Shown here: positions 1 to 32,000 of the stretch, piece after piece
How the letters are laid out: every line of letters starts with the position of its first letter
How positions within the stretch are numbered: position 1 is the stretch's first letter
NCBI RefSeq assembly: GCF_000172995.2
Contig: NC_014731.1
Coordinates: 120,001-152,000, forward strand
Length of the DNA: 32,000 nucleotides
From: Halogeometricum borinquense DSM 11551
Lineage (GTDB): Archaea; Halobacteriota; Halobacteria; Halobacteriales; Haloferacaceae
Direction: 5' to 3'
Notes under the pieces: model-generated
Database searches by the model: none
Seen by the model: the letters and a program-made list of their open reading frames with translations, nothing else
What the model was told of the DNA's origin: nothing
Program-made: the position numbers and the translations under genes

Positions 1-292
1 GATTCGTCGTCCGCGTATGCGGACATTTTTCTTATTCCATTTGACATACTGTGTCCTGACGACAGTCAGACGGGACATCCCGCCCAGTGTCCGTCACGTG
101 AAGCTATGAGACGTACCGTTAATTACATGGGAGACTCTATCGATGTTTTTTCGGCTTAATCGGGTGTTTAGGACTCAAAAAGGCGATATTGAAAGCAAAC
201 CGCGGGGGTGATAGCCAAAATTTCCGAAGTAGAACTGGACGCCGTCGTGTTCGTGACAGGACCGTTGTGCTGAGATGTCTGTGAGCGAAAAC

Positions 293-955
293 TCAGATCG
301 GGTCGACAGTCGCCGTAACTATCTTAGACTCGATACGCTGGAGATGCTCGCTCACGGTGCCCGTCGAGACATCGAGTTTTGTTGCGAGGTCCTGGTGCGT
401 CGTCTGCCGCGGAATCTCATAGTAGCCCTCTCGGACAGCAAGATCGAATATCTCCAGTTGGCGGTCGGTGAGTAGTCCAGACAGCTTTCCAGTGTCCGGT
501 TCATACTCACCCATTCGTTCGAGGGTGAAGTCAACGGCCGTCGGAAGGTCCGCCACCGCGTCCTGAATGGCGCTACTCGTTCCGACCACAGTCACCTTCA
601 CGCCACGGCTTTCGTCGTCGAAGGAGTACATCGGCCAATCGACGACGATTTCGTGGTCGTGGAGGAGATTGAGCAGGTCGTTCACCAGACCGGCGGTTCG
701 GCACTGAATGTAGGCGACGCCGCGACCCTCGGTCCCCGTGATATCGTATTCGAGTGCGTCGGGAGAGTCATCAAGCAACTCCTCCGCGCGCTCGATATCT
801 CCCCTGAGTTCGAGCAGTTCGACGTACCGTCCCTTAGGACCGGGGCTGACGTACTCGATAGCCTCGACTGTCACGCTGTCATCGCGTGCAAACTTGTCTT
901 CGAGGGGGTGCAACTGGCAGTCGGTCCACGTCAGAGTCAGTGTCGCGTATCTCAT
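293..955 (-). CDS. Small HTH_10 (bacterio-opsin-activator-type) DNA-binding regulator
   Basis: ORF 293..1042(-). The C-terminal 'LTDRQLEIFDLAVREGYYEIPRQTTHQDLATKLDVSTGTVSEHLQRIESKI' is the typical haloarchaeal Bat-type HTH. I trimmed the start to the ATG at 955 (MRYATLTL...) because the 29 upstream codons are Arg/Gly-rich and unlike the rest of the protein. Confidence 0.75.
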   Translation of the reverse strand: MRYATLTLTWTDCQLHPLEDKFARDDSVTVEAIEYVSPGPKGRYVELLELRGDIERAEELLDDSPDALEYDITGTEGRGVAYIQCRTAGLVNDLLNLLHDHEIVVDWPMYSFDDESRGVKVTVVGTSSAIQDAVADLPTAVDFTLERMGEYEPDTGKLSGLLTDRQLEIFDLAVREGYYEIPRQTTHQDLATKLDVSTGTVSEHLQRIESKIVTATVDPI

Positions 956-1090
956 CGTGGTAGGGTGCGTCCGACGCCGCTCGGCATCGCCAACGCCTCC
1001 ATCTCGTTGACCGGTGTTATCCCCGGGTGTATTTAAAGTCACCTAGGATAGTCGGAGATAGAAGCAGGGGGGAGGCGCTCGAATAGACAA

Positions 1091-2440
1091 ATGATGAGTA
1101 GCGATACGCCACCCGTGACGGACGAAATGCCGCCGGGGCCCGATGGGCTTCCGGTTGTCGGTAACTACCCGTCGTACATCCGCGAACCATTCGAGTTCAT
1201 GACGCGAAACGCCCGCGAATACGGCGACATCGTGGGGTGGGAAGAACGAAACGGTCCCGTCTATCAACTGAATCACCCCGACCACATCGAGCAGGTGCTC
1301 GTCCAGAACAACCAGAACTACGTGAAGGGCGACGCCTTCCAGAGCACCCTCGGCCCGATTACGGGGAGCGGGATCCTGAACAGCGAGGGCGCTATCTGGC
1401 GTCGGAACCGTCACCTGATCCAGCCCGCGTTCCACCCGAACCGGATCGAGGAGTACTCCGAGATGATGACGGGGTACACAGAAGAGATGCTGGAGACGTG
1501 GTCCGACGGCGAAACGCGCGAGATTCACGAGGACATGATGACGGTGACGCTGAAAATCGTCTCGCGGGCGCTGTTCGGTGTCGATATCGACGACCACGTC
1601 GAGGATATCGGCGAGGCGCTCGAATCGTTCATGGAGGCCTCCGAGAGTCTGTCTCACTACGTCCTTCCCGAAGAGATCCCCACGCCGTCGCGCAAGCAGA
1701 TTCAGGGCGCACGCGAGCAACTCGATGACGTAGTGTACGAACTCATCGAGGACCGGCGCGCGAATCCGGGCGAGCAAGACGTTATCTCGATGCTGTTGGA
1801 CGTGACCGACGACGACGGCAATACGCTCTCGACCGAGCAGATCCGCGACGAAGTCGTGACGCTGCTCTTGGCCGGACACGAGACGACGGCGCTTTCGCTG
1901 TCGTTCACCGCCTACGCACTCGCCCGCCATCCGGAAGCGGAAGCGAAGTTGGTCGAAGAGTTAGACGAAGTCCTCGACGGCCGGACGCCGACGATGTCGG
2001 ACCTCTCGGAGTTGACCTACACCGAGCAGGTCGTCAAAGAGTCGATGCGCCTCTATCCGCCGGTTCCGGGTATCGTCCGCGAACCCGTAAAGCCCGATAT
2101 CATCGGTGGGTACGAGATCCCTGCCGGTGCAACAGTTCGAATGCACCAATGGGTTGTCCACCGCGACGAGCGGTGGTACGACGACCCGCTGGCGTTCGAG
2201 CCCGAACGCTGGACGGACGACCTCGAGCAGTCGATTCCGAAACTGGCGTACTTCCCGTTCGCCGCCGGACCGCGCCGGTGTATCGGTGACCGGTTCGCCA
2301 TGCTCGAAGCCCGGCTTCTCCTGGCGACTATCTACCAGAAGTACCACCTCGAGCTGACTCCCGGAACCGAACTCGACTTGATGGCGACGGTGACCGCACG
2401 GCCGAAGAGCGAAATCGAGATGACCGTCGAACGGCGGTAA
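1091..2440 (+). CDS. Cytochrome P450 monooxygenase
   Basis: 449-aa ORF with an N-terminal PPGP hinge, an 'AGHETT' I-helix motif, an ExxR motif ('ESMR') and the heme-thiolate loop 'FPFAAGPRRCIGDRFA' (FxxGxRxCxG). It is divergent from the HTH_10 regulator. Confidence 0.93.
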   Translation: MMSSDTPPVTDEMPPGPDGLPVVGNYPSYIREPFEFMTRNAREYGDIVGWEERNGPVYQLNHPDHIEQVLVQNNQNYVKGDAFQSTLGPITGSGILNSEGAIWRRNRHLIQPAFHPNRIEEYSEMMTGYTEEMLETWSDGETREIHEDMMTVTLKIVSRALFGVDIDDHVEDIGEALESFMEASESLSHYVLPEEIPTPSRKQIQGAREQLDDVVYELIEDRRANPGEQDVISMLLDVTDDDGNTLSTEQIRDEVVTLLLAGHETTALSLSFTAYALARHPEAEAKLVEELDEVLDGRTPTMSDLSELTYTEQVVKESMRLYPPVPGIVREPVKPDIIGGYEIPAGATVRMHQWVVHRDERWYDDPLAFEPERWTDDLEQSIPKLAYFPFAAGPRRCIGDRFAMLEARLLLATIYQKYHLELTPGTELDLMATVTARPKSEIEMTVERR

Positions 2441-3328
2441 CGACGGCGACAGAGAGGATACACCGCACGGGTATCCTCACTCTCCGCGTTCGATATCGCT
2501 AGGGACTCAGACGCACCAACTCCCTTTCAGAATCGTTATTCAAAAGCCGGACCTCTCGGATTTACTCACTGTTGATTCGAGAGAGATCACTGTTGCCGCT
2601 CTCTTGTACGGGAATATGACAAAAACACCCGCTATTTAGCGGGTGCCATTATAACCGGGCGATGAGGTTAGATGAAAGTAATTGAATCACTCAGAGACAG
2701 GTAATAGCAGATATGAGGGGCCGATCTGGTCGAATCGAATCGCAGTAACCAGATCCCATCCTATTACCAGCATTCACATACAATGTGCGGTAAATATCGT
2801 TTTTCTAAATAGAGTTTTAAATTCGGTTTTGAGTAACAATGTCTATAGAACAGGTAGATAATCAGAATAGGAAATTTCAGGGAGAGAGAACGTATAATCG
2901 CTTTTGTTTTTATCTATCCATACTGCAATCATGAAAACAGAGCTGAGACATCGATAGATACCCAGATATTCGACACTTCAAAGACGCCCGAGGGTGTGGA
3001 GTTACAAATCTATTATTGTAATATACATCTTCTGACAGTCTCAGAAGAGATGACAAATATATCTACTTTCGGTGGAGAGTACAGTAGATCCTGGAGAACG
3101 TCCACCATGACCAAAAGTCCGCACTGAGAGTCTTTCAGACTGAAAATAAGACCCCAGATTGTAAAAAACAACATGTGAATGTCAATGATAATCTCTGAAG
3201 GATAGATTAGATTACCCACACGAAATTCTGTTTAACACAATATTATAGAAAGATCATGATAGTTTTAGACGGTAGAGATTCGACAATCGTCGTAGTAGAA
3301 TTCAAGTATTGTCGTACAATAGCGGTAA

Positions 3329-3436
3329 ATGATGAAATCAAAATGTCCGAGTTGTGATGGAACCGTCACGCGTACACATCCCGGTACGGTCGTCTGCAAG
3401 AGATGCGGCTACGCACCCGATCACGGGGCAGATTAG
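3329..3436 (+). CDS. Putative 35-aa zinc-ribbon micro-protein (CxxC...CxxC)
   Basis: Hand translation gives MMKSKCPSCDGTVTRTHPGTVVCKRCGYAPDHGAD*. It has two CxxC pairs spaced as in a zinc ribbon and lies in an AT-rich region. It is below the ORF-track length cutoff. Confidence 0.35.
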   Translation: MMKSKCPSCDGTVTRTHPGTVVCKRCGYAPDHGAD

Positions 3437-3899
3437 CGAGACGAGGGCGAGACAACGCTAAAATGGAATCCAGAGAGACAGAATAGTTGGTAAGATAGAA
3501 GAGTACATTAGAAGCCTATTTGCCGGTTCTCTCACGCTCTAAAGCGAGAATAGGGACAAGCAAATGCGGACAGCAGAACCTCGTGGCGAAATAGCCGAGC
3601 ATTCTTCCATCTCGTTCGACGAATAGTAGCTCCGGGCCACTAGTAGAATTGTTTATTTTGGGCAATATAACCCCTTCAGCCGAGGCGCTTTTTATTGTTT
3701 CATGGAATAGATCAACCTTCGCTGATGGTCACAGGACAAAGACAGTCGTTCGAAGCCGGCTAACCATTTCGTTTCTTTGTTCCCATCTCGTTACTGTTGT
3801 AGTCTTGTAATGGGAACAATCACAGAACAATGACGATCAGACCGCGGCACTAGGTACTCGCGGTACGGTGCTGGGAGATAGAATTCGTCGTCAGTCACA

Positions 3900-4127
3900 C
3901 TACGGTTGCTTGTATCCGTGACCGACGACGAGTGCGAGGATATTGAGACCGAAGAGACCGAAGAGCAGAGCAGTCTCGTGGACCGTATCAAACCCGGTCA
4001 GGATGTAACCAACGTGTATCAACGGAAGTACGACAGCAAGCCAGAACGCAATCATCTGAACCGCATGGAAGAAAAAGAGAGCCGCTCTCTTGCCGGGTTC
4101 AACCTCGTGAAGTAGGGTCAGCGTCAT
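3900..4127 (-). CDS. Small two-helix membrane protein, function unknown
   Basis: ORF 3900..4139(-). It has two hydrophobic stretches, 'LFFFHAVQMIAFWLAVVLPLIHVGYIL' and 'ALLFGLFGLNILALVVGHGY'. The ATG at 4127 is preferred to the GTG at 4139. A competing antisense ORF 3906..4115(+) cannot be fully excluded. Confidence 0.45.
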   Translation of the reverse strand: MTLTLLHEVEPGKRAALFFFHAVQMIAFWLAVVLPLIHVGYILTGFDTVHETALLFGLFGLNILALVVGHGYKQP

Positions 4128-4311
4128 CGTTCGCCTCACACAGGAATAGTATAGGGCAAGAACCCGCTAAAATCTAATCGAACGGAAACGTAAGCCCGTT
4201 ACTCATCTACCATCTGCTAACGGTTCAATCGCTAACGGAGGGGATGCTCAGCGACGTTCCGCCAGACGTGTGGTGGCTGACGGATGTGATTCCATCCGCA
4301 CCAACCCACGC

Positions 4312-6075
4312 TCAGTCGGATTCCGTCGTGAACGTGACGGTCCCGCCCGTCACCTCGTCGCCCGAGTCAATACAGACGGCGACGGCGACGTAGGTCGTGT
4401 CACTCTCAAGATGTACGAGTTCGTCGAACGTGTCGTCTTCATCGACATCCTCAGCGTCGTCGCTGGCGAGCGTATTTGCTTTGTCACCCTTAATCCAGTA
4501 GTCGAAACGAGTTTCGACTTCGTCACCGTCCAACTCGCTGACGCGCCCTTCGAGAGAAGCCGCGTCATCGCTGACATAGCTCGGTTCGAGCGTCTCCACC
4601 CGGAACGGCGCCTCGTGATCATCGTCGGTCGTAAACGCCCGCCGGCCGCCGCGGACCACCCGGTCGTCGGTTTCAGCGAACGCCTCGAATACGTACGTCG
4701 TCCCGTGTTCGAGGTCAGAGACGTCGGCGTTGAACGAGCCCGTCGATGACTGGTGACCGCTTTCGACTCGCTCGCTCGTCTCATCTCTTTGATCTTCGAT
4801 CCAGTACTCGAAGCCGACGGCCGGTGACGACACATCGCCGAGACCGGTGAGTTCACCGATGAGCGTTGCATCCGTCTCATCGACATCGCTCACACTGCGC
4901 GTCGAGACGGCGAACTCGTCGCTGTCGCCGCCACCGTCATCACCATCACTGATGGCTGCATCGACGTTTAGCAGTCCCGCACCGCCTTCATCCTCGTCAA
5001 GGCCGATGTCTTCAGCCGCTTCGGTGAGTCGCTTCCGTGCCTCTTCGTTCGAGATACCCGTAGACATCAGGATGGCTGCCGCACCGGCGACGTGCGGCGT
5101 CGCCATCGATGTTCCGGAGTAGACTTGGTAGCCACCGATGACTGTCGAACGAATCTCTGTACCGGGTGCAACGATTTCGACCTCCGAACCGGTAGACGAG
5201 AACTCCGAGAGTTCGTCCTCGTCATTGACCGACCCGACAGCGATGACCTCCGGATACGCACCGGGGTAATGAACACAGTCAGAACACGGACCCTCATTTC
5301 CGGCGGCACCGACGAGTAACGACCCCCGCTCGTACGCGTATTCGACAGCGTCCTTGATGATGGACGACCCTGAAGTCGCCCCGAGACTCATACTGATGAC
5401 GTCGTGGCCCTGGTCTGCGGCCCACTTTATACCCTCAGCGACACCGGAGGCGGAGCCGCCCCCATCACCACTGAGCACCTTTACAGAGTGAAGTGTCGCA
5501 CGGGTGCTGACGCCGAGAATACCTTGGTCGTTGTTTACCGCGTTTGCAATACCGGCGCAGTGAGTGCCGTGGTTGTGGTCGTCGTTCCACGGAACGTCAC
5601 CCCGGTCAGAGTCCACAACTGCGTATCCCTCACCGAGATTTTGGCTCAAATCCGGATGTTCGCTGTCGATACCAGTATCGAGGATAGCCACGTGCGCCCC
5701 CGAACCGTCGTATCCGCGCTGGTGGGCTGCATCCGCGGCTACGCGCACGCACCCCCACGGCATCGATTGACCGAGGGCGTGAACTTCGATATCGCGTTCG
5801 ACGTAGCGAAGCTCACCTTCCGCCCGGAATTTTTCAACGAGTTCGTCTGGAAAATCACCGACGAGAGCGTTTCCAGACTCACCAAAGTCGATTTCTGTTT
5901 CAATCGTGTTCGCCTGCGCACGTGCAATATCGACGCCATACTGAGATTTGGTTCCGAGTACGAGACGGGAGTTTCCACCCTCGTCTGCGGATGCTTGTCC
6001 CGCAAGTCCGGAGCCAAGAATTCCGATCCCAATACCGCGTATAACCGACCGCCGATAGACTTTCTTTCTTCCCAT
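4312..6075 (-). CDS. Secreted subtilisin-family serine protease (halolysin-like) with two tandem C-terminal beta-sandwich-like domains
   Basis: Tat-like signal 'KVYRRSVIRGIGIGILGSGLAGQASA'. An inhibitor-I9-like propeptide is present. The catalytic motifs are 'AILDTGID', 'HGTHCAG' and 'GTSMATPHVAGAAA'. The C-terminal ~200 aa consists of two related ~100-aa units (nt 4315-4605 and 4606-4914). Confidence 0.93.
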   Translation of the reverse strand: MGRKKVYRRSVIRGIGIGILGSGLAGQASADEGGNSRLVLGTKSQYGVDIARAQANTIETEIDFGESGNALVGDFPDELVEKFRAEGELRYVERDIEVHALGQSMPWGCVRVAADAAHQRGYDGSGAHVAILDTGIDSEHPDLSQNLGEGYAVVDSDRGDVPWNDDHNHGTHCAGIANAVNNDQGILGVSTRATLHSVKVLSGDGGGSASGVAEGIKWAADQGHDVISMSLGATSGSSIIKDAVEYAYERGSLLVGAAGNEGPCSDCVHYPGAYPEVIAVGSVNDEDELSEFSSTGSEVEIVAPGTEIRSTVIGGYQVYSGTSMATPHVAGAAAILMSTGISNEEARKRLTEAAEDIGLDEDEGGAGLLNVDAAISDGDDGGGDSDEFAVSTRSVSDVDETDATLIGELTGLGDVSSPAVGFEYWIEDQRDETSERVESGHQSSTGSFNADVSDLEHGTTYVFEAFAETDDRVVRGGRRAFTTDDDHEAPFRVETLEPSYVSDDAASLEGRVSELDGDEVETRFDYWIKGDKANTLASDDAEDVDEDDTFDELVHLESDTTYVAVAVCIDSGDEVTGGTVTFTTESD

Positions 6076-6352
6076 TGTCGATTTCGATCCCCGGATACAT
6101 ACTGTTTGGTTACCGGGTTACTCCTCAGGAACGGAGGGTTCTGACTTAACATTGCATTATTATTCATCCATCATATTTTCCAATGCCTTAAGTTAATTTG
6201 GGATTCTGTTTAGATATTTTATCCGACGTTAGTCAAAGAAGTGACGGTTGAACTGAAGAAAAAACCTACCTAGCGGACCTTCCTTGGAGGTAACCTCGTG
6301 AGCAATCACACAACTGGACGATATATAGCGCCGTGACCAACAATACGGTACT

Positions 6353-6637
6353 GTGCACGAGTTGACCGGATTTCAGCGTGATCTCCTGTACCTCGTAGCT
6401 GGCTTAGAAAAGCCGCACGGACTGGGGATCAAACGGGAGCTAGAGCAGTACTACGGCGAGAGCATCACGCAGGGGCGTCTGTATCCGAATCTCGACGCCT
6501 TAGTCGAGGATGGATATATAAAGAAAGGGGAGAAAGACCGACGAACCAACTTCTACGAACTAACGGCGAGCGGACGGCAGGCCATCCTCGACCGTCGTGC
6601 GTGGGAGAACGACACCTTCGGACAACTCTTCGAATAG
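6353..6637 (+). CDS. PadR-family transcriptional regulator
   Basis: 94-aa ORF with a GTG start. 'LTGFQRDLLYLVAG...HGLGIKRELEQYYGESITQGRLYPNLDALVEDGYIKKGEKDRRTNFYELTASG' matches the PadR winged-helix pattern. Confidence 0.85.
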   Translation: MHELTGFQRDLLYLVAGLEKPHGLGIKRELEQYYGESITQGRLYPNLDALVEDGYIKKGEKDRRTNFYELTASGRQAILDRRAWENDTFGQLFE

Positions 6638-6848
6638 CAGTCCAAGTCCAAAATGAACGTACTGACTCTGAGTTACACAGCGACAGACGTGAGCAACTGC
6701 CGGCAGGAGAGACCAAGATTTGGACCGAGGCGAACCTCAGGTGGTGAAGCCGTCGTCACTCACTCACCTCCCGACGAGCAAGTGTGTTAATGCTTAGCAC
6801 AATGTTAAGAGATACCAGCGGGAATATAGGAGTGAGAGGAAATCGGAG

Positions 6849-7019
6849 ATGTCCACGAAGGCTGCACCGGATAGATGTTGTGTCGAACCGCGACCAGACG
6901 TGTACGAACCGTTCGCGGCAATCGACCTCGGTGATGGAAATATAATCGTCTTCGATCGAGATGTACAGGAGGCGTGGATAGAGTCCACAGTCTCCGTCGC
7001 ACGCAACGAAATACGCTAA
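6849..7019 (+). CDS. Putative 56-aa acidic small protein
   Basis: Hand translation gives MSTKAAPDRCCVEPRPDVYEPFAAIDLGDGNIIVFDRDVQEAWIESTVSVARNEIR*. Its composition is halophile-like, and the '...IVFDRD..EAWIES..' pattern resembles small conserved haloarchaeal proteins I recall without a name. It is below the ORF-track cutoff. Confidence 0.45.
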   Translation: MSTKAAPDRCCVEPRPDVYEPFAAIDLGDGNIIVFDRDVQEAWIESTVSVARNEIR

Positions 7020-7154
7020 GGCGACAGTACACGGACACCGTAACAGGAGACGCTAACCGAGAACGGTACGCAAGAGAAGACATCTGCCGTCAAGCAGGCG
7101 ATGCCAACGTCCCGTACCACCGACGACAATCGGCACTTGGAAACATCGGTCGAA

Positions 7155-7898
7155 TCAGGACAACTGACTCATCTCCAGTGGTGTCAGCGTCGTCATGGTT
7201 GGGACCGGCGTTTCCGATACGTCCTGCAAGGACGGCGATGGCACCGACTTGTTGACCGTCGCTTCTCCCCCAGTAGCGGCAGTCGGACTACGGGTCACCT
7301 CAAACTCATTAGCCTCGGCATCCCACTCGAAGGAAAATCCGCGACCGTCCCACTCGAACTCGTCGCCCGTGAACTCGAAACGTACATCGTCACCGATATC
7401 GACTTCGAGACCGTCATCGATGGACCACTCGAAGTCGATGACCGAACCCTCGTATTCGACCTCGTCGTCCTCGTTCTCGAACTCGGAGTCGCTCCCGGTT
7501 CCGGTAGCCTCGAAGTCAACGTCGCCGTTTCCCTCATATTCGAAATCGATTGCCTCTGTCGAGACGACGATTGCCAGTTCTATCTCGTCGGACTCGAACT
7601 CGAAATCGATGCTCGGGTTCGCCTCAACGGTGAACTCGGCGGTACCAGCGCGAGTCTCAAACGAGACGCCCGCGTGGTCGAACTCGACATCACCGTTCTC
7701 GTCTCGCTCGAATTCGAGCGACTGTTCAGGCCGGTCGCTCCGAGTTTCGGTCACTTGCTGATCGCTCCGCTGCGATCCATCGGATGCGCGGGTTGGCTGT
7801 CGATCTCTCTGTCTGGACGCTGTCACGACGCCAAGAGAGAGGGCGGCCAATCCGTTCCCGATGCTAATCAACCACTCACGTCTGAAGAGGTCAGCCAT
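7155..7898 (-). CDS. Tat-signal secreted acidic strand-repeat protein (aromatic-rich relative of the hyper-acidic family)
   Basis: ORF 7155..7940(-). The ATG at 7898 gives 'MADLFRREWLISIGNGLAALSLGVV', a twin-arginine signal. The body carries repeated hxhE elements: 'IDFEFE', 'IDFEYE', 'VDFEAT', 'VEYEGS', 'IDFEWS', 'VRFEFT', 'FSFEWD' and 'NEFEVT'. The antisense ORF 7101..7916(+) is Arg-rich and was rejected. Confidence 0.7.
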   Translation of the reverse strand: MADLFRREWLISIGNGLAALSLGVVTASRQRDRQPTRASDGSQRSDQQVTETRSDRPEQSLEFERDENGDVEFDHAGVSFETRAGTAEFTVEANPSIDFEFESDEIELAIVVSTEAIDFEYEGNGDVDFEATGTGSDSEFENEDDEVEYEGSVIDFEWSIDDGLEVDIGDDVRFEFTGDEFEWDGRGFSFEWDAEANEFEVTRSPTAATGGEATVNKSVPSPSLQDVSETPVPTMTTLTPLEMSQLS

Positions 7899-8111
7899 TC
7901 TCGATCCCCAGAGTAAGATTTCGTATAACAGAACTATCAATCTCGGGTATCCGAGTGGTTACCACGTTACGCCGAGAATACAGGTACGCACAGAGAGGCC
8001 GTATTCTCACTTTGCAACCGGTTATCGCCGCTATCGTAGGGGCGACCGACGACTAGAGCAAGAACACGAATCCCGCAAGAAACTCAACGGTGAGGTGATT
8101 TCGCCGGGCAG

Positions 8112-8480
8112 TCACTGACCGTTCTCTTTCGAATCCGGTTCGAAATGCTTCGACCCCCACTCCCGCATTGCGACAATCAGTGGTTCGAGGTCACGACCGC
8201 GATCAGTCAGCGCGTACTCCACGCGGTAGGGTCGCTCACTGATGACCGACCTGTTGACGATTCGATCCGCCTCAAGTTCCTTGAGGTTGTTCGAGAGCGC
8301 CTTCCCAGAGATATTGCCGATCAGGTTCTGGAGTTCACTGAAACCGCAAGGGCCGCTTTTCAGAAGCCGATCAACGATTACCGGCTTCCACTTCCGAGAG
8401 AGCAAAGCGGCAGTCACAGTGACCGGACACCACTCTTCACCTTGGCACCATTCGGGAACGCGATTAGGACGTTCGTTCAT
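8112..8480 (-). CDS. HxlR-family (DUF24) winged-helix transcriptional regulator
   Basis: 'WCQGEEWCPVTVTAALLSRKWKPVIVDRLL...GFSELQNLIGNISGKALSNNLKELEADRIVNRSVISERPYRVEYALTDRG' matches the HxlR pattern, including the conserved CPV...KW motif. The ATG at 8480 (MNERPN) overlaps the stop of the upstream small ORF as ATGA. Confidence 0.88.
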   Translation of the reverse strand: MNERPNRVPEWCQGEEWCPVTVTAALLSRKWKPVIVDRLLKSGPCGFSELQNLIGNISGKALSNNLKELEADRIVNRSVISERPYRVEYALTDRGRDLEPLIVAMREWGSKHFEPDSKENGQ

Positions 8481-8707
8481 TGGTACTTCCACTCGTTTGG
8501 GTGACGATGTTCAGCCGCCGGTGGACCTCGTTTCGGTCGTTTCATCTCGGATACGTGGAGCGTGTCATCGACATCGAAGTCACGCGGTTCTAGGACGATA
8601 CCGCGAGACAGACTCTCTCCGGTACCTTCGAGTCGGTATCCGTTCCGGACGGATTGGGAAGTTGGTCTCTGGACACCCATGGCTCGTATGCGGGATATGG
8701 ATTCCAT
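8477..8707 (-). CDS. Putative 76-aa protein translationally coupled to the HxlR gene
   Basis: ORF in the track. Its TGA (8479-8477) overlaps the HxlR ATG (8480-8478) in an ATGA arrangement. I recognise no domain and the composition is only weakly halophilic. Confidence 0.3.
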   Translation of the reverse strand: MESISRIRAMGVQRPTSQSVRNGYRLEGTGESLSRGIVLEPRDFDVDDTLHVSEMKRPKRGPPAAEHRHPNEWKYQ

Positions 8708-9181
8708 AGTACTAACTCTCAGCTAACTACCGAGTAAGACCGTTACTCACCAATCAACCGTAATCCGAGGTACATCGTCCACCAAATCACGGCGCGGTAA
8801 AACAGTTAATACCGTTTATCGGCTGGTGAACTGACCACTCTCTATACTCGCGGCACGAGGTGTACTGCTGTTCAGCCACTTGCGTCTGGTAAGAGAAATT
8901 ATTTTATCGTGCGTCACAGAGTAGCATGTGAGGCAGGGACGACGAAAACGTTCTCGGCCCCACTCGCTGCCGAACGTTCCCGAGCAACTTGAGGTCAGCC
9001 ACCTATGTGTGAGGGTCAGTTCCTGCCTCTTACCGTACAACTACGATACTGAACTCGAAGCGCTATCGCATCCGTACTTATCGGGATACTGTCTGCGTTT
9101 TCGACCAGACACGATACTGTCTGTTTGTATCGTCCGGGAAACCGGATTAGATTTATGCTATACTATGACACACTTCTAGTG

Positions 9182-12073
9182 ATGCCACCCGTATCTACGT
9201 TCGACGAGTCCTTCTTCCGAGAGGTGGTGTTCGACACCGAAGAAGGAATACTTTCGCTCGACGAGGACGGGACCGTCGTATTCGCCAGCCAACCAATCGA
9301 GCAACTACTGGGTTACGACCCGGACGAACTGGTCGGTGAGTCAGTCGGCCGTCTCTTCTCACCGGATCACGAGAGACCGCTCGAGACGGTGCGGCGCGAG
9401 GCCGAACGGGAACCGACTGAAGTCGGTGATGCGACGACGGATATCACGCTCGTCCATGCCGACGGGCATGCTGTCTCAGTTGCACTTACCGCCGAATCAA
9501 CCGAATACGACGAAACACAGTTTTTCACGCTTCGTATCCGTACACAGGGGGGTAACAAAAGCCGGCAAACGTCCGATGGAGAGAGTCGCTCCGCGAAAGG
9601 CAGACTACCACAGAAGGTGTTTGAGTACAGCAACGAAGCAATATTCGTTTTCGACACGGACAACGACGAAATCATCGAATGCAACCCCCGTGCGTGTGAG
9701 CGACTCGGCTACTCGCGCGAGGAACTGCTATCGGTCAGCCCATCAGACATCTACGCGACCGAGGAGGCGTTTGTTGGGTTCATCAAGGAGGTGTTCGAAC
9801 ACGGTACCAGTTGGACCGACGAACTCAGTTGTCGCGCCGCCGACGGCGAAACGTTCCCGATAGAGGCATCAGCGACTCTGCTCTACGTCGACGGCAAGCC
9901 GCATGTGCTTGTATTCGGTCGTGATATCTCCGAACAACGTAAGCAACAACGGGAATTAGAGCGGTATCGGACGATAGTCGAAGCCGTTGGTGAGGGTGTC
10001 TTCGCCGCTGACGACAAGTTCAGATTCACGGTCGCCAACGAGGGCACTGCCAAACTGACGGGGTACACGAAAGACGAACTCATCGGTAGCTCATTGACAC
10101 GGTTCCTCGCAGGAGAAGACGACCGCGTCGATAGAAGCGAGTACGAGGAACTACAAACCAGTGAACGACGCACCGTCGTGGACGCCGAATCCGCCGAGTC
10201 AGCCCGCAAAGAACTGCTCAAATCCGAAAGAGACGTGATGAAGGTTGAAGCGCCCATCTGCACGAAAGACGACGAAATCGTGCCTGTGGAAGTCCGATTC
10301 AGTGAACTCCCGACGGAATCGGACGACGACTTCCGAGGTATGACGGGAGTACTGATCGACGTCTCCGAGCGAAAAGAACACGAACGGCGACTCCGGGCAC
10401 TCAGCGAGGCGAGTCGCAAGTTGACTCAGGCGATGGACCGCGACGCCATCGCTCGGGACACCCTCGATGCCGTCGAACGAATCCTCGGTTTTGACGTTGG
10501 TTGCGTCCGGATGTTCGACTCCGAGAGTAACACTCTTGAGACGGTCGCTGTCACTGATGCCGCACAGAAGTTACTCGACTCGCGGTCCGCTTTCGACCTC
10601 GAGATCTCCCTCGCTGGCCGCGCGTATCGGAGCGGAGAGACAGTCGTCAATCAACCGGCTGCCGGTGAAGGAGTCACCGGCGACGAGGCGAGTCTGCACC
10701 TCCCACTCGGAAAGCACGGGACGCTCTCGATGTTTACCGAGTCAGCGGACGAGTTCACAGAGACAGACATCCAGTTCATCGAAGTGCTTGCCGCGACGGT
10801 CACAACCCATCTCGACCGGACTGAGCGGGAGCGAATGCTTCAGAAGAGCGAAAAAGAGTACCGAAACCAGCGCGACCAACTCAATACGCTCAACCGCATC
10901 AACGAACTCATCCAAGAACTCATCGGGGAGTTAGTCGAAGCCGGGATGCGCGAGACGATAGAAGAGCGAGTCTGTCAACAGTTGGCGGCATCAAGCCTCT
11001 ACAAGTACGCGTGGATTGCGGCGGTGGAAGTGACTGGCAAGAACGCAACGATCAAAACGGGTGCCGGTGTCGAAAAAGACCATCTCGACGCGCTGGACAA
11101 TATGTCGATATCCCAGTTGGGGAACGGGACAGTCAAACAGGCAATCGAGACGGGCGAGATAAGCGTCGTCCGACAGTATCTCGTAGAGGGCAAAGACAAA
11201 GACGAACGCGAAGACGAAGACAAACTCGAAGTGACCGCCGCCATACCCCTCCAGTACGGAAACCGCGTCTACGGCGTCTTGGTCGTAAACTCGGTGCGTG
11301 AAGATGCACTCTCCGAGCAAGCGCAAGCAGGTCTGGAGGTTCTCGGCGACACCATCGGGTTTACGATAAACGCCATCCAGAACAAAGAACTCCTCCTCTC
11401 GGACGAAATAGTCGAACTCGAATTCGCGGTCAGCGACACGGAAAGCATCCCAGTGTACTTCTCGAAGCATCTCGAATGCCGCTGCCGACTCGAAGGAACG
11501 ACCCCAACCGAAGACGGAAACTACCTGTGTTATCTGCGTATCGAAGACAAATCGGTTGCGGACGCTCTCGAAGCGGCCGAGCGGATGGAGTCTATCGCGG
11601 ATGCTCGGCTGGTTAAAGAATACGATGAGGAATGCCTACTGGAAGTGATCAAGACGGAATCCGCCCCCGGTGAAATGATTGACGTCGGCGCGAGCATCCG
11701 GTCGGCATCGGCCAATTGCGGGGAGGGAACGGTCGTCCTCGAGGTGCCACAGACGGTAGACATCCGAGAGGTCGTCGAGGCGTTCCAGCACCTCTACCCC
11801 AACTCCGAGTTGGTCGCAAAGCGCGAAGTTGACCGTTCGGTTCGGACGGCCGCCGAATTTCGGGACACAGTCGGCGGCCAACTCACGGACAAACAGCAAA
11901 TGGCGGCCAAGTCAGCGTACTACGCTGGCTACTTCGACTGGCCGCGTGGGAGCACCGCAGAGGACGTTGCCGAGTCGATGGGAATCTCATCGGCAACGTT
12001 CCACCAACACCTTCGAAAAGCCGAGCAGAAGCTGATGGCATCGTTCTTCAGAGACACCAGACACACCGAGTGA
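9182..12073 (+). CDS. Multi-domain PAS/PAS/PAS-GAF-GAF-HTH_10 regulator (Bat-like)
   Basis: ORF 9125..12073. The ATG at 9182 (MPPVSTFDESFF...) is followed directly by a PAS-like segment. There are several PAS S-box-like segments ('...DGTVVFASQPIEQLLGYDPDELVGESV', '...IIECNPRACERLGYSREELLSVSPSDI', '...FTVANEGTAKLTGYTKDELIGSSL'), then GAF-like regions. The C-terminal 'LTDKQQMAAKSAYYAGYFDWPRGSTAEDVAESMGISSATFHQHLRKAEQKL' is an HTH_10 domain. Confidence 0.9.
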   Translation: MPPVSTFDESFFREVVFDTEEGILSLDEDGTVVFASQPIEQLLGYDPDELVGESVGRLFSPDHERPLETVRREAEREPTEVGDATTDITLVHADGHAVSVALTAESTEYDETQFFTLRIRTQGGNKSRQTSDGESRSAKGRLPQKVFEYSNEAIFVFDTDNDEIIECNPRACERLGYSREELLSVSPSDIYATEEAFVGFIKEVFEHGTSWTDELSCRAADGETFPIEASATLLYVDGKPHVLVFGRDISEQRKQQRELERYRTIVEAVGEGVFAADDKFRFTVANEGTAKLTGYTKDELIGSSLTRFLAGEDDRVDRSEYEELQTSERRTVVDAESAESARKELLKSERDVMKVEAPICTKDDEIVPVEVRFSELPTESDDDFRGMTGVLIDVSERKEHERRLRALSEASRKLTQAMDRDAIARDTLDAVERILGFDVGCVRMFDSESNTLETVAVTDAAQKLLDSRSAFDLEISLAGRAYRSGETVVNQPAAGEGVTGDEASLHLPLGKHGTLSMFTESADEFTETDIQFIEVLAATVTTHLDRTERERMLQKSEKEYRNQRDQLNTLNRINELIQELIGELVEAGMRETIEERVCQQLAASSLYKYAWIAAVEVTGKNATIKTGAGVEKDHLDALDNMSISQLGNGTVKQAIETGEISVVRQYLVEGKDKDEREDEDKLEVTAAIPLQYGNRVYGVLVVNSVREDALSEQAQAGLEVLGDTIGFTINAIQNKELLLSDEIVELEFAVSDTESIPVYFSKHLECRCRLEGTTPTEDGNYLCYLRIEDKSVADALEAAERMESIADARLVKEYDEECLLEVIKTESAPGEMIDVGASIRSASANCGEGTVVLEVPQTVDIREVVEAFQHLYPNSELVAKREVDRSVRTAAEFRDTVGGQLTDKQQMAAKSAYYAGYFDWPRGSTAEDVAESMGISSATFHQHLRKAEQKLMASFFRDTRHTE

Positions 12074-12167
12074 CCCGCACTGCAAATCCGACGCGAACTG
12101 AGCCGTGTTGCAATCTGATTACACGCCCCCACAAAGCGAATAACTGTTCGGCACACTCTGTACGACC

Positions 12168-13091
12168 ATGCTGGTTTCCATCCCCGTGTCCGAGGTCATG
12201 ACCGATAGTGTGGAGACGACCACACCAGAGACAACGGCTCGAGAAGCCGCCGTCAAACTGTTTGAAAAAGAGGTCGGCTCACTCGTCGTGTGCCGCAACG
12301 GTTCGCCCGTTGGCATCATAACCGAGTACGACCTCACCAAACTACTTGCCGCTGGGACCGACCTCGATACCACGTCAGTCTCCGAATTCATGTCCGATCC
12401 ACTCATCACAATCGAACACGACGCGGACATCTCGGAAGCTGCGAAGATGCTCCGAGCGAAGCAGATTGAGCACCTGCCCGTCACCGACGGCGACGAACTT
12501 GTCGGAGTGCTTGCCGCCGTTGATCTCTCGTACTATCTGCCGCAAATCTCCCGTCCGGAACCGTCCGCAAAGCCGGAACAGGAGGCAAAGTACGTGGTCC
12601 ATCCCGAAACGGCGTTCGAGGAACCCGAATGGGAGTTCGAGTGCCGGTGCATCACTCGCGGTCACATCGTTGTCGGCGATGTCGCGGAGTTTTCGAAGAC
12701 GATAAGCGAAGAAGACGTCGAGCGATTTGCGGCCAGCAGTGGCGACACGAACCGACTTCACCTCAGCGACGAGTACGCCAAACAAACCCGGTTCGGGAAA
12801 CGTATCGCCCACGGAACGCTCGTAGCAGGACTTATCAGTGCTGCACTCGCGCGACTCCCCGGCTTGACAATCTATCTCTCACAAGAGCTGACCTTCCACG
12901 CTCCCGTCGAAATCGGCAGTCGCGTCACGGCAGTCTGTGAGGTCATCGAAGACCTCGGTCGAGACCGGTACAGGCTAACGACCGACGTCTACACTGACGG
13001 TGAGACACACGCTATTGAGGGAGAGGCTGTCGTCCTGATCGACGACCTTCCTGACACCGTAGACGTGGAGGTCGAGGAGGTCGCTGACTGA
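12168..13091 (+). CDS. CBS-pair domain fused to a MaoC-like (hotdog-fold) dehydratase domain
   Basis: The N-terminal half has two CBS-like repeats ('VSEVMTDSVETTTPETTAREAA...GSLVV', 'VSEFMSDPLITIEHDADISEAAKML...HLPV'). The C-terminal half carries 'SGDTNRLHLSDEYAKQTRFGKRIAHGTL', which is typical of MaoC dehydratases. Confidence 0.88.
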   Translation: MLVSIPVSEVMTDSVETTTPETTAREAAVKLFEKEVGSLVVCRNGSPVGIITEYDLTKLLAAGTDLDTTSVSEFMSDPLITIEHDADISEAAKMLRAKQIEHLPVTDGDELVGVLAAVDLSYYLPQISRPEPSAKPEQEAKYVVHPETAFEEPEWEFECRCITRGHIVVGDVAEFSKTISEEDVERFAASSGDTNRLHLSDEYAKQTRFGKRIAHGTLVAGLISAALARLPGLTIYLSQELTFHAPVEIGSRVTAVCEVIEDLGRDRYRLTTDVYTDGETHAIEGEAVVLIDDLPDTVDVEVEEVAD

Positions 13092-13281
13092 CGGACCGAC
13101 TCTTGGATAGCGCTGTCCTGTCGTAGCGGCGTTTTGGAAAGTCGGTCAGAGATACTCAGAAACGTCTGCTGGGGCGTACTCAAATCACGTAAATGGACTG
13201 GGGACATAGCTATTCCGGGCTTGTGTGCTAAGTGTTCACATCACCCATACCATCATTAGGGGGTATGCCAATCATCAACGT

Positions 13282-14364
13282 ATGGAGAGAGATGTCAATA
13301 GACGCCGGTTTCTCGGTGCATCAACCCTTCTCATCGGTGCACTTGCCGGTTGCCCCGGTGGGCAGCCCGAAGAAACGCCGGCGACAACGCCGTCACCGTC
13401 ACCCGAGGAGACGCCGACAGCGACACCAACACCCGAAGAGCCAATGGCAGAAATGGGAGCGGAGGTAACAGTTAGACAGGAATCGGGGAAAACAGTGTAC
13501 TGGGTTCTTCCGGGGGAGCGCCGGCTCAGCCCCACCGTATTCGGCACCCCAGATAATCCACGGTTCGGTGCCGACCTTCTCGAGTTCCGAATCGAACAGG
13601 CAAAGCAGTTACCGGAACCGCTCAGTAATGCGATTCCGCAGTTACTACAGGACTTGCCGTCTCTGGTGGCCGTACCAGAGCAAGCGCGAGAGCCAGTTGA
13701 CAGCCCGATTGCTCACGAGAAGTTGACAGAGCCGACGCTATTCAGCGACAACGCACAGATTACCAGTGGGGAGTTCGAGGTGACCTATAAGGACCAACGA
13801 CCGTACGACCGTCCCGGAGCACCGGGCGACACGCCGGACGAGGCGGACTTGACGGCAACCTTCACCGACCCGGCAGAGAACGAATACGAACTGCAACTCG
13901 ATCACATCGTACAGCCACCGATTCCGGGGTACGAAACCGGCGGTGGCGTAATGACCGGTGCTTGGCATCACGGTGTGACCGGGACGGGATCACCGTTGAT
14001 GCCGAAACTATTCGCGTACGGAGCGTTCTGGGGGGTCGGAAACGTACTCGTCAACGGTGAGGTAGCCACCGAAGACGGGTTCAGAGTGATACATTTCATG
14101 ACCACACAGACCGTCCGCGACCAAGACTACCGACTCGCCCTCGATGAGGAGTTACCGCTTCCAGCTGAGAGTACTATTGCAGGGCGTGCCCATCATACCC
14201 ACGGGGTAGTGCTTCCGATCAGACCAACACCGGATGGGCCCGTGTTCGATCCAGTTCCAACCGCGTTCGAACTTCCAAACGGTAACCCGCAGCCGTTCAT
14301 CCACGCCATGTGGGAACAAGAAGAACTCGTTAATTCACCATTTAAACAGGAGATGTCCGGGTGA
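13282..14364 (+). CDS. Tat-lipoprotein of unknown function
   Basis: The ATG at 13282 gives 'MERDVNRRRFLGASTLLIGALAGC', a twin-arginine signal plus lipobox Cys. This is followed by the Thr/Pro/Glu linker 'ETPATTPSPSPEETPTATPTPEEP'. The body contains 'GAWHHGVTG' and 'GRAHHTHG'. I recognise no domain. Confidence 0.75.
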   Translation: MERDVNRRRFLGASTLLIGALAGCPGGQPEETPATTPSPSPEETPTATPTPEEPMAEMGAEVTVRQESGKTVYWVLPGERRLSPTVFGTPDNPRFGADLLEFRIEQAKQLPEPLSNAIPQLLQDLPSLVAVPEQAREPVDSPIAHEKLTEPTLFSDNAQITSGEFEVTYKDQRPYDRPGAPGDTPDEADLTATFTDPAENEYELQLDHIVQPPIPGYETGGGVMTGAWHHGVTGTGSPLMPKLFAYGAFWGVGNVLVNGEVATEDGFRVIHFMTTQTVRDQDYRLALDEELPLPAESTIAGRAHHTHGVVLPIRPTPDGPVFDPVPTAFELPNGNPQPFIHAMWEQEELVNSPFKQEMSG

Positions 14365-14435
14365 CAGCGAAGTCAGATCGCACCAAGGTACTGTATGATA
14401 ACATCAAAACCGATCTGGAGCCAGCGAGTATACCA

Positions 14436-14969
14436 ATGCAACTCAGTCGGCGAAACGTTCTCGGACTGAGCGGCGTCGCACTCGGCGTTCTCGCCGGATG
14501 TACCGCACCGTCAGAGGAGACGCCCGGCGAATCGCCAACCGACACGCCGACGTCGTCGCCGACAGCGACGCCGTCACCGACTACAGATGCCACCCCGAGT
14601 CCAACCCAAACACCAACCGCGACTCCAACTCCGAACGCGCTCGACGGCGAAATAACCGTTACCGGATCAGAGTGGGTACTCGCTCCCGACGCGTTTCAAG
14701 CGACGGTCGGTCAAGAACTGACCATCCACTTCGAGAACGTCGGAGAGGTCGCACACAACCTTACCGTTGGAGAATTCCCGGCCGATGAACGAACGGTCGC
14801 CGATCAGGACGAAGAAGGGTCGTTCATAGTCAAGACAGACACGATACAGCCAGGAAAGACCACTTCCGTTACGTTCACCCCTACATCAACGGGGACGTTC
14901 CCCTACTGGTGTGATGTCGCAGGCCATCGGGAAGCCGGGATGGTCGGAGAAATGACAGTGGTAGAGTGA
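14436..14969 (+). CDS. Halocyanin-like type-1 copper protein (cupredoxin), Tat-lipoprotein
   Basis: The ATG at 14436 gives 'MQLSRRNVLGLSGVALGVLAGC' (Tat signal plus lipobox), followed by a long Thr/Pro/Ser linker. The cupredoxin ligand set is 'VAHN' ... 'YWCDVAGHREAGMVGEMTV' (His, Cys, His, Met). Confidence 0.88.
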   Translation: MQLSRRNVLGLSGVALGVLAGCTAPSEETPGESPTDTPTSSPTATPSPTTDATPSPTQTPTATPTPNALDGEITVTGSEWVLAPDAFQATVGQELTIHFENVGEVAHNLTVGEFPADERTVADQDEEGSFIVKTDTIQPGKTTSVTFTPTSTGTFPYWCDVAGHREAGMVGEMTVVE

Positions 14970-15127
14970 AGACCCACGGCTTTCACTGGGAGGCGACTCC
15001 CGTCGTTTCAACTGGTGATGGCTGAGCGGTGATGTCGGTACACCGATCAAAAATAAGGGTTCGGCCCGCGGCCTTACAGTAGAGACCGTCACAGGGACAA
15101 TCCGGCACGCGAAGGCCGAGAGACTGA

Positions 15128-16672
15128 TTACTCGCCGTTCGCCTCTCCGTCGTGGGAGAGCATCCGTTCGAGCATCTCGATCTCATCGTTGTCCAGCTCA
15201 TCGAGATCCATATCCGCGAGGTCATCGAGGTCGTCCGCACCGGTCTCGGTGCCGAGTTCGATGATCTCATCGCGGGTCAGGTCGTCGAGGAACGCTCCGA
15301 CCTCGATGTCCTCGTGCTCGTCTCGTTCGAGATCGACGGTCTCGCCGTCAGACTCCAACTCAAGCCCGTGGGTCTCGACTTCAACCGCATCGCCGCGCTG
15401 TTCGATTTCGTGCTCGTCTGTCTCGAATTCGACCTCCTCGTCGTCGTTCTCGAACTCGACGTCGTCCTCGTGATCTTCGACCTCTAGGTCGTCATCGTGC
15501 TGTTCGATTTCGTGCTCGTCCGTCTCGAACTCGACATCGTCCCCGCCATCCTCGCTTTCGAAGTCGATTCCGTCCTCGTGATCTTCGACATCAACGCTGT
15601 CATCGTCCTGTTCGATGTCGTGATCCTCGGTCTCGAACTCGAGGCGGTTACCATCGTTCTCGAAATCGATGTCGTCGATTTCGACTTCGAGAGCGTCCTC
15701 GATCTGCTCGATTTCGCCGCCGTCGAATTCGATGTCTGCCATCTCGTCGGTTACTTCTAAGTCAACCGTGCCAGTGGCGTCTTCGAAGTCGAGGCGGTCA
15801 CCGTCGTTCTCGAAGTCGAGACCATTTTCGTCTTCGACTTCGGCGTCGTCGCCCTCCTGTTCGACCTCGGTACCGTCTGCTTCAACGTCAACCTCGTCTT
15901 GCTTGCCGAGGTTCTCGAAATGGAAGCCGGCCTTCTCGACTTCGAGTTTCTTGCCGTCGTGTTCGATTTCGTGTTCGTCGGTCTCGATTTCGACCTCGCC
16001 GTGATCGCGTTCGACATCGACGTCATCGTTCTCGAACTCAAGGTCGCTGGCGTCGTCCTCGAACTTGTTGCCGCCGCGCTCGTATTCGACCTCGTCCGTT
16101 TCGACTTCGACGCTCTCGCCGCGCTGTTCGATCTCGTTGTCTTCGAACTCAACGTCAACTACGTCGCCGCCGTCGTCGCTCTCGAAGTCGAGACCGTCCT
16201 CGTGGTCTTCGACCTCTAGGTCGTCATCGTCCTGTTCAATCTCGTGGTCACCGGACTTTGCTTCGACCTCGTCCTCGTCGTTTTCGAAGTCGAGTTCAGC
16301 TTCGTCGTCCTCGACCGCTACGTCCTCGTCGTTCTGTTCGATATCCAAGCCGTCAAACTCGACATCGACCTCGTCATCGCCCTCGTTGGACTCGAAGTCG
16401 AGATCCTCCTCGTCGTCCTCTACTTCGACATCGTCGCCGTGCTGTTCTATTTCTCCGTCCTCGGTTTCGACCTCTACGTCACGGCTTGCATCGCTCTCGT
16501 GGCTATTCACGACCATGTCGTGACCACTCGCAAGACCGATATCGAGCGGGTCTGTTGCTACTTCAGAGCTGACAGCATCCCCCGGGACCGCGACCGCTAC
16601 CGGCGTCGCTGTGCCGACAAGCAGGACGACCACGAGGAACGTGATCAGCGCGAATCGATTACTTTGTTTCAT
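15128..16672 (-). CDS. Secreted hyper-acidic strand-turn repeat protein, type A copy 1
   Basis: ORF 15128..16723(-). The ATG at 16672 gives the Sec-like signal 'MKQSNRFALITFLVVVLLVGTATPVAVAVPG'. About 10-11 super-repeats follow, such as 'VDVEFEDNEIEQRGESVEVETDEVEYE' and 'VEFETDEHEIEQHDDDLEVEDHEDDVEFENDDEE'. I counted 65 D/E in one 119-residue stretch. The non-repeat C-terminal tail is 'FLDDLTRDEIIELGTETGADDLDDLADMDLDELDNDEIEMLERML'. Confidence 0.8.
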   Translation of the reverse strand: MKQSNRFALITFLVVVLLVGTATPVAVAVPGDAVSSEVATDPLDIGLASGHDMVVNSHESDASRDVEVETEDGEIEQHGDDVEVEDDEEDLDFESNEGDDEVDVEFDGLDIEQNDEDVAVEDDEAELDFENDEDEVEAKSGDHEIEQDDDDLEVEDHEDGLDFESDDGGDVVDVEFEDNEIEQRGESVEVETDEVEYERGGNKFEDDASDLEFENDDVDVERDHGEVEIETDEHEIEHDGKKLEVEKAGFHFENLGKQDEVDVEADGTEVEQEGDDAEVEDENGLDFENDGDRLDFEDATGTVDLEVTDEMADIEFDGGEIEQIEDALEVEIDDIDFENDGNRLEFETEDHDIEQDDDSVDVEDHEDGIDFESEDGGDDVEFETDEHEIEQHDDDLEVEDHEDDVEFENDDEEVEFETDEHEIEQRGDAVEVETHGLELESDGETVDLERDEHEDIEVGAFLDDLTRDEIIELGTETGADDLDDLADMDLDELDNDEIEMLERMLSHDGEANGE

Positions 16673-16861
16673 ACTCGTGTTGTTGCTATGTCCGATCACT
16701 GCGACCGCGAAGCAATGGAGCACAGTGTTGAACCGGGGATCTCGCCCGGTGGCAGCGTAACTGGCGAGAAAAGTGAGGGGGCGCTATCTCAGCTCTCGCT
16801 ACGAGAGCCACGTCGTACTCACTGTCCCGGAAATTCGGTAGTACGTTTGGGTCCGCCGTGA

Positions 16862-18265
16862 TTATGGGCTGCCCTCGCTGTCGTCATCGGTAAGCATACG
16901 TTCGAGCATGTTGACCTCGTTGTCGTTGAGATCCTCGAGATCCATGTCCGCGAGGTCATCGAGGTCGTCCGCACCGGTCTCGGTGCCGAGTTCGATGATC
17001 TCATCGCGGGTCAGATCGTCGAGGAACGCTTCGACTTCTGTGTCGTCGTGATCATCGCGTTCGAGGTCAATGCTTTCGCCGTCGGATTCGAGATCGAGGC
17101 CACCGTCTTTCTCGACATCGAGGTTATCGCCGCTGTGCTCGATGTCGTGGTCGTCGGTTTCCAGTTCCGTCTCGTCGCCGTCGTTCTCGAACTCGAAGTC
17201 GTCGTCGTGGTCTTCGACATCGACATCGTTACCGTCTTGTTCGATGTCGCGGTCGTCATCCTCGAATTCGACCTCCTCACCGTCGTTCTCGAAGTCAATC
17301 CCATCGTCGGTGTCGACTTCGAAGTCGTCATCGTCTAACTCGATGTCAGTGGCGTCGTTCCGGAAGTCGATGCCGTTCCGGTCGTTCTCGAACTCGAACT
17401 CCTCGCCCTCAACATCGGCGTCACCACCTCTATGTTCGATATCGTGCTCGTCGTCGGCCTCGAACTCGTGGTCGTCGCCGTCGCTCTCTAAGTCGAGGTC
17501 GTTGTCATCATCCTCGACTTCGAGGTCGTCGCCACGCTGTTCGATCTCGCGCTCGTCGGTCTCGACGTCGATATCGTCACCGTCGAGATCGATGTCAATC
17601 CCGCCGCTACCGTCGAACTCGATATCGAGACCGCCGTCGTTCTCGAATTCGAGGTCGGATAGCTCAACGTCCGCCTCGTCGCCTCGTTTCTCGATCTCGG
17701 TCTCGTCGTGTTCGACGTCGAGGTCGTCGCCTTCAGCTTCGTAGTCGAGGTCGTGACCGTCGGTGTCGTCTTCGACCTCAAGACGGTCGCCATCCTGTTC
17801 GATTTCGGCCTCGCCGGTTTCGACGTCGACGCGGTCACCGTCGTCGTCAGCCTCGAAGTCGAGGTCGTTCTCCTCATCCTCAACTTCGACTTCGTCGTCG
17901 CGCTGTTCGATCTCGTGGTCATCTGTTTCGACATCGACATCGTCACCGCCGTCGCGAGACTCGAATTCGAAGTCGTCCTCGTCATCTTCGACTTCAAGGT
18001 CATCGCCGTCCTGTTCGAGGTCTAAGTCCTCGAACTCGACATCAGCCTCGTCGTCGTCGGCGTTAGACTCGAAGTCGAGGTCGTCATCATCATCCTCGAT
18101 TTCGGCTTCGTCGCCGCTGTGTTCAATTTCGCCGTCTTCGGTGTCAATGTCGACTTCGTTGTCCTGGTGATCAGCAGCGACCGGCATCGCGGCACCGGCA
18201 GTGATCATACCGACCATCAGGAACAGTATCAGTACTAATCGAAATGTGTCTTTCATGGCCTTCAT
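16862..18265 (-). CDS. Secreted hyper-acidic strand-turn repeat protein, type B copy 1
   Basis: ORF 16862..18352(-). ATGs at 18265 and 18256 give 'MKAMKDTFRLVLILFLMVGMITAGAAMPVAADH', a Sec-like signal. It has the same repeat grammar and carries the same C-terminal tail as the adjacent A1 gene. Confidence 0.8.
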   Translation of the reverse strand: MKAMKDTFRLVLILFLMVGMITAGAAMPVAADHQDNEVDIDTEDGEIEHSGDEAEIEDDDDDLDFESNADDDEADVEFEDLDLEQDGDDLEVEDDEDDFEFESRDGGDDVDVETDDHEIEQRDDEVEVEDEENDLDFEADDDGDRVDVETGEAEIEQDGDRLEVEDDTDGHDLDYEAEGDDLDVEHDETEIEKRGDEADVELSDLEFENDGGLDIEFDGSGGIDIDLDGDDIDVETDEREIEQRGDDLEVEDDDNDLDLESDGDDHEFEADDEHDIEHRGGDADVEGEEFEFENDRNGIDFRNDATDIELDDDDFEVDTDDGIDFENDGEEVEFEDDDRDIEQDGNDVDVEDHDDDFEFENDGDETELETDDHDIEHSGDNLDVEKDGGLDLESDGESIDLERDDHDDTEVEAFLDDLTRDEIIELGTETGADDLDDLADMDLEDLNDNEVNMLERMLTDDDSEGSP

Positions 18266-18806
18266 CTCGTCGTCTATCACCCCACAAGTTAGGACAGAAT
18301 CGGCGAATCTATGCAAGGACAGAAACTTCGAACCTGTCCCGACTGTGGGCATCTAACTGTAGGGATTAGGTATATATAATATTATTATAACTAATAGGTT
18401 CCTGAGTAAAACGGAGTTCATACCATGAGTGTGCGAGCATAGGATGAAGTTCCATATACCAAGTCACCGTGCGACCAGTCCCCCATGGTTCGCAGGCCGA
18501 AACCTGTTGTATCCGAATACACAGGCCGAAAAGCGCCACTCCTCCCACACCTGAAGACGCAAGTATGCGTTCACACTATAAGACGCGGGGATGCGCTCGC
18601 GCTATGTATCACTACGAAGCGGCTCTGACCATTACACAGTACCGGATAAGAGCCGGATCATCCGAGTCGGTAACAGGGTTACGGTTCCCTCAACCAACAC
18701 TCATGTACTTGGCTGTTGTATACAGAGGTGAACGAAAAACAGCCGATTACGGGCAGCTCAAGTCCCGTATCCCCTCGGCAGAGACAACCAAAACTACCAC
18801 TCAACA

Positions 18807-19136
18807 ATGACAGTTTACCGCGCATGTCCGTACTGCGATGAGGTATTTCAGATCGGGTCAGAGGAGGACAACCCACTCGTAGACCATATCCGCGAGTTTC
18901 ATACCGTTACTGAAGACGCTCCGTTGACGTCGTTTTCGCAGGATGAACTCCAGCGGCGACTCCACGAGGCCAGTACCGTCGAGGAGACGAAAGCACTGAT
19001 GCTCGCTATCCTCTACAAACGACATATTCCCGTTCGGACCCTCTCGACACGGTTTGGGATTCCAGAAGAGATGATTCGAGGATGGTTCGACCGTCTCGCG
19101 TCCGGATGGGATTCCAAATCGAAGAATACGCAATAA
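18807..19136 (+). CDS. Small protein with an N-terminal CxxC...HxxxxH zinc-finger-like motif and a possible C-terminal HTH
   Basis: 'CPYCDEVFQIGSEEDNPLVDHIREFH' is a C2H2-like spacing. The later segment 'IPVRTLSTRFGIPEEMIRGWFDRL' looks helix-turn-helix-like. Confidence 0.55.
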   Translation: MTVYRACPYCDEVFQIGSEEDNPLVDHIREFHTVTEDAPLTSFSQDELQRRLHEASTVEETKALMLAILYKRHIPVRTLSTRFGIPEEMIRGWFDRLASGWDSKSKNTQ

Positions 19137-19310
19137 ACGGAGCGTGGTATTGGTTGCAACCATTCTGAGCGTACTGCGGTCGGCTGTCCGTGCGGGCAGC
19201 TACGTGCGCGTTACCAATCTCTAGAAGAGAGATACAATGTCATCAGTTGGTGAAATCGCTGACAAAACCGATATACGTTCGAGCCTGCTAGACAGTATGG
19301 AGCATTCCTG

Positions 19311-20105
19311 ATGTCCACGAACAGACGGCTTGACCCCGACGACGTGGTTGACGCCGTATCGCGTCGCGCGGAGATTATGCAACGTCTGTTAGACGGACCT
19401 CAGTACAACCGAGATATTCGCGAATCAGTCGGAGTATCACGCTCGACCGCGTACAAAGCGATTAGCGAGCTCGAAGAGATGGGACTTGCCCGGAGGGGCA
19501 GTGAGGGGTATGAACTCACAGCGACCGGACGCCTGTTGTTCGAGGAGTATCGTCGGTTCCGAAACCGGGTCGAAGCCGTCTGTCATCCGGCCCAGTTACT
19601 CTCCATTCTACCGGCGGACATCGACATCAACTTCGAAGTTCTCGAAGGTGCTGAAGTGTCCTTCGCGGAGCGATATGCACCAAACCGTCCGGTCACAGAG
19701 ATAGCGGACGTGATCCGCGACGCTGACGTGTTACGGGGAACCGGACCGGTCGTCCTCCCAAGCTACGTCGAACTGTTCCACGATCAGTTCGTCGCTGGCG
19801 AACTCGAAGCCGAGTTGGTTTTCGAACGGGCCGCGTTCGACCATCTCTCTACGGACTACGCTGACGAGTTCTCCGAGGCCGTCGAAAGCGGCGCTCTCGA
19901 AGTCCGAGTGACGGACGAAGAGCTCCCGTTCGGCTTACTGATGATCGAAAAGCCGACTCAGAAAGTCGGTGTCATCGTGTACGACCGCGGGGGAGAACTC
20001 AGAGGATTCATTCTGAACGACTCCGAAAATGCGGTCGAGTGGGGCGAAAAAAAGTGGGAACGGTACCGAGAGGCGGCGGCCCCGCTTACGCCCGGAGATA
20101 ACTAA
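19311..20105 (+). CDS. Winged-HTH transcriptional regulator with a large C-terminal domain (haloarchaeal ArsR/FilR1-like architecture)
   Basis: 'RRAEIMQRLLDGPQYNRDIRESVGVSRSTAYKAISELEEMGLARRGSEGYELTATGRLL' is a wHTH. A ~180-aa acidic C-terminal domain follows, as in many haloarchaeal regulators of this type. Confidence 0.85.
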   Translation: MSTNRRLDPDDVVDAVSRRAEIMQRLLDGPQYNRDIRESVGVSRSTAYKAISELEEMGLARRGSEGYELTATGRLLFEEYRRFRNRVEAVCHPAQLLSILPADIDINFEVLEGAEVSFAERYAPNRPVTEIADVIRDADVLRGTGPVVLPSYVELFHDQFVAGELEAELVFERAAFDHLSTDYADEFSEAVESGALEVRVTDEELPFGLLMIEKPTQKVGVIVYDRGGELRGFILNDSENAVEWGEKKWERYREAAAPLTPGDN

Positions 20106-20330
20106 TTCGCGGCACTGCACGGCATTTCAGACCGTCAATCGATCACGACTCATTCGATAACTCAGCAGTAAGTCAGTAGCGACTACCGACCGGTTCAGCG
20201 GGCAGTAAGGAGCTGATTCATCGGTAGCCAAAGAGTTATTTATACGCTCCGAGTAGTTTAACACGAACGGCTGTCGACTGGCGTTCCAGCGCTCGTGTGA
20301 CGGTCACGAACCAGACACAATCCTATCACG

Positions 20331-21233
20331 ATGACCGACTTTGACGGGCCGATGACATCGGACCTCACCCAAGAGGCGTACGACGTCTACCTCGACCTCG
20401 CCCAAGAGGTCACAGCACACGAAAACGACGTTGTTGAAACAGTTCCAGACTTTTTCGACATCGGTTCCGTACACGAGTGTCTGCAGTTTCCACTGAATCT
20501 GTGGGAATCCGGGCGGAAGCCGATGCGGACGGTTCCTGCGCTTGTCGCATATGAGCCGTTGCTCGACGGCGACGAGGCCGACACAGTGGCACAGATTCTG
20601 GTCGGCCTCGACGTGTTTGTGATGATGCTCGACGAGTTCATCGATACCGCCCGAACGGACAGGCGTTTCCGAACCCAACTCGCGGTCAACGTCGCGTTTT
20701 CGAGTTTGCTGTCGTTCGCCACCATTCCGGAGTCGGCCAAGGAGACGGTCGTCGATGCGCTCACTGCGTACCTCGTCGAAGCCTCCCGAATCCCGGCCGT
20801 CGAACGGGAGGTCGCGCGTGCCCTCACAAACACGACATCGAGCGAGCAGGCGATGGACCTGATCCGATTCGCGTACGGCTTTCGTGCGCGGGACATCGCC
20901 GTGTTCGGTGCCCTACCGGCGCTCGTCTCTGACGTTGACAGAGAAGTGGCCGACCGAATCGAGAGCGACCTCCAGACTTACCGGGCGCACTGTCTCCTCT
21001 ACGACGATATCAGAGACATCGAGCAAGACCGGCGAAACGGGATCGAGACGCCCGTCATGTGGCTGTTAGACCGTCACCGCGACCCCGAGGTAGTTGCGGC
21101 ACGGATTGCGTCGGTCTACCGGTCGTTCGAGTATTCGGATGCGGACTACACGGACGTACTCCGCGAGATGGAACCAACGAGTGATGATCCCATCGACGAA
21201 CTGACATCGGCGATGCCGTCACAGTCCGAGTAA
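20331..21233 (+). CDS. Hypothetical protein, possible class-I isoprenoid (polyprenyl/terpenoid) synthase-like fold
   Basis: 300-aa acidic ORF with two Asp-rich motifs about 124 residues apart. They are 'MMLDEFID' (D-E-x-x-D, aa 101-105) and 'LLYDDIRDIEQDRRNG' (DDxxD, aa 225-229). This resembles the FARM/SARM motifs of trans-prenyl synthases. The function call is inference only. Confidence 0.6.
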   Translation: MTDFDGPMTSDLTQEAYDVYLDLAQEVTAHENDVVETVPDFFDIGSVHECLQFPLNLWESGRKPMRTVPALVAYEPLLDGDEADTVAQILVGLDVFVMMLDEFIDTARTDRRFRTQLAVNVAFSSLLSFATIPESAKETVVDALTAYLVEASRIPAVEREVARALTNTTSSEQAMDLIRFAYGFRARDIAVFGALPALVSDVDREVADRIESDLQTYRAHCLLYDDIRDIEQDRRNGIETPVMWLLDRHRDPEVVAARIASVYRSFEYSDADYTDVLREMEPTSDDPIDELTSAMPSQSE

Positions 21234-21268
21234 ACCATATCCGTCAGCGAACACGGTACGAAACCGCT

Positions 21269-21454
21269 TCACCGACGCATCCACTTGGCACGACAGCGGT
21301 CGCTGCAGAAACTATGAATCACTGTTTCTCCGTCGCGAGTTTGGCTAGCTTTCGTTGGATGCCATTCGGAAACGTCGATGATTGAGCCACAGGCGGCACA
21401 GCGGTCAATCTGCCGTCCCGGGAAGTGCGACGTGAGTTGTTCTCTCATAGCCAT
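21269..21454 (-). CDS. Small FCS/TRASH-type zinc-finger protein (CxxC ... FCSxxC)
   Basis: The ATG at 21454 gives 'MAMREQLTSHFPGRQIDRCAACGSIIDVSEWHPTKASQTRDGETVIHSFCSDRCRAKWMRR'. Its four Cys residues are arranged as in zf-FCS/TRASH metal-binding modules. The longer ORF extending to 21544 looks like a spurious extension. Confidence 0.6.
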   Translation of the reverse strand: MAMREQLTSHFPGRQIDRCAACGSIIDVSEWHPTKASQTRDGETVIHSFCSDRCRAKWMRR

Positions 21455-21672
21455 GGGCCTATCTAGTGATAGGGGCCGAGTGGTGGTCACTTTCCCGGGT
21501 CGGACCTGTGCACACGGAAAGACGCCTGTACAGCCGTAACACATGTTTCGAGACTCGAACCATGGGTATCGATTGAAACACCTGCCAAACGAACCAGCAA
21601 CAAACGTATCATCTGGTCCAATCTGCCGGCAACATCGGGAAGAAGTGATATCCGCGCCGCTATTGCGGGCCG

Positions 21673-21722
21673 GTCTCGTCTCGTCTCGTCTTGTCTTGTC
21701 TCGTCTCGTCTTATCTTGTCTT
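21673..21722. repeat. Pentanucleotide microsatellite (GTCTY)x10
   Basis: Read directly as gtctc gtctc gtctc gtctt gtctt gtctc gtctc gtctt atctt gtctt. The last unit overlaps the TAA stop (21721-21723) of the His-acidic protein gene on the minus strand. Confidence 0.95.
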
Positions 21723-22497
21723 ACCCGATTTCGATGTCGATACCGTCGCCGTCGTGGTCGATTTCGATGTCGTCACCCTCGACATCGATTTCGTCGTCGC
21801 CGTGGTCGAGTTCGACCTCACCGTCGCCTTCGACTTCGAGGTCGTCATCGTCGAATTCGACTTCAGCGTCGCCATCGACCTCTATCTCGTCGTCACCGTG
21901 ATCGACCTCGACTCCATCGTCACCCTCGGCTTCGAAGTCGTCACCATCGTGTTCGACGTGAGCATCGTCTCCTTCGGCTTCGATCTCATCATCGCCGTGA
22001 TCGACCTCAACCCCGTCGTCGCTCCCAACTTCTAATTCATCCTCATCGTGTTCCACGTGAGCGTCGTCACCCGCAGCGTCAATCTCGTCGTCACCGTGGT
22101 CAACGTGGATATCGTCACCCTCGGCTTCGAGGTCGTCCTCATCGTGTTCCACGTGAGCGTCGTCATCGACCTCTATCTCGTCATCGCCGTGGTCGAGTTC
22201 GAGTCCATCGTCTGCCCCGACTTCGATTTCGTCATCATCGTGGTCAACATGGACATCATCACCCTCGGCTTCGACGTGATCATCGCCGAAGTCGAGTTCA
22301 ACTTCCTCATCGTCGTCATCGTCGAAGTCTATATCAACATCATCATCGTCAAAGTCGTCGTCGAACTCATCCTCATCGTCGAAGTGGTCGAAGTCGGTAC
22401 TCTCGGCACTCGCTACCCCGACACCACCGGCTAACGCGACGACGACCAACAGGCTAACTACGACTACCGCTCCAGCTGTGAATGCGTGTCGTCTCAT
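21721..22497 (-). CDS. Secreted His-decorated hyper-acidic strand-turn repeat protein (type C)
   Basis: The signal is 'MRRHAFTAGAVVVVSLLVVVALAGGVGVASA'. The mature part consists only of D, E, G, V, I, L, F, A, H, S and T, with no Lys or Arg. It has about 22 octad-like units, for example 'GVEVDHGDD EIEAEGDD AHVEHDEDD LEAEGDD'. There are about 17 His residues, falling on every second unit. Confidence 0.8.
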   Translation of the reverse strand: MRRHAFTAGAVVVVSLLVVVALAGGVGVASAESTDFDHFDDEDEFDDDFDDDDVDIDFDDDDDEEVELDFGDDHVEAEGDDVHVDHDDDEIEVGADDGLELDHGDDEIEVDDDAHVEHDEDDLEAEGDDIHVDHGDDEIDAAGDDAHVEHDEDELEVGSDDGVEVDHGDDEIEAEGDDAHVEHDGDDFEAEGDDGVEVDHGDDEIEVDGDAEVEFDDDDLEVEGDGEVELDHGDDEIDVEGDDIEIDHDGDGIDIEIG

Positions 22498-23052
22498 GAG
22501 TTTGGTCCGTCAGCCGATACGCTCGACTAACGGGTTATAATAACAGAGCCAGACACGTCGCTTTATCGTGGAAATCATGTGTACCAAACGAACACAGACC
22601 TCGAATACAAACCCATGATTACCTTCTCGAACCATCAAACGCCGTCCAATGGTTCAGACACAATCGAAAATGAGAGATTGACGATAGATGAGTTGCCGAC
22701 GACCGCAACGAGCCACCCGCCAGTGACCAGATCGATAGTGATCTGTCTGTCGGCGGCGGTTGCACGCCACCGACTCGGTCATCGGCCCGACAATGGACCT
22801 GCGTCCGGTGTCGTTCGGCTTCGCGGCTGAGCCCTCACGCTGTTCGGTGCCGTCGCGTCGGACCCGAGTATTGCACTCGATGCGTCTCCAGTGGTCGCAT
22901 CACCAACGCAGGCTGGAGACGGAGCTACTTGGATGGAGGTGTGGCGTGAACTGGAAGGGATCCCGAACGGACGAGACGAAGTAGGTCGTCGCCCGTCCCA
23001 CCGTCACACTCCGTGCTGTCAACACCGAACACGCCGGTGAGTGATTGGCTGT

Positions 23053-24441
23053 CTAGTCGTCCTCGTTATTGTCCTCCTGTTCGACGTCAACGTTCTCACC
23101 ATCGGATTCGACCTCAAGCCCATCCTCGTCTTCGACATCAAGTACCTCGTCCTCCTGCTCGATGTCGTGCTTGTCCGTCTCGAACTCAAGGCCGTTCCGG
23201 TCGTTCTCGAACTCCGTGTCGTCATCGTGATCTTCGACATCGACATCGTCATCGCGCTGCTCGATGTCGTGTTCGTCAGTCTCGAACTCGACATCGTCGC
23301 CACTACCCTCGCTCTCGAAGTCGATTCCGTCCTCGTCGTCTTCGACCTCGAGGTCGTCACCATCCTGCTCGATGTCGTGCTCGTCGGTTTCGAGGTCGGT
23401 CATCTCGTCGTCCGATTCGAGATCGGTGTCGCCGGCTTCGGCGTCCAGCGCGTCGCCGTCCTGCTCGATCTCGCCCCCATCGAATTCGACGTCAACCGCC
23501 TCGTCCGTCGCCTCTAAATCGACCGTCTCAGCGGCGTCTTCGAAGTCGAGGCGGTCACCGTCGTTCTCGAAGTCGAGACCATTTTCGTCTTCGACTTCGG
23601 CGTCGTCGCCCTCTTGCTCGACCTCGGTACCGTCTGCTTCAACGTCAACCTCGTCTTGCTCGCCGATGTTCTCGAAGTGGAAGCCAGCCTTCTCGACTTC
23701 GAGTTCCTTGCCGTCGTGTTCGATTTCGTGCTCGTCGGTCTCGATTTCGACCTCGCCGTGATCGCGTTCGACATCGACGTCATCGTTCTCGAATTCGAGG
23801 TCGTCAGCGTCGTCCTCGAACTTGTTGCCGCCGCGCTCGTATTCGACCTCGTCCGTTTCGACCTCGGCGCTCTCGCCGCGCTGCTCGATGTCGGCGTCCT
23901 CAGTCTCGACGTCTAGCTCGTCGCCACCGTCCTCGGACTCGAAGTCGAGACCGGCCTCGTGGTCTTCGACTTCGGTTCCGTCGTCATCCTGTTCGATGTC
24001 GTGGCCGTCCGATTCGGCCTCAACCTCGTCCTCGTCGCTCTCGAAATCCAGGTCCGCCTCATCGTCCTCCACATCGAGCGAGTCATCGTCCTGCTCGATT
24101 TCCTGCTCGCCGCTGTCGATATCGACCGTGTCATCATCCTCGTTGGACTCGAAGTCGAGATCCTCTTCCTCGTCCTCTACCTCTGCATCATCGCCATCGT
24201 GTTCGATTTCGCCGTCCTCGGTCTCGACCTCAACGTCTCCACTCTCCTCGTTATCTTCGTCGTCTGCGGTATCGACGACTGTCTCGTGGTCGCCGACGAG
24301 GTCGGCACCGGACGGGTTCGATACAGATGCAGTGCTGGTAATGCCCACCGTGCCCGCGGCCGCGGCAGGGAGTGCTACACTAGCAACTAACCCGACCGCG
24401 AGGAACGTAACCAGCGTGAGTGTCTGTATTCGGTCCATCAT
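23053..24441 (-). CDS. Secreted hyper-acidic strand-turn repeat protein, type A copy 2
   Basis: ORF 23053..24525(-). ATGs at 24441 and 24438 give 'MMDRIQTLTLVTFLAVGLVASVALPAAAAG', a Sec-like signal. The central ~115 aa are almost identical to A1 ('RGES.EVETDEVEYERGGNKFEDDA.DLEFENDDVDVERDHGEVEIETDEHEIEHDGK.LEVEKAGFHFEN...'). It ends within the repeats and lacks the C-terminal tail domain. Confidence 0.8.
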   Translation of the reverse strand: MMDRIQTLTLVTFLAVGLVASVALPAAAAGTVGITSTASVSNPSGADLVGDHETVVDTADDEDNEESGDVEVETEDGEIEHDGDDAEVEDEEEDLDFESNEDDDTVDIDSGEQEIEQDDDSLDVEDDEADLDFESDEDEVEAESDGHDIEQDDDGTEVEDHEAGLDFESEDGGDELDVETEDADIEQRGESAEVETDEVEYERGGNKFEDDADDLEFENDDVDVERDHGEVEIETDEHEIEHDGKELEVEKAGFHFENIGEQDEVDVEADGTEVEQEGDDAEVEDENGLDFENDGDRLDFEDAAETVDLEATDEAVDVEFDGGEIEQDGDALDAEAGDTDLESDDEMTDLETDEHDIEQDGDDLEVEDDEDGIDFESEGSGDDVEFETDEHDIEQRDDDVDVEDHDDDTEFENDRNGLEFETDKHDIEQEDEVLDVEDEDGLEVESDGENVDVEQEDNNEDD

Positions 24442-24618
24442 CGTATGTTGAATTATTCGAGCCCTATACCCCTGTAATAAGTGGGAGTTGAACCGGGCGG
24501 CCACGCTCTCGGTACCGAGCGACAAAATGGAGGTGACTTCAGGTTTGCCCCCAGTTGTGGGATCGCACGATACCGAGCGTCCCGAACCGGGCAGCGGGCT
24601 CAGCTCCGGGGCGTCCGA

Positions 24619-26013
24619 TTAGCCGTCAGCGCTGAGATAGCTCTCCAGCAGGTTAAGGGTCTCTCGGTCGAGATCCTCGATCTCCTCGTCAGCGAGTTCT
24701 TCGTAGTCGTCCGCGTCGGACTGGCTGATGAGATTATTCACCTGCGAGGTGGAGATGTCATCGAGGTACTGTCCGGTCTCGGCGTGGCTGTGCTCGCTCC
24801 GTTCGAGATCGACGGTCTCGCCGTCAGATTCGAGGTCAACACCGCCATCTTTTTCGACATCGAGTCGGTCGCCGCTCTGCTCGATGTCGTGGTCGTCGTT
24901 CTCGAACTCAAGTTCGTTCTCGTCGTTCTCGAACTCGACGTCGTCCTCGTGGTTTTCGACATCGACATCGTCACCGCGCTGTTCGATGTCGTGGTCGTCG
25001 TCCTCGAACTCGGTCTCTTCGTTGTCTGACTCGAAGTCCACTCCATCGTCGGTGTCGACTTCGAGTTCATCGTCCTCTTGTTCGACGTCAGTGGCGTCGT
25101 TCCGGAAGTCGATGCCGTTCCGGTCGTTCTCGAACTCGAACTCCTCGCCCTCGACGTCGGCGTCACTACCTGTGTGTTCGATTTCGTGCTCGTCGTCGGC
25201 CTCGAACTCGTGGTCGTCGCCGTCGCTCTCTAGGTCGAGGTTATTCCGCTCGTTTTCGACCTCCAGGTCGTCGCCGTCCTGTTCGATCTCCTGATCGTCG
25301 GTATCGATGTCGACATCGTCATTGTCGAGGTCGATGTCGATGTCGCCAGCGTCCTCAGACTCGAAGTCGAGGTCGCCGTTTTCGTTCTCGTATTCGACGT
25401 TGTCGCTCTCGACCTCAGCGTCGTCGCCGTGTTTCTCGATTTCGGCCTCGTCGTGTTCGACGTCGAGGTCGTCGTCCTCAGCCTCGTAGTCGAGGTCGTG
25501 ACCGTCAGTATCGTCCTCTACCTCAAGACGATTACCGGATTGTTCGATTTCGGCCTCGCCGGTTTCAACATCGACCTCGTCGTCGTCTTCCTCGGCCTCA
25601 AAGTCGAGGTCGTTCTCGTCGTCTTCGACTTCGGCGACGCCGTCATGTTTCTCAATCTCTTGGTCGTCCGTTTCGACATCAACATCGTCGCCACCGTCCT
25701 CGCTCTCGAAGTCGAGGTCGTTGTCTTCGTCCTCCACCTCAAGGTCGTCGTTGTCCTGCTCGATTTCGTTACCGTCGGATTCGATATCGGCAGTATCCTC
25801 GTCCTCGTTTGTCTCAGCGTCGAGGTCGTTTTCGTCGTCCTCTACCTCTGCGTCGTCGCCGTCGTGTTCGATTTCACCGTCTTCGGTGTCGACGTCGACT
25901 TTATCATTTCCTCCGTGGCTGGCGGCCACCGGCAGCACAGCACCGCCGGCGATCATGCCAACCGCGAGGAACACGATCAGTACGAGTCGGAATTTCTTAT
26001 TCATAGTTGACAT
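24619..26013 (-). CDS. Secreted hyper-acidic strand-turn repeat protein, type B copy 2
   Basis: ORF 24619..26073(-). ATGs at 26013 and 26004 give 'MSTMNKKFRLVLIVFLAVGMIAGGAVLPVAASH'. It is colinear with B1 throughout. Its C-terminal tail is a divergent version, 'YLDDISTSQVNNLISQSDADDYEELADEEIEDLDRETLNLLESYL'. Confidence 0.8.
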   Translation of the reverse strand: MSTMNKKFRLVLIVFLAVGMIAGGAVLPVAASHGGNDKVDVDTEDGEIEHDGDDAEVEDDENDLDAETNEDEDTADIESDGNEIEQDNDDLEVEDEDNDLDFESEDGGDDVDVETDDQEIEKHDGVAEVEDDENDLDFEAEEDDDEVDVETGEAEIEQSGNRLEVEDDTDGHDLDYEAEDDDLDVEHDEAEIEKHGDDAEVESDNVEYENENGDLDFESEDAGDIDIDLDNDDVDIDTDDQEIEQDGDDLEVENERNNLDLESDGDDHEFEADDEHEIEHTGSDADVEGEEFEFENDRNGIDFRNDATDVEQEDDELEVDTDDGVDFESDNEETEFEDDDHDIEQRGDDVDVENHEDDVEFENDENELEFENDDHDIEQSGDRLDVEKDGGVDLESDGETVDLERSEHSHAETGQYLDDISTSQVNNLISQSDADDYEELADEEIEDLDRETLNLLESYLSADG

Positions 26014-26171
26014 CTCGTCGTTCTCAACCCAGTATGGGGAGTGGTTCGAGACCCCTGACTGGGACAAGCACACATTTGGTAGGAACCCACATAAATCTAA
26101 GATAACTGACTAATCATCCGATATAGCGGTTTATATCGTGTGAACCGGGGAACCAACGGTTGAGGGATCGA

Positions 26172-26188
26172 TAGCAGGTTACCTGCTA
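26172..26188. promoter_or_regulatory. 17-bp perfect palindrome TAGCAGGT-T-ACCTGCTA upstream of the B2 gene
   Basis: Read directly. It has 8-bp arms and one central nucleotide, and lies about 160 nt upstream of the B2 start on the minus strand. Confidence 0.5.
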
Positions 26189-26195
26189 GATATGA

Positions 26196-26237
26196 GGTAC
26201 AACAGTTGCATAGTATGGTACAATAGTTGCATAGTAT
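26196..26237. repeat. Tandem 21-bp direct repeat x2 (GGTACAAYAGTTGCATAGTAT)
   Basis: The units at 26196-26216 and 26217-26237 differ at one position (C/T). Confidence 0.9.
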
Positions 26238-26277
26238 ATTTCTCCGCGCGGACAGCCGCGCGCAGGTAGACAAATAG

Positions 26278-26333
26278 ATTGCAAAACGGGAATTACAAAA
26301 CGGGATTACAAAACGAGTGGATTGTAAAACGGA
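26278..26333. repeat. Four tandem ~13-bp units ATTRYAAAACGRG
   Basis: The units read attgcaaaacggg(a) / attacaaaacggg / attacaaaacgag(tgg) / attgtaaaacgga. The array lies in the spacer between the HxlR 3' end and the B2 5' end. Confidence 0.85.
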
Positions 26334-26462
26334 AGTACTGGCACGTCAAGGAAAATGAGATGCTATCTGACAGTCAGACAAGAGAGTCCACGGGTGGACA
26401 GGAGGGACGACAGTCAGGTCACGATTCAGAACCGATGGCGGGGGCGCTCGGACGTCGGTTCG

Positions 26463-26855
26463 TTAGTCCTCTGGGGGAGTGACTTGGAAGTCCCCTTCTC
26501 GAACTCGCCTGATGATCGATTCAAAGGCGAGTCCCTGTTGCGTCAACGAGTACTCCACGCGGAACGGTCGCTCACTGACGATTTCACGATCAACCACATC
26601 GTAATCTTCCAGCGTCTGGAGACTCACCGCGAGGACCTTATTCGAGATACCGTCGATCTCGGCTTCGAGTTCACTGAACCCCATCGGCCCACCATGGAGG
26701 AGTTTGGCGACGATGACCAGGTTCCACTTCCGACCGATCAGTTCGGCCAGTTCGTTCAGCTTTCGCTGCAGGGTCACCGAGCCGTACTGGAGTGTCCGAT
26801 TCTCGCGTTCGTCCGGTTTCGGCGTGGTGGTCCGCCTAACGTTCTCAATCCCCAT
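26463..26855 (-). CDS. HxlR-family transcriptional regulator (Cys-less variant)
   Basis: 'LAELIGRKWNLVIVAKLLHGGPMGFSELEAEIDGISNKVLAVSLQTLEDYDVVDREIVSERPFRVEYSLTQQG' matches the HxlR pattern. The N-terminal CPV sensing-Cys motif seen in the other two copies is absent. Confidence 0.88.
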   Translation of the reverse strand: MGIENVRRTTTPKPDERENRTLQYGSVTLQRKLNELAELIGRKWNLVIVAKLLHGGPMGFSELEAEIDGISNKVLAVSLQTLEDYDVVDREIVSERPFRVEYSLTQQGLAFESIIRRVREGDFQVTPPED

Positions 26856-27248
26856 GGCTAATCAAAAAAACATACGAGGTACATCTCCATAGAACGGGTG
26901 GCAATGTGGCTAGCGGTACACCTACCTACTCACTTAGACCGCCGGACCGCAGACAACCAAATCCACACGGTCGAGTCCTTTACTGACAAGTGCAACGGGA
27001 GCGTAGAAGCAACGAGCGCCCCATACGGAACGTTGGGAGTCTCTTTACAAGGTTACGGATGTAACGGGGAGTTACCTGAAGGAAACCACTTGCTGTACTC
27101 TTTCGACGTTACCCGCCCGTTCGCTGCTCAAGTTAAAATATCTACCCCCTCACTGGCTGGTTACATACTTTCGGCAAAGTTAACACAGAGTTATATCTCT
27201 CTCGCCACAAGTAGCGACTGTAGGGGACCTCACACGGGGGAACCAAGA

Positions 27249-27569
27249 ATGTCTACCGGAACCAACACCGCACCCGCATCCAAATTCGAGTTCACGTTAG
27301 AGGAACAATGGGCGATACACCAAGCGTTCCTCGACTACGTTGAGGTGGCAATGCGAGATGACACCGATCTGCCAAAGCCAACCGTCGAAATCGTGATCCT
27401 AGAAAAGCTCGAAGACGGTAACTTCTCGTTTACTGCATTCGAACTGGAGCGACTTCGCTACGAGTGTGACCACCACGCAGAAAGCGAATACACCCCCGAG
27501 ATTGATCGCGAACCCGCACGGACTGTTGTCGAGAAAATCGACCGCCAGTCCGGTGACTCGGGCTGCTGA
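27249..27569 (+). CDS. Hypothetical acidic 106-aa protein
   Basis: This is the internal ATG of ORF 26898..27569. From 'MSTGTNTAPASKFEFTLEEQWAIHQAFLDYVEVAMRDDTDLPKP...' onward the composition becomes halophile-like. The 117 upstream codons look non-coding. Confidence 0.5.
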   Translation: MSTGTNTAPASKFEFTLEEQWAIHQAFLDYVEVAMRDDTDLPKPTVEIVILEKLEDGNFSFTAFELERLRYECDHHAESEYTPEIDREPARTVVEKIDRQSGDSGC

Positions 27570-28103
27570 TCGATATCAACTGCGCTCTTCTTCCCTCATC
27601 CCAGCACAGAATCCATATTTTCGGACAGTTCACGAAATAGATCGTCTCTCCTCACGTGAATTTGCAATTTTTCTTCGGCTTCAAGCGTCTGCCCATATTT
27701 GCAATACTCGAGATTGTGCGGTATAGAGACACTAAACGAGAACGGTTTGAACAGAACCGAAAAGCAAGGCTACTCACTTAGTCCGACAGTACGATATTGA
27801 CATGCTTGAGGTCCACAAAAGAGACAATAGAAAAGGGCCGGCTCAGTGAGTCAGGGTGTCAGTTGGATGGGGTGCATGACGAGTCCAGCCGACCCAATTC
27901 ACATCTCGTGAGCCAGCTAAATGATTATTTGGTTACAATTTGGTAATGAAGTGACCAGCAGTAACTACGTCAGAGGAGGTAGGTCGTAACCGAAACGCCG
28001 TGCTAGATACGATAGCGACCGCGCAGTCTGGTGGGAGAGTCAGTTCACTCACGATCTGAAAGCGGAGATGGCGGGACAACACGATAGTTCGGGTCTCGGC
28101 TGG

Positions 28104-28496
28104 TCAGACAATCGAATCAGTCTGATCCTCGGGTTCGCTGAGGTGTTCCAATCCCCAATCACGCATCGCGTAGATGATTGGCGAGAGTGAATCGCCATGG
28201 TGAGTGAGTGAATACTGAACACGGAACGGCCGTTCGCTGATGATCTCACGGTTGACGATCTGTTTTTCTTCGAGGTCTTCCAAACTGTCTGAGAGTACTT
28301 TGCTCGAGATACCGTCAACGTCCTCTTTGAGTTCGTTGAACCCGCTCGGCCCGTGTTCAAGGAGACGGTGAATTATCACCGGGTGCCACTTCTTTCCGAT
28401 GAGTGTCGCCGTCGTCGTCACTGGACACCAATCCTCTCCTGCACACCAGACCGGTATCTTCTCGATTGGATCTTCATGCCCGCCTGTGTCAGACAT
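28104..28496 (-). CDS. HxlR-family transcriptional regulator
   Basis: 'IPVWCAGEDWCPVTTTATLIGKKWHPVIIHRLLEHGPSGFNELKEDVDGISSKVLSDSLEDLEEKQIVNREIISERPFRVQYSLTHHG' matches the HxlR pattern. Confidence 0.9.
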   Translation of the reverse strand: MSDTGGHEDPIEKIPVWCAGEDWCPVTTTATLIGKKWHPVIIHRLLEHGPSGFNELKEDVDGISSKVLSDSLEDLEEKQIVNREIISERPFRVQYSLTHHGDSLSPIIYAMRDWGLEHLSEPEDQTDSIV

Positions 28497-28704
28497 ACAC
28501 CCACATAGGGACCCTGTTCGGATAGTAGTAACGTATAGATATGTAGTTACGTTTAGTTATTCGATATTAATTCGGCTTCTGATCAAGCAGAGATCACAGT
28601 TGATCAGACAGTACAGGAGTCAAAAAATACAACATAGAGACAATCATTCTGTCAAAATACTCAAGATGAAACTACATTGAGTAGTATCTAAATAGAGAGA
28701 CAAT

Positions 28705-29275
28705 AGCACTGTCTACGTAGTGACTTCCTCAGCCGGTGTTCGTCCATCGAGCGCTTGATGCGGTCGTCGGAAGCATAGTATTGCGCGAATTGTATAAACT
28801 ACTTGTGGGTGCTCGCGTGACATCTCACCCAGAAATCATGGAAACAGTCGGCTCGCATGTGAGGGTGTAAAACAATATTCTTCGATAGTTTCGTTCGACG
28901 TAGTCGAGCCGACTGGTTAATCCTAATCGGGAGACGACAGTCCGATATCCATACCCACCAGCGAGAAACACAGCTTCTGAGAGATCAGTATCTCCGAGAA
29001 TCGATGAAGAAAGGCGCAACCGGAGTGGTTCCCTGTCGTCCAAATAATTCGACGTCAAGAACCAGCTTTGTTTCAGAGAATATTGTATTTAACAGACAAT
29101 ATAACTCACCATTGATTTTGACAGCGGGTTCGTCAACCGCAACCCGCTTCGTCGTTTCCTCAGCGGGTTGTGACCGCTGTCAGCCAGCCGATATATCCAT
29201 TCCAAACAGCTTGTGAGACCGTTCTATGCCGAGAGAGCAAAGAATTTGGTGGCTCTGTTGAAATAATCGATTAGT
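28705..29275 (-). pseudogene. Decayed, truncated IS6-family element copy (transposase remnant)
   Basis: It aligns by eye, position for position, with the first ~570 nt of the intact IS at 29293. For example, 'agcactgtctacgtagtgacttcctcagccgg' corresponds to 'ggcactgtctagttagtgacctcctcaaccgg'. Only a 77-aa fragment is still open (28825..29058), reading '...AVFLAGGYGYRTVVSRLGLTSRLDYVERN...'. Confidence 0.7.
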
Positions 29276-29284
29276 GATAGTTTG

Positions 29285-29292
29285 TCGAAGCC
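29285..29292. repeat. Left 8-bp target-site duplication TCGAAGCC of the intact IS
   Basis: An identical octamer is found at 30038-30045, immediately outside the right inverted repeat. Confidence 0.85.
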
Positions 29293-30037
29293 GGCACTGT
29301 CTAGTTAGTGACCTCCTCAACCGGCGTACGTCCGTTGAGCGATTGATGCGGTCGTTGAAAGTTATAGTATTGCGCAAATTGTATGAACCACTCGCGGATG
29401 CTTCCGTGACTGCCCACCCACGAATTATGGAAGCGGTCGACTCGCATTTTGAGGGTGTGAAACCATTTTTCGATGAGGTTTCGCTCGACGTAGTCAAGCC
29501 GACCGCTCAATCCTAATCGAGAGAGGGCAGTCTGATAGCCGTAGCCATCAACCAGAAACACAGCATCTGAGAGATCATGTTTCTCGGAAAGTCGATGGAG
29601 AAACGCAGCAGCCGGATCGGTACCATGCCGTCCAAACAACTCGACATCGAGAATCAGCTTCGTCTCGATGTCTATTGCGGCGTACAACCAAGACCACTCA
29701 CCGTTGATTTTGACAGCGGTCTCATCAACCGCAACCCGCTTCGGCGTTGCCTCAGGCGGGTTGTGACCGCTGTCAGCCAGTCGATGTACCCACTGCCAAA
29801 CAGCTTGATGAGAGCGTTCAACGCCGAGTATTCGAAGAATTTCTTTTGTCTCTCTAAGCGAACACCCGGTCGCGTGGAGCTGGACGGCGAACACCCTGAC
29901 GGGTGTCGCCGTCCGCTCACGCTCCCAAGTTTCTTCATAATCCGTCTCAAAGCACTCGCTGAGCAGGTCTGCGAGCATCTTGACCAACTAACTCAACGAC
30001 CTGCTCGTTCCTCAAACTGGCTTAACTAGACAGTGCC
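29293..30037 (-). mobile_element. Intact IS6-family insertion sequence (745 bp)
   Basis: It has perfect 15-bp terminal inverted repeats: GGCACTGTCTAGTTA at 29293-29307 and its reverse complement at 30023-30037. It contains a single transposase ORF and is flanked by an 8-bp direct repeat. The first 8 nt of the IR (GGCACTGT) match what I recall for the IS26 IR. Confidence 0.9.
29301..29987 (-). CDS. IS6-family DDE transposase
   Basis: 228 aa. 'VAVDETAVKINGEWSWLYAAID', 'VFLVDGYGYQTAL' and 'VERNLIEKWFHTLKMR' supply a D, D, E triad in IS6-typical contexts. Confidence 0.92.
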   Translation of the reverse strand: MVKMLADLLSECFETDYEETWERERTATPVRVFAVQLHATGCSLRETKEILRILGVERSHQAVWQWVHRLADSGHNPPEATPKRVAVDETAVKINGEWSWLYAAIDIETKLILDVELFGRHGTDPAAAFLHRLSEKHDLSDAVFLVDGYGYQTALSRLGLSGRLDYVERNLIEKWFHTLKMRVDRFHNSWVGSHGSIREWFIQFAQYYNFQRPHQSLNGRTPVEEVTN

Positions 30038-30045
30038 TCGAAGCC
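30038..30045. repeat. Right 8-bp target-site duplication TCGAAGCC
   Basis: It is identical to 29285-29292. Confidence 0.85.
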
Positions 30046-30510
30046 GTGCTGAATACAGAGTGCAAGTCGGTCACGGCCAAGTGGTATACAGATCAGGGGT
30101 CTATCGGACGCTTTTTTAGACAATTTCGAGACATATAGGAGATGAATCTCTCTATCCGTAGGAGCCCACTCGCACAATTCAGTATTACAGCTGCGTCTTC
30201 AGTCCTTGCCTCGAAGCTTCTCCGTCCCCAGACTCTCCTAGAAACAATCGTACTGGCAACTGCTGCTGGTCTTGGAGTCGTACTCAGTCAGCAGTTTTCC
30301 CTGTCATACCATATGGACAATCCCGGATTAGACGCTGCTCAAATAGAAGTAGACGACGTACTGGCACCGAACGACAGCCCCAGTTACGAGGCAACGGCCG
30401 CTCGAAGATGCACAGAAGATTCACCAGCGACGACCAATCTTACAAGAGACGCTCGGTACCGCTACGCAACCGAGGTGTGTTTCAGCCCAGAAAGCCGCAA
30501 CAGAGACAGA

Positions 30511-31644
30511 TTACCGGTTACTAACGGGAGTCCACGTCCGGTCGTTTTCTCCGACATAGCGTGCCCGGGGACGGATGAGACGGTTGTCTTCTAACTGCTC
30601 GCGGCAGTGGGCCGTCCAACCACCGACGCGGGAGATACCGAACGTTGCCGTGAACAGTTCCTTCGGAACACCAACACCGTGGAGAAGCGCAGCAGTGTAG
30701 AACTCGACGTTCGTCTGCAAGCGACGGTCCGGTTTATGCTCTTCGAGGATATCGACAGCAACATCCTCGAACGACGTAACGGTCTGGAAGAACTCGTCGT
30801 CATCGCTGGCTTCGTAGAATCGTTCGGCGGCCTCCGAAAGCACTGCCGCACGGGGGTCTCGAACACGGTAGACGCGATGACCGAATCCCATCAATCGCTC
30901 GCCGGCAGCCAGCGTCTCGCGGACGTACTCCTCAGGATTACCGGATTCGTGAACCGTCTGAAGCATGTCGAGGACGGGACCCGGTGCGCCGCCGTGGAGC
31001 GGTCCCTTCAGCGTCCCGACGGCGGCGGTCACCGCCGACACAACGTCCGACTCGGTCGAAACGACGACTCGGGCGCTGAACGTCGAGGCGTTCAGTCCGT
31101 GGTCGATGACGGTGTTGAGGTACGTCTCCAGTCCGCGAACCTCGTCATCGGTCGGTTCCACGCCGTTCAGCATATAGAGGTAGTTCTTAGCGTGACTGAA
31201 CTCCGCACGTGGTTCGACCGGGTCTTCATCCTGTAGATACCGCCAGTACGTTGCGACAATAGTCGGGAAGACGGCAACGATACGACGGATATCTTCGTCT
31301 ACGTCCTCGTCTCCGGTTCCGAGAGTAGCCGCGGCCGCACCCATTCGAAGGGCGTCCATCGCTGGTTTCTGCTCGTCAGCAGCTCGTTGGAGGACGGCGT
31401 GAACCTCGTCGCCGATTCCGCGACGGGCGGCGAGATCCGAGCGGAAGTCGTCAAGTTCTTCGCTGGACGGAAGTCGGTCGTGCAGCAAGAGAAATACGCT
31501 CTCCTCGTACGTCGCGTTGACTGCGAGTTCATCGACCGGGAACCCCCCGATAGTAAGTTCACCGACTTCACCATCGATTTGACTGAGACGTGTCTCCGCC
31601 ACAGAGACATCCTCCAATCCGCGACTAAGAACCTCGTTACTCAT
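30511..31644 (-). CDS. citZ: Citrate synthase
   Basis: ORF 30511..31668(-). The ATG at 31644 (MSNEVLSRGLEDVSVAET...) is preferred. The citrate synthase signature 'GFGHRVYRVRDPRA' is present, with overall collinearity to archaeal type citrate synthases. Confidence 0.93.
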   Translation of the reverse strand: MSNEVLSRGLEDVSVAETRLSQIDGEVGELTIGGFPVDELAVNATYEESVFLLLHDRLPSSEELDDFRSDLAARRGIGDEVHAVLQRAADEQKPAMDALRMGAAAATLGTGDEDVDEDIRRIVAVFPTIVATYWRYLQDEDPVEPRAEFSHAKNYLYMLNGVEPTDDEVRGLETYLNTVIDHGLNASTFSARVVVSTESDVVSAVTAAVGTLKGPLHGGAPGPVLDMLQTVHESGNPEEYVRETLAAGERLMGFGHRVYRVRDPRAAVLSEAAERFYEASDDDEFFQTVTSFEDVAVDILEEHKPDRRLQTNVEFYTAALLHGVGVPKELFTATFGISRVGGWTAHCREQLEDNRLIRPRARYVGENDRTWTPVSNR

Positions 31645-31839
31645 ATCTCTCGTTTTATTTGACACCATATTAATCGTGTGATATTGGCGTATTTCTCGAA
31701 TCTAAAACGGCCACAACAAGAGGCGGAAAGAATAGCCCGTTGTCGGAGAGGCTTGTTGTTCGCACCAACGCGGGGATTTCTCACGTTCGGAGGGGTACCG
31801 AACGGGGGAGAGTGGAAAACCGGCAGTTGCACTGCGCAG

Positions 31840-32000
31840 TTATTCTCCACCCCCGCCGTAGATGGGTCCTTCATCGGAACCGTCTACCTCAGGATCGAAT
31901 ACGTCGGTGTTCTTTTTGCCGGTCACGTCAATCTCAGCGAGGTTGCCCTTCCGAGCGACCCGCGAGAGGGCGTGGTCAACCAGTTTGATACGCTCTGGAA
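31840..32000 (-). CDS. 3' end of a gene running off the window (product not recognised)
   Basis: Hand translation of the minus strand from 31998 gives 'PERIKLVDHALSRVARKGNLAEIDVTGKKNTDVFDPEVDGSDEGPIYGGGGE*', with TAA at 31842-31840. The segment is GC3-rich with halophile-like composition. No start codon lies within the window. Confidence 0.4.
   Translation of the reverse strand, partial: PERIKLVDHALSRVARKGNLAEIDVTGKKNTDVFDPEVDGSDEGPIYGGGGE

Follow-up and report, generated by a model that had tools for sequence, protein, structure and literature searches.

In Asp-rich biomineral matrix proteins hydrophobic and acidic residues alternate and one sheet face is a carboxylate lattice, an arrangement predicted below for a group of haloarchaeal proteins as well. 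A beta-sheet can also stand as a single layer: the G-box of CPAP/SAS-4 is built of ~20 antiparallel strands and has no hydrophobic core (PMC3776556). Synthetic peptides with alternating hydrophobic and Glu residues, for example (LE)8, assemble into beta-sheet fibres, and Ca2+ makes them gel (PMC6473879).

We analysed a 32,000-nt window (the whole stretch of DNA under study) from Halogeometricum borinquense DSM 11551. An ORF check recovered the six ORFs listed in a preliminary description of this DNA, all on the minus strand and with ATG starts (Table 1, genes A to F). D is 69% identical to A and E is 68% identical to B; F has 100% identity to H. borinquense C499_06905. Three neighbours at 19311..21544 lie in the same order beside C-D-E in Haloferax mediterranei.

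Table 1. Repeat-protein genes, their parts and conserved neighbours in the window.
Feature	Position	Strand	Description
Gene A	15128..16672	-	514 aa; A-type paralogue; 189 nt downstream of B, same strand
Gene B	16862..18265	-	467 aa; B-type hyper-acidic repeat protein
Gene C	21721..22497	-	258 aa; His-rich (7%) subfamily; super-repeat 32-33 aa; RR-containing (Tat-like) signal sequence
Gene D	23053..24441	-	462 aa; second A-type copy; 177 nt downstream of E; without C-terminal tail
Gene E	24619..26013	-	464 aa; second B-type copy; C-terminal tail diverged
Gene F	7155..7898	-	247 aa; less acidic outlier, 25% D+E; xEFE strands; twin-arginine RREWL signal
B signal peptide	18173..18265	-	residues 1-31; Sec-type; MKAMKDTFRLVLILFLMVGMITAGAAMPVAA
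B repeat region	17057..18157	-	residues ~37-403; ~45 predicted beta-strands (AlphaFold2, Foldseek)
B C-terminal tail	16865..17032	-	residues 412-467; acidic, non-repeat, predicted helical; EAFLDDLTRDEIIELGTETGADDLDDLADMDLEDLNDNEVNMLERML...
A C-terminal tail	15131..15298	-	nearly identical to B tail; apparent recombination point in related strain
E C-terminal tail	24622..24774	-	diverged version
FilR1-type HTH regulator	19311..20105	+	conserved neighbour, context only
300-aa protein	20331..21233	+	conserved neighbour, context only
DUF7576 zinc-ribbon protein	21269..21544	-	conserved neighbour, context only

Asp+Glu make up 43.4% of protein A, 47.3% of B, 47.7% of C, 46.1% of D, 44.6% of E and 25.1% of F; for the products of nine neighbouring genes the range is 14-20%. 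Past the signal sequence the fraction in A-E is 46-54%. Lys+Arg in A-E amount to 0.8-4.1%; A, B, D and E have a net charge of -192 to -205, and C one of -121. The 65 Asp/Glu in 119 residues counted earlier are exactly those of the densest stretch of A.

Autocorrelation of hydrophobic residues has its maximum at lag 9, with further signals at 16-18, 25-27 and 33-36, and Tandem Repeats Finder reports DNA repeat periods of 27, 54 and 96-108 nt. The motif h-[DE]-h-[DE] occurs 34-41 times per protein in A, B, D and E, versus 5.6-7.7 times (sd ~2.5, maximum 19) in 2000 composition-preserving shuffles (z > 10). Nine-residue h-[DE]-h-E strand/turn units are assembled into super-repeats of 32-36 residues, present in ~10-12 copies in A, B, D and E, in agreement with the preliminary description. 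The consensus of 47 canonical copies, VDVETDDHEIEQDDDDLEVEDDEDDLDFESDD(GG)DE, is strongly position-specific (I10 93%, E11 100%, Q12 80%, V19 91%, E20 93%, F28 87%, E29 100%), and the choice of D versus E is fixed by position; hydrophobic residues, ~20-24% of the total, keep a regular i, i+2 spacing. Super-repeat length varies from 25 to 65 residues, with 4 or 6 strands each, and a 17-residue indel between paralogues corresponds to approximately one hairpin. The proteins had been described as made almost entirely of repeat units; the repeats themselves are borne out, but A, B and E also carry a ~55-residue acidic, non-repeat C-terminal tail, predicted to be helical. This tail has no Pfam match at E <= 5 and no PDB match better than E = 1.7. 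An EF-hand or dockerin-type Ca2+ module was rejected for it: no profile matches, and DxDxDG-type 12-residue loop patterns are only sporadic.

A single N-terminal hydrophobic segment is found in each of A-F and a C-terminal one in none, as expected for the signal-bearing, unanchored proteins first described. PGF motif, lipobox and Cys are likewise absent from A-F, which sets these proteins apart from the haloarchaeal anchored surface proteins (PGF-CTERM/archaeosortase, C-terminal transmembrane segment, Tat lipoprotein). An RR motif is present in C and F only; A, B, D and E have neither RR nor lipobox. Classic Tat lipoprotein signals (RR plus AGC lipobox) are carried by the neighbouring x379 and cupredoxin genes. 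The VAA site in the B signal peptide would suit signal peptidase I. Pre-folded Tat substrates dominate protein export in haloarchaea, a rule to which A, B, D and E would be an exception if the prediction is true.

All six genes have orthologues on the H. mediterranei megaplasmid pHM500 (WP_004060675, WP_049917531, WP_231513001, WP_004060684, WP_049917533 and WP_014732854; 41-84% identity), annotated as 'hypothetical protein', and the block is partly syntenic. The orthologues of A (HFX_RS18810) and B (HFX_RS18815) are 78% and 84% identical, with dN/dS of 0.14 and 0.11; dN/dS is 0.09 for C (HFX_RS18765), 0.15 for D (HFX_RS18770) and 0.21 for E (HFX_RS18775), and the F orthologue (HFX_RS18785) is 41% identical. 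The minus-strand frame originally proposed is the one under purifying selection in the comparison with H. mediterranei (dN/dS 0.09-0.21 at dS 0.75-1.1), in the same range as flanking genes. The C orthologue in H. mediterranei has an additional region of ~150 aa in which acidic repeats of 16-17 aa resemble the tails of A, B and E. The order of a B-type followed by an A-type gene is kept for both pairs in both genomes. Two short, distant family members are found in Halomarina pelagica (WP_254546313 and a neighbouring 232-aa gene), and intact orthologues with signal peptides are present in two other genera. Large protein and genome collections lack the known orthologues, and we therefore make no claim of rarity from them. 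In a 99%-identical strain assembly a single B/A chimera replaces B plus A; if real, it would indicate that the A partner is dispensable. Five conserved paralogues under purifying selection imply a real extracellular function in hypersaline brines, for which cation economy, matrix formation and mineral interaction are candidates.

The proteins had been placed in no named family, and searches agree: there is no match above curated threshold in Pfam, NCBIfam, PADLOC or PHROGs, and the PDB sequence search gives E >= 0.2. With signal peptides present, no PADLOC match and a single marginal PHROGs match (E 0.009), an anti-restriction, DNA-mimic or defence protein was rejected; the nucleic-acid-mimic decoy suggested earlier agrees poorly with export. 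GGxGxDxUx, the motif of RTX proteins, is found zero times in A-F and orthologues, even as a relaxed pattern, with no HemolysinCabind or other Pfam match; TCP10_C/G-box (PF07202) has no Pfam match at E <= 1, and a sequence scan did not find the pentapeptide-repeat pattern (A(D/N)LXX). Exhaustive searching with phmmer gave strong matches (E down to 4e-22) only to vertebrate proteins of the AHNAK/periaxin type, due to common repeated h-D-h-E/h-D-h-K strand motifs; we read this likeness as convergence, not homology.

For full-length B, AlphaFold2 (pLDDT 79.2, pTM 0.68; 84-94 in the repeat region) predicts ~45 consecutive beta-strands of 5-6 residues separated by tight turns of 2-5 residues. A fragment of B with four super-repeats (144-residue model, pLDDT 85.9) is predicted as a single-layer antiparallel beta-meander. 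The underlying alignments are very shallow, with 4 and 8 rows, each of them a paralogue or an internal repeat, and two out of five full-length models are confident (pLDDT 79, 74, 57, 55 and 46). AlphaFold2 can over-predict regular beta structure in idealised repeats. The best Foldseek match of the fragment is the CPAP/SAS-4 G-box (TM 0.58-0.61, rmsd ~5 Å, probability 1.0), with weak E-values (0.004-0.07) despite high TM and probability; further matches of the two models include OspA, WD40 and YD shell, again antiparallel hairpin meanders and single-layer sheets. Since the likeness comes from predicted structure only, we regard the G-box as a structural analogue and not as a fellow family member. 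Among the best 50 Foldseek matches of both AlphaFold2 models there is no parallel beta-helix, beta-roll, RTX or pentapeptide fold. DSSP strings and hairpin geometry suggest a register with a hydrophobic ladder on one face and carboxylates on the other. Asp and Glu are poor beta-formers, and a monomeric single-layer sheet with a hydrophobic ladder on one side only would be unusual; burial of the ladder would need a putative pairing of sheets.

The preliminary description had suggested a beta-solenoid or beta-roll, with four strands fitting a coil of a four-sided beta-helix; we weighed this model as a parallel fold with RTX-like Ca2+ binding in the turns. The 9-residue period does equal that of the RTX nonapeptide, the turns are D/G/N-rich, and strands of 6 residues with connections of 2-5, as in the DSSP strings, would by themselves also fit short beta-arcs. 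However, Foldseek places both AlphaFold2 models with antiparallel meanders, the fragment superposes on the G-box, the RTX motif is absent, and the export signal is an N-terminal signal peptide, not a type I signal at the C-terminus. Six-strand or irregular super-repeats and the 17-residue indel would break a coil register, and suit a meander better than a coil of fixed length. We consider the solenoid very unlikely. Membership in the pentapeptide/four-sided beta-helix class was rejected on the variable super-repeats together with the absence of the pattern and of a Foldseek beta-helix. That the ORFs are no genes at all, being by-products of a GAC/GAG-rich DNA repeat or lying opposite to the expressed strand, has a negligible chance: there are long plus-strand ORFs over the same DNA, such as 23013-24341 (442 aa) and 21543-22457 (304 aa), yet these translate to Arg/Ser/Val runs, while the minus-strand frames show low dN/dS, have intact signal-peptide-bearing orthologues in two other genera and are annotated by RefSeq in H. 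mediterranei.

Unlikely, but deserving real weight, is the view that the proteins are exported yet intrinsically disordered. As polyanions they would then serve as entropic bristles or as sponges for counter-ions, much as poly-gamma-glutamate capsules do, and the beta-ribbon would be an AlphaFold artefact. The 43-48% overall Asp+Glu of A-E, the near lack of Lys/Arg, the shallow alignments and pLDDT < 60 in three out of five full-length models are all consistent with disorder. The strict hydrophobic/acidic alternation far beyond shuffled controls argues against it, as do the 87-100% conservation at I10, E11, V19, E20, F28 and E29, the fixed choice of D versus E, the regular i, i+2 hydrophobic pattern, and dN/dS values as low as those of folded neighbours; in disordered regions a register of this kind is seldom maintained between genera. 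Rather improbable, in our estimate, is a role as interfacial or structural material with incidental cation binding, in which amphipathic sheets would coat hydrophobic surfaces or the air-brine interface (surfactant, pellicle), or stack via the hydrophobic ladder into amyloid-like biofilm-matrix fibres. The predicted two-faced ribbon, with one hydrophobic ladder and one fully charged face, would suit such a role, multiple paralogues are usual for structural proteins, and alternating hydrophobic/Glu peptides self-assemble into fibres (PMC6473879). On the other hand, the hydrophobic stripe spans only about one row of residues between polar H/Q/S/T flanks, and a net charge of approximately -200 opposes lateral packing unless cation-bridged.

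A-E are conserved coding genes whose products have one N-terminal signal sequence, no anchor and position-specific h-[DE]-h-E units; they belong to a haloarchaeal family not described before. We tentatively favour, as somewhat short of probable, the reading that the proteins are exported by Sec and become polyanionic single-layer beta-ribbons, dependent on salt or cations, that bind cations and are perhaps paired. With their Sec-type signals, A, B, D and E would cross the membrane unfolded. After export each chain is predicted to fold into one very long single-layer antiparallel beta-meander of ~45 strands, a ribbon of roughly 20 nm at ~4.8 Å per strand, of the same fold class as the CPAP G-box, OspA or MORN and not a beta-helix. 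One face would present a continuous V3-I10-V19-F28 hydrophobic ladder with H/Q/S/T flanks, the other two unbroken rows of Asp/Glu carboxylates, with the turns acidic too. At a net charge of approximately -200 the chain would be compact only where molar salt and Mg2+/Ca2+ screen and bridge the carboxylates, a condition expected in the extracellular brine, and the folded ribbon may then serve as a high-capacity extracellular cation-binding polyanion. Ribbons would probably pair or stack via the hydrophobic ladder; pairing of a B-type with an A-type chain is plausible because a gene of one type always lies next to one of the other in both pairs. In A, B and E the acidic helical tail may be a module for docking or assembly. 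Possible physiological roles of the ribbons are storage or buffering of cations, a part in a matrix or sheath, and binding to mineral surfaces. The fibres and gels of (LE)8-type peptides (PMC6473879) make the ribbon model physically plausible.

A bolder version, which we hold to be improbable, is that the proteins are the first giant single-layer beta-sheet 'nanoribbons' known from nature, in which brine divalent cations switch on both folding and A-type/B-type pairing, and whose flat carboxylate lattice templates or inhibits mineral growth (carbonate, gypsum, halite) or is an external Mg2+/Ca2+ buffer. We know of no mineral association for these archaea. If true, the nanoribbons would be the protein equivalent of acidic exopolysaccharides and poly-gamma-glutamate, and prokaryotes would have an analogue of the Asp-rich matrix proteins of biominerals. 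If the fold prediction holds, the family offers a natural test case for the use of salt and divalent cations in halophilic protein folding; the simple h-D-h-E hairpin repeat is of interest for the design of ion-binding or mineral-templating protein materials.

The relatives in H. mediterranei and Halomarina are likewise uncharacterised, with no family assigned. AHNAK and periaxin are cytoplasmic vertebrate giants, Lys-rich (14-16% K+R), with composition-driven matches at 21-26% identity. RTX beta-rolls resemble A-E in their 9-residue period, Asp/Gly-rich turns and extracellular location, and folding on cations met only outside the cell is plausibly common to both; they differ in having GGxGxDxUx, a parallel beta-roll and a C-terminal type I signal, whereas A-E are without the motif, predicted to be antiparallel and led by an N-terminal Sec signal. 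Designed amphiphilic (X-Glu)n and (X-Asp)n peptides share the hydrophobic/acidic alternation that gives a carboxylate-lattice face, and gel with Ca2+ (PMC6473879); both they and the biomineral matrix proteins are without homology to A-E and are synthetic or eukaryotic. The CPAP/SAS-4 TCP10/G-box (PDB 4by2, 4mpz, 4bxr) is alike in its consecutive antiparallel strands, tight turns and twisted open ribbon without a conventional core, with no sequence relationship (~12-13% identity in Foldseek alignments). The G-box is an intracellular eukaryotic domain of ~20 strands without acidic character, whereas A-E are archaeal, exported, ~50% Asp+Glu, with a regular hydrophobic ladder and ~45 predicted strands; if the prediction holds, they would extend the rare single-layer beta-sheet architecture of G-box, OspA and MORN to more than twice its known length, at extreme charge density.

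All six minus-strand ORFs that the preliminary description had assigned to signal-bearing, hyper-acidic strand-turn repeat proteins (A-E and the outlier F) were recovered with the same boundaries, each with an ATG start. Asp and Glu make up 43-48% of A-E, versus 14-20% in nine neighbouring genes, and Lys and Arg together only 0.8-4.1%, so that A, B, D and E carry a net charge of about -200 each. The mature A-E chains, with the signal sequence excluded, are 46-54% acidic, and exactly the 65 Asp/Glu per 119 residues reported earlier for A were counted again. F is less acidic (Asp+Glu 25%).

Minus-strand genes for acidic repeat proteins and their orthologues in Haloferax mediterranei
Gene	Position in window	Strand	Orthologue	Identity
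A	15128-16672	-	HFX_RS18810	78%
B	16862-18265	-	HFX_RS18815	84%
C	21721-22497	-	HFX_RS18765	63%
D	23053-24441	-	HFX_RS18770	71%
E	24619-26013	-	HFX_RS18775	69%
F	7155-7898	-	HFX_RS18785	41%

The A-E repeat is real and lies far above chance. The hydrophobic autocorrelation has maxima at lag 9 and near 34-36, Tandem Repeats Finder returned DNA periods of 27, 54 and 96-108 nt, and each of A, B, D and E contains 34-41 copies of h-[DE]-h-[DE], where composition-preserving shuffles contain 5.6-7.7. An alignment of 47 canonical super-repeats, taken from the H. borinquense genome and the orthologues, gave the consensus VDVE-TDDH-EIEQ-DDDD-LEVE-DDEDD-LDFE-SDD(GG)DE. Several of its columns are near-invariant (I10 93%, E11 100%, Q12 80%, V19 91%, E20 93%, F28 87%, E29 100%), and the choice between D and E is fixed; together these points indicate structural constraint rather than charge alone. 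Directly 3′ of the C stop codon lies a (GTCTC)n pentanucleotide/20-nt tandem repeat of about eight copies (21673-21723). Scanned for Rfam families and tRNAs, the window gave no matches.

A megablast search of PLSDB revealed a block of the H. mediterranei megaplasmid pHM500 that is ~75-83% identical to the window and partly rearranged. It carries an orthologue for each of A-F, all annotated 'hypothetical protein'; F itself is 100% identical to C499_06905, a hypothetical protein of H. borinquense DSM 11551. Comparison of A-E with these orthologues gave dN/dS of 0.09-0.21 at dS of 0.75-1.1 (Nei-Gojobori), not distinguishable from the values for the flanking CBS, cupredoxin and FilR1 genes and the neighbouring genes x379 and x300 (0.075-0.22). 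The dN/dS of A-E settles frame and strand as minus, and the overlapping plus-strand ORFs, which translate into Arg/Ser/Val runs, were thereby ruled out as the genes. We conclude that A-E are a real, conserved and uncharacterised haloarchaeal family.

As had been stated, the proteins could be placed in no named family: Pfam, NCBIfam, PADLOC and PHROGs yielded no match above any curated threshold, and the best E-value in a PDB sequence search was at least 0.2. Exhaustive phmmer comparison of B with 1.84 billion representative proteins produced 13 matches, none below 1e-30. Eleven, for the most part AHNAK-like giants of vertebrates (Lys-rich, 21-26% identical), were set aside as unrelated repeat proteins whose h-D-h-E strands were taken to be convergent. 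The other two were a 107-aa fragment (P0005) and WP_254546313 of Halomarina pelagica, which is a genuine distant relative; its locus encodes another member, 232 aa long, in which the four-strand super-repeat is also found. Members occur in three haloarchaeal species, each from a different genus.

Homologue searches with F and with P0013, a Halomarina protein, each matched the query alone; with B, low-complexity words filled the limit of 8000 candidates, none of which scored. A related-locus search of the genome contigs collection gave no match, though the H. mediterranei orthologues should have matched. The DNA pattern for TEDGEIE[HQ] gave 46 chance matches in genome contigs, including Haladaptatus succinate dehydrogenase, and missed the same orthologues; FENDGxxhxFE gave 17 chance matches in metagenome contigs. 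These orthologues, although in RefSeq, are also absent from the 15-billion-protein collection. Since known members are missing from them, negative results in these collections are uninformative on rarity. By tblastn, the Halomarina 232-aa protein had no match among plasmids, and other haloarchaeal plasmids in PLSDB held no family member. No mention of the acidic repeat proteins was found in the literature.

Identities of ~69% between A and D and ~68% between B and E, as against ~45% between A and B, define two types with two copies each; C represents a shorter, His-rich subfamily. The two types are adjacent in both H. borinquense and H. mediterranei, the B-type gene standing 177-189 nt upstream of the A-type gene (B-A and E-D). 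An acidic tail of ~55 residues, outside the repeat, forms the C-terminus of A, B and E and is absent from D and C; it matched no family or structure. The tails of A and B are nearly identical, which suggests gene conversion. The C orthologue HFX_RS18765 (18201-19244 of the pHM500 block) has an extra ~150 aa of acidic 16-17-aa repeats (DLDEDDLDALLDHDDFD); their resemblance to the A, B and E tails suggests that the tail is a reusable module. In the assembly of an H. borinquense strain with 99% identity (GCA_004150395.1 RZHH01000003.1, locus L068, 1377-2771), one 464-aa gene, comprising the body of B with the C-terminal tail of A, replaces B and A (window 15128-18265). This fusion reflects either a deletion via recombination in the near-identical tail-coding region or assembly collapse.

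Short-read assemblies break at A-E: a Logan contig of the same organism (run ERR481281) ends inside A, near its start. Save for two small differences, draft contig AOHT01000021.1 of the same strain matches the window at 100% identity. In the draft, A (locus L069, 1131-2804) is 557 aa long and contains a 43-aa duplicated segment with X (scaffold gap), an artefact of assembly that falls within the repeat. The draft also lacks a 34-nt stretch (window 11092-11125) between two 100%-identical alignment blocks; here (window 11092-11231) the BAT-type regulator gene contains an 18-nt tandem repeat. The ORF of P0005 contains a 117-nt piece 93% identical to B (window 17879-17995; locus L003 10100-10211 in GCA_003226235.1 QKMU01000001.1). 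The surrounding genes are heavily fragmented along a 3-Mb contig, and the piece is possibly a remnant, or else the product of chimeric assembly.

The only hydrophobic segment of each of A-F is N-terminal. Since A, B, D and E have no twin arginine, their signals are Sec-type; those of C (MRRHAF) and F (RREWL) resemble Tat signals. The neighbouring x379 and cupredoxin proteins are classic Tat lipoproteins (RR and AGC lipobox), so that Sec and Tat export contrast inside one locus. Their genes (13225-14969) overlap by 4 nt and both encode Thr/Pro-rich linkers; x379 belongs to no family. From these features the two look like a Tat lipoprotein pair, which also stands next to the cluster in H. mediterranei. 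The reported lack of a C-terminal anchor held: we found no C-terminal hydrophobic stretch, PGF signal or lipobox in the repeat proteins, and Cys is also absent; A-E contain no N-glycosylation sequons. A secretome of H. borinquense has been published (PMC11566945). Tryptic proteomics would struggle with the acidic repeat proteins because their tryptic sites are nearly absent.

In both H. borinquense and H. mediterranei, C-D-E are preceded by genes for a FilR1-type regulator, the 300-aa protein x300 and a DUF7576 protein, and small HTH genes lie upstream of the B-type genes. x300 (20331-21233) contains acidic motifs resembling DDxxD and NSE/DTE and matches polyprenyl synthase faintly (E 0.09); it may have a terpene-synthase fold. 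BAT-type PAS/GAF/HTH_10 regulators occur nearby in all three species; they are, however, common in haloarchaea, and all such context clues, including the starvation data below, are weak. In Halomarina pelagica (CP100454.1, locus L004, 8178-16831) the two family members are flanked by an S8 peptidase on one side and by PAS/GAF and BAT-HTH_10 regulators on the other, echoing the order S8 peptidase, F, BAT regulator at window 4312-12073. A functional link to the S8 protease, found near F and near P0013 in Halomarina, was dropped, since the part of the H. mediterranei block covered here carries no annotated S8 gene. In that species a 912-aa 'BGTF surface domain' protein, HFX_RS18805 (27051-29789 of the block), directly adjoins the A/B orthologues; its N-terminus has an acidic repeat of the DDGSFEFGDD type and its C-terminus a TM anchor, and it is a possible anchoring partner. 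The window holds no equivalent. Many Haloferax plasmids carry copies, at 86-95% identity, of an IS6/IS240-family transposase element found at 28702-30043 (ORF 29301-29987).

Between the divergent genes E and x168 (HTH-like), the intergenic DNA contains direct repeats of 2 x 21 nt (26196-26237, GGTACAACAGTTGCATAGTAT) and of about 3 x 13 nt (26277-26315, GATTACAAAACGG). They are absent in the equivalent region upstream of B, and could be an operator. Old H. mediterranei locus tags were mapped by gene order starting from HFX_6433, named as a MaoC-domain protein (PMC4823750), which we equated with the CBS/MaoC gene of the block by size, domain and position relative to HFX_6336. HFX_6439, HFX_6440 and HFX_6454 are expressed more strongly under carbon than under nitrogen starvation (PMC10779274, Tables S5/S6). 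On our mapping HFX_6439 is the FilR1-type regulator and HFX_6440 the x300 orthologue; HFX_6454 is possibly the HTH gene beside the B orthologue. The acidic repeat genes are not among the entries of those tables.

The preliminary description had envisaged a beta-solenoid or beta-roll, with four strands per coil of a four-sided beta-helix. Full-length B was modelled by AlphaFold2, which may over-regularise such repeats, from a shallow alignment of B and its three paralogues; mean pLDDT was 79.2 and pTM 0.68, with pLDDT of 84-94 over most of the repeat (residues ~50-380), and the five models scored 79, 74, 57, 55 and 46. The DSSP strings give ~45 strands, each 5-6 residues long and separated from the next by a turn of 2-5 residues, then a helical tail. 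A 144-residue fragment of four super-repeats (8 alignment rows) reached pLDDT 85.9 with 16 strands. The strand-turn part of the proposal is supported.

The solenoid part is not supported. Foldseek matched full-length B to antiparallel meanders in the PDB (CPAP G-box, OspA, WD40 blades, teneurin YD shell, ApoB), and the fragment to the TCP10/G-box of CPAP/SAS-4 (TM 0.58-0.61, rmsd ~5 Å, probability 1.0), a single-layer sheet of ~20 antiparallel strands with both faces solvent-exposed (PMC3776556). The viral library again returned hairpin-repeat proteins. Among the best 50 of every Foldseek list there was neither a parallel beta-helix nor an RTX roll or pentapeptide fold, and the proteins lack the RTX motif. 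Moreover, some super-repeats are six-stranded rather than four-stranded, and one paralogue indel spans 17 residues, one hairpin; such irregularity fits a meander and not a fixed coil. A-E are therefore predicted to be giant single-layer beta-meanders in place of beta-helices.

From DSSP boundaries and hairpin geometry we infer the anatomy of such a ribbon. Cross-strand neighbours V3-I10-V19-F28-V3' would form one continuous hydrophobic ladder, flanked by rows V1-Q12-L17-S30 and T5-H8-D21-L26; the opposite face (rows D2-E11-E18-E29 and E4-E9-E20-D27) would be carboxylate throughout. At ~4.8 Å each, 45 strands would extend for ~20 nm. At the net charge calculated, the chain should be compact only where cations screen or bridge its carboxylates. 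Sec export would deliver it unfolded into brine with molar Na+ and abundant Mg2+ and Ca2+, where it would fold. The resulting amphipathic polyanionic ribbon would be expected to bind large numbers of cations and might pair or stack via its ladder; the conserved adjacency of B-type and A-type genes hints at hetero-pairing. The tail, which recurs as a repeated module in HFX_RS18765, may serve in docking. Candidate roles would include cation buffering, matrix formation, an interfacial film and mineral control. The family is a lead for structural and halophile biology.

The proposed folding in brine would be analogous to the Ca2+-triggered folding of RTX proteins in logic, not in fold. Synthetic peptides of alternating hydrophobic and Glu residues form beta-sheet fibres and gel with Ca2+ (PMC6473879), the behaviour we propose for the ribbon.

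Follow-up and report, generated by a model that had tools for sequence, protein, structure and literature searches.

Evidence for interlocus gene conversion among duplicated genes for acidic repeat proteins in Halogeometricum borinquense

Two modules of acidic repeat protein genes

The window, a 32,000-nt stretch of DNA, derives from the 339-kb replicon (339,010 bp, plasmid) of Halogeometricum borinquense DSM 11551. It contains two copies of a two-gene module in which a type B gene precedes a type A gene on the minus strand; the coordinates, strand, and B-then-A order that an earlier note had proposed for both copies are right, and the spacers measure 189 and 177 nt. The pairing of A1 with A2 and of B1 with B2 about 8 kb apart is confirmed by BLASTN matches at offsets of ~7.75 kb (15308-16480 vs 23059-24237, 82%, for A1/A2; 17058-18284 vs 24800-26031, 79%, for B1/B2). 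Absent from the earlier note is the finding that the A and B types are themselves colinear paralogues, with 47–54% amino-acid identity. The genes and spacers are as follows.

15128-16672, minus strand: gene A1, 514 aa; putative signal peptide, ~10 acidic 34–36-residue repeats, atypical core, C-terminal helical acidic domain (CTD)
16673-16861, minus strand: B1-A1 spacer, 189 nt
16862-18265, minus strand: gene B1, 467 aa (464 aa if translation starts with the ATG at 18256); A1-like architecture with CTD
18807-19136, plus strand: 109-aa zinc-finger-like protein (Pfam scan); unrelated gene between the modules
19311-20105, plus strand: FilR1/HVO_A0261-type regulator (Pfam scan); unrelated gene between the modules
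20331-21233, plus strand: 300-aa protein with weak prenyl-synthase likeness (Pfam scan); unrelated gene between the modules
21269-21544, minus strand: DUF7576 protein (Pfam scan); unrelated gene between the modules
21721-22497, minus strand: gene C, 258 aa; very acidic repeat protein, putatively secreted and the fifth of its kind, between the modules and adjoining module 2
23053-24441, minus strand: gene A2, 462 aa; A1 paralogue without a CTD
24442-24618, minus strand: B2-A2 spacer, 177 nt
24619-26013, minus strand: gene B2, 464 aa (461 aa if translation starts with the ATG at 26004); B1 paralogue with a strongly diverged CTD

The two spacers are unalignable to each other apart from the 11-mer CCCGGTTCAAC. 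Neighbours of the acidic genes on the replicon include Hbor_34160 and Hbor_34180.

In terms of composition, A1, B1, A2, and B2 contain 43–47% Asp+Glu (43% in A1, which has a net charge of about −205; the family value is about −200). Dissection of the translations reveals ~10 repeats of 34–36 residues in each protein, with the consensus EIEQ-xGDD-LEVED-xEDx-LDFES-xDGGDx-VDVEx-DDx, and each repeat comprises four short strands of the form acid-hydrophobic-acid-hydrophobic that are separated by Gly/Asp turns. The CTD, a small helical acidic domain, terminates A1, B1, and B2, and A2 is without it. A signal-peptide pattern is visible by eye in all four proteins (e.g., ...AMPVAA/DHQ and ...ALPAAAA/GTV, and ...ASA/Q in relatives, the slash marking the presumed cleavage site), the pattern sought being a positively charged n-region, an h-region of ~15–20 residues, a small-x-small cleavage site, and no twin-arginine motif. 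By this pattern, each A/B protein is predicted to carry a cleavable Sec-type signal peptide. The C-termini, which read ...MLSHDGEANGE, ...DDDSEGSP, ...QEDNNEDD, and ...SYLSADG, have no hydrophobic tail, and there is no match to PGF-CTERM (archaeosortase surface glycoproteins). Gene C, a more distant fifth member of the A/B family, encodes a protein with 48% Asp+Glu, 7% His, and a repeat period of 8 residues; its N-terminus, MRRHAF, could be Tat-type, and in-frame indels separate gene C of different strains.

The A/B genes have a dN/dS of ~0.06–0.17 between strains, are also conserved in Haloferax mediterranei, and are, judging from their sequences, real genes under purifying selection. The 514-aa A1 gene is also called in strains wsp4 and GCA_040679015.1. 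Short-read assemblies break at the acidic genes, and false gene models result, such as a 557-aa A1 in the draft; Arg-rich antisense ORFs are further false models over these genes.

All four A/B genes are annotated merely as "hypothetical protein" and have no Pfam or NCBIfam match at threshold, and searches of the genes or region against Rfam, tRNA models, and PDB sequences returned nothing at threshold. A word-indexed protein search with A1, and with the H. limi homologue, gave 8000 low-complexity candidates and no match, in a collection without these acidic proteins. The sole credible relative from an exhaustive phmmer search of 1.84 billion representatives is Halomarina pelagica P0004; after it, the highest-ranking matches were AHNAK-like periodic ones (E 3.6e-8 to 8e-4, 23–27% identity). 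The central repeats of AHNAK share the alternating hydrophobic/charged strand pattern, but AHNAK is Lys- and Pro-rich, intracellular, and eukaryotic, and the likeness is periodic and compositional and gives no evidence of common descent. A genome-contig search with a 4-protein alignment produced pattern matches, none of which was confirmed by tblastn, probably owing to low-complexity filtering. A degenerate DNA-pattern scan recovered H. limi and a Halobacteriales MAG amid mostly chance bacterial matches, and missed H. borinquense itself although the window holds the motif. The literature search found no paper for the locus tags or accessions, and the neighbourhoods examined contain no conserved enzymatic or transport partner.

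Homogenised tracts in diverged paralogues

The near-identity of two blocks, previously estimated by hand, is borne out by computed alignment. The A block has exactly 16 mismatches in 356 nt and the B block 7 in 155, both ungapped (95.5% identity), whereas the rest of each pair is indeed diverged, with an aligned-column identity outside the blocks of 71% (A) and 73% (B). Binomial tails against this background are 5e-32 for the A block and 3e-13 for the B block and are still tiny when multiplied by the number of possible windows. A third tract, which the earlier note did not contain, is common to A1 and B1 and lies at their 3′ ends.

15777-16132, minus strand: A-core conversion tract in A1, residues 181–299, YERGGNKFEDD...GFHFEN...
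23534-23889, minus strand: A-core conversion tract in A2, pairing with 15777-16132
17345-17499, minus strand: B-core conversion tract in B1, LDLESDGDDHEFEADDEHDIEHRGGDADVEGEEFEFENDRNGIDFRNDATD
25087-25241, minus strand: B-core conversion tract in B2, pairing with 17345-17499
15201-15296, minus strand: CTD conversion tract in A1, pairing with B1 16935-17030
16935-17030, minus strand: CTD conversion tract in B1, pairing with A1 15201-15296

Both modules are present, in the same order, on pHM500 of Hfx. mediterranei, with HFX_RS18810 (also 514 aa) and HFX_RS18815 as the orthologues of A1 and B1, and HFX_RS18770 (458 aa, likewise without a CTD) and HFX_RS18775 as the positional orthologues of A2 and B2. 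The gene order of 18807-21544 is kept there ahead of the C/A/B module, and the gene C counterpart, HFX_RS18765, adjoins the A2/B2-type module. The presence of both modules in Hfx. mediterranei indicates that the duplication is older than the Halogeometricum/Haloferax divergence of the locus. The old duplication claimed in the earlier note is further upheld by the flanking repeats, in which orthologues are nearer than paralogues (61 vs 84 and 37 vs 61 differences), and by a paralogue pS outside the blocks (0.58–0.60) that is at least as high as that of neighbouring single-copy genes between the two genera (0.45–0.54). Within the blocks, it is the paralogues of one genome that are nearer to each other than orthologues are across strains and genera: the A cores differ at 16 sites within H. 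borinquense and 38 within Hfx. mediterranei vs 42–54 between genera, and the B cores at 7 and 2 (2/152), respectively, vs 30–32.

The boundaries of the A tract are not the same in H. borinquense DSM 11551 and wsp4. At 15777-15950, A1 and A2 differ at 7/174 sites in DSM and 22/174 in wsp4; at 15951-16132, the values are 9/182 and 5/182. The A1 orthologues of the two strains have a dS of 0.44 in the block (33/357 sites differ) and 0.11 outside, and in the block DSM A1 is nearer to A2 than to wsp4 A1. Concordant runs of 12 and 19 polymorphic sites in A (the latter in wsp4) are significant by permutation (p ≤ 1e-4); the corresponding test of the B block in DSM is weak (p = 0.19) because few sites in that block are polymorphic. 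In the 15777-15950 columns, A2 shows 0–4 differences among three strains and A1 differs between DSM and wsp4 at 24 sites, which suggests that A2 was the donor and A1 the recipient of this sub-tract in the DSM lineage; the other sub-tracts are ambiguous in direction.

Such a mosaic could in principle arise by allelic replacement with DNA that came from another strain or species, rather than by exchange between paralogues in one genome. Haloarchaea reportedly recombine across species (PMC3542582), the difference between the DSM and wsp4 A1 genes in the block is unusually large, and the locus resides on a plasmid in DSM 11551 and on a 3.99-Mb replicon in wsp4. Allele import alone, however, gives no reason for A1 to be similar to A2 within one genome. 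What was introduced fits the resident paralogue, both in the 15777-15950 segment of DSM and in the 19-site run of wsp4, and the within-genome likeness recurs in Hfx. mediterranei. Imported DNA acting as the physical donor of an ectopic event would still amount to non-allelic conversion, and we consider import as such very unlikely.

Selection on specific segments, which the earlier note had offered as a second possibility, also acts here. At the protein level, no segments are better conserved than the cores, whether paralogues or genera are compared (dN ~0.02–0.04), and most of the aromatic and basic residues, few as these are, lie in them, in agreement with what had been remarked of the A-type core. 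Strong purifying selection on these atypical cores since the old duplication, with no exchange between the copies, is nevertheless a highly improbable account of the blocks, as silent sites are homogenised too: dS is 0.17 inside the A block vs 1.19 outside for A1/A2, and 0.16 inside the B block vs 1.12 outside for B1/B2, a drop of ~7-fold for which protein-level selection is insufficient by itself. A control segment in B (17700-17800) is likewise conserved (pN 0.06) yet keeps a pS of 0.52, the pattern expected of selection alone. The alignment and dS values place high-identity blocks with low dS in diverged flanks, and the dS drop, the strain-specific boundaries, and the within-genome likeness in both genera support the view that an old segmental duplication was followed by ongoing gene conversion.

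The chance that the second module or the blocks are an expanded or chimeric repeat of the assembly is negligible: short-read assemblies do break in the tracts (an N-join interrupts the AOHT draft at 15781-15907, and the Logan contig ends at 17461 and 23562), but the blocks are 95% rather than 100% identical, with flanks at ~72%, the independent draft AOHT01000021.1 equals the finished genome at 100% apart from single-N joins, the Logan assembly of ERR481281 is 100% identical over 17461-23562, and the complete wsp4 genome and pHM500 each have a pair of diverged modules arranged as in DSM 11551, so that the second module is genuine.

In the third tract, A1 and B1 have 2/96 mismatches, including a 68-nt exact match, and the CTD dS is 0.25 vs 1.4 just upstream. 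GCA_004150395.1, a draft assembly, contains a hybrid gene that switches from A1-type to B1-type sequence inside this common CTD tract. From its sequence, the hybrid may be a crossover product in which B1 of this strain was joined to the end of A1 with the loss of 1.7 kb; C and B2 of the same draft contain N-gaps, and a collapsed assembly could be responsible instead.

Taken together, these results make it very probable that the B-A pair was duplicated anciently and that silent sites have since reached saturation, except in the A1/A2 cores, the B1/B2 cores, and the A1/B1 CTD, which have been homogenised repeatedly by interlocus gene conversion. The direct repeats would recombine by non-reciprocal homologous recombination, homogenising the three short tracts through independent events in individual strains and in each genus, and crossovers may arise from the same recombination between direct repeats. 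That tracts arise repeatedly at these cores is compatible with a recombination hot spot and equally with selection that keeps the segments matched. Conversion itself is an established mechanism, seen here in an unstudied protein family. Efficient gene conversion has been described in haloarchaea (PMC11276520); that of polyploid Haloferax equalises genome copies, unlike the exchange between paralogues considered here.

Several features are shared with known cases of interlocus conversion, namely near-identity tracts in diverged paralogues, homogenised silent sites, paralogues nearer than orthologues, tracts that vary by lineage, and a crossover product, which may exist here. Concerted evolution of duplicated prokaryotic genes is exemplified by tufA/tufB in enterobacteria, and Archibald and Roger reportedly described, in 2002, interlocus gene conversion in archaeal chaperonin paralogues. 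Unlike in known cases, the tracts here are found only in atypical parts of long repeat proteins, return at corresponding segments in both genera, and join distant (7.75 kb) as well as adjacent paralogues. The locus would represent an unusually clean instance of multi-level concerted evolution in archaea (two genera, several strains, three tracts), in which conversion tracts of ~100–350 nt survive between paralogues with silent-site saturation in the flanks, and it could provide a natural assay of tract length and homology needs in haloarchaeal recombination.

Predicted fold and proposed function

AlphaFold, run with a 4-sequence paralogue alignment as input, predicts long β-hairpin meanders. 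The two models, with pLDDT of 75 and 79 and pTM of 0.64 and 0.68 (79 and 0.68 for B1), contain 46 and 43 six-residue strands followed by C-terminal helices; 3/5 models had a pLDDT <57. No PDB entry matches the models globally by Foldseek (query TM at most 0.2), and a search of the Foldseek viral library yielded no meaningful match. A sizeable target TM-score was obtained only for single-layer β-sheets, those of the CPAP G-box (4bxq, 4bxp, and 4bxr; probability up to 1.0, TMt 0.42–0.48) and OspA. The models share antiparallel six-residue strands and tight turns with the G-box of CPAP/SAS-4 (TCP10_C) and with the central OspA sheet of Borrelia. These domains have ~20 strands or fewer, in contrast to ~45 in the A/B models, and the A/B proteins are, unlike them, extremely acidic, predicted to be secreted, and archaeal. 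For TCP10_C membership, there is no Pfam or PDB sequence match, and the likeness is a local one of the predicted model alone.

The A/B proteins are reminiscent of RTX/β-roll proteins in that hydrophobic residues have a spacing of ~9 residues (the autocorrelation peaks at 9), the turns are Gly/Asp-rich, and the proteins are acidic and predicted to be secreted. The RTX consensus GGxGxDxUx is absent from the repeats, relatives and segments gave no HemolysinCabind match even at E ≤ 10, and the predicted hairpins are antiparallel, unlike a parallel β-roll. Both an RTX-like β-roll and a VgrG/gp5-like β-helix were set aside, with merely sub-threshold matches (DUF2345, TssI).

Based on these models, we tentatively propose, as a possibility that we hold with some doubt, that the exported proteins fold in brine as β-hairpin ribbons, pair through a hydrophobic stripe, and bind cations and water extracellularly, with the cores and CTD as contact segments. 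The mature proteins would be exported unfolded and would form, in brine, long antiparallel ribbons with one narrow hydrophobic stripe on an otherwise poly-carboxylate surface. The stripe would be buried through ribbon pairing, of A with B or of like with like, yielding a strongly hydrated material that binds cations outside the cell or on its surface, and the homogenised cores and CTD would serve as contact or nucleation segments that have to remain matched among co-expressed paralogues. A more specific version, which is speculative and rather unlikely, holds that the A/B proteins are subunits of an undescribed extracellular archaeal material, long amphipathic single-layer β-ribbons that pair via a two-residue-wide hydrophobic stripe into poly-carboxylate fibres or sheets able to bind water and divalent cations at the cell surface, and that conversion is kept by selection because register-setting cores and CTD would have to be identical in paralogues that assemble together. 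If so, gene conversion would be a quality-control device for hetero-oligomeric assembly.

Alternatively, a secreted subtilisin-like protease might cut the acidic proteins, as precursors or carriers, into active peptides, in a halocin-like antagonism. An S8 protease gene lies at 4312-6075, <10 kb away in the window, another adjoins the Halomarina pelagica homologues, and protease-activated secreted precursors occur in Haloferax (PMC12893001). The precursor described there works via N-terminal α-helices, however, whereas the A/B proteins are predicted to be all-β and polyanionic; the S8 protease gene is not adjacent in H. borinquense, and none was seen in the examined stretches of pHM500, H. limi, and the Halobacteriales MAG, so that we regard processing of this kind as quite improbable. 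This acidic, putatively secreted family without a Pfam or NCBIfam model occurs in Hfx. mediterranei, which is genetically tractable.

Paired acidic-gene modules and their near-identical tracts

In terms of gene content, the window carries two modules of minus-strand genes for acidic repeat proteins, B1 with A1 and B2 with A2, with a further gene of this kind, C, between them. The relevant features are as follows.

15128–16672, minus strand: A1
16862–18265, minus strand: B1
21721–22497, minus strand: gene C, 258 aa, the fifth gene for a putatively secreted and very acidic repeat protein, between the modules
23053–24441, minus strand: A2
24619–26013, minus strand: B2
15777–16132 and 23534–23889: A block, the shared core of A1 and A2
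17345–17499 and 25087–25241: B block, the shared core of B1 and B2
15201–15296 and 16935–17030: tract shared by the 3′ ends of A1 and B1

The coordinates in the earlier note are all borne out by BLASTN pairing and ungapped block comparison. The alignment of A1 with A2 covers 1.19 kb at 82% identity and that of B1 with B2 covers 1.24 kb at 79%, both at an offset of 7.74–7.76 kb. The two blocks claimed to be nearly identical contain 16 mismatches in 356 nt (A) and 7 in 155 nt (B), both without gaps; because identity in aligned columns outside them is 71% (A) and 73% (B), they lie far beyond chance (binomial tails of 5e-32 and 3e-13). The B–A spacers, estimated earlier at ~180–190 nt, measure 189 and 177 nt, and they show no alignment to each other beyond one common 11-mer.

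A and B are themselves colinear paralogues, with 47–54% amino-acid identity and their repeats in the same order. The tract at the 3′ ends of A1 and B1 is a third near-identical one, with 2 mismatches in 96 nt and a 68-nt exact match. It encodes a non-repeat C-terminal domain (AFLDDLTRDEIIELGTETGADDLDDLADMDL...), which is absent from A2 and strongly diverged in B2.

Exchange between paralogues and selection on segments

The evolutionary history of these genes is very probably one of an old duplication, after which short tracts were repeatedly exchanged, non-reciprocally, between paralogues arranged as direct repeats. Interlocus gene conversion is a well-known process, and efficient gene conversion is known in haloarchaea (PMC11276520). 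The earlier note had named selection on specific segments as the alternative. Purifying selection does act on the A and B proteins; dN/dS between strains is 0.06–0.17, and the genes are thus real and constrained. Silent sites, compared by the Nei–Gojobori method with our own script, fall together with replacement sites in all three tracts: dS is 0.17 in the A1/A2 core vs 1.19 outside (dN 0.021 vs 0.206), 0.16 in the B1/B2 core vs 1.12 outside (dN 0.024 vs 0.179), and 0.25 in the A1/B1 C-terminal domain vs ~1.4 just upstream (dN 0.079 vs 0.219). An internal control, 17700–17800 in B, has a pN of 0.06 (the protein is conserved) yet a pS of 0.52, the appearance that selection without exchange would be expected to have.

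Exchange is also visible between strains. The complete genome of a second H. borinquense strain, wsp4 (CP048739.1), contains the same five genes, and strain-level pS is ~0.06–0.12. Between the A1 orthologues of DSM 11551 and wsp4, dS is 0.44 in the A block and 0.11 outside it. Site patterns divide this block into two parts: A1 and A2 differ at 7/174 sites in DSM 11551 vs 22/174 in wsp4 over 15777–15950, and at 9/182 vs 5/182 over 15951–16132. In 15777–15950, A2 hardly varies across three strains, which suggests that A2 was the donor and A1 the recipient there in the DSM 11551 lineage. In wsp4, A1 equals A2 at 19 consecutive polymorphic sites (16091–15920); this run and another, of 12 concordant sites, both have p ≤ 1e-4 by permutation of polymorphic sites. 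The C-terminal domain of wsp4 B1 has A1-type residues that are absent from DSM 11551 B1. These strain differences indicate that conversion continued after the strains diverged and, with the fall in dS, uphold the proposal of ongoing gene conversion. The locus provides a new, well-resolved case of interlocus gene conversion.

In a further assembly, GCA_004150395.1, one 464-aa gene (6532–7926 of that locus) lies between the halocyanin gene and a 109-aa gene. The last codons of this gene and the sequence downstream of it match A1, and all that precedes them matches B1; the switch point is inside the shared C-terminal tract, such that a B1/A1 hybrid replaces A1 and B1 with a 1.7-kb deletion. This is a draft sequence with N-gaps in C and B2, in which the hybrid may be the product expected of unequal crossover.

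Short-read assemblies break within the tracts: a Logan contig ends at 17461 and 23562, and draft GCA_000337855.1 (AOHT01000021.1) of DSM 11551, 100% identical to the window over 20 kb except for three single-N joins, has one of these joins there. Such breaks are independent signs of both copies in the reads, and an assembly artefact is excluded because they, wsp4 and plasmid pHM500 of Haloferax mediterranei together show both copies. That N-join, in A1 at 15781–15907 (draft locus positions 6342–6597), duplicates 127 nt and creates a false 557-aa A1 model; the other two are at 11092–11125 and 29307–29380.

Age of the duplication and the wider family

A megablast search against plasmids returned pHM500 as the sole match. 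The locus is syntenic, with two modules ~10.3 kb apart, arranged as follows.

First group: regulator, 300-aa protein, C-like HFX_RS18765, HFX_RS18770 (A2-type, 458 aa, without the C-terminal domain) and HFX_RS18775 (B)
Other module: HFX_RS18810 (A1-type, 514 aa, with the C-terminal domain) and HFX_RS18815 (B1-type)

Across the flanking canonical repeats, orthologue pairs are closer than paralogue pairs (A1/HFX_RS18810 61 differing sites vs A1/A2 84; B1/HFX_RS18815 37 vs B1/B2 61), and pS is 0.45–0.54 for single-copy neighbours between the genera vs 0.58–0.60 for the paralogue background. The module duplication is therefore older than the split of the two loci, in agreement with the old duplication proposed in the earlier note, and two modules are the ancestral state for the Halogeometricum/Haloferax pair.

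The core blocks invert the flank pattern, copies within a genome being closer than those between genera. The A core differs at 16 sites within H. borinquense, 38 within Hfx. mediterranei and 42–54 between them; the corresponding B core values are 7, 2 and 30–32. The B paralogues of Hfx. mediterranei are 88% identical overall and near-identical in their C-terminal domains (5/135 differences), and HFX_RS18775 still has a B2-like middle part. The core-block pattern is textbook concerted evolution, and the segments at which it recurs are the same in both genera.

More distant members occur in Halogeometricum limi (at least three genes in a 5-kb stretch), a Halobacteriales MAG (a tandem pair) and Halomarina pelagica (a convergent pair adjoining an S8 protease and two Bat-type regulators); as a rule, the family forms multi-copy clusters. 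The Halomarina pelagica members (CP100454.1, locus positions 8178–16831) have 236 and 232 aa and are flanked by the S8 protease gene on one side and the two regulators, of PAS-GAF-BAT-HTH_10 type, on the other, an arrangement that loosely echoes the S8 protease (4312–6075) and Bat regulator (9125–12073) of the window. No conserved enzymatic partner emerged across the family loci examined. BAT/HTH_10 regulators, which are very common in haloarchaea, are close to the family genes in Halomarina pelagica, H. limi and pHM500, three of four other loci examined; the fourth, in the MAG, has none nearby.

Predicted architecture and neighbouring elements

The gene family, which is unstudied and lacks a family model, has an unusual predicted architecture. 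Each A/B protein begins with a positively charged n-region, a ~20-residue hydrophobic stretch and a small-x-small site, which by eye looks like a candidate Sec-type signal peptide. About 10 repeats of 34–36 residues follow (consensus E-I-E-Q-D-G/D-D-D-L-E-V-E-D-D-E-D-D-L-D-F-E-S-x-D-G-G-D-D-V-D-V-E-x-D-D-x). Asp and Glu make up 43–47% of residues and Lys and Arg 2–4%, with a net charge of ~-200; aromatic and basic residues occur only in the atypical cores and the C-terminal domain. No match at threshold was found in Pfam, NCBIfam or PDB sequences.

AlphaFold2, run on an alignment of the four paralogues, gave models that are only moderately reliable (A1, pLDDT 75 and pTM 0.64; B1, pLDDT 79 and pTM 0.68; 3/5 models below 57 pLDDT). 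They contain 46 (A1) and 43 (B1) six-residue β-strands, of acid-hydrophobic-acid-hydrophobic pattern, joined by 2–4-residue turns, and the C-terminal domain is modelled as four short helices. Foldseek found no global match to the models (query TM at most 0.2). The single-layer β-sheets of the CPAP G-box (probability up to 1.0, TMt up to 0.48) and OspA gave sizeable target TM-scores; teneurin YD shells are among the low-E-value hits, with a TMt of only ~0.05.

A possible, though doubtful, functional reading is that the proteins are exported and would fold in brine into long β-hairpin ribbons, with a narrow hydrophobic stripe on one face and carboxylate everywhere else. The stripe would have to be buried, for which pairing of the ribbon with another would be the simplest way, and cations and water would be bound by the ribbons. 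Contact or nucleation could plausibly take place at the atypical cores and C-terminal domain, and selection would therefore have reason to keep them matched.

The gene C product has an 8-residue repeat period and 7% His. Its length varies by in-frame indels in short acidic repeats, from 258 aa in DSM 11551 to 275 aa in wsp4 (locus positions 11356–12183); the Hfx. mediterranei counterpart (10433–11476 of its locus) has 347 aa, with an additional 'DLDEDDLDALLDHDDF'-type repeat region. Long Arg-rich plus-strand ORFs antisense to the acidic genes (21543–22457 and 23013–24341) are artefacts that mirror the GAC/GAA-rich coding sequence, and gene callers could be misled by them. The annotation of AOHT01000021.1 places a 96-aa plus-strand ORF (draft locus positions 12834–13124) over the 5′ part of C and shortens C to 143 aa.

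The genes around the modules are typically haloarchaeal: a PAS-GAF-BAT-HTH_10 regulator, halocyanin, an HVO_A0261/FilR1-type regulator, HxlR and DUF7853. Exact protein matches in this neighbourhood include Hbor_34160 and Hbor_34180 of DSM 11551, on a contig of 339,010 bp. Between the modules, 20331–21233 encodes a conserved 300-aa protein with DExxD- and DDxxD-like motifs, named 'polyprenyl synthetase' in UniRef (Pfam polyprenyl_synt only at E = 0.094); its order with the FilR1-type regulator is kept in Hfx. mediterranei. The motif CCCGGTTCA(A/C), the only sequence common to both B–A spacers, lies 45–55 nt ahead of the start codons of A1 and A2 (16727–16737 and 24487–24497) and again upstream of B2 (~26140–26150). 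Also upstream of B2 (26196–26237 and 26278–26331), a pair of 21-nt direct repeats occurs together with four CGTTTTGYAAT units in tandem, a motif that matches 5 times in the window where chance predicts 0.55. These elements are kept with varying copy number in other H. borinquense strains and absent at the Hfx. mediterranei loci; they may be a regulator-binding array.

A ~1.8-kb region of lower G+C (2441–4270, 45–52%) has no ORF of ≥80 aa and no Rfam or tRNA match. Two adjacent IS240-like copies of ~590 nt (28706–29799 and 29291–30429) are 76–86% identical and include a DDE transposase ORF at 29301–29987; 29291–30429 is missing from wsp4 and 29294–30028 from GCA_004150395.1. In DSM 11551 the locus is part of a 339-kb replicon and in wsp4 of one of 3.99 Mb, which suggests replicon fusion or relocation between these strains.

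Follow-up and report, generated by a model that had tools for sequence, protein, structure and literature searches.

A short gene of Halogeometricum borinquense DSM 11551 encodes a very acidic repeat protein, here called C, in which histidines recur at regular intervals. The question raised by this locus is whether C is a dedicated metal-binding protein, as suggested in an earlier note made from the DNA alone, or whether its charge and fold account for its role. The gene was studied within a window of 32,000 nucleotides (the whole stretch of DNA analyzed), and the open reading frame of 258 aa reported in that note was recovered on the minus strand at exactly 21721-22497. The features of the gene are as follows.

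21721..22497, minus strand: gene for the C-type acidic repeat protein, with an ATG start, 258 codons, and a stop (from the ORF listing and composition)
22535..22543, minus strand: putative C promoter, a TATA-like element (TTATTATAA) read from the sequence ∼40 nt ahead of the C ATG
22405..22497, minus strand: signal peptide, residues 1-31 (MRRHAFTAGAVVVVSLLVVVALAGGVGVASA), with cleavage predicted at ASA/E from the conserved core and cleavage motif
22315..22404, minus strand: Asp/Phe-rich acidic linker, residues 32-61 (ESTDFDHFDDEDEFDDDFDDDDVDIDFDDD), delineated from the sequence
21724..22314, minus strand: repeat domain, residues 62-258, ending in IDIEIG, delineated by segmentation, repeat identities, periodicities, and AlphaFold2 strands

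A gap of 555 bp between C and the upstream A-type gene (described below) suggests a separate promoter for C, for which the TATA-like element is the candidate. Long ORFs in other frames overlap the gene, for example an Arg-rich ORF of 304 aa at 21543-22457 on the plus strand.

Composition and coding status of the C gene

The protein contains 81 Asp, 42 Glu, 30 Val, 28 Gly, 18 each of His and Ala, 13 Ile, 10 Leu, 9 Phe, 4 Ser, 2 each of Arg and Thr, and 1 Met, with Arg2 and Arg3 being the sole Lys or Arg residues of the entire chain. From residue 33 on, only 11 residue types are used (D, E, G, V, H, I, A, F, L, S, and T), with 17 His and no Lys or Arg. This count bears out the earlier description of a Lys/Arg-free alphabet of about 11 types past the signal peptide, and the repeat units quoted there are present in the sequence as written. 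If cleaved after A31, the mature protein has 227 aa, of which about 122-123 are Asp or Glu, a share of 54%.

C is a genuine protein-coding gene under purifying selection. Comparison with the syntenic orthologue of Haloferax mediterranei gave a dN/dS of 0.09 (226 codons), with third codon positions accounting for 79 of the 115 differences, and an independent Logan assembly yields a gene call for the identical C protein. A nonfunctional low-complexity ORF, or an annotation artifact of GAY/GAR-rich DNA, could be argued from the overlapping frames (the 304-aa ORF at 21543-22457 on the plus strand among them) and from the exact C protein being missing from a big protein collection. This explanation is effectively refuted by the dN/dS value, by differences that fall mostly at third positions of the C frame, by the calling of C by gene callers on independent assemblies, and by the occurrence, in at least five genera or bins, of orthologues that share both the signal peptide and an EIDIG motif at the C terminus.

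C had no match in a word-indexed comparison with 5.8 billion proteins, and exhaustive HMMER searching against 1.84 billion representatives returned three spurious eukaryotic low-complexity matches only. These nulls say nothing about the rarity of the family, since 15 family proteins looked up exactly are all missing from the large collection, and the H. mediterranei orthologue would score E = 7e-55 in a local phmmer search. Scans of genome contigs, with the C alignment or with a neighboring 300-aa protein as anchor, returned pattern matches, none of which was confirmed by tblastn. BLAST of plasmids with DNA and protein recovered H. mediterranei pHM500 only, the matches in Bacillus being compositional.

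Probable export by the Sec route

The export signal was assessed across a set of eight C-type orthologues, from H. borinquense, H. mediterranei, Natrinema (two), and Halomicroarcula, together with three metagenomic or MAG copies. A hydrophobic core and a cleavage motif, (T/V)ASA followed by D, E, or Q, are common to all eight. The start MRRH had previously been taken as a possible, weak twin-arginine motif, a proposal that did not survive the comparison: RR occurs in only two of the eight signal peptides, those of H. borinquense (MRRHAF) and H. mediterranei (MRRHIL), and the other six N termini carry single, separated R/K (MRQYLRK, MRETLRK, MRGNLFK, MREPLTK, MNAKLPR, and MHTTRHK). No conserved Tat motif (S/T-R-R-x-F-L-K-like) was found before the hydrophobic core among the eight. 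A Tat signal was rejected for C, given that RR is confined to these two species, and the pattern of an unconserved RR with a shared cleavage motif points to a Sec-type signal. C is thus probably exported via Sec and cleaved after ASA.

Repeat architecture and histidine phasing

Residues 62-258 are made up of 24 strand+turn units of 6-12 residues each, mostly 7-9, which form six repeats of 32-36 aa (∼33) with four units apiece. The unit consensus is h-E-h-D-H GDD for s1, E-I-E-h-x GDD for s2, A-H-V-E-H DxDD for s3, and h-E-h-E GDD for s4. Hydrophobic residues alternate with Asp/Glu inside the 8-residue units and show periods of 8.2 and ∼2.2 residues. Histidine is found in 10 of the 12 odd units versus 1 of the 12 even ones (Fisher p = 6e-4), and its periodicity peaks at 16.4 residues, with a power that was reached by none of 5000 shuffles. 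The earlier observation of about 17 His placed regularly on alternate units was therefore correct, with 16 of the 17 mature His located within the repeat region. In both odd units without His (VELDF and AEVEF), Phe takes its place.

The six repeats share just 58-81% DNA identity, and TRF reports a period of 96 nt with 72% matches for the gene. This indicates that the regularity is not an artifact of recent duplication. With respect to classical calcium sites, C has no Pfam EF-hand match, and a DxDxDG-type motif occurs once, close to the C terminus (D247-H-D-G-D-G252), where the orthologues have DDDGG or DYDGA.

Lineage-specific histidines and the case for metal binding

In the alignment of the eight orthologues, the C-type subfamily spans 131-347 aa and is delimited by the shared signal end and by a C terminus resembling (I/V)EIDIG. 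The number of strand-end His is 10 in H. borinquense, 10 in H. mediterranei, and zero in the six other orthologues, where these positions are taken by Tyr, Arg, Thr, Asn, Ile, Val, or Ser. The columns of H200, H232, and H248 of H. borinquense read R/R/R/N/R, T/T/Y/Y/T/S, and Y/Y/I/I/Y/V, respectively, in the other orthologues, and Phe215 stands opposite Tyr in six of six. The presence of Tyr, Arg, Thr, Asn, Ile, or Val in other genera suggests that the His of C replace structural residues. Further His-type C genes were not found, a metagenome scan for DHGDDEIE-encoding DNA having returned 93 single chance matches.

Conservation of the His pattern, proposed earlier as a check on metal binding, holds for H. 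mediterranei, where every aligned His but one is conserved, and for a second H. borinquense strain, whose C protein has at least eight repeats and 22 His with the pattern retained. It does not hold for the six orthologues of other genera, which have no strand-end His, the outcome that the note had named as speaking against metal binding. As far as these sequences go, the pattern is confined to two closely related genera and is not a feature of the whole family. Ligand residues conserved across the C orthologues, the signature of a metal site, were likewise not found, as strand-end His are restricted to H. borinquense and H. mediterranei. Within this lineage, His also accumulates outside the strands: the linker region of the H. 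mediterranei protein is expanded by ∼120 aa of His/Asp-rich and LLDH-type repeats, and its nonstrand N-terminal insert is enriched in His (HEDDDHDDHEDDDH plus four LL(D/N)H repeats). This enrichment, together with that of the strain with at least eight repeats, suggests that His content itself has been selected there.

These observations bear directly on the idea of a dedicated transition-metal binder, in which ladders of His, Asp, and Glu on stacked strands would hold Cu, Ni, Zn, or Co for extracellular buffering, storage, or detoxification. The 17 His in ∼226 mature residues with their phasing at 16.4 aa (0/5000 shuffles), the conservation of all but one aligned His between H. borinquense and H. 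mediterranei, and the enrichment in the nonrepeat insert and in the longer strain variant are in line with it. On chemical reasoning, brine Mg and Na would also swamp bare carboxylates, and His would add selectivity. However, the six orthologues of other genera do without strand-end His and H. borinquense itself has Phe twice; the His positions behave like structural ones. In AHVEH and xHVDH, moreover, the two His have an i, i+3 spacing and would face opposite sides of a strand. In addition, profile searches gave no match to a metal-binding family, and metal-handling genes are not consistently linked to C, as detailed below. We consider such a dedicated role rather unlikely.

Paralogues and genomic context

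The neighborhood of C contains the following genes.

23053..24525, minus strand: A-type paralogue, maximal ORF 490 aa, likely start internal (MMDRIQ...), with an orthologue in H. mediterranei
24619..26073, minus strand: B-type paralogue, maximal ORF 484 aa, likely start MSTMNKKF..., with a nonrepeat acidic C-terminal tail and an H. mediterranei orthologue
15128..16723, minus strand: second A-type copy, maximal ORF 531 aa
16862..18352, minus strand: second B-type copy, maximal ORF 496 aa
21269..21544, minus strand: DUF7576 four-Cys zinc-ribbon protein (RefSeq name DUF7576 family protein), codirectional with C and 176 bp downstream of it
20331..21233, plus strand: 300-aa protein Hbor_34180, weakly isoprenoid-synthase-like, anchor of a conserved trio
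19311..20105, plus strand: HTH regulator (HVO_A0261_N plus FilR1_middle; Pfam E = 7.5e-36 and 3.2e-17), trio member
14361-14969: cupredoxin gene (PF00127, E = 2e-8), 6.7 kb from C with five genes between
4312-6075: S8 subtilase gene

BLASTP with C retrieves the A-type protein (E = 4e-9, 35% identity), which has the same four-strand repeat, and the B-type protein (E = 8e-12). These matches make C a paralogue of the neighboring A and B genes. C is the shortest member of a haloarchaeal A/B/C family of acidic four-strand repeat proteins that is absent from Pfam and NCBIfam. The order B, A, C, DUF7576 is identical in H. mediterranei pHM500.

Eleven loci were compared, namely, the window, one further locus (L002), and nine loci with ten-kb flanks (L003-L011). 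Within 10 kb of the 300-aa gene, 10 of the 11 carry A/B-type genes (the window, L002, and eight of the nine flanked loci), and C-type genes are present in seven. L008 encodes a naturally His-free orthologue of C at 1790-2290. The HTH regulator adjoins the 300-aa gene in most of the related loci compared; the L009 call for it is no more than a fragment, and L011 has no call. The 300-aa protein has 27 homologues, of which those with a named source are all haloarchaeal, and weak matches to polyprenyl synthases. C, A, and B genes hence cluster near a trio formed by the HTH regulator, the 300-aa protein, and the DUF7576 protein in several haloarchaeal genera.

The genomic context had also been put forward in favor of metal binding. 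The presumed FCS/TRASH-type zinc finger is indeed adjacent to C, but it is a DUF7576 protein (PF24461, E = 5.9e-12), with zf-FCS below threshold (E = 0.014). Similarly, the halocyanin reported in the window is present as a cupredoxin gene, but it is 6.7 kb away with five genes between. Across loci, the constant partner of DUF7576 is the 300-aa gene and not C, and the cupredoxin gene is found at the H. borinquense and H. mediterranei loci only, which leaves the context a weak argument for metal binding. A functional link of C to the zinc-ribbon or halocyanin genes was rejected, as it is not conserved across the orthologous loci. From the C locus, a copper survey of H. mediterranei includes only the cupredoxin HFX_RS18740, and the locus tags of the C-region genes were mentioned in no paper in the literature search.

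Predicted structure and family profiles

AlphaFold2 was run with the single sequence (pLDDT 56) and with a pseudo-alignment of paralogue segments from the window (pLDDT 60.5). At this low confidence (pLDDT 56-60.5), each unit has one strand of 5-6 residues with His as the last strand residue, and the monomer is modeled as an antiparallel meander (pLDDT ∼60). The strand-like nature that the earlier note gave to the units is thus matched by the model, including the position of His at the strand end, though only at low confidence (pLDDT 56-60). Foldseek with the low-confidence model gave no match below E = 0.1, and the weak neighbors were FecR-like, CPAP G-box, OspA, and LptA folds (E ≥ 0.1, TM ≤ 0.48).

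No homologue of known function was found for C in Pfam, NCBIfam, PDB, PADLOC, or PHROGs. A PDB sequence search with the C and B proteins gave nothing at E ≤ 10, HemolysinCabind (PF00353) did not match C at E ≤ 1, and PADLOC and PHROGs indicated no defense or phage affiliation. The best profile matches, both below threshold and with E values that are unreliable for sequences as compositionally biased as C, were DUF2345 (PF10106; E = 0.004-0.006, 16.9 bits versus a cut-off of 30.7) and T6SS_TssI_Fran (NF041249; E = 0.0003-0.007, model positions 8-132 of 163, 16.3 bits versus a cut-off of 100). They were obtained with two of the eight orthologues only, those of H. borinquense and H. mediterranei.

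These matches raise the possibility of a trimeric fiber with a gp5/VgrG-like triple β-helix, in which inward His, Tyr, and Phe would stack axially and His3 sites could hold metal as in phage spike tips. That the two models are independent and both of VgrG type is consistent with this, as is the hydrophobic period of 8.2 residues, which resembles the gp5 octapeptide repeat. We nevertheless regard it as highly improbable. The scores are far under the curated cut-offs and limited to two of eight orthologues, the unit lengths alternate between 9 and 7-8 rather than being strictly 8, the monomer model is an antiparallel meander, and C has a classical signal peptide, while the contractile system of H. 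borinquense lies on another plasmid (PMC11566945). The C-region genes are not listed in the supplements consulted for this T6SS and secretome study.

Low model confidence could also be taken as a sign of a mostly disordered polyanionic exoprotein or proprotein, acting through charge only (nucleation or inhibition of Ca/Mg carbonate or sulfate, or surface shielding) or processed by an S8 protease into active fragments. Besides the low AlphaFold confidence, the Asp plus Glu content of 54% with zero basic residues fits this view, and S8 subtilase genes are found beside the acidic genes in three loci (L008, L009, and L011) and at 4312-6075 of the window. A precedent exists in the protease-precursor antagonism system of H. 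mediterranei (PMC12893001), but its precursor, HFX_0892, is unrelated to C, and its active part is α-helical. A folded β-protein is favored by hydrophobic and acidic residues that alternate strictly, by the four-strand repeat shared across genera, and by the dN/dS of 0.09; we hold disorder to be improbable.

Proposed function

The reading that we prefer, at somewhat less than an even chance, is that C is an exported polyanionic β-repeat scaffold whose His enrichment is specific to one lineage; a polyanionic scaffold would also be the default reading of its composition. In this scaffold model, the repeats of the family, ∼33 aa long, would consist of four short amphipathic β-strands joined by G/D-D-D turns, and C would fold extracellularly, where salt is molar and divalent cations are present, into an amphipathic β-sheet or solenoid-like array. 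One face would be small and hydrophobic, with carboxylates densely arrayed in a lattice over the opposite face and the turns. Along with A and B, C could build an extracellular scaffold or surface layer that is polyanionic and coated with cations.

Within the Halogeometricum/Haloferax lineage, the mature protein has lost all Lys and Arg, and His has come to stand at the end of every second strand and at one outward s3 position, in place of the aromatic or cationic structural residues of other genera. As a side effect, this produces regular His/carboxylate clusters, which could act in proton titration or as binding sites for Zn, Ni, Cu, or Co. Metal binding would then be a lineage-specific add-on and not the core function of the family. 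A metal-binding role of C is therefore possible, as read from the sequence, but not as a whole-family feature. Equally, the loss of all Lys/Arg combined with the acquisition of 17 His could be a sign that selection in the H. borinquense/H. mediterranei lineage was for specific metal binding.

A bolder version, which we hold to be quite unlikely, is that A, B, and C represent an undescribed extracellular β-repeat fold, either a salt- and cation-dependent amphipathic meander or a multichain β-helix. With every second strand switched from Tyr/Arg to His, the C of these two species would have become, in brine, a regularly spaced, transition-metal-loading His/carboxylate lattice, a “metal sponge” or metal-templated fiber without counterpart among known metalloproteins.

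If the scaffold reading is true, haloarchaea carry a conserved, unannotated set of exported hyperacidic β-repeat proteins. A, B, and C are overlooked by routine tools, since low-complexity filtering keeps them out of large protein databases and assemblies break inside the genes. In brines, such proteins could influence how cells deal with divalent cations, trace metals, mineral nucleation, or surfaces. The contrast between Tyr/Arg and His among genera provides a natural experiment on whether phased His on a β-scaffold confer metal selectivity at multimolar salt, and C is itself a natural example of a reduced-alphabet β-protein (11 letters, Lys/Arg-free). The function put forward for this uncharacterized protein is plausible and putative.

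Comparison with known systems

C resembles the RTX β-roll (HemolysinCabind) in being a secreted protein of very acidic short tandem repeats whose short strands are set off by Gly/Asp turns, and folding that is driven by cations only outside the cell is a plausible shared logic. It differs in its units, which have 7-9 aa and a G-D-D turn instead of the nonapeptide GGxGxDxUx, in its higher-order 33-aa repeat with four distinct strand types, and in its export by an N-terminal signal peptide instead of the C-terminal T1SS signal of RTX proteins.

T4 gp5C is built from an octapeptide repeat. With gp5/VgrG (DUF2345; TssI), C shares a β-repeat of ∼8 residues, a Gly/Asp turn, and small inward hydrophobics, and it is set apart by irregular unit lengths, a signal peptide, the lack of T6SS or phage context, and the antiparallel monomer model. 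Among His- and acid-rich cation binders are the Hpn-type His-rich proteins and the sarcoplasmic histidine-rich Ca-binding protein. Like these metal or Ca binders, C combines His with long Asp/Glu runs in tandem repeats, and cation buffering is plausible; however, there is no homology, and the His of C occupy fixed positions on amphipathic strands instead of forming clusters.

The OspA central sheet, the CPAP G-box, and FecR-like and LptA-like folds resemble the C model in being long antiparallel meanders of short strands and tight turns, with no sequence relationship to C. A subthreshold FecR match (E ∼0.03) was obtained for the N-terminal region of the A/B paralogues in three of four copies.

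The closest counterparts are the A and B proteins, named “hypothetical protein” in RefSeq (e.g., WP_004060684 and WP_049917533 of H. mediterranei), which are like C in their locus and taxonomic distribution, in having a signal peptide, and in the four-strand repeat of ∼33-35 aa, with pairwise BLASTP E values in the range of 1e-9 to 1e-11. C is half as long, and in H. borinquense and H. mediterranei it is distinguished from them by 11 residue types without K, R, N, Q, or Y and by an approximately 2-fold higher, phased His density. Its signal peptide ending in GTASA before Asp and its C terminus ending in EIDIG are specific to C, which does not carry the helical acidic tail of the B type.

Composition and repeat pattern of the C protein

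The gene under study encodes the smallest, type C, member of a family of acidic four-strand repeat proteins (types A, B and C).

21721-22497, minus strand: C gene, ORF of 258 codons

The only basic residues of its product are R2 and R3, and from residue 33 onwards the sequence draws on 11 residue types and contains 81 Asp, 41 Glu and 17 His, which bears out the reduced-alphabet, Lys/Arg-free mature protein described in the earlier note. Residues 62-258 comprise 24 strand-plus-turn units, mostly of 7-9 residues, that form six repeats of ~33 aa, each with four unit types.

s1: h-E-h-D-H + GDD
s2: E-I-E-h-x + GDD
s3: A-H-V-E-H + DxDD
s4: h-E-h-E + GDD

His was found in 10/12 odd units and 1/12 even units (Fisher p = 6e-4), as had been claimed for alternate units, and its periodicity of 16.4 residues was matched by 0/5000 shuffles. 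The composition and the His pattern are thus confirmed. Hydrophobic residues recur with periods of 8.2 and ~2.2 residues, a pattern characteristic of short amphipathic strands. DNA identity among the six repeats is 58-81%, which indicates that they are old and that the pattern was maintained, with no fresh copying. Directly after the stop codon lies a pentanucleotide tandem repeat (21673-21723; minus strand (GACGA/GACAA)n, ~10 copies; TRF period 5, 94% matches), and none was seen at the corresponding place in the Haloferax mediterranei locus.

That syntenic locus, on plasmid pHM500, shares the gene order PAS/GAF/BAT regulator, ..., HTH regulator, 300-aa gene, (DUF7576), C, A, B. Its C orthologue (WP_231513001, RefSeq 'hypothetical protein', 347 aa) is 83% identical over aligned columns, with a dN/dS of 0.09 (226 codons) and third codon positions accounting for 79 of the 115 nucleotide differences. 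C is a real, selected gene. The long ORFs that overlap C in other frames, among them the Arg-rich 21543-22457 (plus strand), were rejected as by-products of GAY/GAR-rich coding. The 300-aa gene at 20331-21233 is identical to Hbor_34180 / ADQ68940 of Halogeometricum borinquense DSM 11551, on a replicon of 339,010 bp, which places the window on a megaplasmid.

A family hidden from large collections

C shares its four-strand repeat with larger A and B paralogues in the window (BLASTP E = 4e-9 and 8e-12).

23053-24525, minus strand: A490, larger acidic paralogue
24619-26073, minus strand: B484, larger acidic paralogue
15128-16723, minus strand: A531, second A-B pair
16862-18352, minus strand: B496, second A-B pair

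The C gene follows only the A-B pair at 23053-26073, not that at 15128-18352. In B-type proteins and A531, the C-terminus is an acidic, helix-like tail outside the repeats (…FLDDLTRDEIIELGTETGADDLDDLADMDLDELDNDEIEMLERML…), which the LDEDxLxxLL repeats in the insert of H. mediterranei C resemble.

None of the A, B and C proteins of the window had an above-threshold match in Pfam, NCBIfam, PDB, PADLOC or PHROGs, and searches of large protein collections returned no true relatives of C; in a local phmmer control, the H. mediterranei orthologue would score E = 7e-55. Exact look-up of 15 A, B and C proteins, RefSeq entries included, found 0/15 in a 15-billion-protein collection or its representatives, so that the null searches reflect database content, not family rarity. 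Hyper-acidic repeat proteins seem to be systematically missing from such collections, making null searches for them uninformative, and low-complexity filtering hides the A/B/C gene family.

A separate acidic beta-repeat ORF (7155-7940, minus strand; 261 aa maximal), Phe/Trp/Tyr-rich (…DFEFESDEIE…, …FEWDGRGFSFEWD…) and without a Pfam family, has a good twin-arginine motif (MADLFRREWLISIG…); its sequence possibly represents a further, Tat-exported repeat family.

Orthologues and the His positions

Orthologues were sought by synteny, using the adjacent 300-aa protein as the anchor. It has 27 homologues, all source-named ones haloarchaeal, and loci were fetched for 11. In most of these, a DUF7576 gene (21269-21544 in the window) and an HTH regulator gene (HVO_A0261_N + FilR1_middle; 19311-20105) lie beside the 300-aa gene, the exceptions being L006 (no DUF7576), L011 (no called regulator) and L009 (regulator fragment only). 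A/B-type genes occur within 10 kb of the 300-aa gene in the window, in the H. mediterranei locus and in 8/9 loci fetched with 10-kb flanks. Further C-type genes were recognized by a signal peptide ending GTASA before D, short length and a C-terminal ...EIDIG.

L004:12836-13231: C-type gene, Natrinema amylolyticum
L007:12686-13270: C-type gene, N. salsiterrestre
L008:1790-2290: C-type gene, Halomicroarcula sp. F13
L009:132-662: C-type gene, MAG
L011:284-889 and L011:1602-2237: two C-type copies, saltern metagenome contig

The position following h-x-h-[DE] holds His 10 times in each of the H. borinquense and H. mediterranei proteins and never in the other six C-type proteins. In the alignment of all eight, H200 faces R/R/R/N/R, H232 T/T/Y/Y/T/S and H248 Y/Y/I/I/Y/V; AHVEH units match ADVEY, AEVDY and ADIEY; Phe215 is Tyr in 6/6, and both His-less odd units of H. 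borinquense end in Phe. Conservation of the His pattern, the check proposed earlier, therefore extends to the closest relatives only. Judging by these replacements, the sites act as structural ends of strands, taken by aromatic, cationic or polar residues, and were converted to His in one lineage.

Within Halogeometricum/Haloferax, His enrichment is consistent: further His lie in an insert outside the strands (HEDDDHDDHEDDDH) and in four LL(D/N)H repeats of the H. mediterranei protein, and 22 His and at least 8 repeats were counted in the C gene of a second H. borinquense strain (GCA_040679015, L107:11359-12156), which the contig end truncates. With 5 repeats in H. mediterranei, 6 in DSM 11551 and at least 8 in that strain, copy number is polymorphic, and short-read assemblies break at the C gene; contigs of other H. 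borinquense assemblies end inside it (L107:11359-12156, L108:3829-4182). Scanning metagenomes for DHGDDEIE brought up no other C gene of the His type. A chance match (L087, contig MDSV01175372.1, around 195-218) is an unrelated His/Asp/Gly-rich protein (…GDHGDGHGDHGDGHGDHGDDEIE…, …HGEDGDHGEDGDHGEDGD…) with an EF-hand-like DTDNDNNLSWDEF segment.

Predicted structure

AlphaFold2 gave an all-beta model from the single C sequence (pLDDT 56). A second model, of residues 127-258 with 14 alignment rows taken from paralogues in the window (pLDDT 60.5, pTM 0.50, likewise low confidence), predicts exactly one strand of 5-6 residues per unit, with turns of 2-5 residues at GDD, in agreement with the strand-like units proposed earlier; in this model His is the last residue of the strand. 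Foldseek against the PDB returned nothing below E = 0.1 for C, the weak neighbours being antiparallel meanders (FecR-like fold 4m0h, CPAP G-box, OspA, LptA). A trimeric beta-helix has a low probability: two VgrG-type models (DUF2345, E = 0.004-0.006; TssI_Fran, E = 0.0003-0.007) are the best sub-threshold profile matches of the H. borinquense and H. mediterranei proteins, but score far below cut-offs and in only 2/8 orthologues. The known H. borinquense contractile system sits on another plasmid (PMC11566945).

Export signal and neighbouring genes

The signal-peptide RR is limited to the H. borinquense and H. mediterranei proteins, other orthologues having single, separated basic residues, and the AxA cleavage site is kept in all. 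We therefore infer a probable Sec-type cleavable signal; a Tat route, raised earlier on the weak twin-arginine motif, is not supported.

The FCS/TRASH-type neighbour once used to argue for metal binding does adjoin C in H. borinquense and H. mediterranei, but only there; it is a DUF7576 gene (PF24461, E = 5.9e-12; zf-FCS at only E = 0.014) that accompanies the 300-aa gene (absent in L006). The halocyanin context fares similarly: a cupredoxin gene (14361-14969) is in the window, but 6.7 kb from C, recurring only in H. borinquense and H. mediterranei loci and seen in none of the other nine. Recurrent neighbours elsewhere are HxlR, PadR and BAT/HTH_10 PAS-GAF regulators, S8 protease and DUF7827/DUF7282 exoproteins. 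The neighbourhood is of a regulator-rich exoprotein type, not metal homeostasis.

S8 subtilase (halolysin-like) genes, frequently accompanied by a gene for a PadR regulator, lie near the acidic repeat genes of several genera, and their products could process the repeat proteins.

4312-6075, minus strand: S8 subtilase gene, window
L008:4034-5998, L009:2364-4544, L011:4132-5985: S8 subtilase genes

The 300-aa protein (plus strand) carries the Asp-rich motifs MLDEFID and YDDIRDIEQD and weakly matches polyprenyl or geranyl transferases (Pfam E = 0.09; PDB 3lom E = 0.018). The DUF7576/C position is taken in Halogeometricum limi by a second helical protein, which contains a DDVAD motif (L006:11370-12347, minus strand); these features together suggest that the two may form an isoprenoid-synthase-like enzyme pair. 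At 13225-14969 (plus strand), a 379-aa protein without a family match (RRFLGAS Tat-like motif, lipobox-like GALAGC) is encoded by a gene overlapping the cupredoxin gene start by 4 bp; the cupredoxin signal is similarly lipobox-like, and the pair is kept in H. mediterranei (HFX_RS18735/18740) and another H. borinquense strain. A DDE transposase (29301-29987, minus strand; IS240-type, rve_3) indicates that an insertion sequence lies at the border of the acidic-gene region.

Interpretation

These results show C to be a hyper-acidic protein of amphipathic beta-repeats that is under selection and bears a signal; it belongs to a haloarchaeal family, A/B/C, whose synteny is conserved. It would be exported by Sec and cleaved, and would fold in a salt- and cation-dependent manner into a sheet or solenoid whose surface is covered with carboxylates; with A and B it could serve as a scaffold or cation coating. 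The His stripes are a Halogeometricum/Haloferax innovation, together with complete Lys/Arg loss. They may be the only titratable or cationic groups of the protein, or may combine with carboxylates into binding sites for Zn, Ni, Cu or Co, two readings equally compatible with the data. The earlier interpretation is partly supported, but on sequence comparison the orthologues show that the putative metal-ligand His is not required family-wide. Within its uncharacterised family, C is a lineage-specific variant, and its main interest, along with the hidden gene family, is that His-bearing C proteins versus their Tyr/Arg orthologues offer a tractable natural experiment.
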